Positions 1 to 64,000 of a stretch of 64,000 nt of DNA are shown here, in pieces. Source of the DNA: Parcubacteria group bacterium Gr01-1014_13 (lineage in GTDB: Bacteria; Patescibacteriota; Patescibacteriia; Magasanikbacterales; GWA2-37-8). Below the pieces are notes generated by a model. The model did not search any database and was not told the DNA's origin. It was given only the letters and a program-made list of their open reading frames with translations. Numbering within the stretch: position 1 is the first letter of the stretch; every line of letters begins with the position of its first letter. The translations under genes and the position numbers were made by a program. The DNA lies in the NCBI GenBank assembly GCA_007376295.1, contig VMGB01000001.1, positions 5,030 through 69,029 on the forward strand, in the 5' to 3' direction.

Positions 1-369
1 AGGGGAGAGGTAGTTGTATTTAAATATCCAGAAAATCCAAAAGAATATTTCTTAAAAAGAATAATTGCTTTGCCGGGCGAGAGAGTAAAAGTTTCCGAAG
101 GACAGGTAACTATTTATAACAAAGAGCATCCGGAAGGAGTAATTTTAAATGAACCATATTTACCGCAGAATTTATTAACAGTTGGAAACGGTTTGCCGGT
201 GCAGCTCGATGAAAATAATTATTATGTGATGGGGGACAATCGCCCAAACAGTTTTGATTCACGTCGTTTCGGCGCTGTAGATAAAAGTTTAGTTGTTGGC
301 CGAGTGTTTTTCCGCGGCTGGCCACTCAATCGTGCTGAACTTATTCCAGAACCCAAATTAAATATTTAA
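1..369 (+). CDS. lepB: Signal peptidase I (S26 family), C-terminal part; the 5' end lies upstream of the window
   Basis: Frame 1 is open from nt 1 and reads GEVVVFKYPENPKEYFLKRIIALPGE... It carries the SPase I box-E motif GDNRPNSFDSRRFG. The listed ORF 70..369 is the in-frame tail of this longer frame. Confidence 0.85.
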   Translation, partial: RGEVVVFKYPENPKEYFLKRIIALPGERVKVSEGQVTIYNKEHPEGVILNEPYLPQNLLTVGNGLPVQLDENNYYVMGDNRPNSFDSRRFGAVDKSLVVGRVFFRGWPLNRAELIPEPKLNI

Positions 370-373
370 TTGT

Positions 374-1777
374 ATGTCTAAACAGAAAATCAAAGAAAAG
401 AAAAAAATTGTAAAAGCAAAACCAGGAAAAGAAAAGCCGCGTACTGATGCTGCGGCGGCAAATACAGGTAACAAGAAAACTTACGCCCTGCTTCGTGGTA
501 TGCACGATGTTTTGCCTAGAGAAGAAAAGTATTGGAAAAACTTTTATCACACAGCCGAACATTTAGCTGAGCATTTTCAGTTTAGCCGTATTGAAACTCC
601 GCTTCTAGAAGAAGCGAATTTATTTATCCGTTCTATTGGCAAAGGAACCGATGTGGTGGATAAAGAAATGTATGTCTTTGAAGATCGTGATGGAAACAAA
701 GTAGCTCTTCGTCCAGAAGTTACGGCTTCAGCTGTTCGCGCCTATATTATGCACGGCATGTGGAATATGACCCAGCCGGTGAAAATGTGGTATTGGGGAC
801 AGATGTTTCGCTATGACCGTCCGCAAGCCGGCAGATACAGACAGTTTTTTCAGGTTGGATTTGAAACTTTGGGTGATGCTGACCCGGTAGTAGATGCTGA
901 ATTAATTTTATTGGCGCATAATTTTTATAAAGATCTGGGTTTGCCGGTAGAAATTCACGTAAACAGTATCGGTCTTCCGGAAGAAAGACAAAAATACAAA
1001 ACAGCTTTGGTTGAGTACTACCGCAGCAAGCGCAGTTATTTGTGTGATGATTGCAAACAAAGATTAAACAAAAATCCGCTTCGTCTTTTGGATTGTAAAC
1101 AAGAAAGATGCCAGCCGGTAAAAGAAGATGCGCCACAGATTATTGATTGGCTGGAAGAAGAATCCAAAAATCATTTCATGAAAGTTTTGGAATATTTGGA
1201 CGAATTGGCTGTTCCATATGTACTACGCTCAACTTTAGTGCGCGGATTGGATTATTATACCCGCACAGTTTTTGAAGTTTATCCTGTTGTTAGTGATGTT
1301 AATGCGCTCGGCGCCCAAAGTGCGTTGGGTGGAGGCGGACGATATGATTTGCTTGTCCAGGAAATGGGCGGCAGACCATCTCCGGCAGCCGGATTTTCTT
1401 TGGGAATCGAGAGGTCAGTATCAGCCTTAAAACAATACATGGATGCAAATCAAATTAAACCCCCAGTACAGAAATTTGATGCCTACTTGGCTCAACTTGG
1501 TGATCAAGCTCGTCGCCGAGCTTTGAAAGCAATTAATGATTTGCGCAATTCTGGCTTGAAGATTGATTATAATTTTTCCAAAAATTCTTTGAAGAGCCAA
1601 TTGGAAGCGGCCAACAGTTTGCAGGTGCCGTATGCTCTAATTTTGGGCCAAAAGGAAGTTCAAGATGGCACTGTTATAATCAGAGATATGGAATCCGGTG
1701 TGCAAGAAATTGTTGATCAAAAGAAAGTCGAAAATGTATTAAAGAAAAAATTATCTCGGTTTGACGATGATAAGTAA
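374..1777 (+). CDS. hisS: Histidyl-tRNA synthetase with a Lys-rich N-terminal extension
   Basis: HisRS motifs are present: LRGMHDVLP, ALRPEVTAS, FRYDRPQAGRYRQFFQ and GGGRYD. The anticodon-binding C-terminus is present. Confidence 0.93.
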   Translation: MSKQKIKEKKKIVKAKPGKEKPRTDAAAANTGNKKTYALLRGMHDVLPREEKYWKNFYHTAEHLAEHFQFSRIETPLLEEANLFIRSIGKGTDVVDKEMYVFEDRDGNKVALRPEVTASAVRAYIMHGMWNMTQPVKMWYWGQMFRYDRPQAGRYRQFFQVGFETLGDADPVVDAELILLAHNFYKDLGLPVEIHVNSIGLPEERQKYKTALVEYYRSKRSYLCDDCKQRLNKNPLRLLDCKQERCQPVKEDAPQIIDWLEEESKNHFMKVLEYLDELAVPYVLRSTLVRGLDYYTRTVFEVYPVVSDVNALGAQSALGGGGRYDLLVQEMGGRPSPAAGFSLGIERSVSALKQYMDANQIKPPVQKFDAYLAQLGDQARRRALKAINDLRNSGLKIDYNFSKNSLKSQLEAANSLQVPYALILGQKEVQDGTVIIRDMESGVQEIVDQKKVENVLKKKLSRFDDDK

Positions 1778-1838
1778 AAAGTGGTATTATTAAACGTATA
1801 AATCAGTTAATATCTAATTTAGAAAGCGAGGTGGACTT

Positions 1839-2078
1839 ATGTCAGAAGTAAAACGAAAAAAGAATGAATCATTTGAGGCTTTTTTGCGACGCGTGAAGAA
1901 ACGCTGGCAGCAATCAGGAAAGATATTGCAAGTTAAGAAGATTCAGTTCTACGAACGTCCCAAAAACAAAAACATGCGCAAAAAGAGCGCTCTGCATCGT
2001 TTGGCAGTATCCCAAAAGATCGAGTACATGAAGAAAGTTGGGTTAATGCCGGAAGAAACAAAACGATTCGGAAGATAA
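1839..2078 (+). CDS. rpsU: 30S ribosomal protein S21
   Basis: 79-aa basic protein MSEVKRKKNESFEAFLRRVKKRW...FYERP, the typical S21 pattern. A GAGGTG SD lies 6 nt upstream. Confidence 0.9.
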   Translation: MSEVKRKKNESFEAFLRRVKKRWQQSGKILQVKKIQFYERPKNKNMRKKSALHRLAVSQKIEYMKKVGLMPEETKRFGR

Positions 2079-2102
2079 TTTTTTACTTAATTCCATTGTC
2101 CC

Positions 2103-4124
2103 ATGCTTCAATGGATGCAACGAAAATTTTTCTTAATTCTTAAAGCCGCTACAATAACGACTGTTGTTTTGTTAGCGGTTTTTTGTTTGCCTGATCTAGT
2201 TCGGGCGCAGAGTATTGTCGATCCAAGCAGTACTTTGCAAACTGGAGTCGCCGTTATTTCCCAGCCGTTAGGTTTGCCTGCTACCGATATCAGGCTGATT
2301 GTGGCCAATATAATACGAATAGCTTTGGGGCTTTTGGGAATTATCGCCGTGGCTTTATTGATTTATGCTGGCTATCTTTGGATGACAGCTGGAGGTAATG
2401 AGGAACAGATTGCTGATGCCAAGAAATTTTTAATTAACACTGCCATTGGTCTGGCTATTATTCTCAGCGCTTATGCAATCGTTAGTTTTGTTATTAGTAA
2501 ATTAACTGATGCCACTGGAGATGGGGGACAGTTCGGCGGCGGAAGTTTAGAAGCGCCGATTTCGGAAAATTTTCAAGGCAGTGGCGCTTTGGGTAAGATT
2601 ATAAAAGATCATTATCCAGCGCGTGATCAAGTAGCAGTACCGCGCAACACTAAAATTGTTGTAACTTTCCGTAAACCAATTAAAGCCGATAGTTTTATTG
2701 ACGACACTACTGGTGATGGAATTTTTGGAAATTGCAAAACTACTGTAGAAAATTGGTGGAATGACTGCGATCATGTAAAAAATATTAGTGATAATTTAAT
2801 TAATATAAAACGCGCAGATAATAACGAGAAAATTTTTGGCGCAGTCGCCTTAACATCACTTAGCACTGAAAATGGTGTGGCTGGTATTTATACAATTTTA
2901 ATTAAACCAATTACTGATGCTGGTAGTGCTAACGGGGGATATTTAGGCAGCGCCACCGAACCACTGGCGTATATTGTTCGTTTGGGTTCAGGCATGCTTT
3001 TGGATGACCCAGCTAACAGCAATCCTTCAGTATTTCAGGCTAGTATTTTAGGAAATAATTATTATGAATGGAAATTCACTAATAGTACCGCTTTAGATAC
3101 TGCCCCGCCTTCTGTGGAAAGTATTTTTCCAGACGCTGATACTACCGAAGATAAAAATAGTGTTTTGCAGATTCATTTTAGCGAACCTTTAGACCCAATT
3201 GGTATTCAAGGTAAATTTAATGCTGCCGCCGGACATTTTGTGCTTGATGGTGGAAATATTTTCTTAAAATCCGACAACAGTACTTTGCCTCAAGGTAATT
3301 TTAGTCTGACCAATGGTTACAGAACTTTGGAATTTACACCTTCTCAGGAATGCGGCAAAAATGCCTGTGGCAACAAAATTTATTGTTTGTCAGTCTGTGA
3401 TAAACCGGGCGCCAACTGCAGTCAGGATAATTATGAAGTCCTGCTTCGCGCGGCCAGAACAATTAATGCCAGCTCATTTGAATCTCTGCCGCTTTCAGGC
3501 ATTGCCGATTTGGCTGGCAATGCTTTGGATGGAAATAAAAATAATACTCCTAACTCTGCCCCGATCAGTTTGCCAGTATTTCCTAATCAAAAACAACCGG
3601 ATAATTTTTTCTGGGGCTTTAAAATTTCCGACAAAATCGATTCTTCCACTCCTTTTATACAGACAATATTGCCAGGCAAGGACGGTGAAAATATAACTCG
3701 TAATCAGGAATTAAGCATGGTCTGGAGCAAACGAATGCGCGCTGATTCGATGTATAATATAGGTATAGAAGAAAAACCAGCTCATCAAGTTCCCATTTGG
3801 AAAGTACCTTTCACATTATTTAATCCTAATAATACGAGCTATACCCGGATAAATCATGGTCCGTTTTTGGATGCAATCCGCCAGTATTATTTCCCAGTAG
3901 TAAGTTCTAGTGTTGAAGATTTACATTTCAATTGTTTCTATCCTGGCAAAGGTCCGAGTCGTCCAGTTGGCGCAGGTACGGTAGTCTCTCCGGATTGTGA
4001 TGATGTTAATCCGCAGAATTGTTGCCAAGTGATAAGCGCGCTGAACAAATCTCTTTGTTGCAACGGCGCGGTAGGTACAGTTGCTTCAGCCTGTTTAGAT
4101 TATCTGCGGCAAAATAGTCTTTAA
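2103..4124 (+). CDS. Large secreted/membrane-anchored protein with an N-terminal TrbC/VirB2-like pilin module fused to Ig-like (SbsA/Big_5-like) domains and a Cys-rich C-terminus
   Basis: Signal peptide followed by the ATDIRLIVANIIRIALGLLGIIAVALLIYAGYLWMTAGGNEEQIADAKKFLINTAIGLAIILSAYAIVSFVISKL two-helix pilin-like module, then a Gly-rich linker. The C-terminus is CC-rich (NCCQVISALNKSLCCNG). Confidence 0.8.
   Translation: MLQWMQRKFFLILKAATITTVVLLAVFCLPDLVRAQSIVDPSSTLQTGVAVISQPLGLPATDIRLIVANIIRIALGLLGIIAVALLIYAGYLWMTAGGNEEQIADAKKFLINTAIGLAIILSAYAIVSFVISKLTDATGDGGQFGGGSLEAPISENFQGSGALGKIIKDHYPARDQVAVPRNTKIVVTFRKPIKADSFIDDTTGDGIFGNCKTTVENWWNDCDHVKNISDNLINIKRADNNEKIFGAVALTSLSTENGVAGIYTILIKPITDAGSANGGYLGSATEPLAYIVRLGSGMLLDDPANSNPSVFQASILGNNYYEWKFTNSTALDTAPPSVESIFPDADTTEDKNSVLQIHFSEPLDPIGIQGKFNAAAGHFVLDGGNIFLKSDNSTLPQGNFSLTNGYRTLEFTPSQECGKNACGNKIYCLSVCDKPGANCSQDNYEVLLRAARTINASSFESLPLSGIADLAGNALDGNKNNTPNSAPISLPVFPNQKQPDNFFWGFKISDKIDSSTPFIQTILPGKDGENITRNQELSMVWSKRMRADSMYNIGIEEKPAHQVPIWKVPFTLFNPNNTSYTRINHGPFLDAIRQYYFPVVSSSVEDLHFNCFYPGKGPSRPVGAGTVVSPDCDDVNPQNCCQVISALNKSLCCNGAVGTVASACLDYLRQNSL
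2260..2530 (+). repeat. Copy 1 of the duplicated pilin-module coding segment (about 270 bp)
   Basis: About 75% nt and about 80% aa identity to 4265..4535, from GLPATDIRL to SKLTDAT. Confidence 0.8.
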
Positions 4125-4135
4125 CCCCAACCAAC

Positions 4136-7100
4136 ATGACCCAAAGGAGAGGAAAAATTTTAATCACACTTTTATTCGCGGTTTTGGCTACTGCTGCTTG
4201 TTTGTGGTTTGCGCCCGCAGTTCATGCTCAAACAACTAACGCTCCAGATTTGGGTTTGGCGCCAGTAGGCAGTTCTATCGGTCTGCCATCTACTGATATC
4301 CGTTTGGTAGTAGCCAATATTATTCGTGTTGCTTTGGGACTGCTGGGTATAGTCGCTTTAGTTTTAATAATTTATGCTGGCTTTGTTTGGATGACTGCCG
4401 GTGGTGAAGAAGAAAAAATTTCTCAAGCCAAGAAAATTATGGTCAATGCCGCTATTGGCTTGGCAATAATTTTATCATCATACGCTATTGCCAGTTTTGT
4501 AATTAGTAAATTAACTGACGCTACCACCGACAATGGCGGAATTGGCGGTCCTGGCGGCGGGGGAGACAACCCATATTTCCCAGGCGGAATTTTTTATGTT
4601 GATAGTTTGCCGTCCGGAGGACAGTTGTGTATTAGAAATGTTCACTTAGCGCTCACTTTTAATTTGAAAGCAGATATTTCCACCTTAAACGATAATGTGG
4701 TGGTACAAAAAGCCGACGGCACAGTTCAGCCTGGACAATGGGAATCGTTAAGTAATACAACAGTTGCTTTTGTGCCCAACGGAGATTGCGGAAGTGGCAC
4801 GCCGGATTGTTATGCTGCCAACACAGCTTACACTTTGCATTTCAAAAATGGCAGTGCAGTAAAATCTGCTAATGGTCAATTAGGTTTAAACTGTGCAATT
4901 AAAGCCGGTTGTGGTGATGTTCAGTTTACAACTGGTGATGGTGTGGATCGCAATCCGCCGCAAGTGAAAATAGAACCGATTGCCAGTGATCTGTTGCGGG
5001 TTGGAAATGTTGTGCCAGTAGAAGTTAGTTATACCGATGATAATGGCGTACAAAAAATAGATTTAACTGCTGATAACTTCTTTGTTAGTAGTCAGTCTGT
5101 TCCAGGTTGTCAAAAGTCAGGTTCGGTCACTCTCAATTGGCCTACAGTTGGAATTTCAGGCGGGGTACATGCTTTGGGAGCAACTGGCTTTGATTGGTCT
5201 GCGCTTAGCGATAGTACCAGTACAAATGTAAATCTGTTACCTCAACATTGTTTTGATAATACTTTGCAGGCGGATTTAGGAGAAGTCAAAGTTGGTCCTC
5301 CAGCTTGTGGTGGCGAATGTGGTGCTTGCGCTGGTTCTCCATGTACTACTAATACGCAGTGTGCCAGTGGTTTTTGTGATCAGGTGGCTGGTGTATGTGT
5401 GGACAAGATGCGTATCAATGGTGTCTCTCCATTATCCGGCGGTCCGGGAACTTTTGTTTCTATTAGTGGTGATTATTTTGGCAATACACCTGGTAAAGTT
5501 TTTATTGGTGCAACTCCAGCTCCGCTGGCAGCTTGTGCTATTGGCGCCTGGAAACCTTGGCAAATAATAATTCAGGTACCGCCCGGCGCAGTTAGCGGAC
5601 CAATATCAGTGGAAACAGCTCCGGACTCAGGAGGAAAAAATTTCACCGACGCTACCAATGATAGCTTTGGGCCAAGAATTAGTGATTTTACAGTAAATAA
5701 TTTAGTGCGTCCTGGTTTGTGCGGAATAAATCCAGTGGGTGATTTGCCTGGCGCAGAAGTGTCTCTATTAGGTCAGCGTTTTAGTAATGCTCCAGGGCAA
5801 GTATTTTTTGGCCAACAAAGTGTTTTGATAAGTTTGAGCAACTGGACAGACACTTTGATTAAAGCCAGAGTTCCTTTGCTTGATGTCGGCCCAGTAGCAG
5901 TAAAAGTTTCCAAAAATAATTTAGATAGCAATAGTGTTAAATTTTTTGTTGAGCAGGGATTAAGCGGTACAGCCCCATTTATTTCCAGCATCACTCCAGA
6001 TCGTGGCGGGAAAGGGGAATATATAACTATTACGGGAAATAATTTTGGTGATCAAACAGGAAGAATTTGGTTTAAAGAAAATATTAATGGCCAGCCTGGT
6101 GATGCGATAGATGGTAGTTTTACTTTCCCAGCCGGATGCCAAAACACTTGGACCGATAAACAGATTATTGTAAAGTTTCCAGCCAATAACGGCAGTGTGG
6201 GTAAATCTTATTTTGTACAGGTTCGTCCAGCTGATTCTAGTTTGGGCACCAGTCCGCTAGGTCCAATTTTTAATCTAGAAGCTGGTCTGCCTTCGCCGGG
6301 TATTTGTAATATCAATCCGGTTTCTAGCCCCGTACCTTTTGCCAGCGCAGCTCCGGATATGAAAATTATCGGAGAAAATTTTGGTGCAGCGCCATTAGTT
6401 TATTTCTGGGGACCAGCGGCGTCTTCTACTTCCATCACTGGTAGAATTCTCGGCAGTTCAAGCACTGTGACAAATATGCTTGTGGGCCAAACTATCTCTA
6501 CCCGTCCATTAGCCGGCACAATCAGCGGTCCGGTAGTAGTACAGAGAAAACCGGATAATAAATTAAGTAATCCGCAAAATTTTTCCGTAGTAGATTGTGT
6601 TAAAAATAATAATACTTGCACAGCTGTAAATACACATTGTTGTATGGCAGGAACAGAATCGGGCATGTGTAAGCCGGATACAGAGTTATGCGAAGGCGAA
6701 ACTTTGTCGACCGGATTCATTTGGCGTTTCAGCACAAAGGATATTCCAAAAATTCCCCAAGTAGTAGAAAGATGTGATAATAATACTGATTTGGGTTTGA
6801 ATATTCCTTCACCTTCACCTAGTACTTTGTGGGACACTTCCACCAGCGGTGTTCACCACAGTGTTTGTCGTACCGCTTCAGTCATGGTGGAGTTTAGTTT
6901 GCCAACGATGAATAATATTTCTCGTACTAATTTAGTAGTCAATGAATGTAATCCTAGCACTGTAAACGAAATTAACCGCACTTGTACTGCGGTGGGTCAA
7001 GTAAATCTTAAGGGTACAGGTGATTTTGTGCCCCAGCTGAGCACGGAAAGGACTGATTATTTACAATTAAATCCAGACGCTAGTTACAACAACGGAAAAT

Positions 7101-10100
7101 GGAAAGACAATACCTGGTATCAAGTTGTGCTCCGAAGCGGTATTACTGCTGGTGTCGGTACAAGCAGCGCTCCTTTGGCCAAGGATAAACCGTGCGGCGG
7201 AGACTCATCTTACTGTTTTGTTTTTAGGTCTGATTCCCAAGATTGTAAAATGAAACAAGTGGTAATTACTCCATACAGTTATTTTACTACTGTTTTAGAA
7301 GCGCCAATGAAACACAGGACTAATCCGGCAGATGATGGTGAAGACGTTGTTTATTCTGGACACGGATTAAGCACCCAGCATTGTATAATTATGGACACCA
7401 GCATGTTTACCTGGACTTGGGGCAGTAAAAACGCCTATTATGCCGATATTTTTTCTGCAAATAATTCTTCGGCCAAAGTTTCGGCCTTGGCCAACACTGT
7501 AGGTGTAGGTTTAACTAATCCGGAAAATGCTGTGAATGTAAACGCCACCGCCACATTGGCTTCGGCTAGTTTTGGTGGACGCAGTCCGCTCACCATAGAT
7601 TTAAGTAATCCCGAAGTGGTAGATTTCTGGCCAACTTGTTTGCAGTCTTGTACCAACGCTGAAGTGGGTGTGCGTTTTAGCACCACCATGTCGAATAAAA
7701 ATTTGCCGAGCGGTCCGATAAAATTATTAAAATGTGCTGATGAAAATTGTTTCAAGACTACTCCGGTTTTAGCAGATACAGATGTGTTTTTAGACAGCGC
7801 TACCGGATACAGAATTTTAAAACTTGCCAATTCCGGTCTTGGTTCATTAGAGCTGGAGCCAGATACTATTTATAAAGTTGTAATTTCTTCATCCACCAGC
7901 AATGTAAATTCGCCGGAGTTATTATGGTCTGCGGCCAGATTAGGTGATCCGACTACATTTTCGAAGCCATACAAAAAAGAGTTTACCTGGCGTTTTAAAA
8001 CTAAAAAAGAAAAATGTAAAATTCACCGCGTGGAGGTAGCACCGAAAAATTTCTTTGCTGAATTTGTAATTGATAGAGAACTATACAGCGCCCAACCATT
8101 TTCGTCTCCGGACACTTGTAGTGCAGCCGGACAAAAATTAAATCCTTGGATGGTAGGTTGGAACTGGACATCTTCCGCGCCTGCAGTGGCAAAGGTAACT
8201 ACTTTTAGCACCAAAGGAAGCAATCCTTACTGCACTTTGGGTTGTGTGCGTAAAGGTAGTAGTATTCCGGTCGGAGTGACAGGAATTCCAGTTTGCGGCA
8301 ATGGACAACTAGAAGCCGGGGAGGATTGTGATCCGCCGGGCAAAGGAGCTGGTTGTGGTTTAGATTGTCGAAGATTGGGAAATATTAGTACATCTACTTG
8401 TGGAAATGGAATTGTTGAGCCAAATCGCGGCGAAACATGTGACACCGGATCAGCTACTACTTCCATTGGTTGTGGCAGCAACTGTCTACGTCTTGGTTCT
8501 TCAGCGGCTACGGGCGCAACAGTTACGGGTGCCTCTATTTGCGGCAATGGTTCTATTGGTAGTGGTGAAGATTGTGATTTAGGAATTACAGCATCTTCAA
8601 CAGTGGCTATTTCAGCTATGCGTTGTTCAGACAACTGTTTACATTTAGGTACAAGATTATCTAATAACTGGTGTTTTACTAATAGTGTTGGTTTTGGCGG
8701 ATTTGCCCAAACAGAATTTCTATCTGCATGCCGGCTGGCTTTAAGCCGTTGCGGTGATGGGGTAAATAATCCAGATGAAGACACTGGATGTGATTTAGGT
8801 AATGGTAAGAAAGCTGCAAAGTGTAATGATTTTTGTTTGATTAATACTAGCAGCACTTCTCCTCTTGAATGCGTTGCCAACACCGAAGGCTGTGATCAAA
8901 ATGGTCAACATATAGGTTCTTCCTTGCTTTATAGCACACCATCGTTGTGTGGGAATGGACTGGCAGAAATTGGTGAGGATGCTTTTTGTGAAACTAATAT
9001 TATTACGATCCATACCGGATTTAACCCTTGGACTTTAGCTACTGGTATAGGCTTAGGTGTGGCTATTGGAGTTCCAGCAACTCAGCAAACGGATATAAAT
9101 GGTAGTACCAGCGAGCAAACTGCAGGTGGCGGCCCAGTAGGCAACAAAGGTAAATTTATTATTCCATGCGGATACAAAACTGATGCTGAATGTGAAGTGC
9201 GTCTGGGTAAGGGTTGGGGCGTGGCTTCGGACGGCTGTTGTTATGTGCGTCCGAAATTATCAAGTGTTTATCCGGGAAGTACTACCACAGTCCAAGCAAA
9301 TGTTTGCCCAAATACAGCTATCGAAGCTACTTTTGATGATGAGATAGATGTTTCGAGTTTAAAAAATAATATAGTATTGGCCCGCGGTGCCGGCGCCACA
9401 GCTACTTGTAGCGGCACCGAAGATGTTTCTAATTTAGTATTAAATAATCAACCAGTTGATGGAAGTAATTTGCCTTGGTACAAAAAGATTTTTGTAGTCG
9501 TAGTTAATTTCTTCAGAAATTTAGCGGGTCAAGATGTATCTGCGACCCATACCACTATCCAATCAACCAAGTGGTGCGCCGGAGAAGATCTTGGTCAAGG
9601 CGATGTGGTTGTAACCACCGGGACAGAAAGTAAAATTATTTTCAAATTAGATCAGCCGCTAGCTTTTGATACGGATTATTTTATTGCGTTAAAAGAAGGT
9701 TTACGTAGCAAGCGGGGGATAAGCATTGGGAAAAATAATACTACAAATAAACCATTAAGTTGGAAGTTTATTACCGGATCAAAAATTTGTGAGATTGATA
9801 GTGTGGCTGTAGATCCGTCACAAGTTTATTTAAACAAAGCGGGCGTCACCACCACTCTATTTGCCGATGCTTACAATGCTAGTGCGGCAAAGATTCAGGC
9901 TATACCGAGATTTTATGCCTGGCAATATTTATGGCAACCAGTCGGAAATCTTCTTGTAAATCTACAAGAGACAACCTCTTCCCGAAATATAATTTCGGCG
10001 CAAAATCGTAACGGTGAAATTGACTTGCGCGCTTCAGCGGTAATTACTGACAATATTTATTCTAACCAATTTGGCGCTGTGGCCACCGGCAAGTCCCACG

Positions 10101-10909
10101 CCATCGTCTTTTTGTGCGAAAATCCTTGGCCGCCAAAAGATTTATTCTTGGGCAATGCCGGTCCGTTTATTATTTTCCCTTATGAAGATAAGTTAGGAAA
10201 TAACGACGGCTATAGTTTGGCTGCCAGCACATTCAACAACACTCCTTTGCCACCTTCTCCTAGCGGCGGTTACTTTAATTTCAGATCTTATTACTGCGCG
10301 GATAGTGGTAGTTTTGGTACAGACGATGATTTGCCGTATTTGCGTCCGGCAGTTCAGGTGTCGAGCGCAATAGTTACTGATAGTCCTACGTCTAGTTTAA
10401 AACGATTTATTTTGACTAATACCAGAAACAACGATGCTATCGGAATGGCAGTCTTTTCTAATCCAAAACACTTAACTGTAGCCCAATGGTTTGCAACTGA
10501 CCGGGCTTTAGGCGGACAAGGATTCACTGGTAATATGCAGACTACAAAAATAGATGGCTATGATGCGCTTACGGATGGGAATAATATCTATGTAGATGCG
10601 CTTAATTATTCCGACACTGTTCCTCACAATCTTTACTCTAATATTTACTTATTTAGTATTAATGCTGATGCTCAGCCAGAGACAAAAAAAGTATTTGAAC
10701 AGATGATTGAAAATTTGCGCTTTAATGTCAATCTAACTAATTATGGTTACTGCGGCCCAACAATGGCCAACCCAGGGGCTTCCACCACTTGCCAAACTGA
10801 TTTGGATTGTTCTGGCACAGAAATTTGTTCGGTACAGACCGACAAATTAAAGAGAAATTACCAGAGACTCCGAGATCTAAATGAGATACAAAATTTATTG
10901 GGTATTTAA
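4136..10909 (+). CDS. Giant (2257 aa) secreted surface protein. It carries a TrbC/VirB2-like pilin module, Ig-like domains, about five IPT/TIG domains, Cys-rich CGNG..GE.CD (DUF4215/Myxococcus-type) repeats and further Ig-like domains.
   Basis: Signal peptide MTQRRGKILITLLFAVLATAACLWFAPAVHA, then a pilin module nearly identical to the upstream gene. TIG-like repeats are present (MRINGVSPLSGGPGTFVSISGDYFGN..., PFISSITPDRGGKGEYITITGNNFG...). Repeats CGNGQLEAGEDCDPPG / CGNGIVEPNRGETCD / CGNGSIGSGEDCD / CGDGVNNPDEDTGCD / CGNGLAEIGEDAFCE lie at nt about 8290-8990. Confidence 0.85.
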   Translation: MTQRRGKILITLLFAVLATAACLWFAPAVHAQTTNAPDLGLAPVGSSIGLPSTDIRLVVANIIRVALGLLGIVALVLIIYAGFVWMTAGGEEEKISQAKKIMVNAAIGLAIILSSYAIASFVISKLTDATTDNGGIGGPGGGGDNPYFPGGIFYVDSLPSGGQLCIRNVHLALTFNLKADISTLNDNVVVQKADGTVQPGQWESLSNTTVAFVPNGDCGSGTPDCYAANTAYTLHFKNGSAVKSANGQLGLNCAIKAGCGDVQFTTGDGVDRNPPQVKIEPIASDLLRVGNVVPVEVSYTDDNGVQKIDLTADNFFVSSQSVPGCQKSGSVTLNWPTVGISGGVHALGATGFDWSALSDSTSTNVNLLPQHCFDNTLQADLGEVKVGPPACGGECGACAGSPCTTNTQCASGFCDQVAGVCVDKMRINGVSPLSGGPGTFVSISGDYFGNTPGKVFIGATPAPLAACAIGAWKPWQIIIQVPPGAVSGPISVETAPDSGGKNFTDATNDSFGPRISDFTVNNLVRPGLCGINPVGDLPGAEVSLLGQRFSNAPGQVFFGQQSVLISLSNWTDTLIKARVPLLDVGPVAVKVSKNNLDSNSVKFFVEQGLSGTAPFISSITPDRGGKGEYITITGNNFGDQTGRIWFKENINGQPGDAIDGSFTFPAGCQNTWTDKQIIVKFPANNGSVGKSYFVQVRPADSSLGTSPLGPIFNLEAGLPSPGICNINPVSSPVPFASAAPDMKIIGENFGAAPLVYFWGPAASSTSITGRILGSSSTVTNMLVGQTISTRPLAGTISGPVVVQRKPDNKLSNPQNFSVVDCVKNNNTCTAVNTHCCMAGTESGMCKPDTELCEGETLSTGFIWRFSTKDIPKIPQVVERCDNNTDLGLNIPSPSPSTLWDTSTSGVHHSVCRTASVMVEFSLPTMNNISRTNLVVNECNPSTVNEINRTCTAVGQVNLKGTGDFVPQLSTERTDYLQLNPDASYNNGKWKDNTWYQVVLRSGITAGVGTSSAPLAKDKPCGGDSSYCFVFRSDSQDCKMKQVVITPYSYFTTVLEAPMKHRTNPADDGEDVVYSGHGLSTQHCIIMDTSMFTWTWGSKNAYYADIFSANNSSAKVSALANTVGVGLTNPENAVNVNATATLASASFGGRSPLTIDLSNPEVVDFWPTCLQSCTNAEVGVRFSTTMSNKNLPSGPIKLLKCADENCFKTTPVLADTDVFLDSATGYRILKLANSGLGSLELEPDTIYKVVISSSTSNVNSPELLWSAARLGDPTTFSKPYKKEFTWRFKTKKEKCKIHRVEVAPKNFFAEFVIDRELYSAQPFSSPDTCSAAGQKLNPWMVGWNWTSSAPAVAKVTTFSTKGSNPYCTLGCVRKGSSIPVGVTGIPVCGNGQLEAGEDCDPPGKGAGCGLDCRRLGNISTSTCGNGIVEPNRGETCDTGSATTSIGCGSNCLRLGSSAATGATVTGASICGNGSIGSGEDCDLGITASSTVAISAMRCSDNCLHLGTRLSNNWCFTNSVGFGGFAQTEFLSACRLALSRCGDGVNNPDEDTGCDLGNGKKAAKCNDFCLINTSSTSPLECVANTEGCDQNGQHIGSSLLYSTPSLCGNGLAEIGEDAFCETNIITIHTGFNPWTLATGIGLGVAIGVPATQQTDINGSTSEQTAGGGPVGNKGKFIIPCGYKTDAECEVRLGKGWGVASDGCCYVRPKLSSVYPGSTTTVQANVCPNTAIEATFDDEIDVSSLKNNIVLARGAGATATCSGTEDVSNLVLNNQPVDGSNLPWYKKIFVVVVNFFRNLAGQDVSATHTTIQSTKWCAGEDLGQGDVVVTTGTESKIIFKLDQPLAFDTDYFIALKEGLRSKRGISIGKNNTTNKPLSWKFITGSKICEIDSVAVDPSQVYLNKAGVTTTLFADAYNASAAKIQAIPRFYAWQYLWQPVGNLLVNLQETTSSRNIISAQNRNGEIDLRASAVITDNIYSNQFGAVATGKSHAIVFLCENPWPPKDLFLGNAGPFIIFPYEDKLGNNDGYSLAASTFNNTPLPPSPSGGYFNFRSYYCADSGSFGTDDDLPYLRPAVQVSSAIVTDSPTSSLKRFILTNTRNNDAIGMAVFSNPKHLTVAQWFATDRALGGQGFTGNMQTTKIDGYDALTDGNNIYVDALNYSDTVPHNLYSNIYLFSINADAQPETKKVFEQMIENLRFNVNLTNYGYCGPTMANPGASTTCQTDLDCSGTEICSVQTDKLKRNYQRLRDLNEIQNLLGI
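4265..4535 (+). repeat. Copy 2 of the duplicated pilin-module coding segment
   Basis: Aligns with 2260..2530 (STDIRLVVANIIRVALGLLGIVALVLIIYAGFVWMTAGGEEEKISQAKKIMVNAAIGLAIILSSYAIASFVISKLTDAT). Confidence 0.8.
8281..8998 (+). repeat. Tandem protein-level Cys-rich repeats (about five units of 35-60 aa, CGNG/CGDG...GE.CD...C..C) inside the giant gene
   Basis: Read directly from the translation. The copies have diverged at the nucleotide level. Confidence 0.7.
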
Positions 10910-10950
10910 GTAAAGTATGGTAAAATATTAGTGCAGATTCTCAAAATCGT

Positions 10951-13900
10951 ATGACAAAGAAAAAAATATTTTTGTTTTATTTATTCGCCATTATTTTAAC
11001 TTCGGCTTTTTTATCTCACGCAAAAGTAAAAGCTGCTAACGCGCCAGCTCTCAAAGAGGGGACATACTTAACCGGCCAAACCTTAAGCATCTGGCCTTCC
11101 TGGTCACTGCTAGGAAATTCTTTAGGCGTTAATTTACCTTCCGACCCTATAAATCAATTGGCTACTGCCGGCACCTGTGTTACCAGTACCAATAGATTCT
11201 GTATCAATGATGCCCAATGTCCGGCTGGCGAAACTTGTGTTTTACATGACCCGGAAACTGGCTGGAGCGTTGCCAACAGGCGCTTTACTTTTGCGTGCAA
11301 TAAAGATTCTTACGCTTATCGGTATATAGCTTCTACAACACCCGGTGCTTATACAGTGCGCGCTCATTTTGAAGATCCGGGGATTGCACCGGCAAATTTT
11401 AACAGTTTTGTTTCTAGTTTTGTCAGCACTAGCGTTTTTAAAATAAATGATAGTAGCGGTGTATGTAATTTTGATCAGGAAATTTCTTCCATGCAATCCG
11501 GTACTTGCGGAGATGGTAAACTTAATTTGAATAAAGGTGAACAGTGCGATCCGCCCGGCATAGTTGAATACGCTACTGGTTGTGTTGGAGCTATTAAAAA
11601 TTTAAATGTCTGCGGCAAAAATTGCAGATGGACCGCTTCTACCACTTTATGCAGCAATTTAAGTAAATGTGGTAATGGTTCCATAGAGTTTGGTGAAACC
11701 TGTGATGATGGTACTTTAAATGGAAAATATAATCATTGTAATGTTACTTGCAATGGTGTGAGTGCTTTGGGCAAGTGTGGAGATGGAACTTTACAGTCCA
11801 CTTATGAAATTTGTGATCCTAGTACGTCTGGAAAAGAAAAGTATGCTCTTAATAAAGCCGGATCTTGCAGTTGGGATTGCCAAAAATTCGGACCTTATTG
11901 TGGGGATACTATTGCCCAGACTCAATATGGTGAAGAATGTGATGGCTCGCAAGCTTGTTCGGTAGATGGAAATCCCGGTGTTCGAGTTTGTACAAATAAT
12001 TGCTTGCAACAAGACAGTAAAGCCGCAGCTTGGTGGCATTTGGAAAAGATGGTGGGTTATAAACCAGGATTAACTAACAAAACTGATGATGCTACGGTAA
12101 ATGGCAATTTGGCAATATGTCCAGTGGCTAATTGCCCGGCCACGAGTACAGGAAAATATGGTAATGGCCGTGAGTTTAATATTCCTTCTGGTGGAACAGG
12201 TGGTAAGTATTTAACTGTCGCAAGTAGCGCCAGTTTGGAAGCTACCAGCTCATTAACTGTAGAAGCATGGATTTTTCCAACTACCACTAGCAGTCTTTAT
12301 CAGAGAATTGTGGAAAAAGGAGGCCCCAGCACTGGTAAGGGTTATGATTTGGAATTTAACATTTCGGCCACTACATCTGTAGTAAGGTTTAATTTATGGA
12401 ATGGCACACAAACCTCAGTTGATTCAAAAAGTTCTATTTCTACAGGTACCTGGACGCATGTAGTTGGTACATATGTCCTAAATGGAACCAGCAATATTGC
12501 TAAAATTTATATTAATGGAGTTTTGGAAAATACAAATAGTATTATTAGGCCTACTCCGATAATGGCGAAAGATACTGGCAGTTTAGCAATTGGTAAATCT
12601 GCCGGTGCAGCTCTCACCAATTTTTTCTTTGGCAGTTTGGATGAAGTTAAAATTTATAATCACACTTTATCGGATGATGAGGTGAAAAATAATTATCAAA
12701 GCGGCTGGTATTGTACAGCTACTTCTACGCCAGTCACAGCCCCATCTGGTAGCTGTGGCGATAATATTGTAGATCCTAATGAAGCCTGTGATCGGGGAAC
12801 AGCCGATAATGGCCGCGCCTGCGCCCCAGCTTATGGCGTACCATGTTCTTATTGCTCGACAGATTGTCAGAATACTATTGAAGTCCAACCCATTGAATAT
12901 TGCGGCAACGGCATTATTGAAAGTTCAGAAAAATGCGAAGTGGCTGGCGCGAATATTTTCGCAGCCACTAACACTGTTGGCAGAACAGCTTCTGTAAAAA
13001 ATACTAGTTACAATGGTTATCAAGAGCTGGCGTGCGCGGATGAGACTCCGGTCGTTACGCATACTATAAAAAAAGGTACAAAGAGTTGCCCGGATTGTTC
13101 TTTGGGAATAATAAGAAATTGCGTGCAGTGCGGTGCGGATGTAAATGGGGTGGGCGTGGAGGGCGGTCTAATTAATGTTTTGGAAAACCCTATAACAAAC
13201 AGTTCCCGAGATCCGCTTTTTGCTAAAATTACAAGCAGCTCGCTTAGTTTATCGGTTAGCAACCGATTTCCAAGCCTTCCGCCTATCTGTAGTATAGTTG
13301 TGCCTCAGCTTCAACCGTCTGTATGCAAAGACAGGCTCACTGCTTCATCTCCGATAGTAGCTGTGGATAGGAAAAATGGAAATTCCTCAAACCTTGTTTC
13401 TTATGCCTTATTTAATCCTTACGTTAGCGGTTTTCCATCCGCTCTAGTCAATAGCGATCCCATTTGTTCCGTGAGTGATAGCTTTATTGATAAGTATCAA
13501 ATGTATGTTAATTATGACTGGTCCCGCCCGTTAAATTTCCCGGTGGTAGCCGAACCGCAATCTTGGCAATATGACTTAGTGTTTTCGCCGGTAGTTTCCA
13601 GCACTAAGCGTGCCAGAGATATAAGGGTGGTCGTAAGTTGGGTTGGATCCGGAGATTTTTATAGCGGAGTAGTTAATCCGTTTATTTCCAACCCTCAAAT
13701 AGAAGGAGCGAATTATGTTGCTCCGGGGCCATCCTATCAGTATGCTACCGGCATAAATTATTACAATTCACCAGCTGATTTCAAAAAATACGGTATCTGG
13801 TATCATGGTTTTAATGTTACTCCCGGCCAAACAAGCGCCGAGGCCTTTACAATTGATACGGCAAATATGAGTGGCAACACCTATGCATTTTATGTGCGCT

Positions 13901-14448
13901 CTCCAAGTTATCCGATCAGAATATATAAAAATACTGCTAAGTTAAAAGTGGATGTTTATTTGCCCGAACTAGACAACAGCCAGTATCATTTTGGCACTCC
14001 GGCCCGGACATATTACTTTATCTCTTCGGCTCCTTCGGATAACCAAAACGCCCGCTATTGGCAAGTGTTTAATATGAAATTTTCATCGTCAAGTTTATCC
14101 GTATCAGATATAATAGGTATAAATACGATAGTTACAGGGCCTACATACTTTAAATATACAAACCCTCTGGTTGCTAACCCCGCATGCACAGAGGCGGATT
14201 GGCGTGCGACTACACCTCTAGTATTTTGTGCGATAGGGTCAACAAAAACACTAACTTGGACAAAATTAACAAATTGTGTTGGTGGGGTACAGCATCCGCC
14301 CACAGAGGTTGTCTCTTGTGGCGATCCGCAACAATCTCCCACTACCCAACAGACCCAAACAACTCAAACAAGCCAACCGGCTATCGGCACTAAAAATGTT
14401 TCCCAACCCATTATTTCCCAACCTACCACCAATCAACAGAGCCCATAG
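10951..14448 (+). CDS. Large (1165 aa) secreted protein with DUF4215-type Cys-rich repeats, a LamG/concanavalin-like domain and a Thr/Gln-rich C-terminal tail
   Basis: Signal peptide MTKKKIFLFYLFAIILTSAFLSHAKVKA. Repeats CGDGKLNLNKGEQCDPPG / CGNGSIEFGETCDDG / CGDGTLQSTYEICDP / CGDNIVDPNEACD / CGNGIIESSEKCE. LamG-like block NGNLAICPV...YDLEFN...KIYINGV...SLDEVKIYNHTLSDDEV. The tail reads TTQQTQTTQTSQP. Confidence 0.8.
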   Translation: MTKKKIFLFYLFAIILTSAFLSHAKVKAANAPALKEGTYLTGQTLSIWPSWSLLGNSLGVNLPSDPINQLATAGTCVTSTNRFCINDAQCPAGETCVLHDPETGWSVANRRFTFACNKDSYAYRYIASTTPGAYTVRAHFEDPGIAPANFNSFVSSFVSTSVFKINDSSGVCNFDQEISSMQSGTCGDGKLNLNKGEQCDPPGIVEYATGCVGAIKNLNVCGKNCRWTASTTLCSNLSKCGNGSIEFGETCDDGTLNGKYNHCNVTCNGVSALGKCGDGTLQSTYEICDPSTSGKEKYALNKAGSCSWDCQKFGPYCGDTIAQTQYGEECDGSQACSVDGNPGVRVCTNNCLQQDSKAAAWWHLEKMVGYKPGLTNKTDDATVNGNLAICPVANCPATSTGKYGNGREFNIPSGGTGGKYLTVASSASLEATSSLTVEAWIFPTTTSSLYQRIVEKGGPSTGKGYDLEFNISATTSVVRFNLWNGTQTSVDSKSSISTGTWTHVVGTYVLNGTSNIAKIYINGVLENTNSIIRPTPIMAKDTGSLAIGKSAGAALTNFFFGSLDEVKIYNHTLSDDEVKNNYQSGWYCTATSTPVTAPSGSCGDNIVDPNEACDRGTADNGRACAPAYGVPCSYCSTDCQNTIEVQPIEYCGNGIIESSEKCEVAGANIFAATNTVGRTASVKNTSYNGYQELACADETPVVTHTIKKGTKSCPDCSLGIIRNCVQCGADVNGVGVEGGLINVLENPITNSSRDPLFAKITSSSLSLSVSNRFPSLPPICSIVVPQLQPSVCKDRLTASSPIVAVDRKNGNSSNLVSYALFNPYVSGFPSALVNSDPICSVSDSFIDKYQMYVNYDWSRPLNFPVVAEPQSWQYDLVFSPVVSSTKRARDIRVVVSWVGSGDFYSGVVNPFISNPQIEGANYVAPGPSYQYATGINYYNSPADFKKYGIWYHGFNVTPGQTSAEAFTIDTANMSGNTYAFYVRSPSYPIRIYKNTAKLKVDVYLPELDNSQYHFGTPARTYYFISSAPSDNQNARYWQVFNMKFSSSSLSVSDIIGINTIVTGPTYFKYTNPLVANPACTEADWRATTPLVFCAIGSTKTLTWTKLTNCVGGVQHPPTEVVSCGDPQQSPTTQQTQTTQTSQPAIGTKNVSQPIISQPTTNQQSP

Positions 14449-14494
14449 CGAGCTTTGCTGCATGGGAGTTTAAATAATATTATAAATAGCGCAT

Positions 14495-14890
14495 ATGATG
14501 GGAACAAATAAAAAAATTATAATCTTATTAGTTGTTTTGGCGCTGGGGGGAGCGGGGGTTTTGGCTTACAAAAAATTTATTTCATCCAAACAAGTGGATA
14601 AAAATTTAGCACCATCATCTAGTTCTTCTCTAGATGAAGCAAGACAGCAGGAATTTGACGATGCCATAAAGAAAACTTCTGCCTCGGATCAAGATATGGA
14701 TGGAATTCCAGATAATGAAGAAGCAAAATACAAAACCAGTGTTACATCTTCTGATACAGACGAAGACGGCTTACCAGATCATCAAGAAATTTTTAATTTT
14801 AAAACTGATCCGCTAAAAGCAGACACCGATGATGATGGTTCTGCAGATGGGTACGAAGTGCGTCGCGGCTCAGATCCTAAAAAGATTTAA
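14495..14890 (+). CDS. Small membrane-anchored protein with thrombospondin-type-3-like DxDxDG calcium-binding repeats
   Basis: N-terminal TM segment IIILLVVLALGGAGVLAY, then DQDMDGIPDNEE, DTDEDGLPDHQE and TDPLKADTDDDGSADGYE. Confidence 0.6.
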   Translation: MMGTNKKIIILLVVLALGGAGVLAYKKFISSKQVDKNLAPSSSSSLDEARQQEFDDAIKKTSASDQDMDGIPDNEEAKYKTSVTSSDTDEDGLPDHQEIFNFKTDPLKADTDDDGSADGYEVRRGSDPKKI

Positions 14891-14915
14891 TTTTTATCAT
14901 TTATTACTCGATTAT

Positions 14916-15689
14916 ATGTTTGATGAGCAAAACCAAAATTCAGGCGCGCCCAAAAATTTACCAGCCGAACCAGTAGATATGTTTGCTGGAGTAGAAAAAG
15001 ATGAAGGGAAGTTAGGGCAAATGCCGCCATCTAGCCCGGATGCTTTGTCTGCTGGCCGGTTGAGTCCTAAGGGGGCTCCTGCGATAAAAAAAGAAGAAGC
15101 GCCTATCTCACCTCATTTATCAAATGTCGGTCATGAACTAAAAATGAGTACGCCTATTTTGGGGAAAATATTATTATTTTTAGCGGTAGTTTTGTTATTA
15201 GGCGGTTTGGCCTACGGCGGTTGGTGGTTTATGTATGGTAGTAAAAATAAATCCGCTAAATTACCCGCAACGACCACCGAGCAGACTGTTCAAAATCAAA
15301 CTTCTGGCGTAACTAATACCACCAATATTCCTGCGCAGATAAATAATGATCAGATTTTATTTGGACAAGCAGTTGATAGCGATAAAGATGGGTTAGATGA
15401 TGTACGTGAAAAAGAGATTGGCACTGATCCGCAAAAATTAGATTCTGATATTGATGGTTTAAATGATGGTGATGAAGTTATTATATACAAGACTAATCCT
15501 TTATTTGCAGATACAGACACAGACGGTCTAAGCGATGGCGATGAGATTCTTATTTGGCGCTCTAACCCTTTGAATATGGATACCGATGGTGATAGTTATA
15601 AAGATGGTGAAGAAGTGAGAAATGGCTATAGTCCTGTTGGGCCTGGAAAACTATTTAGCGCACCGTCTTCCACAGCTACAGGCACTTAA
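14916..15689 (+). CDS. Membrane-anchored protein with TSP3-like DxDxDG repeats. The start is taken at the internal ATG of listed ORF 14829..15689.
   Basis: ATG at 14916 lies downstream of the previous stop at 14890. TM segment ILGKILLFLAVVLLLGGLAYGGWWF. Repeats DSDKDGLDDVRE, DSDIDGLNDGDE, TNPLFADTDTDGLSDGDE and SNPLNMDTDGDSYKDGEE. Confidence 0.65.
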   Translation: MFDEQNQNSGAPKNLPAEPVDMFAGVEKDEGKLGQMPPSSPDALSAGRLSPKGAPAIKKEEAPISPHLSNVGHELKMSTPILGKILLFLAVVLLLGGLAYGGWWFMYGSKNKSAKLPATTTEQTVQNQTSGVTNTTNIPAQINNDQILFGQAVDSDKDGLDDVREKEIGTDPQKLDSDIDGLNDGDEVIIYKTNPLFADTDTDGLSDGDEILIWRSNPLNMDTDGDSYKDGEEVRNGYSPVGPGKLFSAPSSTATGT

Positions 15690-15696
15690 ACTATAT

Positions 15697-16857
15697 ATGT
15701 TTGGAAAAAAAGAGGAAATAAGTACAAAAAATGATCCGATGAGTAAGGTTCCGAGTGATGGGCAAACTATAAGTGTGCAGACAATTCCTGCAGATTTTTA
15801 TGGCGGTGTAAATCCAGTCGTGAAATTTAAAAAAGTAGAAAAAGAAGTGTTGCTGGAATCAAAATCAAAGCTGACTCCGTCAGAAAAGAAAGTTCTTGAT
15901 AAAAGCACGGCTGCAGGCAAGGATTCGCTTTTGCATCCGGTCAATATTTTGACCAATAAAAAATATGCGATAATTTTTGGATCTTCTCTTTTCGTGCTTA
16001 TTGTGGCCGGGGTGAGCGTCTATTATTATCTACAACTTCGACAGCCAAAGATTTCTCTGCCGCCACAACCGGAAATTAGCATTCCTACTACCAGCGAGCT
16101 GACACCAGTAGCGGTAGAAAGTCCGACCGAAGAGCCCGCTGTTACTAGTACTGCGCCTCAATCTTTAGCAGAAGCGCCGATAGAATTTCCGTCCAGTCTT
16201 TTAGGAGATAGTCCGGATTTGGATAAAGACAGCCTGACAGACACTGCTGAAGAGTTGTTTGGTACCGACCCAAGCAAGCCAGATACTGATGAAGATAGTT
16301 ATAACGATGGCCATGAAGTTTTTTATCTGTATAATCCGGCTGGCAAAGAGCCCTTGAAATTAATCGACTCTGGTTTTGTAAAGGATTATAATAATCCAGT
16401 GTTTGGTTATAAAGTTTTTTATCCGTCAACTTGGGCTGTGGGCAATGTGGATGAAGGTTATCGAGATGTTTTGTTTAGTACGATTACCGGTGAGAACATA
16501 GAACTTCGGGTGTTTGATCGATTGTCAAACCAGACATTTGCAGACTGGTTTGCGCAGTGGGCGCCAACCGAGCAATATCAAAATTTGAAAGATTTTCAAA
16601 CTAAATTCGGACAGTCAGGTAAAAGCAGGGCAGATAGCTTGGTATATTATTTTATGGACGATAACCATGTATATGTGGTAGTTTACCATACCACAGATTC
16701 CAATGTGGTTAATTATCGGTCCGTAATGGCGATGATGGCAAGGAGTTTTAGAACTCCTGGGTTCACTGCTTCGGAAGCAGTCCCACCACCAAATGCGGAA
16801 ACAAATACTTTCCCTACTGAAATGCCTACCGCCATAAACGCTCCAGAATCCCAATAA
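15697..16857 (+). CDS. Membrane-anchored protein with TSP3-like repeats and a C-terminal domain resembling the PsbP/DUF1795 fold (tentative). The start is taken at the internal ATG of listed ORF 15622..16857.
   Basis: ATG at 15697 lies immediately after the upstream stop at 15687-15689. TM segment AIIFGSSLFVLIVAGVSVYYYL. Repeats DSPDLDKDSLTDTAEELFGTDPSKPDTDEDSYNDGHE. C-terminal block FGYKVFYPSTWAV... Confidence 0.6.
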   Translation: MFGKKEEISTKNDPMSKVPSDGQTISVQTIPADFYGGVNPVVKFKKVEKEVLLESKSKLTPSEKKVLDKSTAAGKDSLLHPVNILTNKKYAIIFGSSLFVLIVAGVSVYYYLQLRQPKISLPPQPEISIPTTSELTPVAVESPTEEPAVTSTAPQSLAEAPIEFPSSLLGDSPDLDKDSLTDTAEELFGTDPSKPDTDEDSYNDGHEVFYLYNPAGKEPLKLIDSGFVKDYNNPVFGYKVFYPSTWAVGNVDEGYRDVLFSTITGENIELRVFDRLSNQTFADWFAQWAPTEQYQNLKDFQTKFGQSGKSRADSLVYYFMDDNHVYVVVYHTTDSNVVNYRSVMAMMARSFRTPGFTASEAVPPPNAETNTFPTEMPTAINAPESQ

Positions 16858-16862
16858 TAAGT

Positions 16863-17288
16863 ATGTTATCTTTAGATTTTAATAAACGGGTAAAATGTCC
16901 GTGGACACAGAGTGAGATCGAAAAAATATTTAGAGTAATCGAAAAGAAAATAAAAGCCAGCGGAGACTTGGAGATAAATATAGTTGGCGACAAAGAAATA
17001 AAGGATTTGAATTTTAGATACAGAGGAAAAAATAAAGTAACGGACGTGCTCGCATTTGCCTGGCAGGAAGACGGAGTGATAAAAACAAACAGTTTAGGAC
17101 AGATTTATATTTGCTACCCCCAGATTGTTCGTCAGGCAAAAGAATTCAAGGTGAAAATCAAGGAAGAATTTGTCCGAATGTTGGCCCACGGATTTTTACA
17201 TATTATGGGGCACGATCATGAAAAAAAGAAAGAAGCGGAAATAATGTTTAAAATTCAGGAAGAAATAGTAGATGAATATCTTAACTAA
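16863..17288 (+). CDS. ybeY: rRNA maturation endoribonuclease YbeY
   Basis: HGFLHIMGHDH zinc-binding motif; 141 aa. Confidence 0.9.
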   Translation: MLSLDFNKRVKCPWTQSEIEKIFRVIEKKIKASGDLEINIVGDKEIKDLNFRYRGKNKVTDVLAFAWQEDGVIKTNSLGQIYICYPQIVRQAKEFKVKIKEEFVRMLAHGFLHIMGHDHEKKKEAEIMFKIQEEIVDEYLN

Positions 17289-17294
17289 CCCAGT

Positions 17295-17660
17295 ATGTCT
17301 TTGCGTAGATTGCTAAAAAGTTTTGTGGATGCAATACGGGGGTTAAAGCACGTTTTTAAATCAGAACAAAATTTTAGAATCCAAGTGCTGGTCGGTTTTT
17401 TGGTTTTGGCAGCGGCAGTTTATTTCCCTCTTCGTAGTTGGGAAGTAATACTCATTGTTTTATTGGTATTATTAGTTTTATTAGTCGAGATCTTGAATAC
17501 AGTTTTTGAATATTTTAGCGATTTGCTTAAGCCGCGTTTGCATCACTATGTGGGCGTTATAAAAGATGTTATGGCTGGAGCAGTTTTGCTTACATCGCTG
17601 GTGGCAACAGTTGTAGGAATAATAATCTTTTATCCATACTTGGAAAACTTGCTTAAGTAA
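17295..17660 (+). CDS. dgkA: Diacylglycerol/undecaprenol kinase family membrane protein
   Basis: 121 aa with 3 TM segments and the EILNTVFEYFSD motif of the prokaryotic DAGK family. It follows ybeY as in many bacteria. Confidence 0.8.
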   Translation: MSLRRLLKSFVDAIRGLKHVFKSEQNFRIQVLVGFLVLAAAVYFPLRSWEVILIVLLVLLVLLVEILNTVFEYFSDLLKPRLHHYVGVIKDVMAGAVLLTSLVATVVGIIIFYPYLENLLK

Positions 17661-17677
17661 TGATATAATGGTGTTGT

Positions 17678-18934
17678 ATGAAAAGTAGCCAAGGAAATTT
17701 AATTGGCGGTTTGGATATCGGATCAAATTCGGTACGCATGGCCGTAGGGCAATTGCTGGGAAAAGAAAACGGCAATCTTGAGTTACAAATTTTAGGCGCG
17801 GCTGAGTTTTCTTCCGAAGGGGTGCAAAAAGGAGTGGTAAACAGCATTGAAGATGTGGTTTCTTCTATTTCCGCCTGTCTGGAACGAGTCGAGAGAATGG
17901 TGGGAGTGCCTATAGACAGTGTTTGGGTAGGTATATCCGGATTACACATTTTATCTCAAAGCAGTAAGGGTGTTGTGGCCGTATCCAAAGCCAACAGTGA
18001 AATAACCGAAGAGGATGTAAATCGTGCTCTTGAGGCCGCTAGATCAATAGCTACACCTTTAAATTATGAAGTTCTTCATGTTTTGCCACGACATTACACG
18101 GTAGATGGGCAAACCAGCATTAAAGATCCAACATCAATGACCGGAGTACGTCTGGAAGTCGATACTCAAATTATTTTGGGTTCATCTTCGCAAATAAAAA
18201 ATTTGACTAAGGCCGTTTATCGAGCCGGCTTGGATATAGAGGATTTAGTTTTATCTATTATCGCTACCTCGGAAATCGTGGTTACCAAACGCCAGAAAGA
18301 ATTGGGCGTGATGGTCGTTAATGTGGGAGGAACCACTACTGCCATGGCAGTATTTGAAGAAGGAGAGTTGATTCATACCGCTATTATTCCTCTTGGTTCG
18401 CAAAATATTACTAATGATATCGCTATGGGACTACAGATACCGCCTGAAGATATTGCTGAACGAGTAAAAATAGAATACGGAGACTGTAATCCAGATTCAA
18501 CTAATAAAAGAGATGAAGTTGATTTGTTTGATATAGGGGCAGCGGATCACCAGATAGTAAAAAAGAAATTTTTAAGCGAAATAGTTTCTGCTCGCGTGGA
18601 AGAAATTTTACAAAAAGTTGATGATGAACTTCGAAAAATACAACGTTCCGGCATGTTGCCGGCGGGTGTAGTATTTACTGGCGCCGGAGCCAAGCTTCCG
18701 GGATTGGTAGGGTTGGCAAAGAAAGTTTTGCGATTGCCAGCGAATTTGGGCTATCCCCTTAATGTGGTAAGTGTAACTGACAAAGTTAACGATCTCGGTT
18801 TTGCAACAGCTGTAGGGCTGGTCAAATGGGGGAGTGAAATGCAAGGCAAAGCCCATGGCCAAAAGCCGGGTAGCAAAAAAATCGGTGATTTTTTTGGACG
18901 GCTTAAAAAAGGATTGAGCGACCTTATTCCTTAG
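17678..18934 (+). CDS. ftsA: Cell division protein FtsA
   Basis: Actin-like ATPase pattern LIGGLDIGSNSVRMAVGQ...VNVGGTTTAMAVFEEG, immediately upstream of ftsZ. Confidence 0.9.
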   Translation: MKSSQGNLIGGLDIGSNSVRMAVGQLLGKENGNLELQILGAAEFSSEGVQKGVVNSIEDVVSSISACLERVERMVGVPIDSVWVGISGLHILSQSSKGVVAVSKANSEITEEDVNRALEAARSIATPLNYEVLHVLPRHYTVDGQTSIKDPTSMTGVRLEVDTQIILGSSSQIKNLTKAVYRAGLDIEDLVLSIIATSEIVVTKRQKELGVMVVNVGGTTTAMAVFEEGELIHTAIIPLGSQNITNDIAMGLQIPPEDIAERVKIEYGDCNPDSTNKRDEVDLFDIGAADHQIVKKKFLSEIVSARVEEILQKVDDELRKIQRSGMLPAGVVFTGAGAKLPGLVGLAKKVLRLPANLGYPLNVVSVTDKVNDLGFATAVGLVKWGSEMQGKAHGQKPGSKKIGDFFGRLKKGLSDLIP

Positions 18935-19071
18935 TTGTGCATATTGGAAGGGATTTTTCTTGACAGTAAAAACTATTAACTATAAACTATACAACGGAGG
19001 TCACTCCGTTATTTTATTTATAAACGTATTGGATACAAAATTTGTTCAAGCACCTCTTTCATTCTTAATTA

Positions 19072-20301
19072 TTGAATATGCCTCAAGTAAAACCAGATAT
19101 AGAAACATTCGCCAAGATAAAAGTTATTGGCGTCGGTGGATCAGGAGGATCGGCAGTAAATCGAATGGTTGGAGGCCGCATTCGCGGAGTAGATTTTGTT
19201 GCCATGAACACAGATGTCCAGGCTTTGCATCATAGTTCGGCTCCGCAAAAATTACATATTGGAAAAAGCGTTACTCGCGGACTGGGCGCGGGTATGGATC
19301 CTGATGTTGGCCGAAAAGCTGCCGAAGAAACTCAGAATGAAATCAGAGATTTGGTAAAAGATGCAGATATGGTTTTTGTTACTTGTGGTTTGGGTGGAGG
19401 TACTGGTTCGGGAGCTGCGCCTGTCGTGGCTTCGGTAGCTAAAGAAGCTGGAGCGCTGACAATAGCCGTGGTTACAAAACCTTTTGGTTTTGAAGGTCCT
19501 CAACGCAGAGATATTGCCGATAAAGCATGGGAGCAGTTGGCTCGGAATGTGGATGCAATTATTACTATTCCTAATGATCGTATTTTGCAGATCATAGATA
19601 AAAAAACAACTCTGCTGGAATCATTTAAAATTGTTGATGATGTTTTGCGTCAAGGCGTCCAGGGAATCGCGGAACTCATTACTATTCCGGGACTTATTAA
19701 CGTAGATTTCGCAGACGTAAAAACAATTATGCGCGATGCGGGTTCTGCCTTGATGGGTATTGGAGTGGGTGAGGGTGAAAACAAAGCAGCTGACGCAGCC
19801 AAGTCTGCTATATCCAGTCCATTGCTCGAACTGTCCATAGATGGAGCCAGAGGCATACTATTTACTATTACTGGCGGTCCGGATATGACTATGACTGAAG
19901 TAAGCGAAGCGGCAAAAATAGTTACCAGCTCGGCAGCCGAAAATGCAAAAGTGATTTTTGGCGCTACGATTGATGAATCCATGAAAGATTGTATACGTAT
20001 TGCAGTTATTGCTACCGGCTTTGATGACCGCCGGCCTAGTTTGCCAGCGATTGAAGAGGAGCAGCCAACCCCTTCATTTTTTTCTGGTGGCAACAAATTT
20101 ATGTCCAGTAATTTCATGAGAAAAGTGCAAAAAGACGAAGAGGAAGAAGAAAAAAAGTTTAAACAAATTATCCATAACAATAATATTTCTTCCCAGCCAC
20201 CAATGCCCAAGTCTCCGCCACCCCAGCAACCCAAAGACAAGAATAATGGTGAAGATGAATTGGAGATACCCGCATTTATTAGAAAAAAGATGGGGATTTA
20301 A
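19072..20301 (+). CDS. ftsZ: Cell division GTPase FtsZ
   Basis: [28 protein letters not shown] and the C-terminal [12 protein letters not shown] peptide. Confidence 0.95.
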
Positions 20302-20315
20302 TTATCCGCTAAACT

Positions 20316-20346
20316 AAAACAACACCCATTCAGGGGTGTTGTTTTA
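20316..20346 (+). terminator. Rho-independent terminator after ftsZ
   Basis: Perfect 10-bp stem aacaacaccc/gggtgttgtt followed by a T-run. Confidence 0.7.
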
Positions 20347-20387
20347 ATAAAAAGCGCAGTGTATAATAGAAAGCGAAATGTTAAATT

Positions 20388-20840
20388 ATGCGTTGTCCTG
20401 TTTGTAATAATAGAGAAATTAGCGTGGTTGATACGCGCCCATCTGAGGACGATTTGTCTATTCGTCGTCGTCGGGAATGTGATAAATGCCAATCCCGTTT
20501 TTCTACCGTTGAAGAAATGGAATTATTGGACGTCATCGTGGTAAAAAGCGATGGGCATCGGGAAATTTATATGCGTGATAAATTAGAAAGTGGCATTAAA
20601 ATGGCTTTGACCAAACGATCATATACCAGAGATAATTTTCATCGTTTGATACACTCTATTGAACGTGATATCCAAAGAAAGAAATCGAAAGAAATATCTA
20701 GTAAGGAATTGGGTGAAGTAGTTATCAAGCATCTACGCAGTTTCGATAAAGTCGCCTATATTAGATTTGCCAGTGTCTACCGTGATTTTAGAGACGTGCG
20801 TACTTTTGAAAAGGAGCTAAAGAAGTTAGGAGCTAAATAA
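20388..20840 (+). CDS. nrdR: Transcriptional repressor NrdR
   Basis: MRCPVCNN...CDKCQSRF zinc ribbon plus ATP-cone; 150 aa. An extended -10 element TGTATAAT lies upstream at about 20359-20368. Confidence 0.92.
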   Translation: MRCPVCNNREISVVDTRPSEDDLSIRRRRECDKCQSRFSTVEEMELLDVIVVKSDGHREIYMRDKLESGIKMALTKRSYTRDNFHRLIHSIERDIQRKKSKEISSKELGEVVIKHLRSFDKVAYIRFASVYRDFRDVRTFEKELKKLGAK

Positions 20841-20852
20841 TTAGATAATAGT

Positions 20853-21299
20853 ATGTTTAGGCATCATAAAGAAACAACAACTGATGAAGCGACAAAAAAG
20901 ACAGAGCCAACTGTTGCTAATTCTGATTTGTCTACTTTTACCAACAAAGTTTCTGCGCCTGAGGCCGCAAAAGCAGAGCCGGGTCTAAAAGAACTGATAG
21001 AAAAAAATTTAAAATGGTCTCAAATTATTTATGAGCAGAACCGAAAAATAAACAATAAACTTTTGTGGACGGCTATTGCTAGCTGGCTCAAGGTGTTGTT
21101 GATATTAGTTCCACTTGTACTCGCGATTTGGTACCTTGGGCCTTTACTCAAAGACGTGATTTCTCAATATAGTGAGTTGCTAGGTAATAGTGGTCAAGCA
21201 ACTTCCGAAAGCCAAGAAAATTCTATGAGCAACCTTCTTCTGAAGTGGTCTAATTTAGACCCCGCCCAACAGGAACAGTTAAAAGCATTATTTAAGTAA
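20853..21299 (+). CDS. Hypothetical small membrane protein
   Basis: 148 aa with a single TM segment (LLWTAIASWLKVLLILVPLVLAIWYLG). No recognisable family. Confidence 0.5.
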   Translation: MFRHHKETTTDEATKKTEPTVANSDLSTFTNKVSAPEAAKAEPGLKELIEKNLKWSQIIYEQNRKINNKLLWTAIASWLKVLLILVPLVLAIWYLGPLLKDVISQYSELLGNSGQATSESQENSMSNLLLKWSNLDPAQQEQLKALFK

Positions 21300-21300
21300 T

Positions 21301-22740
21301 ATGTTTAAGAAAACAAAGATTTGCGCCACTATTGGTCCGGCTTGTGCGGATGTTGCTACTCTTACAGATATGGTAAAAGCAGGCATGAATATTGCCCGAT
21401 TAAATTTTTCTCATGGCGATTATGCAAGTCATAGCGCTCTTATAAAAAATATTAGAAAAGCTGAGGAAATCACCGGCGAGCCAATTGCTATAATGCAGGA
21501 TTTGCAAGGGCCAAAAATTAGAGTGGGAGGTTTGCCCGAAGTCGGCGTGTCTATAAAGGTTGGTGAGGAAGTGGTTTTTGATACCTCCTTAACTGAATAT
21601 AAAGGAAAAGAAATCCCTTTAGATTATCACGATCTGCATAAATTTCTTGAACCAGGCCAAAGGATTTTGGTAGATGATGGGCATATTGAAATAAAAGTAA
21701 AAAGTGTTGAAGGTACAAAAATAACAGGAGAAGTAGTGGAGGGTGCTACAATTTTATCTCACAAAGGTTTAAATTTACCGGATAGTGATTTAAATATTAC
21801 AGCCATAAGCGAAAAAGATAAAAAAGATTTAAAATTTGGCGTTGAGCAGGGTGTAGATTTAGTAGCGCTTTCATTTGTACGCAGCGCAAAAGATATTATT
21901 GACCTGCGATTTTTGGTCAAACAATTTGAAAATGAATTGGGCATAAGAAATCAACAGCCAATTCATTTAATCGCCAAAATAGAGCGACATGTGGCGGTAG
22001 AAAATTTAGAAGAAATTTTAGATGTCACCGACGGCATCATGGTAGCGCGCGGAGACCTAGGTTTGGAAATGTTGGCTGCTGAAGTTCCGCTAGTCCAGAA
22101 AAAAATGATAGATTCGGCCAATGCGCACGCCAAACCGGTAATTGTAGCTACACAAATGCTTGATTCCATGAGAGAGAACCGTCGTCCTACTCGTGCCGAA
22201 GTAAGTGATGTGGCTAATGCAGTAATAGATCACGCCGATACTTTGATGTTGTCCAATGAAACTGCCGCTGGGAAGCATCCAGTTTTAGTGGTAGAAACTA
22301 TGGCCGATATTATAGCTAGCACAGAAAAATCGCAGTATGATGATACTGCTTTACCATCCATTCATAAAGCCGGTACTACTATTGATGTGGCCATTACCGA
22401 ATTGTCGCGTATTTTGGCCGAAGAAGTAAAAGCCAAAATAGTTTTAGCCGCCTCAATTTCTGGAGAAACTGGCCGCATTATTAGTCATGTACGTCCGCCA
22501 CTGCCCATACTTGTGGGCACCAGCAGTCAAAGAGTGCAAAGACAATTAAATTTATCTTGGGGAGTGATACCGTTTATTTTGGAGACCTGTGCTTCTATAG
22601 AAGAATTGGTAGAGAGATCTATTGCTTATATAAAGAAACATAAAATTGCCAAAAATGGTGACAATATGGTGGTGGTGGCAGGTGAACCGGTTGGACAGGC
22701 TGGGAATGTGAATTTGGTGGAAGTGCGAAAGATAGAATAA
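21301..22740 (+). CDS. pyk: Pyruvate kinase
   Basis: TKICATIGPA, MNIARLNFSHGDY and the MVARGDLG motif. Confidence 0.93.
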   Translation: MFKKTKICATIGPACADVATLTDMVKAGMNIARLNFSHGDYASHSALIKNIRKAEEITGEPIAIMQDLQGPKIRVGGLPEVGVSIKVGEEVVFDTSLTEYKGKEIPLDYHDLHKFLEPGQRILVDDGHIEIKVKSVEGTKITGEVVEGATILSHKGLNLPDSDLNITAISEKDKKDLKFGVEQGVDLVALSFVRSAKDIIDLRFLVKQFENELGIRNQQPIHLIAKIERHVAVENLEEILDVTDGIMVARGDLGLEMLAAEVPLVQKKMIDSANAHAKPVIVATQMLDSMRENRRPTRAEVSDVANAVIDHADTLMLSNETAAGKHPVLVVETMADIIASTEKSQYDDTALPSIHKAGTTIDVAITELSRILAEEVKAKIVLAASISGETGRIISHVRPPLPILVGTSSQRVQRQLNLSWGVIPFILETCASIEELVERSIAYIKKHKIAKNGDNMVVVAGEPVGQAGNVNLVEVRKIE

Positions 22741-22828
22741 TTTCAGCTAAATTTTAATAATTTAAATCATCTCTTATCTTGACAGTCGCAACAAGTCCCA
22801 ATGCTTGGCATGGTGGTTACATTGGCGC

Positions 22829-22856
22829 TTGACAAAAGGCGTATTTGTGGTACAAT
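22829..22856 (+). promoter_or_regulatory. Sigma70-like promoter TTGACA-16-TACAAT upstream of the island gene
   Basis: ttgaca at 22829-22834 and tacaat at 22851-22856, followed by an AAGGAGG SD before the ATG at 22997. Confidence 0.5.
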
Positions 22857-22996
22857 ACGCCGCTCTTTTATTTCTCAGCTTTCTTTTGGCTCTGTTTACA
22901 GGTTCAAAAGAAGGCTGGGAAAACCAGCTAGAAGACAAGCCTTATGCTCTGCATGGTGTAGAGTGAGAGGTGAGTCATAAATCAAGGAGGTGCCAA

Positions 22997-23584
22997 ATGG
23001 CACGCACGAAGCAACAGAAGAGCGAGTTCGTTAGTGGTCTCGGCACAGGGTTCGAGTTCGTCAAGGCGATCTCAGATGAGGTCCGAAAATTGGGCGGTAG
23101 TGATGATGATCTTCGTAAGGTCATCACACAGACCGCTTTGCGTCGCAAGATTGCCGAGTCTATCATGGTGGGTCGAGATGGAAGCAAGTTTCCCTCTCTC
23201 GTCCATGCCGCAGAGCTCATCCCCGAGGGATGGACGGTCGTGGAGGATGTCGTTCTGTCGTCATTCGACGTGAGCGGTTTGAAGCCCCGTTCGTTCCTCA
23301 AAGAGCGTGAGACGTCAATCAGCAGCGAACAGATGCGTAAGCGCGCCGCGGAGTTCCACTGCAACCTCGGGCTCTCCGATGCTAAGCGCATGCTTGCCGA
23401 GCAGGATAAGATCCCTGTCGAGTTTCGGGATTTTTATATCCCATTTCCCGGCACGGTTTTGCGCGATCCGGGCGGCGACCTCAGCGTCCCTTACCTCTTC
23501 TTCTACGGCGGTCGTTGGCGCATGGACTTCGTCTGGCTCGGCAACGACTGGGACGTCAGCGATCGGTTCGCCTGTAGCGAGTAG
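22997..23584 (+). CDS. Hypothetical protein (195 aa), a member of a two-copy paralogous family in this window (paralog at 52405..52986)
   Basis: ATG at 22997 with a strong SD aaggaggtgccaaATG. Shares with the paralog: RKRAAEFHCNLGLSDAKRMLAE...IPVEFRDFY...VPYLFFYGGRWRMDFVWLGNDW versus RQRAIKLKANLGLADAQYILGH...IPNEFRKHY...VAFLYWHHSRWFLGFRPAGDSW. Confidence 0.6.
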   Translation: MARTKQQKSEFVSGLGTGFEFVKAISDEVRKLGGSDDDLRKVITQTALRRKIAESIMVGRDGSKFPSLVHAAELIPEGWTVVEDVVLSSFDVSGLKPRSFLKERETSISSEQMRKRAAEFHCNLGLSDAKRMLAEQDKIPVEFRDFYIPFPGTVLRDPGGDLSVPYLFFYGGRWRMDFVWLGNDWDVSDRFACSE

Positions 23585-23645
23585 GAAACTTGGTGACTCG
23601 GACACTTGGTACTAAACTGTTGTCTGTTCGGTCCTCGGTTTCTCG

Positions 23646-23705
23646 GACCCTCGGTCAGCGTTCACTGTAAAATGTGAATGTTTGGTCGAGGGTCTTTTTC
23701 TTTTC
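23646..23705 (+). terminator. Structured rho-independent terminator after the island gene
   Basis: Stem gaccctcg/cgagggtc around a loop containing the inner hairpin ttcac..gtgaa, then TTTTTCTTTT. Confidence 0.6.
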
Positions 23706-23762
23706 CAAAAAATTTGTTAAACGGTGATAGGTGGGTACTGGTGGTGGGGTAGAGTTTTTATT

Positions 23763-25010
23763 TTATTTCAATGTCGGATAAAGAGGAAAGTTTTTTGTAA
23801 GTTCAACAACCCGTTGTTTGATATCAGCCAATTTAGCATCATCCTGCCAATTCATTATCGCTTCATCAATCCAACCGGCAATAGTTTTCATCTCATTTTC
23901 TTTCATACCCCGAGTGGTAATGGCTGGTGTGCCCAAACGTATACCAGACGGATCCATTGGTGAACGAGGATCATCAGGAATCATATTTTTGTTTACGGTG
24001 ATACCAGCTTTGTCTAAGGCTATTTGCGCCTGTTTGCCAGACACACCTTTTGGAGTTACGTCGATTAGAAGCAAGTGATTATCCGAGCCGCCAAAACATA
24101 ATTTATATCCCATTTGGTTGAATTCTGCTTCCAAAATTTTGATATTCTTTTTTATTTGTTTGGCGTATTCTTTGAATTCCGGTTCCATGGCTTCTTTAAA
24201 AGCTATGGCTTTTGCGGCTATATTGTTTTCATGTGGGCCACCTTGAAATCCAGGAAACACTGCCTTATCTATATCTTTGGCAAATTTTTCTTTGCACATT
24301 ATCATGCCGCCGCGAGGGCCGCGTAGTGTTTTGTGGGTAGTCGTGGTTACGATATCAAAAATTGGTACCGGATTATTCATCTCGCCGCCAGCAATCAGTC
24401 CAGCGATGTGAGCAATATCGGCCATAGTAACGGCACCAACTTCGTCAGCAATCTCTTTTATTTTTGTATATTCAATTTCTCGGGAATAGGCGCTATAACC
24501 AACCAAAATTATTTTTGGTTTGTGTTCCAATGCCATTTGTCTTAAATTATCCAAATCAATCAAACCTTCGGCATTAGTTTTATAGCGTACAAAGTTATAT
24601 ATTTTGGCCATGTAGGTTACTGGATGTCCGTGAGTCAGGTGGCCGCCGTGGGATAGGTCCATACCTAACACCGTATCACCGGGTTTAAGCAGGGCAAAAT
24701 ATACAGCAATGTTGGCTGGAGCACCTGAAAGTGGTTGTACGTTTACGTGCTCAGCGCCAAAAATTTGTTTGGCGCGGTCTATGGCCAACTGCTCTACTTC
24801 ATCAATAAATTCACAGCCGCCGTAATATCTTTTTCCTGGGTAGCCCTCGGAATATTTATTGGTTAAAACAGATCCTAGCGCATCAAGTACAGCAGGGGAG
24901 ACAAAGTTTTCTGAAGGGATCATTTCTAAACCTTCTTCTTGGCGCTGTTGTTCGCGTTTAATGCTTTGGTAAATATCGTTATCAAATTCTTTTAAAGGTT
25001 GAGTGTGCAT
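23763..25010 (-). CDS. glyA: Serine hydroxymethyltransferase
   Basis: [35 protein letters not shown] and [11 protein letters not shown]. Confidence 0.95.
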
Positions 25011-25088
25011 AAAAAATATAAAATAAGTCAGTTATTTATTAAGGTCGATATTTGGAAGAAGGTAGTTAGATCATATCTAATTATGGTA

Positions 25089-26771
25089 CTATCTTTTTAG
25101 ATTTTTTACCATATAAGTATTTTCTAGAGTAAAGCCGAATTTTTTATAGTATTCACGCACGCCAACACCAGAAATTACCGCCAACTGGTAGGCTTTATTT
25201 TTTTTACAAATTTTTTCCGCTTCGGCGATTAATTTTTTACCCAAGCCAATATGCTGGCTGGCACCTTTGGATTTTTTACCAATGTTAATTAATTGGCCGT
25301 AGGTATGCAGTTCGCGAATAAAAGCTGGATAGCCCATCGCATCTAAAGCGGCCGCGCTAATTCCTTCACTAGGTAGGCCTTTTATAATTTTATCCTTAAC
25401 CACTTTGTCTTTTGATAAAACGCGCAAACGGCAAAAAGCATAAACCACATCGCGATTAGCGTCTTCAAAGCTCAAAAAGTATTCCTTGCCTCCGCTGGCT
25501 TCATATTCATCAATAAATAACTTTGGTTTGTGAGTAACCCCATTTTCAAAATGTTGGTGTCCTACTTCTCGGCAACGCAAGCATTTGCATTTTAATCCTT
25601 CCTTTGCCATTTCTGCTTGGATAACTTGTCTCAAGTTTGTCATGGTATTACCAGCTTGAATATGATGTCCGGGAATATCACGGATCAAGCGTGAGATACG
25701 TACGTATCCGGGCACCTTTGCTTTAAATTTTTTCAGCATGTTTATCAGTTCTCGGTCTGAATAAGTTTTGTATTCACCTCGTTTTAGCCAATCAAAAAGC
25801 TCGGAAGTTTTGATAACTGTGCAAGGATAAACTTTGATCATGTCCGGTCGGTAGTCAGAATTATCAAAAACTTCTAACATCATTTTTAAGTCCGTAGCTG
25901 GAGTGGCTCCGGGCAGTTGTGGCATGAGGTGGTAATCTACTTTGAAGCCATAATCCTTTAGCATTTTGGTGGCGTGTTTTACGGCCGCTATGCCATGACC
26001 GCGTTTGGTTATATCAAGGATTTTTTCATTAGTATTTTGCACACCAAGCTCTATTCGCGTTGTGCCCATTTCGCGCATAGCCGCGACAGTGCCTTTGTTT
26101 ATAAAATCAGGCCGTGTTTCTATAGTTAGACCGATGATGCGATGTTTACTTTTCTCATTTATTTTTTGAATTTTAAAACTAAGTTTACGTAAATCATCCA
26201 AAGAGAACATTTCATCTACTTGGCTATTTTCAAATTTGGCATCATTGCAAGCCTCAAAACATCTGGCAATAAACCAGTACTGGTATTTGATAGGGTAGGA
26301 GTTCCAGGTGCCGCCTTTTATAATCAATTCTACCTTGTCTGTGGGGTGGCCATTGGTAGTCAAAGCCTGGATACGTTGGGATACTTGTTGGTAGGGGTCA
26401 AAAGCCAAGCCTAAGGCGCGGGCTGCGGCTGGCTCGTCGGCTAGGTAGCTTTTTGGCATGCGGGCTTCGGTAGGGCAATAAATGCATTTTCCGGGGCAGG
26501 GGAATGGCTTGGTGAGTACGGTAATAATGCTAACACCAGACAAACTGCGCACAGCTCGGCGCATGAGCATTTTCTCTAAAGCTGGGCTTTTTTTAATCTT
26601 GTGTTGCTTGAGTAATTTATGATATGATTTAAGTAGTTCTGGCTTGGTAGGAATGTTAATTTGCGCATTTTTAGTCTGACGTAAAATTGTTCGCAGAACT
26701 TCGCCAAAATCAGCCGCCTTTGTGGGCGGATTAGAAGCCAGAGACTTAATCATTATTTCGGTAATAGACAT
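25089..26771 (-). CDS. Elp3-like radical SAM enzyme with a C-terminal GNAT acetyltransferase domain (tRNA-modification-type). The start is taken at internal Met47 of listed ORF 25089..26909.
   Basis: CPGKCIYCP radical-SAM cysteine triad, the Elp3 core GTTRIELGVQN and a C-terminal GNAT fold. Starting at 26771 avoids a 135-bp overlap with the divergent gene at 26775. The start position is uncertain. Confidence 0.8.
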   Translation of the reverse strand: MSITEIMIKSLASNPPTKAADFGEVLRTILRQTKNAQINIPTKPELLKSYHKLLKQHKIKKSPALEKMLMRRAVRSLSGVSIITVLTKPFPCPGKCIYCPTEARMPKSYLADEPAAARALGLAFDPYQQVSQRIQALTTNGHPTDKVELIIKGGTWNSYPIKYQYWFIARCFEACNDAKFENSQVDEMFSLDDLRKLSFKIQKINEKSKHRIIGLTIETRPDFINKGTVAAMREMGTTRIELGVQNTNEKILDITKRGHGIAAVKHATKMLKDYGFKVDYHLMPQLPGATPATDLKMMLEVFDNSDYRPDMIKVYPCTVIKTSELFDWLKRGEYKTYSDRELINMLKKFKAKVPGYVRISRLIRDIPGHHIQAGNTMTNLRQVIQAEMAKEGLKCKCLRCREVGHQHFENGVTHKPKLFIDEYEASGGKEYFLSFEDANRDVVYAFCRLRVLSKDKVVKDKIIKGLPSEGISAAALDAMGYPAFIRELHTYGQLINIGKKSKGASQHIGLGKKLIAEAEKICKKNKAYQLAVISGVGVREYYKKFGFTLENTYMVKNLKR

Positions 26772-26774
26772 AAT

Positions 26775-27485
26775 ATGGCAGGAAAAGATACAGCTACGAT
26801 TATACATAAAACCCGGAAAGATTACAACCGTATAGCTAAGTATTTTGATAGCACCAGAAATAACGCCGGTGAACTGGAAATTTTTAAGAAATTTATTAAA
26901 AATGGGCAAAATATTTTGGATTGGGGCTGTGGTAATGGAAGATTGATTTTTTTGTTACAGAATAAAAAAGTAAATTATTTTGGGACAGATCAGAGTGAAG
27001 GATTGTTAAAGATTGCTCGTAAAAATCATAAAAAAGCAGTAACAGAAGGTTGGGCAAAGTTTTTTTCTACAGCCAGCCGAAAGAAAATCTTCCCCAAAGG
27101 TTTTTTCGATCTAGTTTTCATGATTGCTTCGTTTCACCATTTGCCAGATAAACAGAGTCGATCGAAAATATTAGAGGATGTTTATAAACAATTAAAACCA
27201 GGCGGAAAATTAATTATTACGGTTTGGAATTTGGAGAGTGATTGGGCGAAAGATAAAATAGATACAAAATGGCAACAGATTGGAGAAAATGATTTTTTGG
27301 TTCCATGGAGTAATCCGCAGGGTGAAGTATTAGCCAATAGATATTACCATCATTTTCCGAAGGATGAATTAGCCGGACTTTTAAAAGAAACGGGATTCAG
27401 GATAAAAAAAATGGATTATGCTGAAAAAACAAATTGGACAGATAAAAAGGGTGGGAGAAATTTGGTAGTTATTGCTAGCAAATAG
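26775..27485 (+). CDS. Class I SAM-dependent methyltransferase (type 11-like)
   Basis: ILDWGCGNGR motif I and PGGKLIITVWN. Confidence 0.8.
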   Translation: MAGKDTATIIHKTRKDYNRIAKYFDSTRNNAGELEIFKKFIKNGQNILDWGCGNGRLIFLLQNKKVNYFGTDQSEGLLKIARKNHKKAVTEGWAKFFSTASRKKIFPKGFFDLVFMIASFHHLPDKQSRSKILEDVYKQLKPGGKLIITVWNLESDWAKDKIDTKWQQIGENDFLVPWSNPQGEVLANRYYHHFPKDELAGLLKETGFRIKKMDYAEKTNWTDKKGGRNLVVIASK

Positions 27486-27488
27486 AGT

Positions 27489-28703
27489 ATGCGTATTTTG
27501 CAAATAAATAAATTTTTTTATCGCCGGGGTGGAGTAGAGGTAGTTTTTTTTGACACTATCAAAGGTTTGCGTGAGCGCGGTCATGAAGTGAGTGAGTTTT
27601 CCATGATTTCTCCGGGCAATTTAGCGTCGGATTATTCGGCTTACTTCGCTTCCGCGATTCCAGAACTGGTTGGAAAAAATAATCTAGCAGCCCAGTGGAA
27701 AATTTTTAAACGTCTTTTTTATTCTGCTGAAATTGAAAAAAAGTTAAAAGCTCTTATTTTGGCAAATGAACCCCACGTAGCCCATCTGCATGGTGTTTAT
27801 CACCATTTATCAGCCAGTACTTTTACCGAGCTATATAATATGAAAATACCGATGGTTCTGACCCTGCATGATTTTTTTCCACTTTCTCCCAGTCGAAATT
27901 TCTTACATGGTGAAACTTTGGATGAAAGTATTTATAAAAATAAATTTTACAACTGTATCCGTTACCGGTGTATCAATAATAAATTGATACCCAGTGTGGC
28001 CGGTACTTTGGAAGCCTACTATTATCGTTTAAAAAAGATTTGGCAAAGAATAGATCTGTATGTTTGCCCCAGCCAATTTATGGCTGATAAATTTGTAGAA
28101 TATGGTTTTCCGGCAGAAAAAATGCGAGTTGTGCCAAATCCACTTAAATCGCAAGAGGTTGTGCCGCCACTAGGAAACAAAATTGTTTATCTGGGACGTA
28201 TTCATTATGAAAAGGGTATAAAAACTCTGATGGAAGCGGCCAAAGAATTGCGCGATTATAAAATGATGGTGGTAGGTAGTGGTCCCGAAGACGCGTGGGT
28301 GCAGGAGTTTGCGCGCAAAAATATTCTTTCCAATATAGAGAGAATCAGTTGGGTCGGCGGAGAGTCGTGGCAACAGGTGATGCGAGAAGCAAAAGTAATC
28401 GTGGTGCCATCTTTATTTTATGAAAATTGTTCGATGGGTATTTTGGAAGCCCTTAGTTATGGCCGGATTGTAGTAGCGGTGGATAGAGGCGGCAATCCCG
28501 AGCTTATAAAAGACGGTATTAACGGGTTTTTGTGCAAACCTGAAGATCCAACTGATTTAGCCAGAGTTATTCGTCGCGCTATGGATACAACTGACGAAGA
28601 AGCAGCGGTTATTTCTGGGAGTGCCATTAAGACTTTAAATCAAAACCATAATCCGGAAGATTACTTTAAGAAATTGGAGGCAATTTATGCAGAGGTAGTG
28701 TAA
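27489..28703 (+). CDS. Glycosyltransferase family 4 (GT-B fold)
   Basis: C-terminal EALSYGRIVVAVDRGGNPELIKDGINGFL, the E-x7-E-type GT4 motif. Confidence 0.85.
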   Translation: MRILQINKFFYRRGGVEVVFFDTIKGLRERGHEVSEFSMISPGNLASDYSAYFASAIPELVGKNNLAAQWKIFKRLFYSAEIEKKLKALILANEPHVAHLHGVYHHLSASTFTELYNMKIPMVLTLHDFFPLSPSRNFLHGETLDESIYKNKFYNCIRYRCINNKLIPSVAGTLEAYYYRLKKIWQRIDLYVCPSQFMADKFVEYGFPAEKMRVVPNPLKSQEVVPPLGNKIVYLGRIHYEKGIKTLMEAAKELRDYKMMVVGSGPEDAWVQEFARKNILSNIERISWVGGESWQQVMREAKVIVVPSLFYENCSMGILEALSYGRIVVAVDRGGNPELIKDGINGFLCKPEDPTDLARVIRRAMDTTDEEAAVISGSAIKTLNQNHNPEDYFKKLEAIYAEVV

Positions 28704-28711
28704 ACTAAATT

Positions 28712-28740
28712 AAAAAATCACTCATGATGAGTGATTTTTT
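28712..28740. terminator. Bidirectional rho-independent terminator between convergent GT4 genes
   Basis: AAAAAATCACTCATGATGAGTGATTTTTT: a perfect palindrome flanked by an A-run and a T-run. Confidence 0.75.
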
Positions 28741-29899
28741 AGGCCTTGATAGCTTGGAGTTTTTTGAGAACGCCTGGCTTTGCAGAAGAGTAAAGCGCTA
28801 TGGTTTGGCTAGTAATATCTTTCCAGTTATATTTTTTTTCTACCAGCGCTTTATTTTTTATTCCTCTTTCTTTCAACAGTTCTGGGTTTTGCATCAGTTC
28901 AGTAATTTTTTGCGCCAACGAAAGGATGTTGGTATTGCAGAACCAAAAATGTTCGTCGCTGATTACTTCTCTATGTTCGGAGATATCTGAAACTAGCACT
29001 GGTCGCGCATGACTCATGGCCTGCAAGACAGTAATTGGCAAACCTTCATTTTCTGATGGATGTACCAGCAAGGCGGAATTGGCGTACAGCTCTTCTAAGG
29101 TGCGGCCTTTTTGCCAGCCGGTAAATATAATACTGTTATCACCGCGGGCGATTTTTTGTAGTTGCATTACGTAATCGTCGGTAAAAGTGGAATCGCCAAC
29201 AATAACTAATTTGTAGTCCTTCAATAATTCAGGATTTTGCTGACGCACAAACTGCCATGCTTCCAATAAATAGTGCACGCCTTTATGTTTTACCAAACGA
29301 GAAACCATTAACAAATATTTTCCCGGCACAATATCCCACTGATCAAGCAGTGAGGAGTTTTGAGGTTCGGCCGGGGTTACCCCGTTGGGAATGTAAGTAG
29401 TTGCTTTTTGATACTCATTCAAACAATAATTTCTAATTGTTTTGGATACCGAAATAGTTTGGTGAGCAAAAGTGCATCCAGCCAATTCACCGATACGAAG
29501 CATTAAGCGGGCAAAAATTCCCCATTTTTGATGGTAGCGATCCAGACAATGTAGAGTTACTACTACCTTGGTTTTGGGAGTTAGAATTCTCGGTATCCAG
29601 CAAAGCAATGCTGGTCCCACACCGTGGTAGTGAATAACATCTAGCTTTTGGAAAAGCGCATGAATTGTAGAAGTAAAAGTATGGAAAATAGCGTCGAAAT
29701 TTTTGGCATGCAAAGTAGGCGTATGTACGATTTGTACACCGTGGTAATTAGTGATGTTTTTTGGCGTATACCAGGCTCGGGCGTATACCACAACATTATG
29801 GCCTTGTTTGGCCAATTCTAGCGACAATTCTTCTACATGGCGTTCTATGCCTCCGTAGACGGCTGGTATGCCTTTTTGTCCTATCATTGCTATACGCAT
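28739..29899 (-). CDS. Glycosyltransferase family 4
   Basis: MRIAMIGQKGIPAVYGGIERHVEEL N-terminus and a GT4 C-terminal motif (ENEGLPITVLQAMSHARPVLVSD). Confidence 0.85.
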   Translation of the reverse strand: MRIAMIGQKGIPAVYGGIERHVEELSLELAKQGHNVVVYARAWYTPKNITNYHGVQIVHTPTLHAKNFDAIFHTFTSTIHALFQKLDVIHYHGVGPALLCWIPRILTPKTKVVVTLHCLDRYHQKWGIFARLMLRIGELAGCTFAHQTISVSKTIRNYCLNEYQKATTYIPNGVTPAEPQNSSLLDQWDIVPGKYLLMVSRLVKHKGVHYLLEAWQFVRQQNPELLKDYKLVIVGDSTFTDDYVMQLQKIARGDNSIIFTGWQKGRTLEELYANSALLVHPSENEGLPITVLQAMSHARPVLVSDISEHREVISDEHFWFCNTNILSLAQKITELMQNPELLKERGIKNKALVEKKYNWKDITSQTIALYSSAKPGVLKKLQAIKA

Positions 29900-29919
29900 A
29901 TTTTTATATTTAACCGTAA

Positions 29920-29948
29920 ACTATATCATATTTTAGGGGTTTTGTCAA
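29920..29948 (-). promoter_or_regulatory. Sigma70-like promoter TTGACA-17-TATAGT for the minus-strand GT4 gene. The -35 element sits inside a 7-bp hairpin.
   Basis: Minus strand reads gggTTGACAaaacccctaaaatatgaTATAGT. The hairpin is aggggtt..aacccct. Confidence 0.5.
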
Positions 29949-29973
29949 CCCCTAAATCAGCGTGTTTTTAGTG

Positions 29974-30010
29974 AATTAAAAATCCATCCAGATTAGGTTC
30001 TGGATGGATT
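29974..30010 (-). terminator. Rho-independent terminator for the minus-strand small ORF pair
   Basis: 12-bp perfect stem aatccatccaga/tctggatggatt followed on the minus strand by TTTTT. Confidence 0.65.
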
Positions 30011-30023
30011 GAAAGCGGTGTAT

Positions 30024-30257
30024 TTATGTAAGTTGTAAGTTGGAAAATCGCACAAGGCGGTAGGTGTTGTCCCAGTCACGAACATCTGGGTAAGCGGTTA
30101 CACACCACCAAGTGACATTTTGTTTATTCATCCCTCGAATACGACCGTCTTCTTTTCCATCTTGGCCTGTTTTCCACATGGGAAAGAGGAGGATGTTTTT
30201 CGAGTACTTATCTGGAATTTGGTCTCTATGGCGCAACAAGATCTCGCCATCCTTCAT
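30024..30257 (-). CDS. Hypothetical small protein (77 aa), second ORF of an ATGA-overlapping pair
   Basis: ORF with its own downstream terminator. Its start codon overlaps the upstream ORF's stop codon (ATGA). No family recognised. Confidence 0.3.
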   Translation of the reverse strand: MKDGEILLRHRDQIPDKYSKNILLFPMWKTGQDGKEDGRIRGMNKQNVTWWCVTAYPDVRDWDNTYRLVRFSNLQLT

Positions 30258-30448
30258 AGTCTCATGCTTGCGCCGATTATTGTGGCCCGAGCGAGCATGG
30301 TTTGGGTATTAATTGGACCTTCTCCGGGTCCATGAATACGATAGATTTCACAGGTGCATCCGCCTATTGAAAATTTTCCGTCCATTGGTGGAAGTATAGT
30401 TTGAGAAGGCGGAGATGTTTTCGATTGTTTCGCAGGTGGCATGGCCAT
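30254..30448 (-). CDS. Hypothetical small protein (64 aa), first ORF of the overlapping pair
   Basis: A GGAG lies 5 nt upstream of the ATG. Possibly translationally coupled with 30024..30257, or both may be halves of a frameshifted gene. Confidence 0.3.
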   Translation of the reverse strand: MAMPPAKQSKTSPPSQTILPPMDGKFSIGGCTCEIYRIHGPGEGPINTQTMLARATIIGASMRL

Positions 30449-30576
30449 TTCTCCATTTTTCTTTTGTTGAAATTTCCAAAGGAGCTAGAGTAGTTTTATC
30501 ACAAGCGACCAGTTTGTCAAGTTGAAAGTTGGTTTTGTTCTGGATGCACCGGCAGTTATATGATAAAATTTATTAT

Positions 30577-31992
30577 ATGTCTAAAGATTTAAAACCTTTC
30601 CCTCCGTCGTTAAGTATAACAAAAATTTTAGGCCCTAGCTTTGTAATTTTGGCTCTTGGTTTAGGCTCTGGCGAGGTAATCCTCTGGCCATATTTGGTTG
30701 CCAATTATGGTTTGGGGATCGCTTGGGGTGCAATTTTGGGCATCACTTTTCAGTTTTTTATAAACATGGAAATAGAGCGCTATGCATTGGTAAAAGGAGA
30801 GAGTGTGTTTGTCGGCATAGCCAAAATTTTTCCACATTCTGTTTATTGGTTTATAATTTCTACTTTTATCGGTTTTGGTTTGCCGGGGATTGTGGCCGCT
30901 TCGGCCAAAGTTTTGGCGGCCGTGTTGGGTATAGTCAATTTTAAATGGTTGGCCATAGTGATGCTTTTAGTTATTGGCCTGTTACTAAGCGTTGGCAAAA
31001 CTGTATATGGAACAATGGAAAAAATCACTAAAGGTATTATTTTAATAGGCGTACCTTTTATATTTATACTCACCGTATTTTTAAGTTCCAAAAATGATTG
31101 GTCTTCTTTGGCCAGCGGCCTAATTGGTAATGGCGACGGTTTTTGGTTTTTGCCCGCAGGGATAAGCTTGGCTACATTTTTTGCCGCTTTTGCCTATTCG
31201 GGGGCAGGAGGCAATTTAAATCTTACTCAATCCATATATATAAAAGAAAAGGGTTATGGTATGGGTAAGTACTCCCAAAAAATAGCGGGTCTTTTTCGTG
31301 GCAATTCCAAAGAAGCAAGGCAGGTAAAGTTGTCCGGCGAGGATTTTGAGGCAAACGAAGAAAATATCTCCAGTTTTAAAGCATGGTGGAAAGTTATAAA
31401 TCAGGAGCACTTTATCGTATTTTTGTTTATTGGGGCTTTATCCATGATGTTGTTAATGCTCCTGTCTTTTACTACCACGTATGGTTTAAGCGGTAACGCC
31501 GAAGGAATTAACTTCGTGATAAATGAAGGCAGGGTAATCGGACAAAATTTAATACCAATAGCCGGCACCCTGTTTTTGTTAGTTGTATCCGTAATGCTGT
31601 TTCAAACCCAGCTTGGGGTGATGGACTCTACCAGCCGCATTATGGCCGAAAATGTGGCTATCGCCAGATTAAAAAAAATTCCTGATGGTAAAATTAATTT
31701 ATCCAAAATTTATTATTTATTTCTTTGGGCTCAAATTGCTTTTGGTATTGTTTTATTTTTACTGAATATTCATGAGCCCAAAACTTTGATTGTACTGGGC
31801 GCGGTTATTAATGCTTTTGCTATGTTTGTGCATACTGGTTTGGTGTACTGGTTAAACCATAAAAGTTTGCCGGTTATTTTTCGTCCCGGTTTATTTAGGA
31901 AAATAGCTATATTAGTAATATTTCTGTTTTTTGGTTTTTTCAGCGCCGTTGTTCTTTTAGATCAATTAGGATTATTTCATTTTAAAATATAG
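30577..31992 (+). CDS. Nramp/MntH-like divalent metal transporter (APC superfamily), about 11 TM segments
   Basis: N-terminal ILGPSFVILALGLGSGEVILWPYLVANYGLGIAWGAIL resembles the Nramp consensus. The start is taken at the ATG at 30577 (MSKDLKPF). Confidence 0.65.
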   Translation: MSKDLKPFPPSLSITKILGPSFVILALGLGSGEVILWPYLVANYGLGIAWGAILGITFQFFINMEIERYALVKGESVFVGIAKIFPHSVYWFIISTFIGFGLPGIVAASAKVLAAVLGIVNFKWLAIVMLLVIGLLLSVGKTVYGTMEKITKGIILIGVPFIFILTVFLSSKNDWSSLASGLIGNGDGFWFLPAGISLATFFAAFAYSGAGGNLNLTQSIYIKEKGYGMGKYSQKIAGLFRGNSKEARQVKLSGEDFEANEENISSFKAWWKVINQEHFIVFLFIGALSMMLLMLLSFTTTYGLSGNAEGINFVINEGRVIGQNLIPIAGTLFLLVVSVMLFQTQLGVMDSTSRIMAENVAIARLKKIPDGKINLSKIYYLFLWAQIAFGIVLFLLNIHEPKTLIVLGAVINAFAMFVHTGLVYWLNHKSLPVIFRPGLFRKIAILVIFLFFGFFSAVVLLDQLGLFHFKI

Positions 31993-32000
31993 TTCAATTT

Positions 32001-32930
32001 ATGGTGAATAGTTTATTTATTTTCATTGCAGCGCTTTTTTTGGTAATAAAAGGGGCTACCGTTGCCGCCAAATATGCCGCTCGGTTGGCGGAAAGTTTTC
32101 CGTTGTCAAAATATACAATTGGTTTTATTGTCATAGCCATCATTTCAATCTTGCCCGAGACTTTTATTGCTATCAATTCCTCTTTAGCCGGAATGCCTTC
32201 GTTTGGTTTGGGTACTCTGTTTGGGTCCAATGTTGCTGACATGACTTTAGTTTTTACAATAATCATTTTGTTTGCCGGTCGGGGCATAAAAATACGAAGC
32301 AGTATTTTGGGGAAAAATAAAGCTTATCCGTTTTTGCTCCTTTTGCCATTGGTATTGGGCATGGATGGATATTTTTCTAGACCGGAAGGAATAGCCCTGA
32401 TAATTTTTGGCGGAGCATTTTATTATACGGCCTTTAGAAACGGTATGGACAGGTCGGTTTCTTTAAGCAATAAAAATAACCGCTATAAAAATTTTTTCAT
32501 GCTTTTCCTCGGTATGGCTATATTACTAGTCGGGGCTCATTTTACCGTGAATTCGGCCGTGGTATTTGCTAATATGTTGAAAATAAATCCGATTCTTATC
32601 GGTATGTTGGTGGTAGGTTTGGGCACTACTATGCCGGAATTATTTTTTGCCTTAAAGTCTGTGAGGGAGCGCGATGACGATTTGGCGGTAGGAGATATTT
32701 TAGGTACAGTGTTGGCTGACTCCACCGTAGTGGTAGGTATTTTGGCAGTAATTAATCCATTTTCTTTCCCGCAAAGAATTATCTACATTACCGGCTTATT
32801 TATGGTGTTGGCCTCGGTTATTTTGTTTATCTGTATGCGTTCTGGACGGGTTCTTTCCAAACGGGAAAGTTACGCACTTTTGATTTTTTGGCTGACATTT
32901 GTTTTGGTGGAATTTTTGGCTAACAGGTAA
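32001..32930 (+). CDS. Na+/Ca2+ exchanger (CaCA/YrbG-like) membrane protein
   Basis: Two alpha-repeat motifs: GFIVIAIISILPETFIAI and GMLVVGLGTTMPELFFAL. Confidence 0.8.
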   Translation: MVNSLFIFIAALFLVIKGATVAAKYAARLAESFPLSKYTIGFIVIAIISILPETFIAINSSLAGMPSFGLGTLFGSNVADMTLVFTIIILFAGRGIKIRSSILGKNKAYPFLLLLPLVLGMDGYFSRPEGIALIIFGGAFYYTAFRNGMDRSVSLSNKNNRYKNFFMLFLGMAILLVGAHFTVNSAVVFANMLKINPILIGMLVVGLGTTMPELFFALKSVRERDDDLAVGDILGTVLADSTVVVGILAVINPFSFPQRIIYITGLFMVLASVILFICMRSGRVLSKRESYALLIFWLTFVLVEFLANR

Positions 32931-33000
32931 TTACTTGTTAATTTTGTCATCCTTGCTATACTATAACCTGTCTTAAATTTTAGTAGCTAATAGCTTTATT

Positions 33001-33921
33001 ATGGACGCTCAAACATCCCTGTGGATTTTATTCGCGGTTATAATCGTGGGTTTTTTAATTTTTGATCTTGGTTATGCCAACAGAAAAAGCCATAAGATTG
33101 AATTGAAACCGGCGCTTAACCAATCTTTATTTTGGATAGCAATTTCTCTCGGTTTCGGATTTTTGATTTTTATATTTCTAAGTAAAGAGCTGGCCGCTGA
33201 GTTTCTCAGCGCTTACGTTACTGAAAAGATGCTGTCCGTGGATAATTTATTTGTTATCATGCTTATTTTTAGTTATTTCAAGCTGGAAGAAAAATATCAT
33301 CACCGGGTATTGTTTTGGGGAATTATGGGCGCAGTAGTTTTCCGCGCGGTATTTATCGGGGCAGGTTCGATTATAATTAGCCAGTTTCACTGGGTGCTGT
33401 ATATTTTTGGCGCCCTGCTTATATACACCGGCATAAAATTGTTGCGTGATAAAAAAGAAGAGCATATTAATTTTGAAAATAATAAAATTATTAAGCTTGC
33501 CAAAAAATATCTTCCCTTTTCCGTCAATCATCACAATGGCAAGTTTTTTTGCAGAGAAACCGGGAAGTTTCTTTTTACTTCGTTATTTTTAATCATGTTG
33601 CTCGTAGAAGCTACGGATATAGTTTTTGCTGTTGATTCTATACCGGCGGTGTTTGCTATTTCTCAAAATATTTTCATTGTTTTTACTTCAAACATTTTTG
33701 CTATTATGGGTCTTCGTGCGCTGTTTTTTCTCATTGAGAGTGTTTTGCACAGGTTTCATCATTTGCAGAAAGGTTTGGCCTTTATACTTCTGTTTATTGG
33801 TTTAAAGATGCTGCTTGGCATATTTGATCTGCATATTTCTTCCCTTGTCTCATTTGGCATCATTATGTTGGCGCTGGGATTGTCTATGGTTTTGTCTGTA
33901 ATTTTCCCTAAGAAAATTTGA
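33001..33921 (+). CDS. TerC family integral membrane protein
   Basis: LSVDNLFVIMLIF and the duplicated DSIPAVFAISQNIFIVFTSNIFAIMGLRALFF pattern of TerC. Confidence 0.8.
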   Translation: MDAQTSLWILFAVIIVGFLIFDLGYANRKSHKIELKPALNQSLFWIAISLGFGFLIFIFLSKELAAEFLSAYVTEKMLSVDNLFVIMLIFSYFKLEEKYHHRVLFWGIMGAVVFRAVFIGAGSIIISQFHWVLYIFGALLIYTGIKLLRDKKEEHINFENNKIIKLAKKYLPFSVNHHNGKFFCRETGKFLFTSLFLIMLLVEATDIVFAVDSIPAVFAISQNIFIVFTSNIFAIMGLRALFFLIESVLHRFHHLQKGLAFILLFIGLKMLLGIFDLHISSLVSFGIIMLALGLSMVLSVIFPKKI

Positions 33922-33937
33922 TAATTACAATAAATAA

Positions 33938-33978
33938 TAAAAAAGAGCGGTCCCGATTAATTCGGGGCCGCTTGTTTT
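33938..33978. terminator. Bidirectional terminator hairpin between convergent TerC and metalloprotease genes
   Basis: agcggtcccga/ttcggggccgct stem flanked by an A-run and a T-run. Confidence 0.6.
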
Positions 33979-33998
33979 AAAGAACTATTTTTCGGTGG

Positions 33999-34982
33999 CT
34001 ATGGCGGATCCATCTGGCTCCGGCTGACTAGCCATTCCACGATATCTGGGTCGTTTCCGCCGAGTCGTAAGTACTCTTTGTAATGCCGGCTGGCTCGCTC
34101 TACATCGTGAGTTATTTCTTGATAAGCCTGGCCAATAAGTCTGTGTGTGAACTTTGGGTCTTTGGCAACAGCAATTGCTTTGGCAAAACGGTCTTCAGCA
34201 TCTTGTGGTTGGTTATGAAGGTAAAGTAGTCCAAAATTAAAATAAAGATTTGGTTTGTCATTTGATTTCTCTACAGCCCGCATCAAGTTTTCTGCAGCCT
34301 CTTTTTTTTGTCCAATATTTTTCAAGGCCATGCTTAAGCGACGGTAGTAGAGCGCTTCGTTTGGAGCCAGAGCAATTGCTTCGCGATACATAGCGATTGC
34401 CTGGTGAAAGTAGCGATAGAAAAACAAACCTTCTGCGAGAGCGAAACGCTCTTTCGCGCTTCCTGGCCGAACTTTTAATTCATGGTCTGCCCATTTTTGG
34501 CAATGTGTACACAGAATGTCGCTAGATTGTCTTTCGTTCATTGCACAGTCAGTATTAACGCAGTGTTTGAGGCAAAGAGTGTGGCCAAATTCATGTATGA
34601 TTAAGTGGCAGGAGAGAGCGTCTCGATGATGTTTTTTTTCGAATGGCGGTACGCTATAAACCGCTGACTTATTGCATGCGTCGGCGAAACCATGGCAGGG
34701 TTGATTATCAGAATTTTCTAGATTCTTTTCTGTAATCCCCATGATTCGTTGGGCATTTTCCGGTAATTGGGAAAATATAAAGCCCAATATCTCATGGCTC
34801 TGGTAGTAATTTCTTTCAGCGTTAAAGTATTGAGACGGAACCTTTGTTGCGGGTAGAATTACTGTATTTAGTCTAAAGTCACGTTCTAGAACTAATTTTG
34901 TTAATTTGATCTGCCAGTCAGAAATGTCGCCAAGAGGTAGAATAGCCACAGTAAATTGTGAAATAGCGTCTTTTGTACTCAT
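33999..34982 (-). CDS. Archaemetzincin-like zinc metalloprotease (peptidase M54) fused to C-terminal TPR repeats
   Basis: HEFGHTLCLKHCVNTDCAM, the HExxHxxGxxHCxxxxC archaemetzincin signature. The C-terminal half has TPR-like AIAMYREAIALAPNEALYYRRL and AEDRFAKAIAVA. Confidence 0.8.
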   Translation of the reverse strand: MSTKDAISQFTVAILPLGDISDWQIKLTKLVLERDFRLNTVILPATKVPSQYFNAERNYYQSHEILGFIFSQLPENAQRIMGITEKNLENSDNQPCHGFADACNKSAVYSVPPFEKKHHRDALSCHLIIHEFGHTLCLKHCVNTDCAMNERQSSDILCTHCQKWADHELKVRPGSAKERFALAEGLFFYRYFHQAIAMYREAIALAPNEALYYRRLSMALKNIGQKKEAAENLMRAVEKSNDKPNLYFNFGLLYLHNQPQDAEDRFAKAIAVAKDPKFTHRLIGQAYQEITHDVERASRHYKEYLRLGGNDPDIVEWLVSRSQMDPP

Positions 34983-35134
34983 TTTACTCCCACTTCTTTA
35001 CTTGTTAAGTATAGCGTAGTCCAGCTGCGTATTTTGTCAAATTTAGAGGCGCCCATTGACTTTTTGCTTAAAGAGGAGTAAGCTTGCCTATTCGGTATTA
35101 TTTACCCCGCCAAGGAGGGGATTTATCAATAGGT

Positions 35135-35713
35135 ATGAAGAATTTTTTTAAAGGCAATAAGCACGGTGGTAAAAGAGGATTTGGCGACCGAGACAGTGGC
35201 AGACCAGCAATGATGCACAAGGCTACTTGTAGCAACTGCAGTAAAGAATGCCAGCTTCCTTTCAGACCAAACGGCAACAGAGCTGTTTTTTGCAGCACCT
35301 GTTTTGAAGATCAAAAAAATGAGAATCCGGACAGAGCCGAAAGAAAAAGTTTTGGCAAACCAAGATTTGAGGACAAAAAAGTATTTGAGGCTGTCTGTGG
35401 TAACTGCGGTGATAACTGCTTGGTTCCATTTCGTCCATTCCCTGGCAAACCTGTTTTCTGCAAGAAATGTTTTGCCAAGGACGATAAGGTTGTAAATCAT
35501 ATTGTAAAGCCTGATAATTCCAGCAACAAAAATATTGAACAGCTCAAATCTCAAATCGAGATGTTAAATATCAAGCTTGATAGAATATTACGAATGCTGA
35601 CTCCAGAAACAGAACGCGCAGAAGAAGATGAAGGAGAGATGGATGAAGAAGAAGTTGAGTTGGAAAAAATGAAGAAAAAAGTTATTAAAAAGGCAAAGAA
35701 AGTAAAGGTGTAA
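35135..35713 (+). CDS. Tandem zinc-ribbon protein (two C-x2-C...PFRP...PVFC-x2-CF units, zf-trcl-like) with a coiled-coil and a Lys/Glu-rich tail
   Basis: ATCSNCSKECQLPFRPNGNRAVFCSTCF and AVCGNCGDNCLVPFRPFPGKPVFCKKCF. The start is taken at internal ATG 35135 (MKNFFKGNKHGG). The family assignment is tentative. Confidence 0.55.
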   Translation: MKNFFKGNKHGGKRGFGDRDSGRPAMMHKATCSNCSKECQLPFRPNGNRAVFCSTCFEDQKNENPDRAERKSFGKPRFEDKKVFEAVCGNCGDNCLVPFRPFPGKPVFCKKCFAKDDKVVNHIVKPDNSSNKNIEQLKSQIEMLNIKLDRILRMLTPETERAEEDEGEMDEEEVELEKMKKKVIKKAKKVKV

Positions 35714-35732
35714 AATTTAAAATTAAATAAAG

Positions 35733-35770
35733 AACCCGCCGGCGCAAAGCGTCGAGCGGGTTTTTTGTTT
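35733..35770. terminator. Terminator hairpin between convergent genes
   Basis: cccgcc(ggcgcaaagcgtcga)gcggg followed by TTTTTTGTTTT. Confidence 0.6.
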
Positions 35771-35776
35771 TCAAAT

Positions 35777-36415
35777 TTAGTTGTCAGCGAAAATTTTTTC
35801 TGAGTGGCGGAGACCGTCAAAGAGTTCTTTGACGATAGCCTTTCCTCTGTCTTCTTCAAATTTATAGCGTGTTTGTTTGGAAAGTTCTTTGTACCGTTGG
35901 TACCACTCTGTTTTATTGGCAGACAAGTCTGCGGCCAACATCTGCTGAAAGAGTTTTATACCATCTAGCGTATTGGCTCCTCCAAGTTGTGCCAAGCCCT
36001 CACATATTTCAAAGCCATCTGTTAGTAGGGAAGTGGCTTCTTTGGTTATTTTGCCGCCATTGTTGTCATAGATGTGGCCGTGAGCCAACGGTCTTGGGCA
36101 GGTGGGGTTGGTGCAGACTCCAAAGTTGAAAGACGACGAAAAGTTGGGTGGCATTGAAAATCGAATGATCTTGTTGTGTATGCCAGGTATGCTTTCTAGT
36201 TCGGCCATAAGCATATCTTTCAACATTCTTTGCACTTGATCTTCCGCGACCAATTTTTTTTCAAGGAGGTCCTCAAGCGCTATATTCCCAGCCTCAAGGC
36301 TACGGATAAGCCACACTTTTTTGGATTCGGCACCTAGAATCAATCCGTATGGTACGCCTACGGCATCCAGAAGTTTGCAGTGCTCATTATTTTTTACGAA
36401 TCTGATTTTTGCCAT
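35777..36415 (-). CDS. Hypothetical protein (about 213 aa)
   Basis: Long ORF. The start is taken at the ATG at 36415, which is preceded by a GTGAGG SD; the listed 36469 start is TTG. No confident family. Confidence 0.5.
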   Translation of the reverse strand: MAKIRFVKNNEHCKLLDAVGVPYGLILGAESKKVWLIRSLEAGNIALEDLLEKKLVAEDQVQRMLKDMLMAELESIPGIHNKIIRFSMPPNFSSSFNFGVCTNPTCPRPLAHGHIYDNNGGKITKEATSLLTDGFEICEGLAQLGGANTLDGIKLFQQMLAADLSANKTEWYQRYKELSKQTRYKFEEDRGKAIVKELFDGLRHSEKIFADN

Positions 36416-36475
36416 TATGGCCTCACTTGTAGTTAAAAGTAACCTATCATAGTTTAGGCTTTTGGTCAATGGAAG

Positions 36476-36937
36476 CTATTCTATTTTAACAATTTTATAT
36501 TCGACTTCTCTGGTGTTTGTTTTGATTTTAACAACTTCGCCAATTTTGCGCCCCATCAGCGCGGCACCGATAGGGGAGTTGTAGGAAATAATTCCTTTTT
36601 GTGGATTGGTTTCTACAGAGCCGAGGATTTGGTAGGTTTTTTCTTTGCTGCCAGTTTCAACTGTTACGGTGTGTCCCAGTTCAACTTTGTTACTTTGTTT
36701 TTGATGAGTGATAACTACCGCATTTTTTAATTGGTTTTCTATTTTTGTAATACTGTCGTTTATTCCCCGTAATCTGCCTTTGGCAATTTGATACTCCACG
36801 TTTTCCGAAAAATCTCCCAGTTCAGCCAATCTTTTTACTTCCTCCACTCCTCTCGGTCGGCTAATATTTTTTAGTCTATTCAGCTTATTTTTTAATTCCA
36901 AAATTTTCCCTTCAGTGAGAAGGGGGTCGGATTTCAT
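36476..36937 (-). CDS. greA: Transcription elongation factor GreA
   Basis: N-terminal coiled coil LTEGKILELKNKLNRLKN and C-terminal ISYNSPIGAALMGRKIGEVVKIK. The start is taken at internal Met (MKSDPLLT), giving about 153 aa. Confidence 0.88.
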   Translation of the reverse strand: MKSDPLLTEGKILELKNKLNRLKNISRPRGVEEVKRLAELGDFSENVEYQIAKGRLRGINDSITKIENQLKNAVVITHQKQSNKVELGHTVTVETGSKEKTYQILGSVETNPQKGIISYNSPIGAALMGRKIGEVVKIKTNTREVEYKIVKIE

Positions 36938-37033
36938 CTGGCTGTATTTCCCTGGTTTTCTGTAGGGGACTTGCATGGGGTGATTGTAGTCTATTTTGGG
37001 TGTTTTATCAAGATTTTTTTATAAATACGATCT

Positions 37034-37063
37034 TTGGCATTTTCCTGTATTATGTGGTATATT
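37034..37063 (+). promoter_or_regulatory. Putative sigma70 promoter TTGGCA-18-TATATT
   Basis: Read from the sequence upstream of the ATG at 37107. Confidence 0.35.
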
Positions 37064-37106
37064 CCATAATAACCTCCAAGAACTTAATTTATTTAATTAA
37101 TTTTGT

Positions 37107-38141
37107 ATGGAATTTTTTAAAAACCTCAACCTTAAGCCACTTAACATATTTAAAATAGCTGTTTTAGCTTTGTTTGGTATTTCTGCTCTAGTCTTTATTT
37201 TTAGCCTAATCAACTCTTCTTTGCGTCCGCTTTTAAACAATCGTATGGGAGGAGCTGTGTCTGTAGCCCCAACTTATTATGATTCTGGATCAAGTTTTCA
37301 GGGCGAGGTGGCTATGGGATACAAAGGTGGTATGCCAGCCGATCTTTCAGTAAGAAATATAATGCCTGTTCCGCCAACGCCCGGAACGGTTGGAAATAAC
37401 GCGGAAGATTTTGAGGTTACTGATTATTCTGCTTTAATAGAAACAAGAGATATACAAAAGACCTGTGCGGCTATTATCGGTCTTAAATCATTGAAGCATG
37501 TAATTTTTGAAAACTCTCAAGAATCAGACAAAAATTGCAATTATACATTTAAAGTTGAACATGCTCGTGCAGCCGAAATATTGGCAGTAATCAAAGATTT
37601 GGAACCAAAAAATCTTTCCGAGAATATTTATACAATTAAAAGTCAGTTGGACGACTTCACAAATCAAATAGAAATCTTAACAAAGAAAAGAGCTTCTATA
37701 GACGAAACTTTGCAAAAAGCTCTGGCCGCATATGATCAGATAACCGCTTTGGCTATTAAAACTCAAGACGCCTCCAGCTTGGCAAAAATTATTGATAGCA
37801 AAGTGCAAATAATTGAGCGGCTTACTCACGAGATAATAAATATAAATCAGCAGCTTGATTATTTAGCTAGAGCAAAAGCCGACCAGATGGACAGGCTTAA
37901 ATATACCTATTTTAATGTTAATGTTTACGAAAATAAATACCTCGATGTCAAAAATCTAAAAGATTCTTGGCGCGCGGCTATTAAAAATTTCGTCTCTACA
38001 GTTAATGAAGCTCTGCAGAACGCCTCAATCAATCTTCTCGCTATTCTCTTTATGGCAGTTCCGTTCGTTGTCTATGGTTTGTTGCTTTTGGTTGGCGCGA
38101 AATACGGCTGGAGGCTAGTAAAGTATATTTGGAATAAATAA
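37107..38141 (+). CDS. Hypothetical coiled-coil membrane protein with an N-terminal TM segment and a C-terminal TM hairpin (DUF4349-like topology)
   Basis: TM at aa 15-35, a long predicted coiled coil (aa 170-260) and a C-terminal AILFMAVPFVVYGLLLLVGAKYGW. Confidence 0.5.
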   Translation: MEFFKNLNLKPLNIFKIAVLALFGISALVFIFSLINSSLRPLLNNRMGGAVSVAPTYYDSGSSFQGEVAMGYKGGMPADLSVRNIMPVPPTPGTVGNNAEDFEVTDYSALIETRDIQKTCAAIIGLKSLKHVIFENSQESDKNCNYTFKVEHARAAEILAVIKDLEPKNLSENIYTIKSQLDDFTNQIEILTKKRASIDETLQKALAAYDQITALAIKTQDASSLAKIIDSKVQIIERLTHEIININQQLDYLARAKADQMDRLKYTYFNVNVYENKYLDVKNLKDSWRAAIKNFVSTVNEALQNASINLLAILFMAVPFVVYGLLLLVGAKYGWRLVKYIWNK

Positions 38142-38155
38142 TAATCCAGGTCAGC

Positions 38156-38182
38156 AAAAACAGCCCTATAGGGCTGTTTTTG
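38156..38182 (+). terminator. Rho-independent terminator
   Basis: Perfect palindrome cagccctatagggctg followed by TTTTT. Confidence 0.75.
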
Positions 38183-38191
38183 GCTTCTAAA

Positions 38192-38220
38192 TTGACTTTT
38201 CTCTCTTAAAGCAGTATAGT
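38192..38220 (+). promoter_or_regulatory. Sigma70-like promoter TTGACT-17-TATAGT upstream of infB (very short leader)
   Basis: ttgact at 38192-38197 and tatagt at 38215-38220. The ATG is at 38232. Confidence 0.45.
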
Positions 38221-38231
38221 ATTGGATACTT

Positions 38232-40247
38232 ATGAATGTATCAGAGCTAGCCAGACAACTAAAAGTTCACCCGCAAAAACTTTTGCAGACTTTGCCTGAG
38301 TTTGGTTTTGATATTGGCGCGAAGGCGATAAAAGTAGACGACCGCATAGCCCAACAGATAATCCGCCAATGGAAGCGCATTAAGTTTATTTTAGACGAAA
38401 GAGAACAGAAAGAAAAAGAAAAACAAAAAGAATTAGAAAAAGAAGCCCGCCAAAGCAGCGGCCTTAGCGTGGCTATCCCGCACAAAATTAGCGTCCGTGA
38501 ATTAGCTGATTTACTGCAAGTACCAGTTACCAGACTTATCATGGAATTCATGAAAAATGGTATTTTGGCTACTCAAAACGAAAACATCGATCATGATACT
38601 GCTGCGCTCGTGGCTCAAGATTTGGGATTTGGTGTTACCGAAGCGACCGCAGAAGCAAAGGAAGAGCCGGCAGAACACATGGTAAATTTGGAAAATATTT
38701 TAAATGGTGATGCAACTTCCGCTCGTCCACCTATAATCGTGGTAATGGGACACGTTGACCATGGTAAAACAAAATTACTTGATGCTATTCGCAGTACAAA
38801 CGTGATGGGTCAAGAAGCTGGCGGTATTACCCAGCACATCGGCGCTTACCAAGTTGTTTGGACAAATCCAAAAACAAAGGAAAAATCTCCGCTTACTTTT
38901 ATTGATACCCCTGGTCACGAAGCTTTTACTGTCATGCGCGGACGTGGTGCTAAAGTTGCCGATATCGCTGTGCTTGTTGTAGCAGCCGATGACAGCGTGA
39001 AGCCACAAACTGTAGAGGCGATAAATATTATTAAAGCGGTAAAGTTGCCGGTAGTAGTGGCGATAAACAAAATTGATAAAGAAGGCGCTGATGTAAAAAA
39101 AGTGCGCGCTGATTTGGCGCAGTATAATATAGTGGCAGAAGAATGGGGCGGAGAAACGCCAATGGTAGAAATTTCCGCTAAACAAAATTTAAATATAGAT
39201 AAACTTTTAGATGTTTTACTTTTGGTATCTGACATGCATGCTGAAGATGTAAAAGCCAATCCAGACAGAGCTGCCGCCGGTACTGTAATTGAGGCGCATG
39301 TAGATAAAGGTGAAGGCCCAGTGGCCACAATTTTAGTCCAAACCGGGACTTTAAAGTTAAATGATCCGTTAGTTGTGAACGGTGAAATTTATGGCAAAGT
39401 GCGCGCCATGAAAAATTATAAAGGAGAGAACATGAAAGAAGCTCCGCCAAGTTGTCCAGTGCGAATTTTGGGATTCAAAGTTGCTCCGCAGGTTGGAGAT
39501 ATTTTGGATGTGGGCAGCGCTGCCACGGCTAGCGATATAAATTTGAAAGAAAAAAGAAACAAGCAATCCGGCGCGGAGAAAAAAGTAGTTTCCGCTTCGG
39601 CTGACGTTGAGGAAGAAGAGAAAAAGAAAGTGTTAAACTTGGTTATTAAAGCTGACACGCTTGGTTCGCTAGAGGCAATTATCGGGTCACTGGAAAAAAT
39701 TAAAAATGACGAAGTTGGTGTCCGTATTATCGGCAAGGGCTTAGGAAATGTGATGTCCGATGATGTAGCCAAAGCCGAAACTGCTCAGGCTATTATCTGT
39801 GGGTTTAATGTTTCGCCAGCGTCGACAGCTCAACACATGATTCAAGATAAAAATATACAATTTCTACAATTTAGTGTAATATATGACTTGCTGGATTTTG
39901 TAAAAGCCGAATTAAAGAAGCTTTTGAATCCAGAAAAAATTGTTATCGAGTTAGGTAAACTTCGTGTAGCCGCAATTTTCCGCACCGCCAAAAACAGCAT
40001 GATTGTTGGAGGCCGGGTGGAGGGCGGAAAAATTAAAAAAGATGCTCGCGTCCGCGTACGCCGTGGCGGAGAAGTTATTGGCCAGGGTAAATTAGGCCAA
40101 TTGCAATCTGGAAAACAAACTGTAAATGAATTGCCAGAAGGCAACGAAGGCGGTCTTCAATTTGATGGTAAATTAAAATTGGAAGTAGGGGATGTTTTGG
40201 AAGCTTATACTGAAGAAGAAAAAGAAAAGAAGTTAATTTTGGAATAA
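38232..40247 (+). CDS. infB: Translation initiation factor IF-2
   Basis: G-domain VMGHVDHGKTKLLD, DTPGHEAF and NKIDK, plus a C-terminal beta-barrel. Confidence 0.95.
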   Translation: MNVSELARQLKVHPQKLLQTLPEFGFDIGAKAIKVDDRIAQQIIRQWKRIKFILDEREQKEKEKQKELEKEARQSSGLSVAIPHKISVRELADLLQVPVTRLIMEFMKNGILATQNENIDHDTAALVAQDLGFGVTEATAEAKEEPAEHMVNLENILNGDATSARPPIIVVMGHVDHGKTKLLDAIRSTNVMGQEAGGITQHIGAYQVVWTNPKTKEKSPLTFIDTPGHEAFTVMRGRGAKVADIAVLVVAADDSVKPQTVEAINIIKAVKLPVVVAINKIDKEGADVKKVRADLAQYNIVAEEWGGETPMVEISAKQNLNIDKLLDVLLLVSDMHAEDVKANPDRAAAGTVIEAHVDKGEGPVATILVQTGTLKLNDPLVVNGEIYGKVRAMKNYKGENMKEAPPSCPVRILGFKVAPQVGDILDVGSAATASDINLKEKRNKQSGAEKKVVSASADVEEEEKKKVLNLVIKADTLGSLEAIIGSLEKIKNDEVGVRIIGKGLGNVMSDDVAKAETAQAIICGFNVSPASTAQHMIQDKNIQFLQFSVIYDLLDFVKAELKKLLNPEKIVIELGKLRVAAIFRTAKNSMIVGGRVEGGKIKKDARVRVRRGGEVIGQGKLGQLQSGKQTVNELPEGNEGGLQFDGKLKLEVGDVLEAYTEEEKEKKLILE

Positions 40248-40277
40248 TTTAATAATTTTTTAAGCTTTATTATATAT

Positions 40278-40601
40278 ATGGAGCATGTTTTTACCGAAGC
40301 AAATTTTGATGAAGAGGTTTTGAAATCAAACATCCCGGTGTTTGTGGATTTTTGGGCAGTTTGGTGCGGCCCTTGCCAGATAATGGGTCCGATTGTGGAA
40401 GATTTGGCAAAAAAATATGAAGGTAAAAATATAAAAATCGGTAAATGCAATGTTGATGAAAATTCTGAAATATCTTCAAGATATAATATTTTGAGCATTC
40501 CTTCTTTTGTGGTGTTTAAAAACGGCGAAGTTGTAGATCAGATTGTGGGCGGAGTACAGAAAGAAAAGTTGCAGGCGATGATAGATAAGCACTTGGTTTA
40601 A
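40278..40601 (+). CDS. trxA: Thioredoxin
   Basis: WAVWCGPCQ active site; 107 aa. Confidence 0.9.
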   Translation: MEHVFTEANFDEEVLKSNIPVFVDFWAVWCGPCQIMGPIVEDLAKKYEGKNIKIGKCNVDENSEISSRYNILSIPSFVVFKNGEVVDQIVGGVQKEKLQAMIDKHLV

Positions 40602-40619
40602 ATTTAAAAATAAATTTTT

Positions 40620-40647
40620 AAAAACAGACCGTTCTGGTCTGTTTTTG
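40620..40647 (+). terminator. Rho-independent terminator after trxA
   Basis: cagaccgttctggtctg followed by TTTTTGTGTT. Confidence 0.7.
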
Positions 40648-40649
40648 TG

Positions 40650-40678
40650 TTGACGAAAAGTCTTTTTTGGTATATACT
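40650..40678 (+). promoter_or_regulatory. Strong sigma70-like promoter TTGACG-17-TATACT
   Basis: ttgacg at 40650-40655 and tatact at 40673-40678. An AAGGAG SD lies at about 40689. Confidence 0.5.
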
Positions 40679-40699
40679 ATAGTCCAGAAGGAGAACAAA

Positions 40700-41386
40700 A
40701 TGGATTCCAAACCAATTCGTGTTCCAGCAACAGTCAGAAAGGCGCAGGCGCGATATGCCAAGCTAGAGGCGCTTTATCCGCGCGATTTTGTGCGTGAGAT
40801 GGTAAAGGCGTACACGGACGCCCTTCCTCCGCCCGACGACGCTGTTTTTTTGCCAGACACAAGCCCCGAAGAGCTTGAAGCGGAGATGAAGGAAGACCCG
40901 GAAGATTTGGCGGCTGCGAGCCCCGATGAGCTAGCCGAGAACGAGAAGATGAAGCAGTTATTCCGTGATTTGCGTGGCAAGAAGTTGAGCGAACTGCCTG
41001 AGCCAACGCCAGAGGAAGATGCTGCTCACCTAGAGGAAGAGGTGGACACGGCCATTGCGAACGTGTTGAGTGCGTGGTTAAGCACCTTGCATATTGCCCA
41101 GAAACAGAGTGACCATCCGTTCGGAGTAGAGCTGAATCATACACTCGAGCCGGTTGTTCCAATCCGTTTTGGCGCTAACCCAGAGATGACATGGCAGGAA
41201 GCACCGTGTAATAGCATTTCGATGACTCCAGAACAAGTTGGGAAATTGCACGAAGCTTTTGCTGATAAGCTGCGTCTATTAATCGACGCCGCGCCACCAT
41301 GGGAAGGATATGTTGTGTCAGGTAAAGACCTGGTCATTTATAGATGGGGTAGTCAAAGCTATTGTCTTCGTAAGCCGGGCGTGTAG
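40700..41386 (+). CDS. Hypothetical acidic protein (228 aa) with a disordered Glu/Asp/Pro-rich middle
   Basis: ATG at 40700 after the AAGGAG SD. GC-rich. No family recognised. Confidence 0.5.
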   Translation: MDSKPIRVPATVRKAQARYAKLEALYPRDFVREMVKAYTDALPPPDDAVFLPDTSPEELEAEMKEDPEDLAAASPDELAENEKMKQLFRDLRGKKLSELPEPTPEEDAAHLEEEVDTAIANVLSAWLSTLHIAQKQSDHPFGVELNHTLEPVVPIRFGANPEMTWQEAPCNSISMTPEQVGKLHEAFADKLRLLIDAAPPWEGYVVSGKDLVIYRWGSQSYCLRKPGV

Positions 41387-41422
41387 GGAAATACAGACCA
41401 CTTCGAAATCAAGGAGCCGAAA

Positions 41423-41980
41423 ATGAGGAAAGTATTTCTTGTTTGCGTGTGCTTTATTGCGATTACGTGTAGCAGTGAGCGCAAAGCTGCTTTCGAGTAT
41501 GATGACGTATCAAATGGCCTTCATCTGCAGGTACCTAACCATAGCTGGATCATTCAGTATGATCCTAGTTGCAATAGACAGTTCTGTTGGGATCTGACAA
41601 AGCCGGAAAATGGTGCCAGGATCTATTTGGCAAAAATCAGTTGGCTCGATTCGCGGGGTCTTGTCGTTGAGAGTAATAAACTTAGAGACGAGCTATTGGT
41701 CAACCACGCCAAAGATCTGACACGTGTTTCAAACGTTTCTTGGCTTACTGTTACGCCCGGAGCGTCCTTTGTCTACTTTTCTTGGGATGTTGGTGCCAGC
41801 AAACTTCGGTTTCACGGCGCCTATCTGCAGTTGATTTCCGATTCCACGACTACAAAAGTATATTTGTTCGTGGCCGGGTCTCCTCTCAAGTATGGCGAGC
41901 AAACGGAGCAAGACTTTGTTGATTTTTTAAAAAACGTTGGGCCAGTTGTACCTAAGACGTTAAATCAGCAAACTCTTTAA
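41423..41980 (+). CDS. Hypothetical lipoprotein
   Basis: MRKVFLVCVCFIAITCSS signal with a lipobox-like ITC. Confidence 0.5.
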   Translation: MRKVFLVCVCFIAITCSSERKAAFEYDDVSNGLHLQVPNHSWIIQYDPSCNRQFCWDLTKPENGARIYLAKISWLDSRGLVVESNKLRDELLVNHAKDLTRVSNVSWLTVTPGASFVYFSWDVGASKLRFHGAYLQLISDSTTTKVYLFVAGSPLKYGEQTEQDFVDFLKNVGPVVPKTLNQQTL

Positions 41981-42001
41981 GAATCTCAGTTCATTATATT
42001 A

Positions 42002-42040
42002 GGCGGGCATTGATTTATCGGTGCCCGTTATTTATTTTAT
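42002..42040 (+). terminator. Terminator hairpin cgggca..tgcccg followed by a T-rich tract
   Basis: Read from the sequence. Confidence 0.5.
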
Positions 42041-42041
42041 C

Positions 42042-42070
42042 TTGATTATTTATCTCATTTTAGGTAAGAT
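42042..42070 (+). promoter_or_regulatory. Putative promoter TTGATT-17-TAAGAT for leuS
   Basis: Read from the sequence. Confidence 0.4.
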
Positions 42071-42085
42071 AGTTAGGCAATATTT

Positions 42086-44395
42086 ATGAAAAAATACAAC
42101 CCAAAGAAAATAGAAAAGAAGTGGCAAAAGTATTGGGAAAGCCATAAAACTTTTCAAGTTAAAGAAGATGTCAAAAAAGAAAAGTTTTATAGTCTGATTG
42201 AATTTCCTTATCCAAGCGGTGAGGGTTTACATGTAGGCCATCCGCGTCCATTTACGGCCATGGATGTAATTTCTCGTAAAAAACGCATGGAAGGCAAAAA
42301 TGTCTTGTTTCCTATTGGTTTTGATTCTTTTGGTTTGCCTACTGAAAATTATGCTATTAAAACCGGCAAAGCTCCGGCCGAAGTTACGAAAAAAAATATT
42401 GCCAATTTTACTCGCCAGCTAAAAATGTTGGGATATAGCTTTGATTGGTCTCGGCAGGTAGATACTTCCAATCCGAAATATTACAAATGGACACAGTGGC
42501 TATTTTTACAATTTTTTAAACACGATTTGGCTTACAAAAAAAATCAGCCAATAAATTGGTGTCCAAAGGATAAAATTGGTTTGGCCAATGAAGAAGTGGT
42601 TAACGGTTGTTGTGAACGTTGTGGCACGCCAGTAGAAAAAAGAAACAAAGAGCAGTGGATGCTGGCTATTACAAAGTATGCCGACAAACTTTTGGCTGGA
42701 CTCCAAAATGTAGATTATATAGAACGCGCGCGGGTGCAACAGGAAAATTGGATTGGCAAGAGTGAGGGTGCAGAAATTGTTTTTCCATTGCGGATGATTC
42801 CCGGACAGTCTGACGATAAACATAGCGTGACTGTATTTACCACTCGCCCGGACACGATTTTCGGTGCAACTTTTGTGGCTGTTTCTGCCGAGCTCGCCAA
42901 GAAATGGGTTGATGTTGGATGGCAGGCAAATGAAGATATAAAAAAATATATAGAAGATATTTTGGCGCATCGCAAATCTTCTCGCGAAGAAGAACCGGAA
43001 AAAACCGGTGTTGAGGCTGGAATTGTAGCTATTAATCCCGCGAATCAAAAAGAAATTCCGGTTTGGATTACCAATTATGTTCTTGGGGAAGTGGGAACTG
43101 GAGCAATAATGGGCGTGCCGGCTGATGATGACCGAGATAAAGAATTTGCCGAGAAATACAATTTGCCGATTATTGAAAATTATACCAAAGCAGGATTTGA
43201 AGATCATGGTAAAAGAGTCATACGTTACAAACTTCGCGACTGGGTATTTTCTCGTCAGCGTTATTGGGGTGAACCAATCCCGCTAGTAAATTGTGTACCT
43301 TGTGGTGGTTGGGTGCCATTGCCGGAAAGTGAATTACCCTTGGAATTACCAAAAGTAAAAAAATATCAACCAACAGATACTGGTGAGTCGCCGCTCGCGG
43401 CCATGGAAAAATGGGTCAACACCAAATGTCCACAGTGTGGCGGTCCGGCTAAACGAGAAACTGATACCATGCCGAATTGGGCTGGATCAAGCTGGTATTT
43501 TTTACGCTATGCCGATGCGCACAACGATAAAGAATTTGCTAGCCAAGAAAAATTAAAATATTGGATGCCGGTGGATTGGTACAATGGGGGAATGGAACAT
43601 GTTGTTTTGCACTTATTGTATTCTCGTTTTTGGAATATATTTTTGCATGATATTGGTCTGGTGCCAGTATCCGAGCCATATGCCAAACGTACAGCTCACG
43701 GGTTAATTCTAGCCAAGGGTGGAGAAAAGATGTCTAAATCTAAAGGAAATGTGGTAAACCCAGATGAAGTTGTCGCTCAGTATGGCGCCGATACTTTACG
43801 TACCTACATCATGTTTATGGGTCCGTTTGATCAGGCGGTAGAATGGGATGACAATGGACTAGTTGGAGTAAAAAGATTTTTGGATAAGGTTTGGAATTTG
43901 CAAGAAAAAGTTGTTCCAAAAACAGAGCTAAATTTGAAATTACAAACCTCACTACATCAAACAATTCAAAAGGTGGGGGAGGATATTGAAGGAATGAGAT
44001 TTAATACCGCCATTTCCAAGATGATGGAATTGGTAAATGAGATGTCAAAGGAGGAAAAACTTTCAGCAGACTATTATTCAGCACTTCTTAAAATTTTATC
44101 ACCTTTTGCTCCGCATATGACCGAAGAACTGTGGGGAAATTTGGGAAACAAAAAAACATTGGTTTACCAGTCATGGCCAGAATATAATCCGGAACTGACT
44201 AAGGAATCAACCTTAACTATTGCGATACAAATCAACGGTAAGGTGCGTGACGAAATAATGATTGACGCCGATACTGCCGAAGATGAAGTAAAAAAACTTG
44301 CACTTGCCAGCGAGAAAGTGCAAAAATGGCTGGAAGGCAAAGAACCAAAAAAAGTAATTTATGTAAAAGGAAAACTGGTAAGTATTGTTATATAG
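42086..44395 (+). CDS. leuS: Leucyl-tRNA synthetase (compact, 769 aa)
   Basis: HVGHPRPFTAMDV (HIGH-type) and KMSKSKGN. Confidence 0.95.
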   Translation: MKKYNPKKIEKKWQKYWESHKTFQVKEDVKKEKFYSLIEFPYPSGEGLHVGHPRPFTAMDVISRKKRMEGKNVLFPIGFDSFGLPTENYAIKTGKAPAEVTKKNIANFTRQLKMLGYSFDWSRQVDTSNPKYYKWTQWLFLQFFKHDLAYKKNQPINWCPKDKIGLANEEVVNGCCERCGTPVEKRNKEQWMLAITKYADKLLAGLQNVDYIERARVQQENWIGKSEGAEIVFPLRMIPGQSDDKHSVTVFTTRPDTIFGATFVAVSAELAKKWVDVGWQANEDIKKYIEDILAHRKSSREEEPEKTGVEAGIVAINPANQKEIPVWITNYVLGEVGTGAIMGVPADDDRDKEFAEKYNLPIIENYTKAGFEDHGKRVIRYKLRDWVFSRQRYWGEPIPLVNCVPCGGWVPLPESELPLELPKVKKYQPTDTGESPLAAMEKWVNTKCPQCGGPAKRETDTMPNWAGSSWYFLRYADAHNDKEFASQEKLKYWMPVDWYNGGMEHVVLHLLYSRFWNIFLHDIGLVPVSEPYAKRTAHGLILAKGGEKMSKSKGNVVNPDEVVAQYGADTLRTYIMFMGPFDQAVEWDDNGLVGVKRFLDKVWNLQEKVVPKTELNLKLQTSLHQTIQKVGEDIEGMRFNTAISKMMELVNEMSKEEKLSADYYSALLKILSPFAPHMTEELWGNLGNKKTLVYQSWPEYNPELTKESTLTIAIQINGKVRDEIMIDADTAEDEVKKLALASEKVQKWLEGKEPKKVIYVKGKLVSIVI

Positions 44396-44398
44396 ATT

Positions 44399-45925
44399 AT
44401 GCCGGAATGGCTGCAAAAGACCGTTAACTCAAAAAGCAAAACGTTTCTCACGTTTTGTTTTTGTTTTATTCTCGGGACCGGTTTGTTTTCTTTTTTGCAG
44501 GATCAGGGATTATTATTTTATACATATATTAGCCTATTTTTAATTTTATTTTTTTTAATCATATTTTGGAATCATAGAATTAAGCGGTTTTTAGTTTTAG
44601 GTCTGTTATTTTTTATTTTAGGAGGAATAAGGTTTTTAATCAGTATCCCGAATCATGATTCTTCCAGAATAGAATATTACAATGGGAATAAGATAAGTTT
44701 GCAAGGTTGGGTTTCACAGGAGCCGAGCATTGGTGTAAGTGATGCTAGATATATTATAAATGTTACTTGCAAGGGCGAGCCGTGTGAAAAAGTAGGCGGT
44801 AAAGTGATTATTAAAACCAGATTATATCCGCAATATCAATATGGAGAGGAGTTGGATATAAGTTGTTCGTTGCAAGAACCAGAAAATTTTATTGACAGCA
44901 ATTTTAATTATAAGAATTATTTAGCCAAGCAAGGCGTATGGTCTGTATGTGCTAATCCGAAAATAAATTCTTTGGGTGTAAATGAGGGAAATTCTTTATT
45001 TAAAACAATGTTTTTGGTGAAGTCGTACATACAAAACCAGATGGTTCGTCTTTGGCCCGAGCCAGCCAATAGTTTACTAGCTGGAATTTTGTATGGTAAT
45101 AGAAGCGGTTTGCCCAAAGAGATGGTAGATAATTTTACCCGCACAGGTGTCAGCCATATTGTGGCTGTTTCTGGGTATAATGTAAGTATAATTGTTTTGG
45201 TTTTAAATGGCCTTTTGATTTATATTGGTTTGTCACGTCGACAATCATTTTGGTTTTTATCTTTGTTTATTTTAGCTTTTGTATTTTTTAGCGGCGCTAG
45301 CGCTTCGGTGGTGCGGGCGGGAGTAATGGCGGCAATAGTTCTTGTTGCCCAGTATATTGGCCGGTTATCTGCGGCGGGCAGAACTCTGGTTTACGCGGCT
45401 GTAATCATGTTGTTATTTAATCCCTACGTTTTAATTTGGGACGCTGGTTTCCAACTTTCATTTTTATCTACTTTTGGGTTGGTGTATCTATCACCAATAT
45501 TTGAGAAGGCTATTTTTAATAAAATTAAAAATTTTCCAGGGCTAATGCCGCTGGTGGAAGTTTTAACTACCACCATTTCGGCAATTATTGCCACTTTGCC
45601 GTTAATTCTTTTTCAGTTTGGCAGATTGTCTATAGTAGCGCCGCTGGTAAATGTTCTGGTATTATGGCTTGTACCCTGGCTCATGCTGTTTGGTTTTATA
45701 GCGTTGATCATCAGTTGGGTATTTTTTCCTTTAGGACAAGTTGTGGCTTGGGTGGTTGGACTAGGATTAAATTATGTTATAATTATCGTGGATTGGTTTG
45801 GGAGGAAGTCTTGGAGTGCGGTAGATATTCATATCCCTGTCTGGCTGATGGCGGTCGTGTATTTATTATTAATACTTTTCGTAATCAAAAATTATGCCAA
45901 AAAAGATCAAAGTGCTCTCATCTGA
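44399..45925 (+). CDS. comEC: ComEC/Rec2 DNA-uptake channel protein (DUF4131 plus Competence domain). It lacks the C-terminal metallo-beta-lactamase domain.
   Basis: RTGVSHIVAVSGYNVSIIVLVL competence-domain motif and many TM segments. Confidence 0.85.
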   Translation: MPEWLQKTVNSKSKTFLTFCFCFILGTGLFSFLQDQGLLFYTYISLFLILFFLIIFWNHRIKRFLVLGLLFFILGGIRFLISIPNHDSSRIEYYNGNKISLQGWVSQEPSIGVSDARYIINVTCKGEPCEKVGGKVIIKTRLYPQYQYGEELDISCSLQEPENFIDSNFNYKNYLAKQGVWSVCANPKINSLGVNEGNSLFKTMFLVKSYIQNQMVRLWPEPANSLLAGILYGNRSGLPKEMVDNFTRTGVSHIVAVSGYNVSIIVLVLNGLLIYIGLSRRQSFWFLSLFILAFVFFSGASASVVRAGVMAAIVLVAQYIGRLSAAGRTLVYAAVIMLLFNPYVLIWDAGFQLSFLSTFGLVYLSPIFEKAIFNKIKNFPGLMPLVEVLTTTISAIIATLPLILFQFGRLSIVAPLVNVLVLWLVPWLMLFGFIALIISWVFFPLGQVVAWVVGLGLNYVIIIVDWFGRKSWSAVDIHIPVWLMAVVYLLLILFVIKNYAKKDQSALI

Positions 45926-46502
45926 AGATGGCTATAATTTGGCGGCCGATCTTTATGATGAGAATGAAAAATATTTGAATAGTTTTGAGCAAGGAGAGCT
46001 TATACCGTTATTAGCTGGCATAGCTGGTAAAAAAGTTTTAGATGTGGGGGCCGGAACTGGCCGTCTTTCCGTAGCTCTGGCTAATCGTGATGCCCAGGTG
46101 ACAGCTTTGGATGTCTCGCCAAAAATGTTAGAAAAAATTAAAAGAAAAAATGCTAAGATACAAACAGTAGTGGGTGATGCGGAAAGCTTGCCGTTTAAAA
46201 ACGAAACATTTGAAATTGTGTCGGCTGCATTTTTAATTGTGCATTTAAAAGACCCGACTAGATTTTTTGATGAAGTTTATCGGGTTTTGAAAGACGGCGG
46301 TATATTTGTAGTTACAAATATAAATCAAAAAGATCCGCCACTAGTAAAAACAAAAGAAGGACAAATTATTATAGAGTCTTTTTATCACCGTCCGGAAAAA
46401 ATAAAAGAAATTTTAGAGTCATTAGCCTTTAATATCGAAGAAGAAGTATTTGTGAAGGAAAAAGATCTGTGGGTGGATCAAATTGTCTTGGCGAGGAAAT
46501 AA
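45894..46502 (+). CDS. Class I SAM-dependent methyltransferase
   Basis: VLDVGAGTGRLS motif I and DGGIFVVT. Confidence 0.75.
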   Translation: MPKKIKVLSSEDGYNLAADLYDENEKYLNSFEQGELIPLLAGIAGKKVLDVGAGTGRLSVALANRDAQVTALDVSPKMLEKIKRKNAKIQTVVGDAESLPFKNETFEIVSAAFLIVHLKDPTRFFDEVYRVLKDGGIFVVTNINQKDPPLVKTKEGQIIIESFYHRPEKIKEILESLAFNIEEEVFVKEKDLWVDQIVLARK

Positions 46503-46519
46503 ATTTTTGTAAACAAAAA

Positions 46520-46577
46520 CACCTCCTTCTTCCTGTGTCCACAAAAGTTTTGTAGATACAGGAAGGCGAAGGAGGTG
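46520..46577. terminator. Long imperfect hairpin (about 20 bp stem) between convergent genes. On the minus strand it is followed by a T-run.
   Basis: acctccttcttcctgtgtc pairs with gatacaggaaggcgaaggaggt. Confidence 0.5.
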
Positions 46578-46598
46578 AATTATGTTCTCGCCAATGGT

Positions 46599-46907
46599 TT
46601 ATTTACGTTTTGGTTTAGGCGATGATGAAAGTTTGCGAGGAGGTTTGAGCACGAGTTTGGGCTTTGGATTCGAATATCCATTTAGGCATTGTGGACACTC
46701 ATCTCCCAGTTTATACCAATCGTCGCCAGCATCTTTCTGATTTGGTCCGTAGTAGGCGGTTTGACAGCTTTGACACCACAGCTCTTCGTCCATAAAGACA
46801 TCGTCTGATTTACATTTTGGACAGCCAGTATCGGCAGTTTTATTTTTAATAAAAACGCAGTTACAGGCTGCGCACCACCAAATTTTTGCTGGTTTAATTT
46901 TGGCCAT
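46599..46907 (-). CDS. Small Cys-rich (4x CxxC) zinc-ribbon protein with a basic Pro/Lys tail
   Basis: CAACNC, CPKC, CQSC and CPQC pairs; 102 aa. Confidence 0.5.
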   Translation of the reverse strand: MAKIKPAKIWWCAACNCVFIKNKTADTGCPKCKSDDVFMDEELWCQSCQTAYYGPNQKDAGDDWYKLGDECPQCLNGYSNPKPKLVLKPPRKLSSSPKPKRK

Positions 46908-46957
46908 TGGCTACCTTTCTTTTGCAGAAAAATTAACATACTTTTAAGCCCAAGTCA

Positions 46958-47833
46958 ATGTTTAGAGATCGAAAAATTATCTGGGTTGTTATAATATTTT
47001 TTACCCTGCTGCTAGGGTCTGTTTTTTATTTTTACTACAACCAACACCGTCCACATCGTTTTCAAGTAACTTTTTTTGATATCGGCCAAGGCGATGCTTC
47101 TTTAATCCAATTTAATAGTGGTCAAAAAATGTTGGTGGATTGTGGTGCAGACAAAAAAATCTTGGCCAAGCTGGGTCGGGCATTGCCTTTTTATGACCGC
47201 ACCATAGATTATTTATTGGCCACACATCCAGATCTGGATCACTATGGCGGCTGTGTGGATGTATTAAAAAATTATCAGGTAAAAGAAATTATTATAAATG
47301 GCCGAAAAAAAGAAAATGATCCCTATTGGCGTACTTGGGACAAAGCGGTAAAAGATGAACCGGGTGCAATCGTAAAAATAATGGATCAGCCACAAGTTTG
47401 GATAATTGCCAGCTCTACTTTGGAATTTTTGTCTCCCGACAGTTCTTTAGTTTTAGATGTGGCGGCCGATGACAGTAACAATTATTCTATAGTTTTTAGA
47501 TTAAAAAATGACCGAATAAGTTTTTTGTTCAGTGGTGATATGGAAGAACCTTTAGAAAAAGCACTCGTACACAAATATTGTTCACCCTCTTCAACTACTT
47601 GTCCGGCTCTTCAAGCTGATGTGCTTAAGGTCGGTCATCATGGTAGTGATAGTTCTTCGGGTGAAGAGCTTTTAAATTTAGTTCGTCCGCAAACCGCTAT
47701 TATCTCGTCCGGTAAAGATAACCATTACGGCCACCCGTCATTACGTGTATTAAAAAAGTTGCAAAGAGTTGGAGCCGAGATTTTGAGAACAGACCAGAAA
47801 GGTGATATAATGATACCTGTTGACAATAAGTAG
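46958..47833 (+). CDS. Stand-alone metallo-beta-lactamase-fold domain of ComEC type (ComEC C-terminal nuclease-like domain) with an N-terminal TM anchor
   Basis: VTFFDIGQGDASLIQ, LLATHPDLDHYGG, KVGHHGSDSS and NHYGHPS, the ComEC MBL-domain pattern. Confidence 0.8.
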   Translation: MFRDRKIIWVVIIFFTLLLGSVFYFYYNQHRPHRFQVTFFDIGQGDASLIQFNSGQKMLVDCGADKKILAKLGRALPFYDRTIDYLLATHPDLDHYGGCVDVLKNYQVKEIIINGRKKENDPYWRTWDKAVKDEPGAIVKIMDQPQVWIIASSTLEFLSPDSSLVLDVAADDSNNYSIVFRLKNDRISFLFSGDMEEPLEKALVHKYCSPSSTTCPALQADVLKVGHHGSDSSSGEELLNLVRPQTAIISSGKDNHYGHPSLRVLKKLQRVGAEILRTDQKGDIMIPVDNK

Positions 47834-47857
47834 TATCCATGATATTCTATTGATGTA

Positions 47858-47887
47858 AAGCGCTTCAATAAGAAGCTGCTTTTTTTA
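47858..47887 (+). terminator. Rho-independent terminator
   Basis: agcgcttc..gaagctgct hairpin followed by TTTTTTT. Confidence 0.55.
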
Positions 47888-47906
47888 AACCTAAAATTAA
47901 ATAAAT

Positions 47907-49109
47907 ATGTCCGAAATTACAAAAGCGATCCAATTTCTCTGCGACGAAAAAAACCTTCCTTACGACTCCGTAATGGAAGCTATTGAGTTTGCTTTAGCTG
48001 CCGCTTACCGCAAAGATTTCGGTAACAAACAGCAAAATATCAAAGTAAAATTTGATCCAGAATCTGGTGATATGAAAGCTTGGGATATAAAGACTGTGGT
48101 AGAAGATATTGCCGAGGATGTACTTGAAGCCGCTCAAGACGAACTGGCCAAGAGACGCGAAAAAGCCAAAGAAGAAGGCCGTGAATTAACCGAAGAGGAA
48201 ACGGCTGATTTGCCGCACTTTAATCCAAAAATGGAGTTGATGTTAAGTGCTGCTAAAGAAATAAATAAGAAAGTTAAAGTAGGAGAAGTAATGGAAATTC
48301 CTTTAGAAATCCCTAGCGAATTTGGCCGCATGGCTGCTCAAACTGCCAAGCAGGTTATTATCCAAAAAATTCGTGAAGCTGAAAGAGGTATTGTCTTTAA
48401 TGACTTCAAAGGACAAGAAGGACAATTAATAATGGGCACTATTCAACGAGCCGAAGCCCGCAAAGTATTAGTAGATTTCGGTAAAGTTACCGGCGTACTT
48501 TTGGCTGACCAGCAAAATAGTCGAGATCATTATCGCCCTGGCGCTCGCATGAAATTTTTATTGTTAGCTGTACAGATGACTCCGCGCGGTCCAGAAATAC
48601 TTTTGTCACGCAGTGATGTTGGTATGGTACGAGAAATTTTCAAGCAGGAAATTCCCGAAATTAATGATGGCTTGATAGAAATAAAAGGTATTGCCCGCGA
48701 ACCAGGATTCCGCTCCAAGGTTGCGGTTTCTACCAGCGATGAATCAATTGACCCGATTGGTTCTTGTATTGGCCAAAGAGGTAGTAGAATAAATACTATT
48801 ATTGAAGAGTTGGGTGGAGAGAAAATAGATGTTATCCAATACAGCGAGGACGCAAAGACTTACATTTCTCACGCTTTGTCTCCAGCTAAAGTTTTAGATG
48901 TTAAATTGGATGAATCAAACAAGGTGGCCGAAGTCAGCGTGGCCTCAGAACAATTTTCTTTGGCTATTGGACGCAATGGACAGAATGTACGTTTGGCTGC
49001 CCAGCTTACTGGATGGAAAATAAATGTGGTAGACGAGGGTGGCAAGCAAGAAGTTTCCAGTGAAGAAGTAAAAGCCGAAGAAGCAGCCGCAGAAGAAAAA
49101 TCAGAATAA
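47907..49109 (+). CDS. nusA: Transcription termination/antitermination factor NusA
   Basis: N-terminal domain, S1 and two KH domains (IDPIGSCIGQRGSRINTIIEELGGEKIDVIQYSED). Confidence 0.92.
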   Translation: MSEITKAIQFLCDEKNLPYDSVMEAIEFALAAAYRKDFGNKQQNIKVKFDPESGDMKAWDIKTVVEDIAEDVLEAAQDELAKRREKAKEEGRELTEEETADLPHFNPKMELMLSAAKEINKKVKVGEVMEIPLEIPSEFGRMAAQTAKQVIIQKIREAERGIVFNDFKGQEGQLIMGTIQRAEARKVLVDFGKVTGVLLADQQNSRDHYRPGARMKFLLLAVQMTPRGPEILLSRSDVGMVREIFKQEIPEINDGLIEIKGIAREPGFRSKVAVSTSDESIDPIGSCIGQRGSRINTIIEELGGEKIDVIQYSEDAKTYISHALSPAKVLDVKLDESNKVAEVSVASEQFSLAIGRNGQNVRLAAQLTGWKINVVDEGGKQEVSSEEVKAEEAAAEEKSE

Positions 49110-49118
49110 AATAAATAT

Positions 49119-49862
49119 ATGTTTCACACAATCTTATATCAGCCAATATTTAATATCTTTGTCTTTTTGTATAATATTATTCCGGGTCATGATGTGGGAC
49201 TTGTAATTTTGGCTATTACAATATTGGTACGTCTGGCGTTGTATCCGCTTACCGGTTCTTCTATCAAAGCTCAACGGGCTATGCAAGAATTGCAGCCAAA
49301 AATGGCCGCGATAAAAAAACAATACGCTGATGATAAGCAAAAACAGACTCAGGCAATCATGGAGTTGTACAAAACCAACAAAGTAAATCCGATTACTTCT
49401 TGTTTGCCTATGTTAGTCCAATTGCCGATTTTAATCGCTTTGTATATGGTTTTGCAAGACGGGCTAGCTTCGAAGGATTTAGCAAAGTCTTTATACTCCT
49501 TCGTCAGCAATCCAGGCACTATCAATCAGATTTCCTTAGGATTTTTTAATATGGCCAAGCCAAATTACGCTCTGGCCGTTTTGGCCGGTTTGGCTCAATA
49601 CTGGCAAGCCAAAACCTTGAATAGGCAAAATCCACCTAAGGAAGCTGGTGAAGGATCTAAAGATGAAGCGATGATGTCGATGATGAATAAACAAATGCTT
49701 TATTTTATGCCGATCATGACCGTTGTTATTGGTTTTACTCTTCCTGCCGGACTTACTCTGTATTGGTTCTTCAGTACATTACTGATGGCTCTGCAGCAAG
49801 TATGGATGTTCAAAAAATCTAAAACTGATGATAAAATAATCGAGGGTAAAATCATTAAGTAA
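49119..49862 (+). CDS. yidC: Membrane protein insertase YidC/Oxa1 (short form)
   Basis: GLVILAITILVRLALYPLT, SCLPMLVQLPILIALY and a C-terminal basic tail. Confidence 0.9.
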   Translation: MFHTILYQPIFNIFVFLYNIIPGHDVGLVILAITILVRLALYPLTGSSIKAQRAMQELQPKMAAIKKQYADDKQKQTQAIMELYKTNKVNPITSCLPMLVQLPILIALYMVLQDGLASKDLAKSLYSFVSNPGTINQISLGFFNMAKPNYALAVLAGLAQYWQAKTLNRQNPPKEAGEGSKDEAMMSMMNKQMLYFMPIMTVVIGFTLPAGLTLYWFFSTLLMALQQVWMFKKSKTDDKIIEGKIIK

Positions 49863-49871
49863 TAGCTTAAC

Positions 49872-50129
49872 ATGGTTATCAATCTTCATGAATTGTTACA
49901 TCTGCCGGTTTATACAGAATCGGAAGTAAAATTAGGGCGAATTTTTGATTTGGAACTAGATGTTAATACGCAAACTGTAATGCGTTATCTGGTTCGGCAG
50001 AATTTTTTAAGCGCCAGTTATCTTTTGGTTGCCAGCGCACAAGTTAAAGAAATTAAACACGACCGTGTAGTTGTATACGATAGCGTTCTCAAGGCAGAGG
50101 CCGGGGGAGAGCTGGCTTTAGAAGAATAA
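49872..50129 (+). CDS. Small PRC-barrel-like protein (YlmC/YmxH-like), tentative
   Basis: 85 aa in the position after yidC. The pattern ...GRIFDLELDVNTQTVMRYLV is weak evidence. Confidence 0.4.
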   Translation: MVINLHELLHLPVYTESEVKLGRIFDLELDVNTQTVMRYLVRQNFLSASYLLVASAQVKEIKHDRVVVYDSVLKAEAGGELALEE

Positions 50130-50133
50130 GTCT

Positions 50134-51069
50134 ATGGAATCTTCTTCTCTTCATCAATCGGTGGTAAAAACTCTGGCGTATTTTGATTTGGCCGATTATC
50201 CTCTTACCAAAGAGGAACTTTTTTATTTTCTTTGGCAACCACCCGCAATCAGCTATGCAGATTTTTTAAACACTCTAGCCAGTTTAAATTTAGAATCTAA
50301 ATTTGGCTATTATTTTTTGTCCGGACGAGAACAGATTGCCGAAATTCGTCGGCGTAAACTTTTGATTTCGGAACGAAAATTGAAAATCGCCCGTCGGGCA
50401 ATAAAAATTATCCGGTCAGTTCCGTATCTGCGGGCTGTTTTTGTTTGTAATACGGTGGGCGCCCAACAAGCGGATGAAGCTAGCGATATAGATTTTTTTA
50501 TCGTCACGGAAAAAAACAGAATTTGGATCACCAGATTATTTGTCACTTTTTTATTATCATTATTTGGTTTGCGACGTACTGGCAAGCGAGTCAAAGACAA
50601 AATTTGCCTAAGTTTTTATGCGACCACCTCCGGTTTGGATTTGGCCAAGTGGCGAGTGGCGGACGACGATGTGCATTTTGCCTATTGGATAAATCAGATG
50701 CTACCAGTTTTTGACCCGGATAATTATTACACCAAGTTTTTGGAAGCAAATTCATGGACAAAGACATATTTGCCAAATTTAAATCCAGCGCAAACCTCTT
50801 CGTATTTGTCAAAAATTTTTGAATCTAGATTTGGCAAAATCTGGAAAAAAGCTTGGGAAAAAATGTGGGAAGGGAACTATGGAGATATGATAAATAATCA
50901 AGCCAAACAGATACAGTTATCCAAGATGAAATTTTCTGGCAAAGATATTAATAGGGGCGAAGATAAAGGCGTGGTGATATCAGACGACGTTTTAAAATTT
51001 CACGAGAAAGATACGCGTATTGCATATAGGGAACAGTGGAAACAAAAAATTTATGCTGCGCAAAATTGA
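50134..51069 (+). CDS. Hypothetical protein with a nucleotidyltransferase-fold motif
   Basis: GAQQADEASDIDFFIV fits G[SA]x9DxD of Pol-beta-type NTases. No further assignment. Confidence 0.45.
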   Translation: MESSSLHQSVVKTLAYFDLADYPLTKEELFYFLWQPPAISYADFLNTLASLNLESKFGYYFLSGREQIAEIRRRKLLISERKLKIARRAIKIIRSVPYLRAVFVCNTVGAQQADEASDIDFFIVTEKNRIWITRLFVTFLLSLFGLRRTGKRVKDKICLSFYATTSGLDLAKWRVADDDVHFAYWINQMLPVFDPDNYYTKFLEANSWTKTYLPNLNPAQTSSYLSKIFESRFGKIWKKAWEKMWEGNYGDMINNQAKQIQLSKMKFSGKDINRGEDKGVVISDDVLKFHEKDTRIAYREQWKQKIYAAQN

Positions 51070-52324
51070 GAATCTATTAATCCTGTTATTTTTGTTTCTG
51101 TTGCCCTGGCAAACCAGATATATTTGGCAATATGGCCAAATAAATTCTGGCTATTGGGAATATGGAACTTTTAGTATTTACGCCACGGAAATTCTGTTAT
51201 GGGGTATTTTGATTCTGTTTTTTATCCAGCATTTTGTAAAAAAAGAATTTTGGATAAGTTTAAAACAAAAGCCGCCGCGGGGTTTTTTAATGGTACTATT
51301 ATTATCTTTAGCGCTTTCGGTAGCTCTAAGCAGTAATTTTTGGATTTCATATAATTATATATTTCATATTTTAGAGGCGATGGCCCTGATGACAGTGCTG
51401 GTCCGGCAAAATGAAAAAATAAAACTTCAAATTGCTCTTTGGGCTGGAGCGGTAGTGCAGGGTGCGCTAGCTATTTGGCAATTCTTGACCCAACATGTTT
51501 GGGCCAGTAAATGGCTTGGCATGGCTAGCCAGGAAGCTCAAAATTTAGGTCCGAGCGTGATTGAGTTTGCCGACCAAAGATGGTTGCGCGCCTATGGCAG
51601 TTTTGGTTCGCCAAATTCATTGGGTATTTATTTAGCGATTTTGTTTGTGTTGGGCCTAGTTTTGTATCTAAAAGCAGATTCGGCCAAGAAAAAAATTATT
51701 ATTAGCGCCGGACAGCTTTTAATTTTATCTGGATTGCTGGTTTCTTTTTCTCGCGGCGCTTGGCTGGCGGCCGTGGCAGGGGCATTATGTCTGCTAGTCT
51801 TAATATTTTTTAAGCAGAGGCAGTGGCTACAAAGTTTTGGCAAACAAATTGGTTTTGCTTTGGCCGTGATTGTTTTTTGGCTGGTAATTTTTTATCCGGT
51901 TTTTAATGCCAGATTTAATTTTGGTAATCGTTTGGAAGTAAAGTCAATTTCCGAAAGAAAGGGGCAGTATGCCGAGGCAATATCTTTTATCAAATCAAAT
52001 CCGATTTTGGGAGTTGGGCCCGGCGCTTACACTGATGCTTTATATAAAAAATATCCAACTTTGCAGTCTTGGGAGTATCAGCTGATTCATAACATTTATT
52101 TGTTAGCCTTGGTAGAAATTGGTTCGGCGGGTGCTTTATTGTTATTTTTTTTACTTAAACAGCTATTTTCGTTGATTTTAAAAAACAATCTTCTTTATAC
52201 CTCGGTGGTTATAGCTCTGGCCTTGGCCGGGCTGTTCGACCATTGGCTTTGGAGTATGTATACAGGCCTCATATTTTTCTGGGTAATTATAGGGGCCCTA
52301 GTCTTGACAAAACAGGCTGATTAA
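51053..52324 (+). CDS. O-antigen ligase/polymerase (Wzy_C) family membrane protein
   Basis: About 11 TM segments and VSFSRGAWLAAVAGALCLLVL, the Wzy_C signature. The start is taken at the ATG at 51053. Confidence 0.7.
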   Translation: MLRKIENLLILLFLFLLPWQTRYIWQYGQINSGYWEYGTFSIYATEILLWGILILFFIQHFVKKEFWISLKQKPPRGFLMVLLLSLALSVALSSNFWISYNYIFHILEAMALMTVLVRQNEKIKLQIALWAGAVVQGALAIWQFLTQHVWASKWLGMASQEAQNLGPSVIEFADQRWLRAYGSFGSPNSLGIYLAILFVLGLVLYLKADSAKKKIIISAGQLLILSGLLVSFSRGAWLAAVAGALCLLVLIFFKQRQWLQSFGKQIGFALAVIVFWLVIFYPVFNARFNFGNRLEVKSISERKGQYAEAISFIKSNPILGVGPGAYTDALYKKYPTLQSWEYQLIHNIYLLALVEIGSAGALLLFFLLKQLFSLILKNNLLYTSVVIALALAGLFDHWLWSMYTGLIFFWVIIGALVLTKQAD

Positions 52325-52404
52325 TGATATAAAATTTGAGGTCAAAACGTGTCCATTTTGGACCTTTGCTACGTTGGCATTAGGCCCAATGTATTAAAGG
52401 GCCG

Positions 52405-52986
52405 ATGGATGCTAGGGAGCAAAGACAAGTGGATCCGACATTGGGCCAGATAAGCGAGCTTTTCGAACAAATTAAGGCAAAACGGATTAATCAGGAGAAT
52501 CTCCAGGCTTTTCTGCGTAATCCAGATTTGTATCTGAAAAGCGATGTCCCTGTTCCAATCAATGCTGCAAATTTGGTTCCCGGTGATTTGGAAGTTATTC
52601 AGGAAGTCGAACCATCAAAGTTTGAAATTTGGCGTCTCGAGGCAGTTCCTTTTTTTGGACAAGACAAAGATACTAATGCAGAAGAAGAAATTACCACTGA
52701 GGTCTTACGCCAGCGCGCAATTAAACTCAAAGCCAATCTGGGCTTGGCCGACGCGCAGTACATTCTGGGCCATCAAGCTGGTATACCCAACGAGTTTAGG
52801 AAGCACTACTTTGTATTTCTAGGTGCGCACCTGAGGGTGCCTGAAAATGGTTTGGTAGTGGCATTTCTCTATTGGCACCACAGTCGTTGGTTTCTCGGGT
52901 TTCGCCCAGCTGGCGATAGCTGGACAAGAAACGGCAGGCTCCTTCGTATTAAACCTGTTAAATCTACCAATAAAGTCCGACCCTAG
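52405..52986 (+). CDS. Hypothetical protein (193 aa), paralog of 22997..23584
   Basis: Shared motifs NLGL(S/A)DA, IP(V/N)EFR and the aromatic-rich C-terminal block. Confidence 0.55.
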   Translation: MDAREQRQVDPTLGQISELFEQIKAKRINQENLQAFLRNPDLYLKSDVPVPINAANLVPGDLEVIQEVEPSKFEIWRLEAVPFFGQDKDTNAEEEITTEVLRQRAIKLKANLGLADAQYILGHQAGIPNEFRKHYFVFLGAHLRVPENGLVVAFLYWHHSRWFLGFRPAGDSWTRNGRLLRIKPVKSTNKVRP

Positions 52987-53030
52987 TTCGGCGTTCACTT
53001 AGGTGTATAGCCGTTCCAGGGTCTTTTTAT
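52979..53030 (+). terminator. Rho-independent terminator homologous to the one after the paralog
   Basis: Stem gaccct/agggtc with a loop containing gcgttcact (compare cagcgttcact in the 23646..23705 terminator), followed by TTTTT. Confidence 0.55.
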
Positions 53031-53103
53031 TTACCCTTGACAATTTGGCTGTGTTTATAGTAAAATGGCCTCACATTCAGTTATTTTTTAATCTTTAATA
53101 AAT

Positions 53104-55043
<1,940 letters not shown>

Positions 55044-55063
55044 AAATTAAATTAAAAATATTA

Positions 55064-55100
55064 AGGGCATCGACGTTAAGTCGGTGCCCTTTTGTTTTTC
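55064..55100 (+). terminator. Rho-independent terminator after groEL
   Basis: agggcatcgac..gtcggtgccct followed by TTTTGTTTTT. Confidence 0.7.
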
Positions 55101-55106
55101 TCCTTT

Positions 55107-55229
55107 TTAATCCGTTACGCTTTCGTGGCGAACTGGCGTTTGGAAGATCTTTGCGATGATCTGCCAGAAGAGTGAAGCCAGTATTGCCGATAGCATGCCG
55201 ACAGCCAGGATTCCAAGTCCGACCAACAT
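55107..55229 (-). CDS. Possible small hydrophobic peptide (40 aa) with a strong SD. It is below the ORF-track size cutoff.
   Basis: Minus strand reads aaggaggcgatATG TTG GTC GGA CTT...: MLVGLGILAVGMLSAILASLFWQIIAKIFQTPVRHESVTD. Sits in an otherwise unannotated 280-bp gap. Confidence 0.25.
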   Translation of the reverse strand: MLVGLGILAVGMLSAILASLFWQIIAKIFQTPVRHESVTD

Positions 55230-55324
55230 ATCGCCTCCTTGTGCTTTAGAAATTACCACAGAGCCGTAATTGTGTCAAAAGACCCGATTGCCAAGCATAA
55301 AATTATGATGTAAAATTACAACGT

Positions 55325-55816
55325 ATGTTTCAATCTGTAATTTCAGCATTTTCCGGTTTTCCTCCTGAGCTAGCCGTATTTTTGGTAGCTATGACTCCTG
55401 TTTTGGAACAAAGAGTAGCTTTGCCAATGGCCATTATTGCTTTTAACATGCCTGTTTGGGAGGCCCTGCTCATTACTTTGGCCGGCAATCTTTTGCCTAT
55501 AACCGCATTGCTGTATTTTGCCGATAATTTTCATGAATGGGTGAACAAAAATTCCGGCACATTTTTTGGTAAATCTTGGCTAAAGAGTTTACACCACGCT
55601 CAGCAAAAGTTCGCCCGTTATGAAAAATATGGATTACTTGGGCTAGCCTTGTTTATTGCCCTGCCAATTCCGGGGAGCGGAATTTTTACCGGCACGATGA
55701 TCGCGTTTTTAATGGGTGTGCCTTTCAAACATTCTCTGCCATATATCTGGGCAGCGGTAATCGGCTCATCATTTGTAACGATGTTTATCTCAATAGGCAT
55801 TGATAAAGTATTTTAG
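55325..55816 (+). CDS. Small membrane protein of the COG2426 / putative small multidrug export (Sm_multidrug_ex) family
   Basis: PELAVFLVAMTPVLEQRVALPMAIIAF and 4 TM segments. Confidence 0.65.
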   Translation: MFQSVISAFSGFPPELAVFLVAMTPVLEQRVALPMAIIAFNMPVWEALLITLAGNLLPITALLYFADNFHEWVNKNSGTFFGKSWLKSLHHAQQKFARYEKYGLLGLALFIALPIPGSGIFTGTMIAFLMGVPFKHSLPYIWAAVIGSSFVTMFISIGIDKVF

Positions 55817-55819
55817 AAT

Positions 55820-56896
55820 ATGTCCTTAGAAGACCTGAAGGAGCTGCAGGTGAAAATAACAGACACAAAAAAACTTCTCAATATCGAAGATTTGCAAAAA
55901 AAATTAGAGCAACTGGCAAATGAAATGAATGCGCCAGATTTTTGGAATAACCAAGAAAACGCGCAGGCGATAAGCCAAGATTATCAGGATATAAAAAAAG
56001 AAGTAGAAAAATTTGTTGATCTGGAAAAAAGGACAAATGATTTGTTGGAGTTGGCAAGTTCAGGAGATGAGTCTTTGTCCGATGAAATAGTCCAGCAGAC
56101 AAAGAAATTGGCCAAAGAATTTTCCGAGTATGAATTGTACGTCTTATTAAACGGTCCATATGATAAAAATAGCGCCATTATCGCTATCCATGCCGGCAGC
56201 GGCGGCACTGAAGCTCAAGACTGGGCCGAAATGTTGTTGCGGATGGTAATGCGATTTTGTGACAAGATGGGTTGGAAAACAAAAGTGGTAGATGAATCAC
56301 GCGGCGCTGAGGCTGGGTACAAATCTATTATGTTTGAAGTCAAAGGACGTTTTGCTTTTGGTTATTTAAAATCCGAACATGGCGTGCATCGTCTAGTGCG
56401 TATCTCTCCTTTTGATGCGGAAAAAATGCGCCATACTTCTTTTGCGCTGATTGAAGTTTTGCCCGAGCTGGATGATGCTATTAAAATCGATATCGATCCT
56501 AAAGATATTCGTATAGACACTTTTATGGCCGGTGGCCACGGCGGACAAAGCGTTAACACCACTTATTCGGCGGTACGCATTGTGCACGTGCCAACTGGTA
56601 TTACCGTTTCTTGTCAAAACGAAAGATCTCAACAGCAAAACAAAGACATGGCCATGAAGGTTTTGAAAGCTAAACTCCATCGCTTAGAAGAAGAACAAAA
56701 AGCCAAAGAACGCAAAGAGTTACGCGGCGAATATAAATCAGCTGAATGGGGAAATCAGATCCGTTCATATGTTTTGCATCCATATCATTTGGTAAAAGAT
56801 CATCGCACCGAATATGAGTCTGCTGATCCCGAGTCTGTGTTAGAAGGTGAGCTGTTGCCGCTATCTGAAGCGTATTTGCGTTGGATAAAGAAATAG
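55820..56896 (+). CDS. prfB: Peptide chain release factor 2, a single uninterrupted ORF with no programmed +1 frameshift
   Basis: RISPFD (SPF motif) and GGHGGQSVNTT (GGQ). The N-terminal region is continuous in frame. Confidence 0.92.
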   Translation: MSLEDLKELQVKITDTKKLLNIEDLQKKLEQLANEMNAPDFWNNQENAQAISQDYQDIKKEVEKFVDLEKRTNDLLELASSGDESLSDEIVQQTKKLAKEFSEYELYVLLNGPYDKNSAIIAIHAGSGGTEAQDWAEMLLRMVMRFCDKMGWKTKVVDESRGAEAGYKSIMFEVKGRFAFGYLKSEHGVHRLVRISPFDAEKMRHTSFALIEVLPELDDAIKIDIDPKDIRIDTFMAGGHGGQSVNTTYSAVRIVHVPTGITVSCQNERSQQQNKDMAMKVLKAKLHRLEEEQKAKERKELRGEYKSAEWGNQIRSYVLHPYHLVKDHRTEYESADPESVLEGELLPLSEAYLRWIKK

Positions 56897-56900
56897 TTTT

Positions 56901-57500
56901 GTGAAAATTGTTGATCAAGAAAATTTATCTGAAGCAGTCGAGGCTTTGCAAAATGGTCAGACTGTTGTTTTTCCCACCGAAACTTCATATGGACTGGGTT
57001 GTGATGCGACCAATCAAGATGCGGTAGATGAAATTTTTAAAATAAAACAAAGAAAAAGTGATAAACCACTTTTAGTTGTTGTTCCTAATATCGAAATGGC
57101 AAAAAAATATTTAGTGTGGAATGATTTGTTGGAAGATTTATCAAAAAAATATTGGCCCGGTCCGCTTACGATAGTAGGGGAATGGAATAAAAAAGAAAAT
57201 TTGGCTACAGGTGTGGTTGCTGCGGATAATACCATTGCGGTACGTGTCACTAATTTTCCGCTTACCAAATTTTTATCTGAAAAATTAAACAAACCTCTAG
57301 TAGCCACTTCGGCCAATCTGGCCGATGCCGGCGATGTCTATGATTCCAAGCAGATTTTGGCTATGTTTTCGGATAAATCTGTTAAACCTGATATACTTAT
57401 AGATGGGGGAGAATTACCCCAAAATCCGCCCACTACCATCGTGAGCGTGATTGATAATAATTTAAAAATTTTACGACAGGGCCAGATCAAAATCAATTAA
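56901..57500 (+). CDS. tsaC: L-threonylcarbamoyladenylate synthase (YrdC/TsaC), GTG start
   Basis: VVFPTETSYGLGCDA and PLLVVV. Confidence 0.85.
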   Translation: MKIVDQENLSEAVEALQNGQTVVFPTETSYGLGCDATNQDAVDEIFKIKQRKSDKPLLVVVPNIEMAKKYLVWNDLLEDLSKKYWPGPLTIVGEWNKKENLATGVVAADNTIAVRVTNFPLTKFLSEKLNKPLVATSANLADAGDVYDSKQILAMFSDKSVKPDILIDGGELPQNPPTTIVSVIDNNLKILRQGQIKIN

Positions 57501-57550
57501 ATCCGGGCATAAATAGAATTAAATTCGGGGATAAACACCCTCGACTGTTT

Positions 57551-58666
57551 TTGATTTTAGTAGTAGGAGCTTTTATTTTTGCCTGCATTATCATTTGGTG
57601 GGCCTGGACTGAAACAGTGCATACTATAAAAACCTCTATCGTTTTATCAGGCGATGTGTCGGACAACAAAACAGAATTATTGGCCAGAGAAAAATCGGCG
57701 CTGATAAAAGTTAAAGGACTGTATCTCACAGCCTATTCGGCCGGCAATCCGAAAAAAGTGGATGAAATTATAAGTTTAATCGATAAGACCGAGTTAAACG
57801 CTGTGGTTATAGATATTAAGGATTATAGCGGCAAAGTTTTATACGATAGCCGGGTAAAACTAGTAAATGATTTGAAAATAGATGAAAATCGTTTGGGAAA
57901 TGTGCAGAATTTGATAAAAAAATTTCATGCCAAAAATATTTATGTAATAGCGCGTCAAACTGTATTCCAGGATCCGATTTTGGCAGAAAAAAAGCCCGAA
58001 TGGGCGATAAAAAATAAATCGGGAAATTTGTGGAGAGACCATAAAGGTTTGGCTTGGGTTGATCCGAGCAAAAAAGAAGTTTGGTCGTACAATGTCGCCA
58101 TCGCCAAAGAGGCGATTGGCTTTGGTTTTGATGAAATAAATTTTGATTATGTTCGTTTTCCTTCCGATGGCGATATGTCGCAGGCAGTTTATGCTATTGG
58201 TAATGAAAAAAAATATGAGGTAATGGGTAAGTTTTATCATTTTCTTAATATAAAGCTAGAAGATCAGCCGGCCTGGATATCTTTAGATATGTTTGGCTTG
58301 GTGATGGAAAAGCACGGCGAAGACGATATGCGTATCGGACAAAGATTGGCTGATGCCGTGGGTGAAGTCGATTATATCTCGCCAATGATGTATCCGTCGC
58401 ATTATCCCAGCGGCCATTTGGGTCTAACCAATCCGGCTGATCATCCCGCAGCAGTATTTAAACATGGAATGAAGCTGGGCACGCCAAAGTTCGTGGGCAA
58501 ACGCGCCAAAGTTCGTCCGTGGATACAAGCGTTTAATGTGGGTGCTATATATGATGCCGGCAAAATGAGGGCGCAGATAGATGAAATAGAAAAATATCCG
58601 GAAAATGCCGGTTGGTTGGCATGGAACGCAGCAAACAGGTATACAGCTAGCGGATTAAACAAATAA
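57551..58666 (+). CDS. Putative glycoside hydrolase-like TIM-barrel protein (DUF4015/GHL10-like) with an N-terminal TM anchor
   Basis: Pattern KGLYLTAYSAG...LNAVVIDIKD...FDEINFDYVRFP is typical of DUF4015. Confidence 0.6.
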   Translation: MILVVGAFIFACIIIWWAWTETVHTIKTSIVLSGDVSDNKTELLAREKSALIKVKGLYLTAYSAGNPKKVDEIISLIDKTELNAVVIDIKDYSGKVLYDSRVKLVNDLKIDENRLGNVQNLIKKFHAKNIYVIARQTVFQDPILAEKKPEWAIKNKSGNLWRDHKGLAWVDPSKKEVWSYNVAIAKEAIGFGFDEINFDYVRFPSDGDMSQAVYAIGNEKKYEVMGKFYHFLNIKLEDQPAWISLDMFGLVMEKHGEDDMRIGQRLADAVGEVDYISPMMYPSHYPSGHLGLTNPADHPAAVFKHGMKLGTPKFVGKRAKVRPWIQAFNVGAIYDAGKMRAQIDEIEKYPENAGWLAWNAANRYTASGLNK

Positions 58667-58668
58667 TT

Positions 58669-59490
58669 ATGACTTCTTTATATAATATCAATTATTTACA
58701 ACATCTTTGTCAGAAATACGGCCTTATTCCTTCCAAGAAATATGGCCAAAATTTTTTAGTTAACGAAGAGCCGATAGCGGCCATGTTGGAAGCAGGCGAG
58801 ATAAAAAAAGATGATGTAGTAGTAGAAGTTGGTCCTGGGTTTGGGGTGCTTACCTTAGCTCTCTCAGAGCAAGCAAAAAAAGTAATGGCCTTTGAAATTG
58901 AAAAAAAATTAGAATCATATTGGACGGAACAAATATCCAGACATCAGAATATAGAAATTGTTTGGGGTAATATTTTGTATCAGAATGTAAATCTGGAAAA
59001 ATACAAAGTTATTGCTAATGTGCCGTATCAAATCACCTCAAATATTATTCGGAAATTTTTGGAAGCCGAAAATAAGCCTGAATTTATGATTTTAATGGTC
59101 CAAAAAGAAGTGGCGCAAAGAATCTGCGCCAGTCCGGGTGATATGTCGGTATTAGCCGTTTCAGTTCAGTGTTATGCGGAGCCAAAAATAGTTATGAATG
59201 TGCCAAAATCATATTTTTGGCCAGTGCCAGCAGTTGATTCGGCGGTTATAAAAATAAAAAATATAAAATCAGACAAAATCAGCGAAGAATTCTTTAAAAT
59301 TGTCAAAGCCGGTTTTGCCAACCGTCGAAAAATGTTGATTAAAAATTTGGAATCTATAGTTGGCAAAGATAACAAAGCCAAGTTAAAAATTATCTTTAAC
59401 GGGTTGGGAATTAATGAAAAAGTCCGGGCTCAGGAGCTATCCATAGAGCAGTGGCAAGGTTTGGTGCGCCAAATGGAAAGTATGCGGTAG
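58669..59490 (+). CDS. rsmA: 16S rRNA (adenine1518/1519-N6)-dimethyltransferase
   Basis: KKYGQNFLVN, VVEVGPGFGVLT and NVPYQITS. Confidence 0.9.
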   Translation: MTSLYNINYLQHLCQKYGLIPSKKYGQNFLVNEEPIAAMLEAGEIKKDDVVVEVGPGFGVLTLALSEQAKKVMAFEIEKKLESYWTEQISRHQNIEIVWGNILYQNVNLEKYKVIANVPYQITSNIIRKFLEAENKPEFMILMVQKEVAQRICASPGDMSVLAVSVQCYAEPKIVMNVPKSYFWPVPAVDSAVIKIKNIKSDKISEEFFKIVKAGFANRRKMLIKNLESIVGKDNKAKLKIIFNGLGINEKVRAQELSIEQWQGLVRQMESMR

Positions 59491-59550
59491 TTATCCCCAT
59501 GAAGTTTATTTCCGGTTGTGATACAATATATACAACATAGTGAAGTAAAT

Positions 59551-60141
59551 ATGGTAGAGGAACAGGCAAGTGCAGGACTATCAAAAGAACAAAAGATAGG
59601 AGTGATTTTACTATCTGTTTTTTCTGTTTTTGCTATCGGTTTAGGTATTTTGCAAATCAGAAATACGATGTACGCGCCTTTTTCTCTTAGTAAAAAAATT
59701 CCTCCTTTGATTAGGGATGATATAAACAGTACCGAAGCTTTGATGTATCGCGATACTGATAAAGACGGGTTAAACGATTTTGATGAATTGTATGTTTATG
59801 CTACCAGTCCTTATTTGGCTGATACTGATTCTGATGGTCTGGAAGACAAAGCTGAAGTTGATAAAGGTTCAGATCCGCTGTGTGCAGAAGGTCAGAGTTG
59901 TGGCGAAGTGGGTGTGAGTGAAGATGTTTTGCTCGGCGCTCCTATTATTCCTTCCGTCACTTCTACTTTGGGTCCAGAGCCTTCGCCAGAGGATATTAAT
60001 AAAATTTTAAGCGATCCGGCGCAGGTCCGCAAGATATTATTGGATTCAGGTTTGGATAAAAAAATAATAGACGCAACTTCCGATGCTGATTTGATGAAAA
60101 TGGTAAAAGATATTCTAAGTGCTAGTAGCACTGAGCTATAA
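59551..60141 (+). CDS. Membrane-anchored protein with TSP3-like DxDxDG calcium-binding repeats, the fourth member of this type in the window
   Basis: TM segment IGVILLSVFSVFAIGLGIL, then DTDKDGLNDFDE and SPYLADTDSDGLEDKAEVDKGSDPLC. The start is taken at the ATG at 59551, downstream of an extended -10 element TGTGATACAAT. Confidence 0.55.
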   Translation: MVEEQASAGLSKEQKIGVILLSVFSVFAIGLGILQIRNTMYAPFSLSKKIPPLIRDDINSTEALMYRDTDKDGLNDFDELYVYATSPYLADTDSDGLEDKAEVDKGSDPLCAEGQSCGEVGVSEDVLLGAPIIPSVTSTLGPEPSPEDINKILSDPAQVRKILLDSGLDKKIIDATSDADLMKMVKDILSASSTEL

Positions 60142-60146
60142 AGTTT

Positions 60147-63100
60147 ATGCCTAAGTTTCAAAAATTTGCAATTAAAATTTTAGCAGTAATTTTTATTTTT
60201 GTAACTGTAGTCGGCTCCCTTTCTTCTGCTCAGCCAGCCCAAGCACTTCTTCCGGTGGCAGTTGTTGCTGATGCGCCGACGATAGGTTTTAGAATACTTG
60301 ATGTAATTAAAGAATTTTTAAAAACTGCCACTGTAAGCATAGTCGTTCAATCTGCTTCATATATTATGCGCCGGGTAGCATATGATTCAGCGGTTTGGTT
60401 AGCCTCGGGAGGTAAAGGAGAAACGCCATTTGCTCACCAAAAAGATTTTGGCAGTTACCTAAAAGACGTCGCTGACAACACAGCCGGAGTGGCCATAGAT
60501 GCTTTGGGCGCGCCGTATGGTTTAAATTTGTGTAAAATCCCTGATCCAAAAATTGATTTGGCCATGCGTATTGGTTTGACCAATAAATTTATGGATATAA
60601 ATCAGACACAGGGTGTGCTGAAACCAAATTGTACCTGGTCGAGTTTTCAAAAAGATGTTTTAAGCACCGATAATTGGAAGAGCCAATTCGGTAGCACAGA
60701 CGATATAGCCAAAAAATTTAACGTGGCCTTTTCTGTAGAGCAGAGTGATGTCGGTATTGTGATGAGCGCCACCGAAAAAATTAATAATTTAGTACTCAAA
60801 CAAACAGAAGCCTCTAAGTTGCAAAGACAGGAAGGCCAGGGCTATAAACCAAAAACAACTCCAATCTCCGGCAACATTGTTACTCCAGCTAAGGATATTG
60901 CTAAAGAGGCAGAGGCAATAAGTCCAAGCGAGCAGCAAAAGAAGGCCGAAAGAAGTTTTGGGGATACTCTTGGCACTGGATTGACTGGAGCTATAGTGCC
61001 AGCGCTTTCACTTTTTGCAAATACCCTGCTCTCCAAAATGGTTGAAAATTACCGCACAAAAGGCATGTTTCCTTTTGGAGTATGTATCGGTGATCATGGA
61101 GATACAAGCTGTAAGTCGCTTCAAGATACTCTTACTAACTTAGAAGGCCAAGTAAGTGTGGGTGGACGTCAGGTGGCTGAAGCTTTGTTTGCTGATTTTC
61201 TTACCCCGCCAAATATACAGGTTGATGAGTATAATGTTTTGGGAAATTTTTCTAGTTGTCCACCTACATCACGAGGACCGGAAAATTGTGTCGCTGATGG
61301 CGGTTTGTCTCAAGCGGCTCAGGAAACAAATATTGGCAAGCCAGTTACGGTTGCGGAAGCTTTGGCCAAAAATTGGCTGCATGGGGATTGGAAATTAATT
61401 CCTCCCGAACGTGCTGCTGATCAAACGGACATGAATTGCTATCAAAGAGCTTACTGCTATGCCAATATTGCCAAGTTGCGTAAAGCCAGAGTTTTACCAC
61501 TAGGTTTTGAAATTGCGGCTTTAAACAGCAATCCGGATACTCCTTGGACATTAAAACAAGTCGTGGAAGGTTTTAATGATTGTAATTTTATAAAAGATAT
61601 AAATGGAAAAGTGGTAGGGGTAGATAATGATCCTATAAACAAACCTTTTTGTCATTTAATTGATCCGAACTGGGTATTAAAAGCGCCGCCATCAAAATGT
61701 AATTTTTTGGCCTTTGGTTCTTCGCCGTTCTTTAATGCGGCGCCAAACCGCGCTCAAGAATGCACTGACTTAAGCACTTGTGTGGCTTATGATAAAAATG
61801 GCAATTGTTCAAACCAAGGTTACTGCACCAGAGAACGCAATGTCTGGAAAATAGATGCGGCCAAATGCGATTCCCAATTTCGTACTTGCCGGTCGTTCCA
61901 GGATATTAATGGCAAGACTGTAAGTTATCTTTATCGCACTCTTGATACTGGTTATTGTACTCAAGACAATGTTGGTTGCGCTGCGTATAGTTTAAAACAG
62001 GATAATTCTGGAAATTGGACAGGCTATTCCAAGAACGATATAAATATTGGTGAGAATTCAGCTATCTATTTAAATAACAAAATTTCAACAAATTGTTCCG
62101 TTGGTTCTGATGGTTGTTCGTCTTTCCAAACAGCCAGTACATCAGATCAGCTATACTTACGCCAAGCCCCGTATTATTTAGGATGCTACGATACAAACAC
62201 CGCTACACTAGCAATAGATTGGCCTCAAAGTACTTCTGATCTTAGCAGATTAACTGAAAATCCAAAATGTGATAGTTATTCGTCTGTCTGTATTCCTAGT
62301 GAAGTAAATTGTAATTGGTATGAGCCGGTCAGTTATGCCGGAGATAGTATTCCGGGTAAGTTTGAGCCAGCTAAGATTGTGGAGAGTCAGATAGTTTGGA
62401 ATGATCAATGTGACAAAAGATGTGTTGGTTACGCTGGTTACCGAGAAATGCCAAGCAACTATTCTGATGGCCGAGCTTTAGCTTATATCATCCCATCCTC
62501 AGGTTCAAAATGTAGCGCTGTCGACGAAGGTTGTGCCAGTTTTACCAACCTAAGCGCTACTGTGGGCGGATTAGAAAAAGTAGAACATTATTCTTACTTG
62601 CGTCCTTGTATTTTGCCAGACGAAACCAGACAGAAAAATTTCTATACTTACGAAGGATCAGTAGTGGGTGGTTACCAATTAAAAGGATTTATTTTGGAAA
62701 AAGACACCGATGGCAGTCCTAAATATTTCTATCGCACTAACGAAGATTTGCTTAACTATAACGCCACTTGCAGTGAAGCTTTGTATAAGCAAGGTTTATC
62801 TAGTCCGGATTGTCGTCAGTTTAATGATGACAAAGGAACTGTATACTACAAATTATTGTCAAAAACTATTGCCGTTTCTGGTTCCTGTACGCCGTATAGA
62901 TTAAATGATACTGAGTTGCGTCCGGTAAGTTTAACGCAAGCGCAATGTACTGCTCAAAAAGGATTCTGGGATACTACACAAAACAAATGTAGTGTTTGTT
63001 TCCAAAACGGTGAGTATCGAGACGGACAATGTTTCTATAATGGTCTGCCTAGTGGTGTAGCAAATACAGCAGGAAGTAGTAATGGCTGCGCACCGGAAGT

Positions 63101-64000
63101 AAATACTTGTCGCGCTTACAAAGGCAATGCAGGCAATAATGTTAGAAATATTTTTAGTAATAATTTTGAAGGAGCTTCCGCCTCTGCCTTAGAAGCCTGG
63201 GAACCAGTTGCAAATATTTCTCAGTCTTTGGAATCTACTCATGCTGGCGAACATTCTTTGTCATACAATAGTTCCGGAGCTTCCGCTCTCTCCAAAAATT
63301 TATCTTTAAATCCCGGCCAAAGTTATGATTTGAGTTTTTGGGCTAAAGGCAGCGCTGGAGCCAGTGTTACAGTCACTTTAGACAACGGCACGGCTTCGAC
63401 TTTGGGAACAGTGAGTGTGGGTGATGTTTGGCAGTTTTATCACTTAGGGCCAGTAGAATTTGGTGGAAATACCAGTACCGCACAACTTAAATTTACTATC
63501 AATGGTCAATTATTCTTGGATAATGTCAGTCTAAAAGAGGTGGCAGATTATATTTATCTGGTTAAAAACACTTTAAAAGTTGATCCGGTTTGCGATAGTA
63601 ATTTAACCGATAATTTACCAGGCGAAGCTTTGGGTTGTTCCGAATACAAGACTTCCGATAACAAGCCTATCTATCTTACCAAGTTCAATTCTCTTTGCCG
63701 TGAAAAAGCGATTGGCTGTACTGCGCTTTATGATACGCGCAAGACTCCGGATGAACCTGGTCCACGCGCTTACAATGTTTGGTTGGCAGGAGTAGCTGGC
63801 AACAGCATTACCAAAACTATTGGAGATCAGGATTATACTTGTCAGGTTCCAGTAGGTCAGTATGGTTGTTATGTAAATGTTGTTGGTTCAACCTTAGGCG
63901 AAATTGTGGCCAGCGGCGGAACTATCGTAACTTCTACTATTTTTGTTCAGCCAGATACTTCTTCTACTCTGCCTATTTATTTAGTTGCTAACCAACAAGC
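60147..64000 (+). CDS. Giant secreted Cys-rich protein, 5' part only (more than 1284 aa; runs off the window) with a CBM4/9-like carbohydrate-binding module
   Basis: Open frame from the ATG at 60147 to the window end, verified codon by codon. Signal peptide MPKFQKFAIKILAVIFIFVTVVGSLSSAQPAQA. Many spaced Cys. At nt about 63150-63545 the block NFEGASASALEAWEP...HAGEHSLSY...GQSYDLSFWAKG...LFLDNVSL resembles CBM_4_9. Confidence 0.7.
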   Translation, partial: MPKFQKFAIKILAVIFIFVTVVGSLSSAQPAQALLPVAVVADAPTIGFRILDVIKEFLKTATVSIVVQSASYIMRRVAYDSAVWLASGGKGETPFAHQKDFGSYLKDVADNTAGVAIDALGAPYGLNLCKIPDPKIDLAMRIGLTNKFMDINQTQGVLKPNCTWSSFQKDVLSTDNWKSQFGSTDDIAKKFNVAFSVEQSDVGIVMSATEKINNLVLKQTEASKLQRQEGQGYKPKTTPISGNIVTPAKDIAKEAEAISPSEQQKKAERSFGDTLGTGLTGAIVPALSLFANTLLSKMVENYRTKGMFPFGVCIGDHGDTSCKSLQDTLTNLEGQVSVGGRQVAEALFADFLTPPNIQVDEYNVLGNFSSCPPTSRGPENCVADGGLSQAAQETNIGKPVTVAEALAKNWLHGDWKLIPPERAADQTDMNCYQRAYCYANIAKLRKARVLPLGFEIAALNSNPDTPWTLKQVVEGFNDCNFIKDINGKVVGVDNDPINKPFCHLIDPNWVLKAPPSKCNFLAFGSSPFFNAAPNRAQECTDLSTCVAYDKNGNCSNQGYCTRERNVWKIDAAKCDSQFRTCRSFQDINGKTVSYLYRTLDTGYCTQDNVGCAAYSLKQDNSGNWTGYSKNDINIGENSAIYLNNKISTNCSVGSDGCSSFQTASTSDQLYLRQAPYYLGCYDTNTATLAIDWPQSTSDLSRLTENPKCDSYSSVCIPSEVNCNWYEPVSYAGDSIPGKFEPAKIVESQIVWNDQCDKRCVGYAGYREMPSNYSDGRALAYIIPSSGSKCSAVDEGCASFTNLSATVGGLEKVEHYSYLRPCILPDETRQKNFYTYEGSVVGGYQLKGFILEKDTDGSPKYFYRTNEDLLNYNATCSEALYKQGLSSPDCRQFNDDKGTVYYKLLSKTIAVSGSCTPYRLNDTELRPVSLTQAQCTAQKGFWDTTQNKCSVCFQNGEYRDGQCFYNGLPSGVANTAGSSNGCAPEVNTCRAYKGNAGNNVRNIFSNNFEGASASALEAWEPVANISQSLESTHAGEHSLSYNSSGASALSKNLSLNPGQSYDLSFWAKGSAGASVTVTLDNGTASTLGTVSVGDVWQFYHLGPVEFGGNTSTAQLKFTINGQLFLDNVSLKEVADYIYLVKNTLKVDPVCDSNLTDNLPGEALGCSEYKTSDNKPIYLTKFNSLCREKAIGCTALYDTRKTPDEPGPRAYNVWLAGVAGNSITKTIGDQDYTCQVPVGQYGCYVNVVGSTLGEIVASGGTIVTSTIFVQPDTSSTLPIYLVANQQ

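What the first reader, a model, noticed from the sequence alone, without database searches (positions are those of the whole stretch)
14495..16857. Three consecutive membrane-anchored proteins with thrombospondin-type-3-like DxDxDG calcium-binding repeats directly downstream of the giant-protein array
Genes 14495..14890, 14916..15689 and 15697..16857 each encode a short N-terminus, one TM helix and several repeats of the form (T)DP...DTDxDGLxDGDE. This matches the TSP3 / OmpA-linker calcium-binding motif. The third gene adds a PsbP/DUF1795-like C-terminal domain. A fourth protein of the same type is encoded at 59551..60141, immediately upstream of another giant secreted protein. Co-occurrence with the giant genes at both loci suggests a functional partnership, for example Ca2+-dependent anchoring or assembly of the giant surface proteins. 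TSP3 repeats are not a feature usually noted in CPR genomes.
Basis: partly seen in the sequence, partly recalled or inferred. Interest (0 to 1): 0.65.

Follow-up and report, generated by a model that had tools for sequence, protein, structure and literature searches.

The report
Calcium-repeat membrane proteins beside giant genes
Four small single-pass membrane proteins in this Magasanikbacteria-like (CPR) genome carry 2-4 bacterial thrombospondin-type-3 calcium-binding repeats and sit right next to giant secreted proteins, probably as calcium-stiffened tethers or adaptors, though no function has been shown.

Summary
Genes 14495-14890, 14916-15689, 15697-16857 and 59551-60141 each encode one TM helix followed by 3, 4, 2 and 2 repeats of D-x-D-x-D-G-x-x-D-x-x-E plus a short helix, with a 22-23 aa period. 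The motif occurs 11 times in the six-frame translation (about 0.01 expected), always in these four genes.

Pfam TSP3_bac (PF18884) passes its threshold for g1, g2 and g4. g3 fails alone but is homologous to g2's first and last repeats. Eukaryotic TSP_3, OmpA_C and dockerin models do not match. The only solved relative is the calcium-sensing EF-hand pair of S. aureus Bap.

The g3 C-terminal domain has a PsbP/Mog1-type fold. g2 and g3 have long, conserved cytoplasmic tails, not short N-termini.

Synteny:
- Giant, (g1), g2, g3, ybeY, dgkA, ftsA, ftsZ is kept in about 80 Magasanikbacteria species, but the whole region is collinear there, so this is weak evidence.
- g4 followed by the giant secreted protein is stronger. 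It holds in 19 of 21 informative loci, down to 29% identity, including Komeilibacteria and Falkowbacteria, with gaps of 1-42 nt in 17 of the 19.

Verdict: these are new members of a known repeat family. A tether or adaptor role for the giants is plausible, best supported for g4, and unproven.

The parts
14495..14890 (+). g1: 131 aa, very short N-terminus, TM aa 4-29, three TSP3_bac repeats (aa 65-121 = nt 14687-14857), ending in the cap GYEVRRGSDP
   Evidence: (45.3 bits). An orthologue is present in most Magasanikbacteria loci but absent in a subclade of about 14.
14916..15689 (+). g2: 257 aa. Conserved cytoplasmic tail (aa 1-78, nt 14916-15149; MFDxQ..P.NLPxEPxDMFAG..PDALSAGLLKKK), TM aa about 80-110, low-complexity linker, four repeats (aa 154-233, nt 15375-15614), C-cap NGYxPxGPGKLF, Ser/Thr-rich tail
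   Evidence: (55.7 bits, 4 stretches). AF2 model: repeat region pLDDT 70-91, a short helix after each loop. Matches Bap 7c7u at rmsd 0.9 A.
15697..16857 (+). g3: 386 aa. Conserved cytoplasmic tail (aa 1-88, nt 15697-15960; [IM]P.[DE]FY[GA]G.NP..KFK ... LHP.N), TM aa about 88-115, Pro/Glu/Thr linker, two cap repeats (aa 174-207, nt 16216-16317), PsbP/Mog1-fold domain (aa about 220-355, nt 16354-16761)
   Evidence: C-terminal domain pLDDT mostly 86-95 in 10-residue blocks, one block at 69; PsbP, BT_1490, Tsi3, SciW; hhalign to g2 repeats 99.1%, E 1.6e-18.
59551..60141 (+). g4: 196 aa. TM aa 13-38, conserved juxtamembrane LQIRNTMYAPF, two repeats (aa 68-102, nt 59752-59856), invariant Cys pair C111/C117 (nt 59881-59901), C-terminal helix motif (aa about 155-190, nt 60013-60120)
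   Evidence: (25.7 bits).
60147..64000 (+). giantC: secreted giant protein starting 5 nt after g4 and running off the window. The orthologue in L082 is 2597 aa with a signal peptide, no other TM, 96 Cys and one CBM_4_9 domain
2103..4124 (+). giantA: 673 aa, T4SS_pilin-type N-terminal head plus Big_5
4136..10909 (+). giantB: 2257 aa, T4SS_pilin-type head, Big_5, TIG. Fused with the next gene into one ORF of more than 3000 aa in most relatives
10951..14448 (+). Secreted 1165 aa Laminin_G_3 protein, ending 46 nt upstream of g1
16863..20301 (+). ybeY, dgkA, ftsA, ftsZ on the same strand, starting 5 nt after g3 and separated by gaps of 6, 17 and 137 nt. Context genes, not claimed as functional parts
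   Evidence: The only good terminator-like hairpin, at 18993-19010, lies between ftsA and ftsZ.

Best explanation
g1-g4 are paralogous bitopic proteins of the cytoplasmic membrane, N-terminus inside and C-terminus outside. Just outside the membrane each displays a short array of EF-hand-like loop-plus-helix repeats of the bacterial TSP3 type.

Each 12-residue loop (ligand positions 1, 3, 5, 9, 12) is expected to bind one Ca2+. Binding would turn an acidic, otherwise floppy segment into a rigid module.

The most likely use of this module is as a membrane-proximal tether or adaptor for the giant secreted or surface proteins encoded in the same transcription units. g4 would serve the anchorless 2600 aa Cys-rich giantC. 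g2 and g3, with g1 as an optional extra, would serve the pilin-headed giant or LamG protein. This resembles how dockerins or the TSP3 protein CglD hold adhesion complexes in a calcium-dependent way.

g2 and g3 also carry conserved disordered cytoplasmic tails that should dock an unknown intracellular partner. g3 adds a PsbP-fold binding domain outside.

Shown: architecture, repeat family, conservation of the ligand positions, paralogy, operon-like adjacency and its conservation. Inferred: Ca2+ binding, outside orientation, and the partnership with the giants.
For: Repeat identity:
- Pfam TSP3_bac passes the threshold for g1, g2 and g4.
- The g3 repeats are homologous to g2's first and last repeats (hhalign 99.1%).
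- All four proteins are mutually similar over their repeats.

Calcium ligands:
- Positions 1, 3, 5, 9 and 12 are invariant in the g2, g3 and g4 families at 48-54% mean column identity, apart from one position each in g2 repeat 3 and g3 repeat 1 at 90% or more.
- The only solved relative is the EF-hand 2/3 module of S. aureus Bap: profile E 2.7e-7, model superposition 0.9 A over 43 columns at 46% identity.
- In Bap, mutating positions 1, 3 and 12 abolishes calcium sensing (PMC7785521).

Outside orientation:
- The ectodomains are acidic.
- g4 has an invariant Cys pair.

Partnership, g4:
- A giantC homologue follows g4 in 19 of 21 metagenome loci with downstream sequence, at g4 identities down to 29%. 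The gap is 1-42 nt in 17 of the 19.
- These loci include Komeilibacteria, Falkowbacteria and other Parcubacteria.
- Two loci have lost the upstream ksgA neighbour but keep the pair.
- giantC has a signal peptide but no membrane anchor.

Partnership, g1-g3:
- Giant, (g1), g2, g3 is kept in essentially all of about 75 Magasanikbacteria loci with enough flank.
- Where g1 is absent, g2's reading frame opens within about 80 nt of the end of the giant ORF (stop-to-stop bounds).

Precedent: the TSP3 (DxDxDG) lipoprotein CglD anchors an adhesin machine in a calcium-dependent way (bioRxiv 10.1101/2023.10.19.562135).
Against: - There is no direct evidence of Ca2+ binding or of any contact with the giants.
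- For g1-g3, conserved synteny is uninformative. The same loci keep ybeY, dgkA, ftsA, ftsZ and the next genes downstream (50/51, 49/51, 41/51). No genome was found in which the cluster is broken.
- ksgA is also usually kept upstream of g4, so part of the g4 linkage may reflect general collinearity.
- Two g4-like loci (L087, L103) lack a giant downstream.
- Flanking K/R counts do not by themselves fix the topology.
- The conserved cytoplasmic tails of g2 and g3 are not explained by a purely extracellular tether role.
- Promoter and terminator scans do not differ from shuffles, so co-transcription is inferred from spacing only.
Confidence: 0.45

Rival explanations
1. General envelope scaffolds. 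The proteins are housekeeping, calcium-binding spacers or cation reservoirs at the membrane-wall interface of a small monoderm-like cell, comparable to the TSP3 linker of OmpA-family proteins. They have no specific link to the giants. Adjacency would reflect the frozen gene order of streamlined CPR genomes.
For: - The whole region from the giants to beyond ftsZ is collinear across the clade, including functionally unrelated genes.
- ksgA, g4 and giantC are also mostly collinear.
- Repeat number varies (2-4) and g1 is dispensable, as expected for a spacer.
- The best non-family sequence hits are OmpA-TSP3 proteins.
Against: - The g4-giantC pairing survives to 29% identity, across several candidate phyla, and through loss of the upstream neighbour, with gaps of 1-42 nt in 17 of 19 pairs.
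- Both TSP3 loci in the window touch giant genes.
- There is no OmpA_C or other wall-binding domain.
Confidence: 0.25
2. Division or cytoskeleton-linked bitopic proteins. g2 and g3 use their conserved cytoplasmic tails to contact the FtsA/FtsZ machinery encoded 2-3 genes downstream. They would couple it to the wall or surface through their ectodomains, in the manner of MapZ, FtsN or ZipA.
For: - g3, ybeY, dgkA, ftsA and ftsZ are on one strand, with gaps of 5-17 nt as far as ftsA and no terminator-like site before the ftsA-ftsZ gap.
- This order is invariant in about 80 species.
- Both tails are invariant short linear motifs within predicted-disordered regions.
- No FtsQ/DivIB-like gene lies upstream of ftsA in this locus.
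Against: - The g3 motif [IM]P.[DE]FY[GA]G.NP does not match the FtsZ C-terminal peptide of this genome ([12 protein letters not shown]). The P-to-F spacing differs.
- ybeY and dgkA intervene and are unrelated to division.
- g1 and g4 lack such tails.
- No structural hit to FtsQ, FtsN or MapZ.
- The tail motif is confined to the g3 family.
Confidence: 0.12
3. Calcium sensors or switches. As with Bap, the EF-hand-like pairs would report external Ca2+ and change the protein's state (aggregation, adhesion or signalling through the cytoplasmic tails) rather than act as a static tether.
For: - The closest solved and experimentally characterised relative is the Bap EF-hand 2/3 sensor.
- g2 and g3 span the membrane with conserved tails on the inside.
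Against: - There is no output domain on the cytoplasmic side, and the tails are short disordered peptides.
- None of Bap's amyloidogenic region or lobes is present.
- g1 and g4 have no cytoplasmic part to signal with.
Confidence: 0.1

Closest known systems
Pfam PF18884 'Bacterial TSP3 repeat' proteins, e.g. Myxococcus CglD and MtsC/MtsD
   Same: Same repeat family: HMM above threshold for g1, g2 and g4, and weak NCBIfam alignments to CglD and MtsD repeats. Same DxDxDG calcium motif. CglD anchors or stabilises a surface adhesion machine in a calcium-dependent way.
   Different: CglD is a 1130 aa outer-membrane lipoprotein with 12 repeats and a VWA domain in a diderm. Here the proteins are 131-386 aa, anchored by one TM helix in the cytoplasmic membrane of a CPR cell, with only 2-4 repeats. 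All NCBIfam scores are far below the equivalog cut-offs.
EF-hand 2/3 module of Staphylococcus aureus Bap (PDB 7c7r, 7c7u)
   Same: Only solved sequence relative of all three family profiles. The two-repeat unit of the g2 model superposes at 0.9 A with 46% identity. It is extracellular in a Gram-positive, and its calcium dependence is shown by mutagenesis.
   Different: Bap is a 2276 aa surface protein whose module sits between two lobes and controls amyloid-like aggregation. None of the rest of Bap is present here.
OmpA-family proteins with a TSP3 linker (Dai et al. 2017, cited)
   Same: Repeat region of g2 is 44-59% identical to jgi OmpA-TSP3 proteins. Membrane-proximal position.
   Different: No beta-barrel and no OmpA_C peptidoglycan-binding domain. 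No Cys in the g1-g3 repeats, whereas the OmpA TSP3 structure depends on intra-repeat disulfides (title cited). The database name 'Peptidoglycan-associated outer membrane protein' on homologues is therefore unsupported.
Dockerin-cohesin anchoring (cellulosome)
   Same: Works-like only. Tandem segments of about 22 residues, each a 12-residue calcium loop followed by a helix, used to dock large secreted proteins to a cell-bound partner.
   Different: No Dockerin_1 match at E<=1. No cohesin-like domain identified in the giants. Here the calcium module would be on the anchor rather than on the cargo.
PsbP / Mog1 / DUF1795 (DcrB, Eag/SciW, Tsi3) fold
   Same: The g3 C-terminal domain (pLDDT about 90) gives Foldseek hits to BT_1490, PsbP, Tsi3 and SciW (E 5e-4 to 0.4, target TM 0.3-0.53). 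Pfam PsbP hits weakly in 23 of 26 relatives.
   Different: Window protein scores 13.9 bits against a cut-off of 23.5. No DUF1795 sequence hit. There is no photosystem or T6SS context, and the ligand is unknown.

Membership tests
Pfam PF18884 TSP3_bac | HMM score at or above the gathering threshold (25 bits) | tested here: met
   g1 45.3, g2 55.7, g4 25.7 bits. g4 only just passes.
Pfam PF18884 TSP3_bac (g3 only) | HMM score at or above the gathering threshold | tested here: inconclusive
   No hit at E<=1 for the window protein. Seven of 26 relatives hit at E<=0.1, best 1.9e-4. Profile-profile match to the g2 repeats is 99.1%, E 1.6e-18.
Pfam PF18884 TSP3_bac | Conserved acidic ligand positions D1-x-D3-x-D5-G-x-x-D9-x-x-E12 in tandem units of about 22 aa | tested here: met
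   Eleven motifs at 22-23 aa spacing. Ligand positions are invariant across orthologues, apart from two positions at 90% or more.
Pfam PF18884 TSP3_bac | Binds Ca2+ | not testable with these tools
   Inferred from the Bap EF-hand 2/3 mutagenesis and the 0.9 A superposition.
Eukaryotic thrombospondin type 3 repeat (Pfam PF02412 TSP_3) | HMM match | tested here: not met
   Not among the hits at E<=1 for any of the four proteins.
Eukaryotic thrombospondin type 3 repeat (Pfam PF02412 TSP_3) | Disulfide-bonded Cys within the repeats | tested here: not met
   No Cys at all in the g1-g3 ectodomains. g4 has two Cys, located after the repeats.
OmpA-family peptidoglycan-associated proteins | OmpA_C (PF00691) domain | tested here: not met
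   Absent from all four proteins. Present only in unrelated OmpA-TSP3 hits such as P0184 and P0219.
PsbP family (PF01789), g3 C-terminus | HMM at or above 23.5 bits | tested here: not met
   13.9 bits, E 0.057. Twenty-three of 26 relatives match at E<=0.1, best 1e-5.
PsbP/Mog1 superfold, g3 C-terminus | Structural similarity of a confident model | tested here: met
DUF1795 (PF08786) | HMM match | tested here: not met
   Not among the families hit by any of the 26 members. Only fold-level hits to SciW at E 0.14-0.4.
Dockerin (PF00404) | HMM match | tested here: not met
   No hit at E<=1.

The most novel reading that the evidence does not exclude
Parcubacteria-type CPR bacteria have a dedicated, ancient two-component surface system. 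A small TM-anchored calcium-repeat protein (g4 type) is translationally coupled to, and physically holds, an anchorless 2600 aa Cys-rich giant. A paralogous set (g2, g3, sometimes g1) bridges pilin-headed giants to a cytoplasmic partner through conserved tails. This would be a calcium-gated trans-membrane anchoring system for the organelles that CPR cells use to attach to hosts.
Probability: 0.25. Interest if true: 0.7.

Novelty: new member of a known kind. Interest (0 to 1): 0.4.

Why it matters
CPR bacteria are thought to live attached to other cells. Their giant surface proteins are prime candidates for that attachment, yet how anchorless giants are held on the cell is unknown.

A conserved, tightly coupled small membrane partner with calcium-binding repeats gives a concrete, testable handle: a two-gene unit found across several candidate phyla. 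It also flags three uncharacterised protein families (g2, g3, g4 types) whose conserved cytoplasmic or C-terminal motifs have no assigned function.

If the pairing is only frozen gene order, the finding reduces to routine annotation of TSP3_bac repeat proteins.

Tried and rejected
1. 'g1 tethers the free LamG protein.' g1 is missing only where giantB and LamG are fused, but the fusion is also common with g1 present (35 loci). There is no correlation.
2. g3 cytoplasmic motif as a widespread docking motif. A phmmer search of aa 1-90 against 1.84 billion representatives gave 49 hits. Apart from some short fragments and two spurious repeat proteins, all are g3-family sized, so the motif is family-specific.
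3. g3 motif as a mimic of the FtsZ C-terminal peptide. The P-to-F spacing and downstream residues differ from this genome's [12 protein letters not shown]. This was compared by eye only.
4. N-terminal homology between g2 and g3. hhalign reports only the repeat region.
5. Promoter and terminator scan of 1800-20500. Counts do not differ from shuffles.
6. DNA tandem repeats and Rfam families in the region: none.
7. Identity of giantC: no PDB sequence relative, and only a CBM_4_9 domain.
9. Literature searches for TSP3 in CPR or Patescibacteria found nothing relevant.
10. The positive-inside rule does not settle the topology.
Full report
**Source and setting.** The g3 protein is identical to a protein of 'Parcubacteria group bacterium Gr01-1014_13' on a 495 kb contig. 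All close relatives are Candidatus Magasanikbacteria, a CPR/Patescibacteria lineage. All genes discussed are on the + strand.

**Observation.** The four ORFs are present as described.
- Alignments of relatives fix the starts at 14916 (MFDEQ) and 15697 (MFGKK). The public record for g2 starts 29 codons too early (P0121, 286 aa).
- Each protein has a single strongly hydrophobic helix.
- The loop motif D.[DN].D[GSDN]..[DN]..[ED] occurs 11 times in the six-frame translation of the window, always inside these four genes. About 0.004-0.015 occurrences are expected.
- The units are 22-23 aa apart. In both AF2 models each loop is followed by a short helix, a loop-helix unit like an EF-hand without its entering helix.
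- There is no repeat at the DNA level and no Rfam family in the region.

**Repeat family.**
- Pfam TSP3_bac (PF18884) is above its gathering score for g1 (45.3 bits), g2 (55.7) and g4 (25.7). g3 gets no hit.
- The g3 family profile aligns to the first and last repeats of the g2 family with 99.1% probability, and seven of 26 g3 relatives hit TSP3_bac weakly.
- g1, g2 and g3 share a terminal cap (D.D.D..xDGxEVxxGxNPxGxGKL) and are clearly paralogues. g4 shares the repeats.
- The eukaryotic TSP_3 model, OmpA_C, Dockerin_1 and DUF1795 do not match. The repeats of g1-g3 contain no cysteine.
- The ligand positions 1, 3, 5, 9 and 12 are invariant across orthologues whose mean column identity is only 48-54%, apart from two positions conserved at 90% or more.
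- The only solved sequence relative of all three family profiles is the EF-hand 2/3 module of S. aureus Bap. The g2 model superposes on it at 0.9 A over 43 columns.
- In Bap, mutating loop positions 1, 3 and 12 abolishes the response to calcium (PMC7785521).
- Calcium binding by g1-g4 is therefore a well-founded inference, not a result.

**Other parts of the proteins.**
- g2 and g3 do not have short N-termini. Their 78 and 88 aa tails are predicted disordered but contain invariant motifs: g2 has NLPxEPxDMFAG and PDALSAGLLKKK; g3 has [IM]P.[DE]FY[GA]G.NP and LHP.N.
- The g3 tail is confined to its own family among 1.84 billion representatives.
- The g3 C-terminal domain is modelled with pLDDT about 90. 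Its best PDB matches are BT_1490, PsbP, Tsi3 and SciW, and 23 of 26 relatives hit Pfam PsbP weakly. It has a PsbP/Mog1-type fold, but family membership is not established.
- g4 has an invariant Cys pair after its repeats, which argues for an extracytoplasmic location. It also has a C-terminal helix motif that is repeated 1-3 times in distant relatives.

**Synteny, locus 1.**
- A scan of one genome per species gave 80 Magasanikbacteria loci.
- In essentially all loci with enough flank the order is giantB, LamG, g1, g2, g3, ybeY, dgkA, ftsA, ftsZ, at g3 identities of 37-84%.
- However, the four to five genes beyond ftsZ are equally conserved (50/51, 49/51, 41/51). The clade is simply collinear here, and the adjacency does not single out the giants over ybeY, dgkA, ftsA and ftsZ.
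- In most relatives giantB and the LamG protein form one ORF of more than 3000 aa.
- In a subclade of about 14 loci g1 is absent and g2's reading frame opens within about 80 nt of the end of that ORF. The conserved core is therefore giant, g2, g3.

**Synteny, locus 2.**
- A metagenome scan with the g4 family returned 27 loci with g4-like genes at 29-57% identity.
- Of the 21 with downstream sequence, 19 have a giantC homologue next. Most of these are ORFs of more than 2000 aa that run off the fetched flank.
- The gap between the g4 stop and the giantC ATG is 1-42 nt in 17 of the 19. L087 and L103 are the exceptions without a giant.
- Exact look-ups place some of these loci in Komeilibacteria, Falkowbacteria and other Parcubacteria.
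- Two loci have lost ksgA upstream but keep the pair.
- The full-length orthologue of giantC is 2597 aa, with a signal peptide, no other TM segment, 96 Cys and only a CBM_4_9 domain. It needs something to keep it on the cell.
- This is the strongest evidence for a specific partnership.

**Mechanism.** I commit to the following at about 0.45 confidence.
- These are N-in, C-out membrane anchors.
- Their calcium-loaded repeat arrays form a rigid membrane-proximal docking or spacer module for the neighbouring giants.
- g2 and g3 additionally connect to an unknown cytoplasmic partner.
- A precedent for TSP3 proteins holding adhesion machinery in a calcium-dependent way is CglD.

**Rivals.**
- General envelope scaffold with frozen gene order (0.25).
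- Division-linked bitopic proteins (0.12).
- Bap-like calcium switch (0.1).

**Novelty.** The repeat family is known, and homologues already carry PF18884 hits or the name 'thrombospondin type 3 repeat-containing protein'. I found no paper discussing TSP3 proteins in CPR or their pairing with giant genes. I rate the finding a new member of a known kind. It carries a moderately interesting, testable hypothesis, the conserved g4-giantC unit.

Noticed in passing
window 14829-14915: The public annotation of g2 (P0121, 286 aa) starts at 14829 and overlaps g1. All 22 aligned relatives begin MFD[DE]Q, which corresponds to 14916, so the deposited start is probably 29 codons too early.
   Followed up: yes
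window 4136-14448; loci L019-L081: giantB and the LamG protein are a single ORF of more than 3000 aa in most Magasanikbacteria relatives. They are split into two genes, the second with its own signal peptide, only in the window's close subclade.
   Followed up: partly
window 15697-15960 and 14916-15149: The cytoplasmic tails of g3 and g2 contain invariant short linear motifs within predicted-disordered regions: [IM]P.[DE]FY[GA]G.NP and NLPxEPxDMFAG. The partner is unknown. The g3 motif is restricted to its own family.
   Followed up: partly
window 60013-60120; L088, L091, L100, L103, L105: The g4 C-terminal helix motif (P.Q[IV]R.LL...G......[ST]D[AE][DE]L) is present in 1-3 copies in distant relatives. 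No known family matches it.
   Followed up: no
window 60147-64000; L082 8622-16412: giantC is a secreted protein of about 2600 aa conserved across several Parcubacteria lineages. It has 96 Cys, one CBM_4_9 domain, no membrane anchor and no solved sequence relative.
   Followed up: partly
loci L003, L004, L006 and many others (record titles): Many public MAG records that carry this typical Magasanikbacteria locus are titled 'uncultured Gammaproteobacteria bacterium' or 'Candidatus Udaeobacter sp.', which looks like mislabelled taxonomy.
   Followed up: no
L103 12059-12307: A partial second copy of the C-terminal part of the g4-like gene lies about 3.4 kb downstream of the intact gene, with unrelated ORFs in between (one ABC-ATPase-like). 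This suggests an insertion and may explain why no giant follows g4 in this locus.
   Followed up: no
window 18993-19010: The only convincing + strand terminator-like hairpin between 1800 and 20500 lies between ftsA and ftsZ. The run from the giants to ftsA may therefore be one long transcription unit.
   Followed up: no
homologues P0147, P0241, P0017, P0226, P0431, P0409, P0352: Automated names on members of these families are not backed by any domain found here: 'Peptidoglycan-associated outer membrane protein', 'Fibronectin type III', 'S-layer domain protein', 'IclR-like regulator' and 'RodZ'.
   Followed up: partly
L018 3267-4145: In one relative the gene at the g1/g2 position is a single 293 aa ORF with 4 repeats and a lipoprotein-like N-terminus (...VVAGFGCSKQ). 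It lacks the g2 cytoplasmic tail.
   Followed up: no

Follow-up and report, generated by a model that had tools for sequence, protein, structure and literature searches.

The island of about 1 kb between the housekeeping genes pyk and glyA of Parcubacteria group bacterium Gr01-1014_13 carries a gene which, judged from its sequence relatives, belongs with high confidence to a family of variable proteins of diversity-generating retroelements (DGRs) from Patescibacteria (CPR). A DGR is a bacterial system in which the tip of a binding protein is changed through error-prone reverse transcription. The island itself is probably the target-gene module of such an element, inserted without the half that comprises template repeat (TR), the accessory gene Avd and reverse transcriptase (RT), and therewith a detached copy of frozen specificity. 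The preliminary description of this DNA had left the function of the gene unknown. This no longer holds, because relatives of the gene carry linked TR, variable region (VR), Avd and RT. The finding is real and mostly explained: the gene is a detached member of an already known type of system, the CPR DGR target gene. Residual novelty lies in the number of copies that are not linked to a DGR, in conserved leader and post-VR elements outside Rfam, and in a codon bias restricted to the target genes.

Extent, composition and expression signals of the island

The term “window” was used for the whole 64-kb stretch of DNA analyzed. The following features were assigned:

22744-23753, no strand: inserted island, delimited by comparing the window with sister genomes (pyk-glyA junction of L032 and L033)
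22829-22856, plus strand: sigma-70-type promoter TTGACA-16-TACAAT with TG extension, 11 of 12 positions matching
22863-22996, plus strand: structured 5' UTR with hairpin 1 (22871-22922), hairpin 2 (22934-22976) and Shine-Dalgarno sequence (22984-22990)
22997-23584, plus strand: gene for the 195-aa DGR variable-protein homologue, whose N-terminal domain (about residues 10-57) is helical and whose C-terminal domain (about residues 60-195) is alpha/beta
23459-23578, plus strand: VR homologue, codons 155-194, by positional homology to the VRs of L013, L021, L023 and L026
23585-23644, plus strand: post-VR element with CTYGG repeats, GAAACTTGGTGACTCGGACACTTGG versus family consensus GAACCTTGGTCACTCGGACACTCGG
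23645-23706, plus strand: intrinsic terminator, nested hairpin (23645-23695) and T-run, with homologous terminators in L023, L024 and L013
23676-23722, plus strand: last stretch homologous to complete cassettes, 85% identity to L023 1091-1137, terminator tail and start of the TR unit

The borders of the island were placed at about 22744 and 23753 because host homology stops at 22743 and restarts at 23754. The location between pyk and glyA, already given in the preliminary description, was confirmed, and the comparison with sister genomes proposed there was carried out. The island was missing from all three sister genomes compared, whose pyk genes are 94, 92 and 88% identical to that of the window and which share the ftsA-ftsZ-nrdR-x-pyk / glyA-ELP3-like neighbourhood. 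Between their pyk and glyA a gap of 44 nt, a gap of 4 nt or one inositol-phosphatase gene was found. The alignments support a lineage-specific insertion. Neither an integrase nor a transposase nor terminal repeats were present at the window island, and no relatives of the island protein were found on viral contigs.

An island of about 57% GC in a genome of about 38% GC had been proposed. The first value stood for the ORF alone (57.0%); the UTRs of the gene have 43-44% GC, the complete 1,020 nt of the proposed island 51.0% and the 64-kb window 40.6%. The suggested sliding-window analysis placed the top 588-nt window 5.6 sd above the remaining window, and the sole other near-match in the 64 kb was a region at 40.7-41.4 kb with 53.7% GC.

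The proposed promoter, the AAGGAGG Shine-Dalgarno sequence, the 195-aa ORF and the structured terminator were all found at the positions listed above, the Shine-Dalgarno sequence lying 6 nt 5' of the ATG at 22997. A palindrome GGCGTAT/ATACGCC (22838-22861) overlaps the -10 hexamer. The promoter pattern TTGACAAAA...TTTTGTG.TA.AAT also occurs upstream of the family members L012, L023, L024, L002 and L001, and window positions 22816-22921 are 77-81% identical to L023 and L012. The 5' UTR folds with an MFE of -62.1 kcal/mol (z = -6.9 versus shuffled controls), with the Shine-Dalgarno sequence predicted to pair with CUCUUU at the 5' end of the leader. The arms of hairpin 1, AGCTTTCTTTT and AAAGAAGGCTGGGAA, are kept in L012, L020 (twice), L021, L023, L024 and L026. 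Comparing the window with L026, the leader hairpin is 97.8% identical over 46 nt, while the proteins are merely 46% identical. At the 3' end the folding energy was -49.9 kcal/mol (z = -6.1 versus shuffled controls). No match to the leader or to the post-VR element was obtained in Rfam, neither at the gathering score nor at E<=1. From these sequence signals the cassette is predicted to be built for strong expression.

Retroelement linkage and structure of the protein family

The product of the island ORF is identical to TSC84638.1 (Parcubacteria group bacterium Gr01-1014_13) and forms a 90%-identity cluster of one sequence. A word-indexed search yielded 37 relatives, an exhaustive search 1,145 cluster representatives at E<=1e-3. 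The closest relative, P0002, encoded at locus L013, shows 66% identity across all 195 aa (E = 3e-81). Family members are mostly ~190 aa long with the C-terminal 135 residues as the conserved portion, and the nearly invariant residues of the family are present in the island protein. In the last ~40 residues of the family alignment, invariant W, L, F and R alternate with positions occupied almost only by residues that NNY codons can encode. This alternation is the signature of a DGR.

In four independent relatives the final ~120 nt of the gene (VR) were found repeated ~490 nt downstream as TR. The TRs were detected by an adenine-tolerant diagonal scan. The four pairs are:

L013 (closest relative, 66% identity): VR 1240-1359, TR 1727-1846, 97 of 120 positions identical, 23 mismatches
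L021 (independent relative): 98 of 109 positions identical, 11 mismatches
L023 (independent relative): 103 of 119 positions identical, 16 mismatches
L026 (independent relative): 113 of 124 positions identical, 11 mismatches

Every one of these mismatches falls at a TR adenine. AAC codons hold most of the TR adenines, all of which sit at the first or second codon position, and over 11 family VRs the column entropy was 1.38 bits at TR-adenine columns versus 0.60 elsewhere (p = 4e-11). An Avd gene on the opposite strand follows 3' of each TR, and then a reverse transcriptase with the DGR motif LGNLTSQ. In a complete cassette target(VR) and terminator are followed by ~280 nt of conserved non-coding sequence, TR, Avd(-) and RT(+), with a non-coding distance of roughly 370 nt from VR to TR. 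Avd and RT adjoin L013, L021, L023, L026, L001, L036 and L037, and the Avd of L001 matched Pfam bAvd. Searching with the RT of the family cassettes, 8,000 matches were obtained at E<=1e-40, and the named ones were from Patescibacteria. What had been a nameless hypothetical protein on a GC island hereby becomes a defined object, the gene of a DGR variable protein parted from the machinery that diversifies it, and a family with more than 1,000 cluster representatives and no Pfam model is recognized as a DGR target family in Patescibacteria.

No match to the island protein was found in the curated sequence libraries Pfam, PHROGs, PADLOC and NCBIfam. The family profile found none among the PDB sequences, and none of the solved variable proteins is similar in sequence. 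To this extent the earlier statement that the product has no recognisable fold was borne out; the AlphaFold2 model, in turn, is confident, with a pLDDT of 90.4 for the whole protein and of 96.1 for the C-terminal domain (residues 60-195, pTM 0.89). It consists of an N-terminal bundle of three helices followed by the alpha/beta domain, whose final strands, a long beta-hairpin included, are encoded by the VR. Searching the PDB with Foldseek gave no significant match (TM 0.40-0.48, E >= 0.06 for the best) and retrieved no solved DGR variable protein. Long alignments were obtained solely to C-type-lectin-fold domains, namely the C-terminal domain of Bdellovibrio Bd2740 (8oks), rhodocetin, BDCA2 and MCL. 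The C-terminal domain is possibly a divergent C-type-lectin-like fold. For CPR targets, unrecognised C-lectin variants have been suggested (PMC8144416); the Foldseek resemblance, non-significant at TM 0.40-0.48, agrees with this suggestion.

The product would be a soluble binding protein which presents the residues encoded by the VR as a ligand-binding surface. No signal peptide is present in the window protein, but its relative P0011 has one; therefore, the N-terminal module differs among family members. Among the closest relatives of the island protein the conserved N-terminal part is KSEF(V/L)SGLG. The histone-H3-like N-terminus (MARTKQ) near an ELP3-like gene was considered and set aside as a coincidence, the motif being kept in the closest relatives alone.

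Variable proteins with a C-terminal VR are well described (PMC5758913, PMC3240598, PMC5006420, PMC6328139). With Mtd of Bordetella phage BPP-1, TvpA of Treponema denticola, archaeal AvpA and Thermus TaqVP the family shares a VR in the last ~40 codons, adenine-only mismatches at codon positions 1 and 2 in relatives whose VR is rewritten from a TR, Avd and RT with the [I/L]GxxxSQ motif in the relatives, and a GC-rich hairpin 3' of the VR in complete cassettes. It differs from them by the absence of sequence similarity, with a C-type-lectin resemblance that is weak and non-significant. Moreover, with 195 aa the window protein is small; it lacks a signal peptide and possesses a three-helix N-terminal domain, and the window contains no TR, Avd or RT. 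With the CPR DGR clade, called “clade 2” by Roux et al. (2021) and the “CPR set” by Wu et al. (2018), the family has the host lineage and the chromosomal location of the cassettes in common. The targets of that clade likewise were reported to lack recognisable domains and transmembrane segments (PMC8144416, PMC5758913). However, these surveys cover RT-linked targets, and the window copy is unlinked.

State of the VR in the window copy

In L013, L021, L023 and L026 the VR stops 4-6 nt short of the last nucleotide of the stop codon, and the TRs of these loci match the window solely at 23457-23582, with 71-77% identity. Between the window VR and these heterologous TRs there are differences at 15-17 of 29-30 adenine sites versus 15-20 of 96-97 other sites, which corresponds to an odds ratio of 5.5-6.5 (p = 4e-5 to 1.6e-4 for three of the four TRs). 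The window codons at TR-adenine sites are NNC or NNT. As the differences are concentrated at TR adenines and these codons are NNC or NNT, the window VR bears the mark of adenine mutagenesis.

There is no DGR in cis within the 64 kb. A repeat finder, an ungapped scan, the adenine-tolerant diagonal scan, blastn at word size 7 and an nhmmer profile of four ncRNA+TR regions detected no TR in the window besides the VR itself. With RT and Avd of L013 and L001 as tblastn queries nothing was found below E = 0.1. The search covered 13% of the 495-kb contig, 23 kb upstream and 40 kb downstream. Homology of the window to complete cassettes runs from 22816 (promoter) to 23722 and stops where the TR unit is expected to start. 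At this point complete cassettes have a TTTTGTTATACT-like sequence, with which their TR transcription unit begins and which in the window is mutated to TTTGTTAAAC. No further match to the ~280-nt non-coding region of the complete cassettes occurs anywhere in the window.

The post-VR element probably corresponds to a target-recognition element, in which an IMH-like sequence is combined with a hairpin from a GC-rich inverted repeat. Of the conserved sequence 22 of 25 nt are retained in the window, and the hairpin site (~23607-23622) is degenerate and replaced by GGTACTAAACTGTT. In the cassettes the stems covary, for example GGCGC/GCGTC versus GGCAC/GTGTC, with compensatory changes. For the four loci that have a TR the DNA hairpin energies are -10.5, -9.9, -7.8 and -4.3 kcal/mol, and L001 reaches -7.2 kcal/mol; in the window the hairpin reaches -1.7 kcal/mol, equal to or worse than shuffled sequence. 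The hairpin argument for decay is weak, because L023, which looks active, also folds poorly (-4.3 kcal/mol). The synonymous GC content (GC3) of the island ORF was 0.70 versus 0.80-0.91 in DGR-linked copies, with 0.59-0.85 in the other unlinked ones, and detached copies were lower as a group (one-sided Mann-Whitney p = 0.016, n = 4 versus 5). Hairpin loss and lowered GC3 are sequence features which suggest a detached, drifting copy.

Taking these data together, we favour a reading in which the target-gene module of a Patescibacteria-type DGR would have been inserted between pyk and glyA with the TR-Avd-RT half absent. The island gene would be expressed from its own strong promoter and drift slowly toward host composition. 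Its VR would most likely no longer be rewritten in Gr01-1014_13, and the binding specificity would be frozen. On balance, we judge it somewhat more likely than not that the VR is not diversified at present. Counter to decay stand the intact ORF, promoter, Shine-Dalgarno sequence and terminator of the island. Furthermore, GC3 was 0.83 in the window VR versus 0.66 in the remaining ORF (Fisher p = 0.037), and a higher GC3 of the VR would fit a more recent rewriting from a TR.

The same observations, together with the mostly kept post-VR sequence, are what an in-trans target would show, that is, a remote target still diversified by a complete DGR elsewhere in the Gr01-1014_13 genome. We regard this as the less probable alternative, though one of appreciable weight. 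DGRs are very common in CPR genomes (PMC8144416), in line with the 8,000 RT matches, and about two thirds of the family loci with sufficient downstream sequence have no adjacent DGR and mostly intact ORFs. Remote targets, VR-bearing genes of the target type away from any RT, are documented in Legionella, Treponema and other lineages (PMC5758913). These have a matching TR in the genome, whereas the window search covered 64 kb and the features found point to decay: besides the missing TR, RT and Avd, the degenerate post-VR hairpin and a GC3 below that of linked copies speak against diversification in trans. According to the survey of Wu et al., a CPR DGR tends to come with just one target, located next to it, and remote targets occurred solely in another lineage (PMC5758913). 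A weak further argument is that among the best 120 of the 8,000 RT relatives not one lies on the 495,344-nt contig.

The frozen copy would be one stage among several. L001 has kept Avd and RT and lost the TR and the non-coding stretch; L008 and L009 carry an IS1595 transposase at the expected TR site. P0030, from a sister genome, has lost its N-terminal domain and stop codon, and its VR includes Q, E and K, residues which NNY codons cannot encode. The family loci form a decay series from complete cassette over TR lost, IS-disrupted and fully detached to a degraded C-terminus. This series could be used for studying the retirement or domestication of hypermutation targets. The majority of the sampled family copies has no adjacent DGR, which is relevant to surveys counting RT-linked targets alone, a limitation acknowledged by the authors of one of them (PMC8144416).

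Variants within clusters were considered as a sign of ongoing diversification and not taken as evidence. What sets P0413 apart from P0002 are T-to-G changes at non-adenine sites, which probably stem from errors in sequencing; in P0417 and P0418 a small number of VR differences occur.

Codon composition of the target genes

Analyzing seven independent cassettes, six of the family and one with an unrelated target (L036 3548-4177), target ORFs were found to have a GC3 of 0.80-0.95 and a third-position adenine content (A3) of 0.01-0.08, also in the part that does not belong to the VR. The Avd and RT genes beside them resemble the host, with a GC3 of 0.29-0.53, and the excess halts at the ends of the target ORF. 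Since comparable ratios of A- and T-ending codons may be usual in GC-rich bacteria, no adenine-specific over general AT avoidance is claimed from the A/(A+T) at four-fold sites (0.34 in targets versus 0.43 in host genes) or from the codons of the targets (A-ending 0.06 of NNR, T-ending 0.20 of NNY). Candidate causes of the bias are selection against scaffold adenines, mRNA stability and conversion bias. If general, it would be a property of such elements and a cheap detector for them.

A speculative reading, to which we give a rather low probability, takes the GC3-rich and A3-poor composition of targets as a mechanistic hallmark of the CPR DGR clade which decays once the target detaches. Scaffold adenines would be purged, with the RT occasionally copying more than the TR; alternatively, a DGR-linked conversion or a constraint at the mRNA level would act. 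Should this be true, composition alone would flag DGR targets, orphan and remote ones included, and would date their detachment. In the literature searched no paper linking DGR targets to codon composition was found.

The preliminary description had named highly expressed genes that are GC-rich throughout the genome as an observation which would speak against its interpretation. Indeed, in related genomes genes for ribosomal proteins, HU and RRF reached a GC3 of 0.59-0.65 versus 0.41-0.43 for DnaE, NYN and an IS transposase. Combined with the strong promoter and Shine-Dalgarno sequence and the strongly structured mRNA ends, this would agree with a native gene of very high expression, which would owe its GC richness to ordinary expression-linked codon bias. 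Such a bias was rejected as a sufficient cause: the highly expressed genes lie 0.2-0.3 below the targets in GC3, and their A3 (0.16-0.28) is about ten-fold higher. The gene is also not native, because the sister genomes do not have the island. Hence, we consider this explanation very improbable.

Even less probable is that a GC-rich donor supplied the island as a generic cassette, horizontally acquired or selfish and without relation to known systems: the absence from sister genomes, the atypical composition and the differing genomic contexts of family members would agree with it, but relatives show direct TR/VR/Avd/RT linkage, no integrase, transposase or terminal repeats were found at the window island and no homologue on viral contigs, and the bias is confined to the target ORF next to a host-like Avd and RT. 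The excess is present in family members from hosts of 36-50% GC, the flanks having the same range, and no member was found in a genome above 50% GC. Of the earlier proposal of a horizontally acquired or selfish, well-expressed cassette, the signature of a GC-rich donor was not supported; the lineage-specific insertion and the build for strong expression were retained.

Leader, repeats and non-coding RNA candidate

Upstream and downstream of the target gene the following elements were recognized in the window:

22863-22868 and 22984-22989: 5' end of the leader and Shine-Dalgarno sequence, potential pairing partners
22871-22922: 5' leader hairpin with the arms AGCTTTCTTTT and AAAGAAGGCTGGGAA
23585-23660: series of CTYGG pentamers 3' of the stop codon, with a period of about 8 nt

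Comparing the loci, both arms of the leader hairpin were nearly invariant, while insertions in the loop varied. Within the 5' arm, CTC, CTT, CCT or CCC was found facing a constant GGG, a pattern of variation compatible with G-U pairs in an RNA. The 5' end of the leader, (C/U)UCUUUU, was conserved as well and is able to pair with the Shine-Dalgarno sequence. The hairpin could serve as an mRNA stabiliser or as a translational control element. Behind the stop codon the pentamers read CTTGG, CTCGG, CTTGG, TTCGG, CTCGG, CTCGG and CTCGG, and the pattern was also kept in family members. They may form a protein-binding array which marks the variable region as recipient.

Between the target terminator and the template repeat (TR), all four complete cassettes of relatives share a non-coding stretch that is conserved and about 280 nt long:

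L013, about 1480-1726
L021, about 2290-2550
L023, about 1110-1360
L026, about 3260-3515

A TATACT-like -10 box lies ahead of this stretch, which gave no match in Rfam and probably represents the 5' portion of this clade's DGR RNA. After every TR of these cassettes the conserved sequence TAGTCTCTTCA follows.

Variant, disrupted and detached cassettes

At locus L001 Avd and reverse transcriptase genes follow the target directly, TR and the non-coding stretch upstream of it are absent, and only 135 nt (6568-6702) lie between the target stop and the Avd stop. Target, Avd and reverse transcriptase lie between the two copies of a direct repeat of 28 nt (93% identical, at 5740-5767 and 8236-8263). 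Two further loci carry an IS1595-family transposase gene immediately 3' of a truncated family member, at the expected TR site:

L008, 6569-7363
L009, 4537-5331

As the left flanks of these two loci are unlike each other, target and IS may have moved as one. At locus L020 a second leader copy stands in tandem after the first target gene (3328-3832), presumably accompanied by a second gene copy.

The sister genome GCA_964360135.1, source of L002 and L032, has no island between pyk and glyA (L032) and carries the degraded family member P0030 elsewhere, within a sugar-nucleotide/glycosyltransferase cluster (L002, 6001-6669). Thus, detached copies occur repeatedly among close relatives, at sites that differ from genome to genome. 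Two family members, at L015 and L016, come from contigs assigned to 'uncultured Gammaproteobacteria' MAGs; their flanks have 45-47% GC. Either these contigs were mis-binned or the host range of the family is wider.

Further GC-rich genes and gene calling

Additional features of the window are:

22997-23014 (+): start of the target gene, encoding MARTKQ
22975-23391 (-) and 23315-23605 (-): spurious antisense ORFs
25089-26909 (-): ELP3-like radical-SAM/acetyltransferase gene
40700-41386 (+): second-ranking GC-rich stretch, 53.7% GC over 588 nt

The ORF at 40700-41386 (GC 0.51, GC3 0.52) encodes a hypothetical protein of 228 aa (MDSKPIRVPATVRKAQ...) without a Pfam match and is possibly a further gene of foreign origin. 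With MARTKQ the target protein begins exactly as the histone H3 tail does, and the ELP3-like gene lies 1.5 kb from the target gene; this pairing is probably coincidence because the motif is not conserved across the family. Long spurious antisense ORFs were found on the GC-rich target ORFs. At L036, a cassette with an unrelated target, the true target ORF is 3548-4177 (+), while the public gene call, 3491-4123 (-), is on the wrong strand; automated annotation can therefore mis-strand GC-rich target genes.

Follow-up and report, generated by a model that had tools for sequence, protein, structure and literature searches.

A two-gene unit between trxA and leuS

The window analysed here is a stretch of 64,000 nucleotides from Parcubacteria group bacterium Gr01-1014_13, a groundwater bacterium of the candidate phyla radiation (CPR). 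Between trxA and leuS its forward strand carries, in this order, the trxA terminator hairpin, a promoter, an AAGGAG site, ORF1, a second AAGGAG site, ORF2 and a terminator (Table 1).

Table 1. Features of the trxA–leuS interval, in window coordinates.
Feature	Position	Strand	Basis or remarks
trxA intrinsic terminator hairpin, upstream edge of the unit	40619..40647	+	12-bp stem, then U-run
Sigma-70-type promoter TTGACG-17-TATACT (predicted)	40650..40678	+	10/12 consensus positions
Shine-Dalgarno AAGGAG of ORF1	40688..40693	+	6 nt 5' of ATG at 40700; AAGGAG/GGAG kept in relatives
ORF1, acidic 228-aa protein (TSC84656.1, G01um101413_40)	40700..41386	+	ORF, homologs, structure prediction
Shine-Dalgarno AAGGAG of ORF2	41411..41416	+	within the 36-nt ORF1-ORF2 gap
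ORF2, probably exported 185-aa protein (TSC84657.1, G01um101413_41)	41423..41980	+	homologs, model, signal peptide
ORF2 signal peptide MRKVFLVCVCFIAIT-C16 (predicted), lipobox-like AITC	41423..41470	+	Cys16 codon 41468-41470
Cys50...Cys55 pair of ORF2, C-x4-C-W	41570..41587	+	invariant in 10/10 aligned ORF2 family members
Intrinsic terminator hairpin with T-rich tail, downstream edge of the unit	42002..42029	+	z = -4.2; precedes leuS (42086)

The trxA hairpin folds at -14.8 kcal/mol (z = -6.0; 0/200 shuffles are as stable) and is also found in a relative, L003. The promoter has an alternative reading as an extended -10 element, TGG-TATATA. Sites of this quality occur across the region at chance density, with 16 matches found at the 10/12 threshold and 15.6 expected. 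Because its TTGAC and ATAT cores are invariant in seven aligned relatives while the remaining spacer has diverged, we regard this predicted site as real despite that density. It is kept across nine loci whatever gene comes next; in L003 and L022 it lies upstream of a different first gene.

Hairpin folding found no terminator in the gap between the two genes. ORF1 and ORF2 thus read as an operon, a separately promoted and insulated two-gene unit as judged from its signals. The initial annotation had described just this architecture, with a near-consensus promoter, an AAGGAG site before the first gene and terminators on both sides, and each of these elements is present.

Two orphan proteins

ORF1 is highly acidic, as initially described, with a pI of 4.74 and 41 Asp and Glu against 25 Lys and Arg residues. 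It had also been called disordered, which its AlphaFold2 model contradicts: mean pLDDT is 85.6 and pTM 0.73, all five models score 83-86, and residues 1-4 alone fall below 50; this confidence may be overstated, because the model rests on 11 sequences. The predicted fold consists of six helices, followed by a C-terminal helix and a three-stranded sheet. Structure comparison returned no structural neighbour or known fold for this model. The protein has no signal peptide and no hydrophobic or transmembrane segment, and is predicted to be cytoplasmic.

The ORF1 family comprises 17 homologous proteins among billions, to which profile scans add one locus from the genome collection and five from metagenomes. 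In two arrangements (L014 and L022/23) ORF1 adjoins a Cys/His-rich, zinc-finger-like protein, and in P0005, a single 1.4-kb contig, the two are fused. We conjecture that ORF1 is most likely a protein-binding adaptor or regulator, because it is acidic, shows no catalytic signatures and recurs next to, or fused with, the zinc-finger-like protein.

ORF2 starts with a positively charged n-region (MRK), followed by the hydrophobic stretch VFLVCVCFIAIT, whose Kyte-Doolittle hydropathy reaches 3.09 over 12 residues. A lipoprotein-type n-region and h-region therefore both lie within the first ~20 residues. Its lipobox was compared with a PROSITE PS51257-type pattern, [LVI][ASTVI][GAS]-C with an invariant Cys. 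The copy in the window, A-I-T-C16, has a Thr at -1 that falls outside the strict pattern; in five close orthologs or cluster members (P0013/P0034, P0014, P0015 and P0016/P0032) this position is occupied by a canonical AI[A/S]C. In the distant homologs P0026/P0031 and P0027 the N-terminus forms a hydrophobic anchor, and the lipobox is absent. Neither Lgt nor LspA was found among 10 ORFs scanned in the window, which is 64 kb of a 495-kb contig. Altogether, ORF2 is probably exported and lipid-anchored. Its earlier description as a lipoprotein agrees with the signal peptide and with the lipobox of most orthologs, less so with the non-canonical AITC of the window copy itself.

The Cys50/Cys55 pair is kept even in homologs of 28-33% identity, and is likely to form a disulfide in an extracytoplasmic domain. 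The structural model of ORF2 is moderate, with a best pLDDT of 71 and 44-66 for the other four models. It weakly matches an α-β-α sandwich of the PsbP/Mog1/DcrB/LpqN type. The Mog1p/PsbP-like fold places an antiparallel β-sheet between helices, in the order β-β-β-α-β-β-β-β-α; in known proteins, folds of this type serve as non-enzymatic docking platforms in cell-envelope processes. Many of the top Foldseek matches belong to this one class (PsbP, DcrB, Mtc28, LpqN, SciW/EagT6, Mog1p and YwmB), all at weak scores (E 7e-4 to 1e-2, TM 0.3-0.5). PsbP 2xb3 is matched at E 7e-4 with a probability of 1.00.

The best geometric match is DcrB (6e8a; DUF1795/Mog1p-PsbP-like fold), an inner-membrane lipoprotein of Salmonella and E. 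coli, with a target-normalised TM-score of 0.50, an rmsd of 3.3 Å over 104 columns and a probability of 1.00. DcrB and, as predicted, ORF2 are small (~150-185 aa) exported proteins that have an N-terminal lipoprotein-type signal and pack a β-sheet on helices. They differ in that no sequence similarity is detectable, the host is a proteobacterium in one case and a CPR bacterium in the other, the lipobox of the window copy is non-canonical, and only the ORF2 family has the Cys50-Cys55 pair. The envelope lipoproteins or secreted antigens LpqN (6e5d) and Mtc28 (4ol4) of mycobacteria, and cyanobacterial and plant PsbP (2xb3, 1v2b), appear to share the α-β-α class with the ORF2 model. These extracytoplasmic, non-enzymatic docking proteins may be likened to ORF2 (prob 0.9-1.0 over the same E-value range), yet at TM-scores of 0.3-0.45 and without profile-level homology. 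The ORF2 family, moreover, has about 10 members among billions of proteins, in uncultured bacteria only. An exhaustive profile search for it gave eight matches, three of which we judge spurious: the DUF1542/LPXTG giant protein P0029, P0030 through a short NGSWII motif, and P0028 through a low-complexity repeat.

Neither protein has a recognisable family, as had been noted from the outset: Pfam, NCBIfam, PHROG, PADLOC and PDB-sequence searches gave nothing significant for ORF1 or ORF2. ORF2 has no sequence-profile match to PsbP (PF01789), DcrB/DUF1795 (PF08786) or LpqN (PF10738), and its 10 family members likewise match nothing in Pfam or NCBIfam. A literature search on the genome name and on DcrB, LpqN and PsbP returned nothing specific to the trxA-leuS locus.

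A slot with changing cargo, its age and composition

In relatives the flanks are conserved, with infB-trxA on one side and leuS-comEC on the other. Between them, genomes whose IF2 is 95-98% identical keep the terminator-promoter-Shine-Dalgarno module and differ in the genes that follow it. The content seen in the window, ORF1 then ORF2, recurs in L006/L024; L001 has an ORF2 paralog between the two. ORF1 stands alone in L012/13, precedes X185 in L002, a 154-aa protein in L011 and the zinc-finger-like protein in L014, and follows the latter in L022/23. In L003-5 the slot holds Y246 and ORF2. Some cargo genes carry their own Shine-Dalgarno sites and intergenic spacers, without a shared recombination site. 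For ORF1, ORF2, these other residents (Y246, X185, the 154-aa and zinc-finger-like proteins) and all family members, Pfam, NCBIfam, PHROGs and PADLOC gave only sub-threshold noise, such as GspM at E 0.029.

Because this content differs among genomes with near-identical IF2, the comparison supports an accessory locus. Nor are ORF1 and ORF2 an obligate pair, since ORF1 occurs without ORF2 (L002, L011, L012/13 and L007) and ORF2 without ORF1 (L003-5). A toxin-antitoxin or immunity pair was considered and dropped, the two genes being separable and ORF2 exported.

The dN/dS ratio is 0.13-0.21 for ORF1 and 0.20-0.22 for ORF2, and 0.02-0.06 for infB and leuS; on these whole-gene values, both orphans are under purifying selection. 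Identity to relatives is 51-77% for ORF1 and 56-71% for ORF2, compared with 95-98% for IF2 and 78-90% for LeuS. The two proteins diverge 5-10 times faster than the flanks. Synonymous divergence is 0.9-1.2 for ORF1 and ORF2; within the same genome pairs, infB and leuS reach 0.8-1.1. Because it matches that of the flanking genes, these rates mark the islet as old and vertically inherited within the clade.

GC content is 52.3% in ORF1, 44.6% in ORF2, 47.9% in the island and 40.6% in the window. The 50-56% initially given for both genes thus holds for ORF1 and not for ORF2. At third positions ORF1 reaches 0.53 and ORF2 0.46, for a mean of 0.373 (sd 0.071) over 51 long ORFs; ORF1 is the only outlier (>2 sd), ORF2 lying at +1.2 sd. 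The excess is retained in all low-GC relatives. Homologs of both families also occur in bacteria of 61-69% GC, where their composition is that of the host, which makes an ancient import plausible. The taxonomy of these contigs is that of the depositors' labels, one of which is discordant (Baltobacteraceae); on one high-GC contig, the neighbours share at least 90% identity with proteins from a MAG whose deposited label is Patescibacteria. The best reading of the raised GC3 is that genes from, or common to, high-GC bacteria have ameliorated incompletely. Alternatively, selection might sustain the excess, which would then be no relic of transfer.

Of the features expected from an island or mobile element, variable presence and atypical composition are found, the latter in ORF1 and not in ORF2 alone; an integrase, repeats and att sites are not. 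No integrase or recombinase lies at the island, which contains only the two ORFs, and the window has no tRNA. Positions 40560-42120 are bracketed by no repeats beyond chance 12-mers, no window-wide repeat touches the island, and the island has no Rfam match.

Readings of the locus

We favour, at a probability of about 0.55, a small flexible islet with its own promoter, encoding independent proteins and ancestral in the clade. The slot would be conserved across groundwater Parcubacteria of low GC that form a clade at genus level, with fast-evolving, lineage-restricted orphan genes as its cargo. In the window, the two genes would be transcribed together from the sigma-70-type promoter, insulated from trxA by one terminator and ended by the other. 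ORF1, compact, acidic and mostly helical apart from a small β-sheet at its C-terminus, would stay in the cytoplasm as an adaptor or regulator. ORF2 would be exported via Sec and tethered on the outer face of the membrane, by lipidation of Cys16 in most orthologs and by an uncleaved anchor in distant homologs; its domain, stabilised by the Cys50-Cys55 pair, would display the PsbP/Mog1/DcrB/LpqN-type sandwich. The two proteins would act independently, and the islet would already have been present in the clade's common ancestor.

Known flexible genomic islets share conserved flanks, variable cargo, atypical composition and orphan genes with the trxA-leuS slot. The latter differs in having no recombinase, tRNA or repeat, in keeping one terminator-promoter-Shine-Dalgarno module while the first gene changes, and in a cargo that diverged in step with the flanks. 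Integron gene cassettes offer a resemblance only, a fixed promoter followed by exchangeable small ORFs without assigned function; the slot has no integrase and no attI/attC-like repeats.

The initial annotation proposed an acquired accessory module, possibly for a pair of surface or secreted effectors. A recent acquisition of two cooperating effectors accounts for the insulated, separately promoted unit, the outlying GC3 of ORF1, the export signal of ORF2, the fast evolution and variable presence of both genes and their relatives in high-GC genomes. We nonetheless consider it quite unlikely. Any arrival would be ancient, because ORF1 and ORF2 show the same dS as the housekeeping genes beside them, and because the low-GC ORF1 sequences, all at one locus, group into a single clade (in a two-clade, midpoint-rooted tree); integrase, repeat and tRNA are lacking. 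An effector pair is not supported either: ORF1 has neither a signal peptide nor a hydrophobic segment, and each gene occurs without the other. What stands of the proposal is the insulated unit, the atypical composition of ORF1, the accessory nature of the slot and a plausible old import. Conservation of the interval with a host-like composition, named at the outset as evidence against acquisition, is found in its first half: the interval is conserved in relatives, with a composition that is not host-like.

Gene turnover on near-identical backbones and accelerated protein divergence also suit an interface or defence islet, directed against phages or a host cell and reshuffled by arms-race selection, as does a strong, conserved promoter. 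ORF2, as a fast-evolving surface lipoprotein, might then act on a receptor or an injection route, blocking or modulating it in the manner of superinfection-exclusion lipoproteins, and ORF1 might serve in the cytoplasm as an acidic decoy or an anti-defence factor. DcrB, the structural neighbour of ORF2, is required by some phages for DNA injection. We find this reading unlikely: PADLOC gave no matches, PHROG nothing better than E 0.04 and IMG/VR viral contigs no relatives, no defence genes adjoin ORF1 or ORF2, and whole-gene dN/dS is purifying, not diversifying. It is similarly doubtful that these are ordinary lineage-specific core genes, without transfer or slot, whose GC follows from amino-acid composition. 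The locus is indeed syntenic in relatives, ORF2 is no statistical outlier, and codons for acidic residues, Ala and Pro account for the GC1 of ORF1 (0.63). Amino-acid content does not explain the GC3 of ORF1, which persists in relatives, and expression-linked codon bias is unlikely, because genes of the GroEL and IF2 type show no GC3 enrichment. Each gene, furthermore, is missing from some relatives, and unrelated genes may replace either.

The lack of family annotation in any library might suggest that the ORFs are spurious, or that the segment is GC-rich but non-coding; this is effectively refuted. Orthologs exist at 50-80% identity, the Shine-Dalgarno sites are conserved and no Rfam family matches. 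Because homologs exist, dN/dS is well below 1 and structure predictions are confident (ORF1) or moderate (ORF2), both are to be regarded as real protein-coding genes.

The flexible islet, as we favour it, is a useful if modest lead that does not overturn current understanding. It offers a clean and fairly tractable slot, whose promoter is conserved while its cargo changes on near-identical backbones. Its ORF2 is a candidate surface-tethered PsbP/DcrB-like protein, and its ORF1 a confidently predicted orphan without a structural neighbour. A bolder idea, which we consider improbable, is that the trxA-leuS interval and similar sites, such as 22997-23584 and 52405-52986, are fixed 'expression slots' that each bring a promoter of their own, in which small GC-rich orphans, common to high-GC bacteria as well, are swapped without a recognisable recombinase, and that ORF1 is a new Patescibacteria-specific fold. 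If true, streamlined CPR genomes would gain a cassette-like stock of factors for the surface and for regulation. The genomes of CPR/Patescibacteria are small, and many of their genes lack annotation; telling the fixed genes from those that turn over, and knowing at what sites they lie, helps to locate the mediators of an episymbiotic lifestyle.

The trxA-leuS operon and its variable cargo

ORF1 (228 residues, acidic, pI 4.74) and ORF2 (185 residues, with a signal peptide) are identical to TSC84656.1 and TSC84657.1 (G01um101413_40 and _41) of Parcubacteria group bacterium Gr01-1014_13, on a 495-kb contig. Together they constitute an operon insulated by hairpins on both sides and driven by its own promoter, as the initial annotation had it; this promoter is conserved. 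The ATG start of ORF1 agrees with the Shine-Dalgarno (SD) sequence, the GenBank call and the homologs; a 239-aa form with a TTG start is not credible, its start falling within the promoter.

Features of the trxA-leuS interval, of other window genes and of loci in relatives (L, loci; P, protein homolog); dN/dS is for the window copy against orthologs
Feature	Position	GC (%)	GC3	dN/dS	Remark
infB				0.02-0.03
trxA	40278-40601			0.04-0.16	upstream flank
Hairpin	40619-40647				12-bp stem and U-run, z = -6.0
Promoter	40650-40678				TTGACG-17-TATACT
SD	40688-40693				AAGGAG before ORF1
ORF1	40700-41386	52.3	0.53	0.13-0.21
Spacer					36 nt between ORF1 and ORF2, with AAGGAG, without hairpin
ORF2	41423-41980	44.6	0.46	0.20-0.22
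Hairpin	42002-42029				T-rich tail, 3' of ORF2
leuS	42086-44395			0.06	downstream flank
Orphan gene	22997-23584 (+)	56	0.69		195 aa
Its promoter	~22829-22857				TTGACA...TACAAT, leader ~140 nt
Its paralog	52405-52986 (+)	46
Paralog's promoter	~52304				near-consensus TTGACA-18-TATAAA
Short ORF	61156-61398 (+)		0.59		80 aa
ORF2 paralog	L001 6683-7237				lipobox-type signal
ORF2 ortholog	L001 7402-7953				lipobox-type signal
Zinc-finger-like protein	L014 2953-3285				after ORF1
Zinc-finger-like protein	L022 520/631-963				before ORF1
Zinc-finger-like protein	P0005 residues 1-~118				in-frame fusion to ORF1

By itself the promoter match proves nothing, since consensus-type matches are equally frequent in shuffled sequence (16 found vs 15.6). 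Comparison with relatives settles the question beyond chance: in seven aligned loci the neighbouring intergenic DNA varies around an unchanging TTGAC, T-run and -10 ATAT core, and the same terminator-promoter-SD module precedes other first genes, those of the 246-aa protein Y246 (L003) and of a zinc-finger-like protein (L022).

These relatives have infB-trxA on the upstream side of the interval and leuS-comEC-methyltransferase on its downstream side; identities are 95-98% for IF2, 75-94% for TrxA and 78-90% for LeuS, but only 51-77% for ORF1 and 56-71% for ORF2. The content between these flanks differs from locus to locus; ORF1 and ORF2 are therefore separable, and the slot is a variable site of gene turnover. 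Besides the window, ORF1 and ORF2 occur together in L006/L024 and in L001, where a 41%-identical ORF2 paralog stands between ORF1 and the ORF2 ortholog. ORF1 is found alone in L012, L013 and L021, beside the slot protein X185 in L002 and beside a 154-aa orphan in L011/L020. In L003-L005, the unrelated, basic Y246 overlaps ORF2 by 4 nt. A Cys/His-rich zinc-finger-like protein of ~110 aa (motif CGICG...H-x-HD-x-FTCPH), absent from the window, follows ORF1 in L014 (110 aa), precedes it in L022/L023 and is fused to it in P0005.

In L006 (~7583-7591) and L024, a T insertion (+1) splits the ORF1 ortholog into pieces of 134 and ~100 aa, either a pseudogene or an assembly error; both contigs measure ~71.8 kb and may share their source data. 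LeuS has ~1007-1010 aa in L002, L003 and L004 vs 769 aa in the window, with ~240 extra codons and an inserted HAD_2-like Pfam match; L006 carries the short form. The 3.7-kb contig of L011/L020 (CAZQLV010000100.1, 42% GC) was deposited within a MAG titled 'uncultured Gammaproteobacteria bacterium' and is probably mis-binned, because its ORF1 and leuS are typical of this Parcubacteria clade.

Selection, composition and age

Even a profile query finds no more than 17 relatives of ORF1 among 5.8 billion clustered proteins. A word-indexed search gave 6 relatives of ORF2. When 1.84 billion representatives were searched exhaustively with a HMMER profile, 8 matches appeared, five of them credible (P0014, P0024, P0025, P0026 and P0027), the other three looking spurious. 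The dN/dS values indicate that both are genuine protein-coding genes under purifying selection, with a constraint much weaker than on the flanking genes.

The unit is compositionally atypical in a window of 40.6% GC, as first noted, although the 50-56% GC then ascribed to both genes is true of ORF1 only, given the value for ORF2. Among 51 long window ORFs (mean GC3 0.373, sd 0.071) the only outliers are ORF1, 22970-23584 and 61156-61398; the last has a single Pfam match, DUF2389, below threshold.

Across the same genome pairs, dS is 0.9-1.2 for the cargo, 0.8-1.1 for infB and leuS and lower, 0.54-1.18, for trxA; low-GC ORF1 sequences form one clade (in a tree that is midpoint-rooted only). Where present, the cargo has been inherited along with its flanks rather than recently inserted: of the proposed acquired accessory module, "accessory" stands but a recent acquisition does not. 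Searches for an integrase, tRNA, bracketing repeats, Rfam element, phage relatives and defence-system matches found none.

The low-GC copies exceed their flanks in GC3 by +0.06 to +0.25, and a second ORF1 clade lies on contigs of 63-69% GC (gene GC 64-69%, equal to the surroundings; GC3 0.80-0.87). This excess is compatible with an ancient import from a high-GC lineage and incomplete amelioration; it might also be kept by selection for GC. The context methyltransferase(-)-ORF1-TPR lipoprotein is conserved in the high-GC loci L007-L010 and L026/L027 and differs in L028. Neighbours in L007 match proteins of a MAG deposited under the name 'Patescibacteria group bacterium' at 90% identity or more; one cluster member is labelled Baltobacteraceae. 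P0026 and P0027, distant homologs of ORF2 (25-33% identity), are encoded between pyrH and rplJ on contigs of 61-67% GC. This site (L015-L019) is another variable slot, with distant ORF2 homologs beside non-conserved small ORFs; on these contigs rpoB does not follow rplJ-rplL.

Predicted structures of ORF1 and ORF2

ORF1, initially described as disordered, is predicted to be folded: its AlphaFold2 model (11 sequences) has a pLDDT of 85.6 and a pTM of 0.73, with helices 10-23, 28-41, 56-63, 67-71, 75-91, 104-136 and 177-197, and a C-terminal three-stranded sheet. The protein has no hydrophobic segment. Conserved elements include LYPRD-x3-EM-x-K in the N-terminal region, W126 and L130 of the long helix and, in the C-terminal region, TWQEAPCNS...TPEQVGKLHEAF...LRPLIDAAP-GY. 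Foldseek matched the model to nothing in the PDB or BFVD. Tentatively, ORF1 could bind other proteins in the cytoplasm as an adaptor or regulator; in some genomes its partner would be the zinc-finger-like protein, as a separate chain or by fusion.

The ORF2 signal peptide ends in AIT-C16, canonical AI[A/S]C in close orthologs; distant homologs carry an N-terminal hydrophobic anchor without lipobox, and Cys50 and Cys55 are invariant throughout the family. The moderate AlphaFold2 model (pLDDT 71, core 80-91; pTM 0.70; order b-b-b-a-b-b-b-b-a) recurrently finds one fold class in Foldseek, with cyanobacterial PsbP, DcrB, YwmB, Mtc28, LpqN, SciW/EagT6 and Mog1p as neighbours (E 7e-4 to 1e-2, probability 0.9-1.0, TM 0.3-0.5); no sequence profile places it in any of these families. 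ORF2 thus probably functions in the manner of DcrB/LpqN-type docking proteins of the envelope, with no assignment to those Pfam families. With moderate confidence, it would be exported and membrane-tethered, its PsbP-like binding module exposed on the outer side of the cell. The suggested surface or secreted effector pair is not borne out, and the genes are separable.

Related orphan genes and nature of the unit

The promoter-led gene at 22997-23584, whose composition deviates most strongly in the window, encodes a protein with no Pfam match that is homologous to X185 (34% identity, E 1e-15). Its paralog at 52405-52986 (34% identity, E 5e-24) has a similar 3' tail, GCGTTCACT...AGGGTCTTTTT, a likeness that points to duplication of whole cassettes.

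Overall, the initial observation was largely right and its interpretation half right. As a type of feature the trxA-leuS unit is ordinary: orphan genes make up a flexible islet, here in a lineage that has been little studied. The unit is mildly notable in two respects: the promoter is kept while the cargo of the slot changes, and an orphan protein has a confident model without structural neighbour.

Follow-up and report, generated by a model that had tools for sequence, protein, structure and literature searches.

Two genes of a Parcubacteria genome, both lying within the 64-kb stretch of DNA analyzed here (hereafter, the window) and both known only as 'hypothetical proteins', are very probably members of a very large, CPR-restricted family of ~190-residue variable proteins of diversity-generating retroelements (DGRs), in which copy 1 keeps the DGR signature and copy 2 is an older orphan; the pair thus becomes recognizable as parts of a hypermutation system. 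DGR action on copies 1 and 2 themselves is putative. The coordinates of the genes and of the elements around them are given in Table 1.

Table 1. Features of the two family members in the window
Feature	Coordinates	Strand	Details
Copy 1 promoter, TTGACA-16-TACAAT, extended -10 TG	22829..22856	+	11/12 consensus matches
Copy 1 conserved structured 5' leader	22857..22996	+	Alignments and fold
Copy 1 gene, 195 aa	22997..23584	+	G01um101413_22; GC-rich gene, putative DGR variable protein
Copy 1 VR, last ~39 codons	23461..23578	+	In the register of the L009 and L012 VR/TR pairs
Copy 1 proximal 3' hairpin, CTYGG repeats, 8-nt period	23584..23643	+	Inverted repeat, candidate for DGR target recognition
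Copy 1 distal 3' hairpin and T-run, terminator	23646..23704	+	Covariance model R1, 61 bits, E=1.2e-16
Copy 2 promoter-like element, TTGACA-18-TATAAA	52304..52333	+	Read from sequence
Copy 2 gene, 193 aa	52405..52986	+	Locus tag G01um101413_52; eroded paralogue, putative DGR variable protein
Copy 2 VR-equivalent region	52833..52950	+	Register from protein alignment
Copy 2 distal 3' hairpin and T-run	52979..53033	+	Covariance model R1, 29.7 bits, E=7e-7

The initial annotation had read the two genes as a two-member paralogous family produced by duplication of a gene together with its terminator. The homology on which that reading was built is real: BLASTP of the two ORFs (52405-52983 against 22970-23581) aligned the C-terminal 134 residues with 46/134 identities (34%, 81 bits, E=5e-24), the alignment lies outside low-complexity sequence, and the motifs that had been quoted are seen in both proteins (NLGLADA/NLGLSDA, IPNEFR/IPVEFR, and an aromatic C-terminal block). 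The terminator sequence common to both genes was likewise recovered (GACCCT...TC.GCGTTCACT...AGGGTC TTTTT.TTT.CC), with GCGTTCACT occurring exactly twice in the window, once per gene, and a six-frame profile search of the window matched copy 1 and copy 2 only. On the other hand, the family does not have two members, as a profile search retrieves 3,451 clusters elsewhere at 50% identity, all of them unannotated and every named one from CPR/Patescibacteria. Nor is the pair a local duplication, because the core outside the variable region (VR) is only 38% identical between the two copies and each of them is closer to members in other genomes, where relatives reach 66-71% for copy 1 and about 52% for copy 2; in the mutual ranking, the window partner comes only 67th or 156th of 195. 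The two copies also differ in their 5' regions and in their N-terminal modules, which are of the 'KSEFVSGLG...GGxDDDLRKV' type in copy 1 and of the 'ENLQAFLRNP' type in copy 2, and the hairpin that they share recurs in unrelated metagenomes. A private duplication within this genome is therefore about the least credible of the explanations considered, despite the genuine homology, the common hairpin, and the presence of only two copies in the window.

Both proteins match the family profile (E=5e-90 for copy 1 and E=1.2e-54 for copy 2); the copy 2 protein is identical to the database entry P0001, and a single-sequence search with it returned P0002 (locus L005) as its only distant relative. Scans of both copies and 30 aligned members against Pfam, PHROGs, NCBIfam, and PADLOC gave no matches, a PDB sequence-profile search gave noise only, and the longer multi-domain relatives contained no informative domain. 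A search of IMG/VR viral contigs with the family patterns gave no match, and a phage origin was rejected on this ground; a conserved gene neighborhood was also rejected, the contexts being different at every locus.

That the family consists of DGR variable-protein targets is established by related loci gathered from genomes and metagenomes with two short peptide patterns, which returned few loci, some of them from the same strains (L008/L009 and L002-L004, with 0-2 differences within each). An A-rich template repeat (TR), an Avd gene, and a reverse transcriptase (RT) lie downstream of the gene in three related loci, and when the final 135 nt of the gene were made into an nhmmer profile, it matched a further, A-rich copy of this segment downstream in each of L008/L009, L012, and L018. 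All mismatches between VR and TR fall at TR adenines (23 in L009, 13 in L012, and 21 in L018), and a separate site count found 22/28 and 11/28 A sites mismatched against 0/90 non-A sites. Beyond the repeats of L009 and L012 lie an Avd-like ORF and an RT, the latter containing the motifs LGNLTSQLFAN and YIRYADDFVFL. RT and Avd adjoin homologues in L001, L009, L012, and L018, the pair in L001 being bAvd (PF22296) and RVT_1, and an RT remnant lies immediately downstream of the homologue in L005. Despite its Avd and RT, L001 yielded no TR in a blastn search. A blastn search for a TR in the window also found nothing, and neither TR, RT, nor Avd was detected in the 64 kb or in 7 kb upstream by a motif scan, the VR profile, and tblastn with the L012 RT and Avd.

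The same signature can be read from the proteins. Among 196 aligned members, the last 38 positions contain 12 high-entropy columns, populated by D, G, R, Y, N, S, H, C, F, V, and L, and the codons at the family's hypervariable positions are NNC or GNT. Residues outside the NNC set (K, E, Q, M, and W) make up 4% of the VR hypervariable columns as compared with 25% of 24 columns further upstream that vary as much (Mann-Whitney, p=9e-6, 196 aligned members). DGR variable proteins of CPR/Patescibacteria are reportedly the subject of a 2017 study by Paul et al. in Nat Microbiol. The family shares with the CPR DGR variable proteins of clade 2 (Roux et al. 2021, PMC8144416) and of the CPR set (PMC5758913) a small size, a cellular and CPR-restricted distribution, the lack of a transmembrane segment or known domain, a VR at the extreme C-terminus, adjacent TR, Avd, and RT in related loci, and adenine-specific substitutions. 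CPR clade-2 targets typically have no recognizable domains (PMC8144416), and Wu et al. (2018) describe unassigned VR classes UVR1-6 in the CPR set (PMC5758913). The earlier description of the family as uncharacterized is thus accurate as to biochemistry but not as to kind, which is that of the domain-less CPR DGR variable proteins (PMC8144416, PMC5758913). The family offers a concrete, alignable set of such targets, whose function is an open question (PMC8144416). One difference is that mostly single adjacent targets have been reported for CPR DGRs, whereas no part of a DGR was seen in the 64 kb that hold the window genes.

A complete element is made up of the target gene and an adenine-rich TR, which lies about 360-490 nt further downstream, together with an RT and with an Avd gene encoded on the opposite strand. 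Other DGRs have been reconstituted in E. coli (PMC12875486). In the mechanism that we propose, an RNA copy of the TR would be reverse-transcribed, with bases misincorporated at random wherever the template has an adenine, and the cDNA would replace the VR, i.e. the last ~120 nt of the target ORF, so that about 19 codons would be rewritten (AAC to NNC, GAY to GNY, and TAC to TNC). These codons are predicted to encode beta-strands at the C-terminal end of a compact alpha/beta domain, and their rewriting would alter its binding surface. The recipient copy would be marked by its conserved GC-rich ORF end and by inverted repeats past the stop codon, of which the distal one would double as a transcription terminator. 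Copy 1 has kept the promoter and leader of the family, the codon signature of the VR, and both 3' hairpins. Copy 2 is presumably an older target that is no longer refreshed by homing, with a host-like composition and with the VR DNA signature, the stop codon, and the proximal hairpin lost.

AF2 models the C-terminal domain with high confidence in both proteins (pLDDT 96.4 for this domain in copy 1; >90 in copy 2, with 84.7 overall), and the domain probably adopts a divergent C-type-lectin-like fold. In a Foldseek search with the copy 1 model, the top match was the C-terminal domain of Bd2740, a C-type-lectin variant, at a best E of 0.19, which is not significant, and further C-type lectins matched with TM 0.40-0.48; the structure search with the copy 2 model gave nothing useful. 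The closest oligomeric analogue of Bd2740 is Mtd (PMC10769870), itself one of the variable proteins with a C-type-lectin fold (Mtd, TvpA, AvpA, and TaqVP; PMC6328139, PMC5006420), in which the C-terminal ~35-45 residues are likewise diversified and likewise occupy the loops and beta-strands where a compact alpha/beta domain ends. The architecture of the family, a single ~130-residue domain with a swappable N-terminal module, is also as in these proteins.

Copy 1 bears the DGR footprint in its DNA. Its VR is the sole match of the nhmmer VR profile in the window, its variable codons are NNC or GNT, and its mismatches to the TRs of L009 and L012 are concentrated at A sites (15-16/28 against 12-14/90 at non-A sites; p about 3e-5). 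The gene ends in CGGTTCGCCTGTAGCGAGTAG, a GC-rich, IMH-like VR end, and two hairpins follow. Upstream, the promoter (CTTGACAAAA...) is also seen in homologous loci, and the leader contains a long hairpin at about 22871-22923 with the arms CTCAGCTTTCTTTTG / CAAAAGAAGGCTGGG and a second, small hairpin ahead of the Shine-Dalgarno sequence. A leader profile built without the window sequence has its only window match at 22903-22960 (E=1e-5), and the family leader is accordingly absent ahead of copy 2. The copy 1 leader matches no Rfam family, and an Rfam scan of the whole window at gathering and E-value thresholds gave, as for the leader, only spurious miRNA-hairpin matches. Copy 1 may be served remotely by a DGR at some other place in the genome or may have been orphaned recently, and we regard orphan status as the more likely. 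Remote DGR targets, for example in Treponema denticola (PMC5758913), are likewise VR genes with intact 3' cis elements far from RT and TR, but they have been reported only outside the CPR lineage, and no TR matching copy 1 was seen in the window and the 7 kb preceding it.

Copy 2, on the other hand, is an old, eroded member of the family and not a fresh duplicate. Mismatches between its VR-equivalent region and the foreign TRs (19-20/28 A sites and 46-47/90 non-A sites) reveal no detectable A-site signature (p about 0.1), and its third codon positions have drifted (e.g. GTG, GAA, GTA, TAT, AGT, and TTT). A CCT codon stands in place of the family stop codon and leads into a 10-residue extension (PVKSTNKVRP), and the protein departs from the family profile at conserved positions (D83E, T152A, V153H, G159N, W179P, and L180A). 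The promoter-like element ahead of it overlaps the 3' end of the upstream O-antigen-ligase-like ORF and fails the rule of the consensus scan. The missing A-site signature, the substituted conserved positions, and the different N-terminal module could also mean that the copy 2 subfamily was never a DGR target and is a conventional paralogue sharing the fold. We consider this improbable, as copy 2 itself has residues of the NNC set in 11/12 hypervariable columns (EGVYHFGRDTNG), and other proteins with its N-terminal module look like targets: P0002, at locus L005, has a strongly NNC-coded C-terminus, a GC3 of 0.86, and the RT fragment downstream, and L013, P0011, and P0022 have canonical VRs and 3' hairpins. 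The putative former-target status of copy 2 rests on its family membership, on these 11/12 residues, and on the NNC codons and adjacent RT remnant of L005.

The sequence shared downstream of the two genes is part of a structure that is conserved in the family. The covariance model R1, for which six loci from other metagenomes were used and the window was left out, has just two significant matches in the 64 kb, one after each gene. In copy 2, the 5' arm of this distal hairpin and the stop codon overlap, and several pairs of the stem are broken or non-standard. Copy 1 has in addition a proximal hairpin, which copy 2 lacks, the distal hairpin alone having been kept. The region 23582-23700 folds at -49.9 kcal/mol (RNAfold, z=-6.05), the consensus fold of the proximal hairpin is kept across loci, always directly after the family stop codon, and the pattern of its CTYGG array matches the window twice as compared with 0.03 expected, both times at this hairpin. 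Coding potential in the CTYGG region was rejected, since an 8-nt period and changes at first positions are unlike codons.

Efficient homing depends on inverted repeats that follow the VR (PMC3240598), and by analogy the 3' hairpins of the family may act as cis marks of the recipient copy. As in the hairpin/cruciform of phage DGR targets (Guo et al. 2011, PMC3240598), the repeats are GC-rich, begin right after the end of the TR/VR homology, follow the VR and not the TR, and are conserved among related targets. Phage DGRs, on the other hand, have stems of 7-10 bp with GRNA loops at 4-34 bp from the VR, whereas the family has two hairpins: a long proximal one composed of CTYGG repeats, with an inner UUCG-like tetraloop in several loci, and a distal one of 21 pairs that also serves as a terminator. 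It could also be argued that the shared hairpin is a mere rho-independent terminator inherited with the gene and has no part in retrohoming, and we give this explanation a somewhat less than even chance. Both distal hairpins have the form of such a terminator, a GC-rich stem-loop followed by a T-run, and a simple terminator scan missed them, its limits being too narrow for loops and stems of this size; in both copies and in homologues, TTTTT.TTT follows a long GC-rich stem, copy 2 has retained the hairpin though apparently no longer diversified, and the distance of at least 60 nt from the VR end contrasts with the 4-34 bp of phage DGRs (PMC3240598). However, the primary sequence is kept across genomes well beyond the needs of a terminator, the proximal hairpin stands between the VR and the distal hairpin in intact members, and the TR copies diverge right past ...CAGC into different downstream sequence without the 3' hairpins, as would be expected of a recipient-specific mark.

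The initial annotation had further taken the conservation of gene plus hairpin as cassette-like behavior. The two are indeed inherited together, but what links them is not mobility: the hairpin lies downstream of the VR in a family of DGR targets, a place at which inverted repeats of this kind are an established cis element (PMC3240598). An autonomous mobile cassette (integron-like, MITE-like, or other) that inserts promoter, gene, and hairpin, with the DGR association secondary, would account for several features of the homologues, which form GC-rich islands among unrelated housekeeping genes and each carry a promoter and a terminator of their own; in L021/L022, a rearrangement breakpoint falls exactly at the -35 box next to an IS1595 transposase, and REP-like repeats flank some copies. 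Integron gene cassettes likewise consist of a single ORF followed by an imperfect inverted repeat, with several copies per genome and a foreign-looking composition. However, the window genes have their own sigma-70-like promoters, a terminator-like T-run after the hairpin, no integrase, and no array, and an attC reading was rejected, as there is no GTTRRRY core, there are no R''/R' sites, and the genes stand isolated between housekeeping genes. No recombinase or target-site duplications were found either, and the family patterns matched no viral contigs. The REP-like elements (GTCATTCCCGC...) were rejected as cassette borders, being present in some loci and absent from the window. Lone genes can be explained by decay of flanking DGR parts, as with the lost TR of L001 and the RT remnant of L005, and a mobile cassette is therefore a very unlikely origin, though less so than a private duplication.

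Both copies had also been described as GC-enriched relative to their surroundings, which holds strongly for copy 1 and only weakly for copy 2. Copy 1 has a GC content of 0.57 over the whole gene (0.565-0.59 in 400-nt windows, against ~0.40 in the flanks) and a GC3 of 0.70 as compared with 0.32-0.39 in the adjoining genes; copy 2 has a GC content of 0.455-0.477 against 0.35-0.39 around it, and its GC3 of 0.43 is near host values. In the family, GC3 over the whole ORF is 0.8-0.95, against 0.3-0.48 in the other genes of these AT-rich genomes, including avd and RT, and the DGR model leaves this bias without explanation. CPR DGRs might act on or select far more than the 120-nt VR, or one DGR might serve several dispersed targets in trans, which at present we hold to be unlikely, though not to the degree of the alternatives for copy 2 and for a mobile origin. 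Were it so, the possible causes would include GC-biased repair in the course of repeated homing, a dependence of cDNA integration on base composition or on R-loops, and control of the target at the RNA level, and the high-GC3 composition would erode once the gene was orphaned, as in copy 2. No description of the whole-ORF GC3 bias, the conserved 5' leader, or the CTYGG hairpin was found in the CPR DGR literature searched; together with the NNC spectrum and the covariance model of the 3' hairpin, the leader and the bias could serve to annotate orphan targets that lack a TR. The window pair forms a natural before-and-after series in this respect, with the DGR footprint present in copy 1 and absent from copy 2, which has come to host composition.

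The two window genes, copy 1 (G01um101413_22, 195 aa from its ATG) and copy 2 (G01um101413_52, 193 aa), are homologous, as the initial annotation had held: their C-terminal 134 residues align with 34% identity and 53% positives (BLASTP, E = 5e-24), and the motifs quoted as shared occur in both. The GC enrichment claimed for the two is sharp for copy 1 (0.565-0.59 versus flanks of ~0.40) but mild for copy 2 (0.455-0.477 versus 0.35-0.39). The common downstream terminator sequence is also real; 3' of each gene lies GACCCT...TC.GCGTTCACT...AGGGTC followed by a T-run, and the window contains GCGTTCACT just twice, at one site per gene. The family, taken to have two members, is far larger: a profile of 30 members searched against 1.84 billion cluster representatives matched 3,451 clusters with a cutoff of E ≤ 1e-3 (1,420 of them with E ≤ 1e-10), mostly 140-200 aa long, and all named matches are from CPR bacteria (Nomurabacteria, Komeilibacteria, Kerfeldbacteria, Liptonbacteria, Magasanikbacteria, and "Patescibacteria group"). 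Nor does the duplicated-cassette reading survive. With the C-terminal variable part left out, the copies are 38% identical, and each is closer to members from other genomes (closest relatives in other metagenomes at 66-71% for copy 1 and ~52% for copy 2); among 195 ranked by similarity to copy 2, copy 1 comes 67th, and in the corresponding ranking for copy 1, copy 2 comes 156th. These ranks, together with unlike N-terminal modules and 5' regions, contradict local duplication of one gene as their origin. Copies 1 and 2 belong to an established type of system, the variable proteins of CPR diversity-generating retroelements (DGRs), and are divergent representatives of it: one looks intact and the other is eroded.

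Neither protein has a match in Pfam, PHROGs, NCBIfam, or PADLOC, the window has none in Rfam, and none of the named family matches carries a Pfam domain. Word-index searches returned 37 homologues for copy 1 (best, 66% identity) and a single distant one for copy 2 (P0002, from locus L005). The proteins combine a swappable, variable N-terminal module (~55 aa; three or more types, besides variants with a signal peptide) with a conserved C-terminal domain of ~130 aa. Because substitutions between homologues rank codon position 3 > 1 > 2, the ORFs are real coding sequences; their genomic neighborhood is unlike in every locus compared.

The assignment to DGRs starts from the C-terminal end, the variable region (VR). 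In an alignment of 196 members, 12 of the last 38 profile columns have high entropy (≥3 bits), and their content is almost only D, G, R, Y, N, S, H, C, F, V, and L. Residues outside the reach of NNC codons (K, E, Q, M, and W) account for 4% of these 12 VR columns versus 25% of 24 equally variable upstream columns (Mann-Whitney p = 9e-6), and the codons at hypervariable positions are NNC or GNT, a spectrum that reads as the footprint of DGR adenine mutagenesis of AAC, GAY, and TAC codons. An nhmmer VR profile, built from the final 135 nt of eight genes of the family, located A-rich second copies, the template repeats (TRs), in loci L008/L009, L012, and L018 from other genomes; they lie 360-490 nt downstream of the family gene. 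VR and TR there differ at 23, 13, and 21 positions, respectively, all at TR adenines and none at other bases; a site tally gives 22 of 28 and 11 of 28 A sites, against 0 of 90 non-A sites. Homology stops at the stop codon (VR ...CAGC GAG TAG versus TR ...CAGC TAG TCT), and the TR is followed by a minus-strand ORF resembling the accessory gene Avd and then by a reverse transcriptase (RT) with LGNLTSQLFAN and YIRYADDFVFL motifs. The L012 and L009 TRs each hold 28 adenines in 19 codons, allowing ~1e16 peptide combinations. The NNC footprint, the adenine-only mismatches, and the downstream Avd and RT thus place the family among the variable proteins of CPR DGRs, which agrees with published descriptions of the CPR "clade 2" DGR targets, without recognizable domains (PMC8144416), and of the "CPR set," whose VR classes are unassigned (PMC5758913).

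In L001, a Magasanikbacteria MAG, the family gene adjoins a bAvd gene and an RT in the order of the TR-bearing loci; the initial search found no TR there, and it is lost. Because a REP-like repeat also lies inside the RT ORF, this locus looks like a decaying DGR. Such hairpin repeats (GTCATYCCCGCnnAGGCGGGRATCC) flank DGR cassettes or family genes in some CPR loci, and none occurs in the window. Directly downstream of the P0002 gene, before argS, lies a 45-aa fragment 47% identical to a DGR RT, the remnant of a lost DGR. In three loci a second family gene stands in tandem with its own leader copy; CPR DGR targets can therefore form arrays. A second large CPR group (P0038 and P0176-P0289, ~200 aa) has a different middle domain together with the family's "KSEFVSGLG...GGxDDDLR" N-terminal module and C-terminal "...W....RFAAVRK" ending, so that one module is fused to different scaffolds, and these scaffolds are probably diversified as well.

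No TR, RT, or Avd was found in the 64-kb window or in the 7 kb upstream. Copy 1 keeps the family promoter, the structured leader, and both 3' hairpins; its GC3 is 0.70 and rises to 0.87 in the VR, its variable-site codons are NNC/GNT, and its VR mismatches foreign TRs at 15-16 of 28 A sites versus 12-14 of 90 other sites (p about 3e-5). On these features, copy 1 would be a remote target or else have been orphaned recently. Copy 2 has a GC3 of 0.43, shows no A-site signature against foreign TRs (19-20 of 28 A versus 46-47 of 90 non-A sites, p about 0.1), and lacks the proximal hairpin, the CTYGG array, and the family leader. In its 12 hypervariable columns, 11 residues remain within what NNC codons encode, and third codon positions have drifted; several strongly conserved family positions are substituted, CCT at the family stop-codon position adds a 10-residue extension into the hairpin, and the distal hairpin has broken pairs. 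We conclude from this sequence record that copy 2 is a putative old, orphaned DGR target.

Coordinates of family genes, associated elements, and other features in the window and in loci from other genomes
Feature	Window	Other loci	Remark
Copy 1 ORF	22997-23584 (+)		alternative start GTG at 22970
Copy 2 ORF	52405-52986 (+)		
Conserved 5' leader (~140 nt)	22857-22996	L010 2600-2757, 3375-3540; L011 3695-3838; L013 216-438; L014 382-543; L015 3787-3919, ~5107-5200; L016 1232-1415	
Leader-profile match	22903-22960		E = 1e-5
CTYGG arrays	23589-23654	L001 6573-6593; L009 1369-1389; L010 3332-3352; L013 962-1027	8-nt period
Distal-hairpin model match, copy 1	23646-23704		61 bits, E = 1e-16
Distal-hairpin model match, copy 2	52979-53033		29.7 bits, E = 7e-7
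REP-like repeats		L001 5740-5767, 7627-7720, 8236-8263; L011 around 3640-3670, 4480-4560	
RT fragment		L005 4960-5094	
Tandem second family gene		L010 3328-3831; L015 ~5113 onward; L007 4722-4993	
Identical family gene on two contigs		L021 5715; L022 3683	
673-aa ORF	2103-4124		T4SS_pilin and Big_5 matches
2,257-aa giant ORF	4136-10909		T4SS_pilin and Big_5 matches
245-nt repeat	2271-2515 / 4280-4524		72% identity
56-62-nt repeats	14804-16343		within ORFs 14829-15689 and 15622-16857

The stop codon of all homologues is followed by two hairpins, of which copy 2 has the distal one only. Four to eight CTYGG repeats build the proximal hairpin, which frequently has an inner UUCG-type tetraloop. The distal hairpin, long and running into a T-run, is certainly terminator-like. 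The 119-nt 3' region of copy 1 has a fold of -49.9 kcal/mol (z = -6.05). The array pattern has two matches in the window versus 0.03 expected, both 3' of copy 1, and in other loci it always directly follows the family stop codon. As RNA the repeats can pair mutually via G-U wobbles, yielding the proximal hairpin, and they might form a protein-binding array. For the distal hairpin, a covariance model from six other loci matches the window only at the two family genes, which marks this hairpin as an element shared across the family; it is missing from the TR copies. Efficient DGR homing is known to need inverted repeats downstream of the VR (PMC3240598), and by analogy the 3' hairpins of this family may have a role in homing.

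Upstream, a strong TTGACAAAA-type promoter is separated from the family ORF by the leader. The copy 1 promoter has 11 of 12 consensus matches and an extended -10 TG, and a leader profile made without the window sequence finds its sole window match in the copy 1 leader. The long leader hairpin has sequence-conserved arms (TCCCAGCYTTCTTTT ... AAAGAAGGCYGGGAA), with A-T/G-C covariation in L014/L015, and its apical part is variable and accommodates REP-like insertions; GGCTGGG could alternatively pair with CCAGCC further downstream, and a small second hairpin precedes the Shine-Dalgarno sequence. The leader matches no Rfam family and may be a 5' stabilizer or regulatory RNA of DGR target genes. 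On contigs L021 and L022, an identical family gene is accompanied on both by IS1595 transposase, NYN, and bPH_2 genes, and the upstream neighbors differ; because identity begins exactly at the -35 box, the rearrangement breakpoint is at the family promoter.

Target ORFs have a GC content of 0.56-0.66 and a GC3 of 0.75-0.95, uniform from start to stop (L001, L002, L005, L007, L009-L015, and L021), versus a GC3 of 0.32-0.48 in neighboring genes; avd and RT are host-like (overall GC 0.35-0.44; L001 RT GC3 0.48). Adenine avoidance could cause this bias in the VR but fails for the other 450 nt, and T depletion in target ORFs equals A depletion. The bias erodes in an orphan, since copy 2 is back at 0.43. 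The whole-ORF GC3 bias, the 5' leader, and the CTYGG hairpin are possibly undescribed features of the family.

AF2 models were confident, reaching a pLDDT of 84.7 for copy 2 (>90 in the C-terminal domain) and of 96.4, with a pTM of 0.89, for the copy 1 C-terminal domain. The predicted topology has two strands at the N-terminus, four short helices, and, at the C-terminus, a sheet of four strands, of which the VR covers the last three. Foldseek gave no significant structural match for either model; the best full-length matches, below significance, have the C-type-lectin fold, with 8oks (Bd2740 CTD) at the top, then rhodocetin, BDCA2, and MCL at TM 0.40-0.48. The Bd2740 CTD is described as a variant of the C-type lectins, with Mtd, a DGR protein, as its closest oligomeric analogue (PMC10769870).

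Elsewhere in the window, the 673-aa and 2,257-aa ORFs have a 245-nt repeat in common and are followed by a 1,165-aa Laminin_G_3 protein; all three are probably located on the CPR cell surface or associated with its pili. Further on, a 56-62-nt repeat that recurs four to five times within two ORFs encodes D-x-D-x-D-G-type motifs (thrombospondin type 3-like, of the calcium-binding type).
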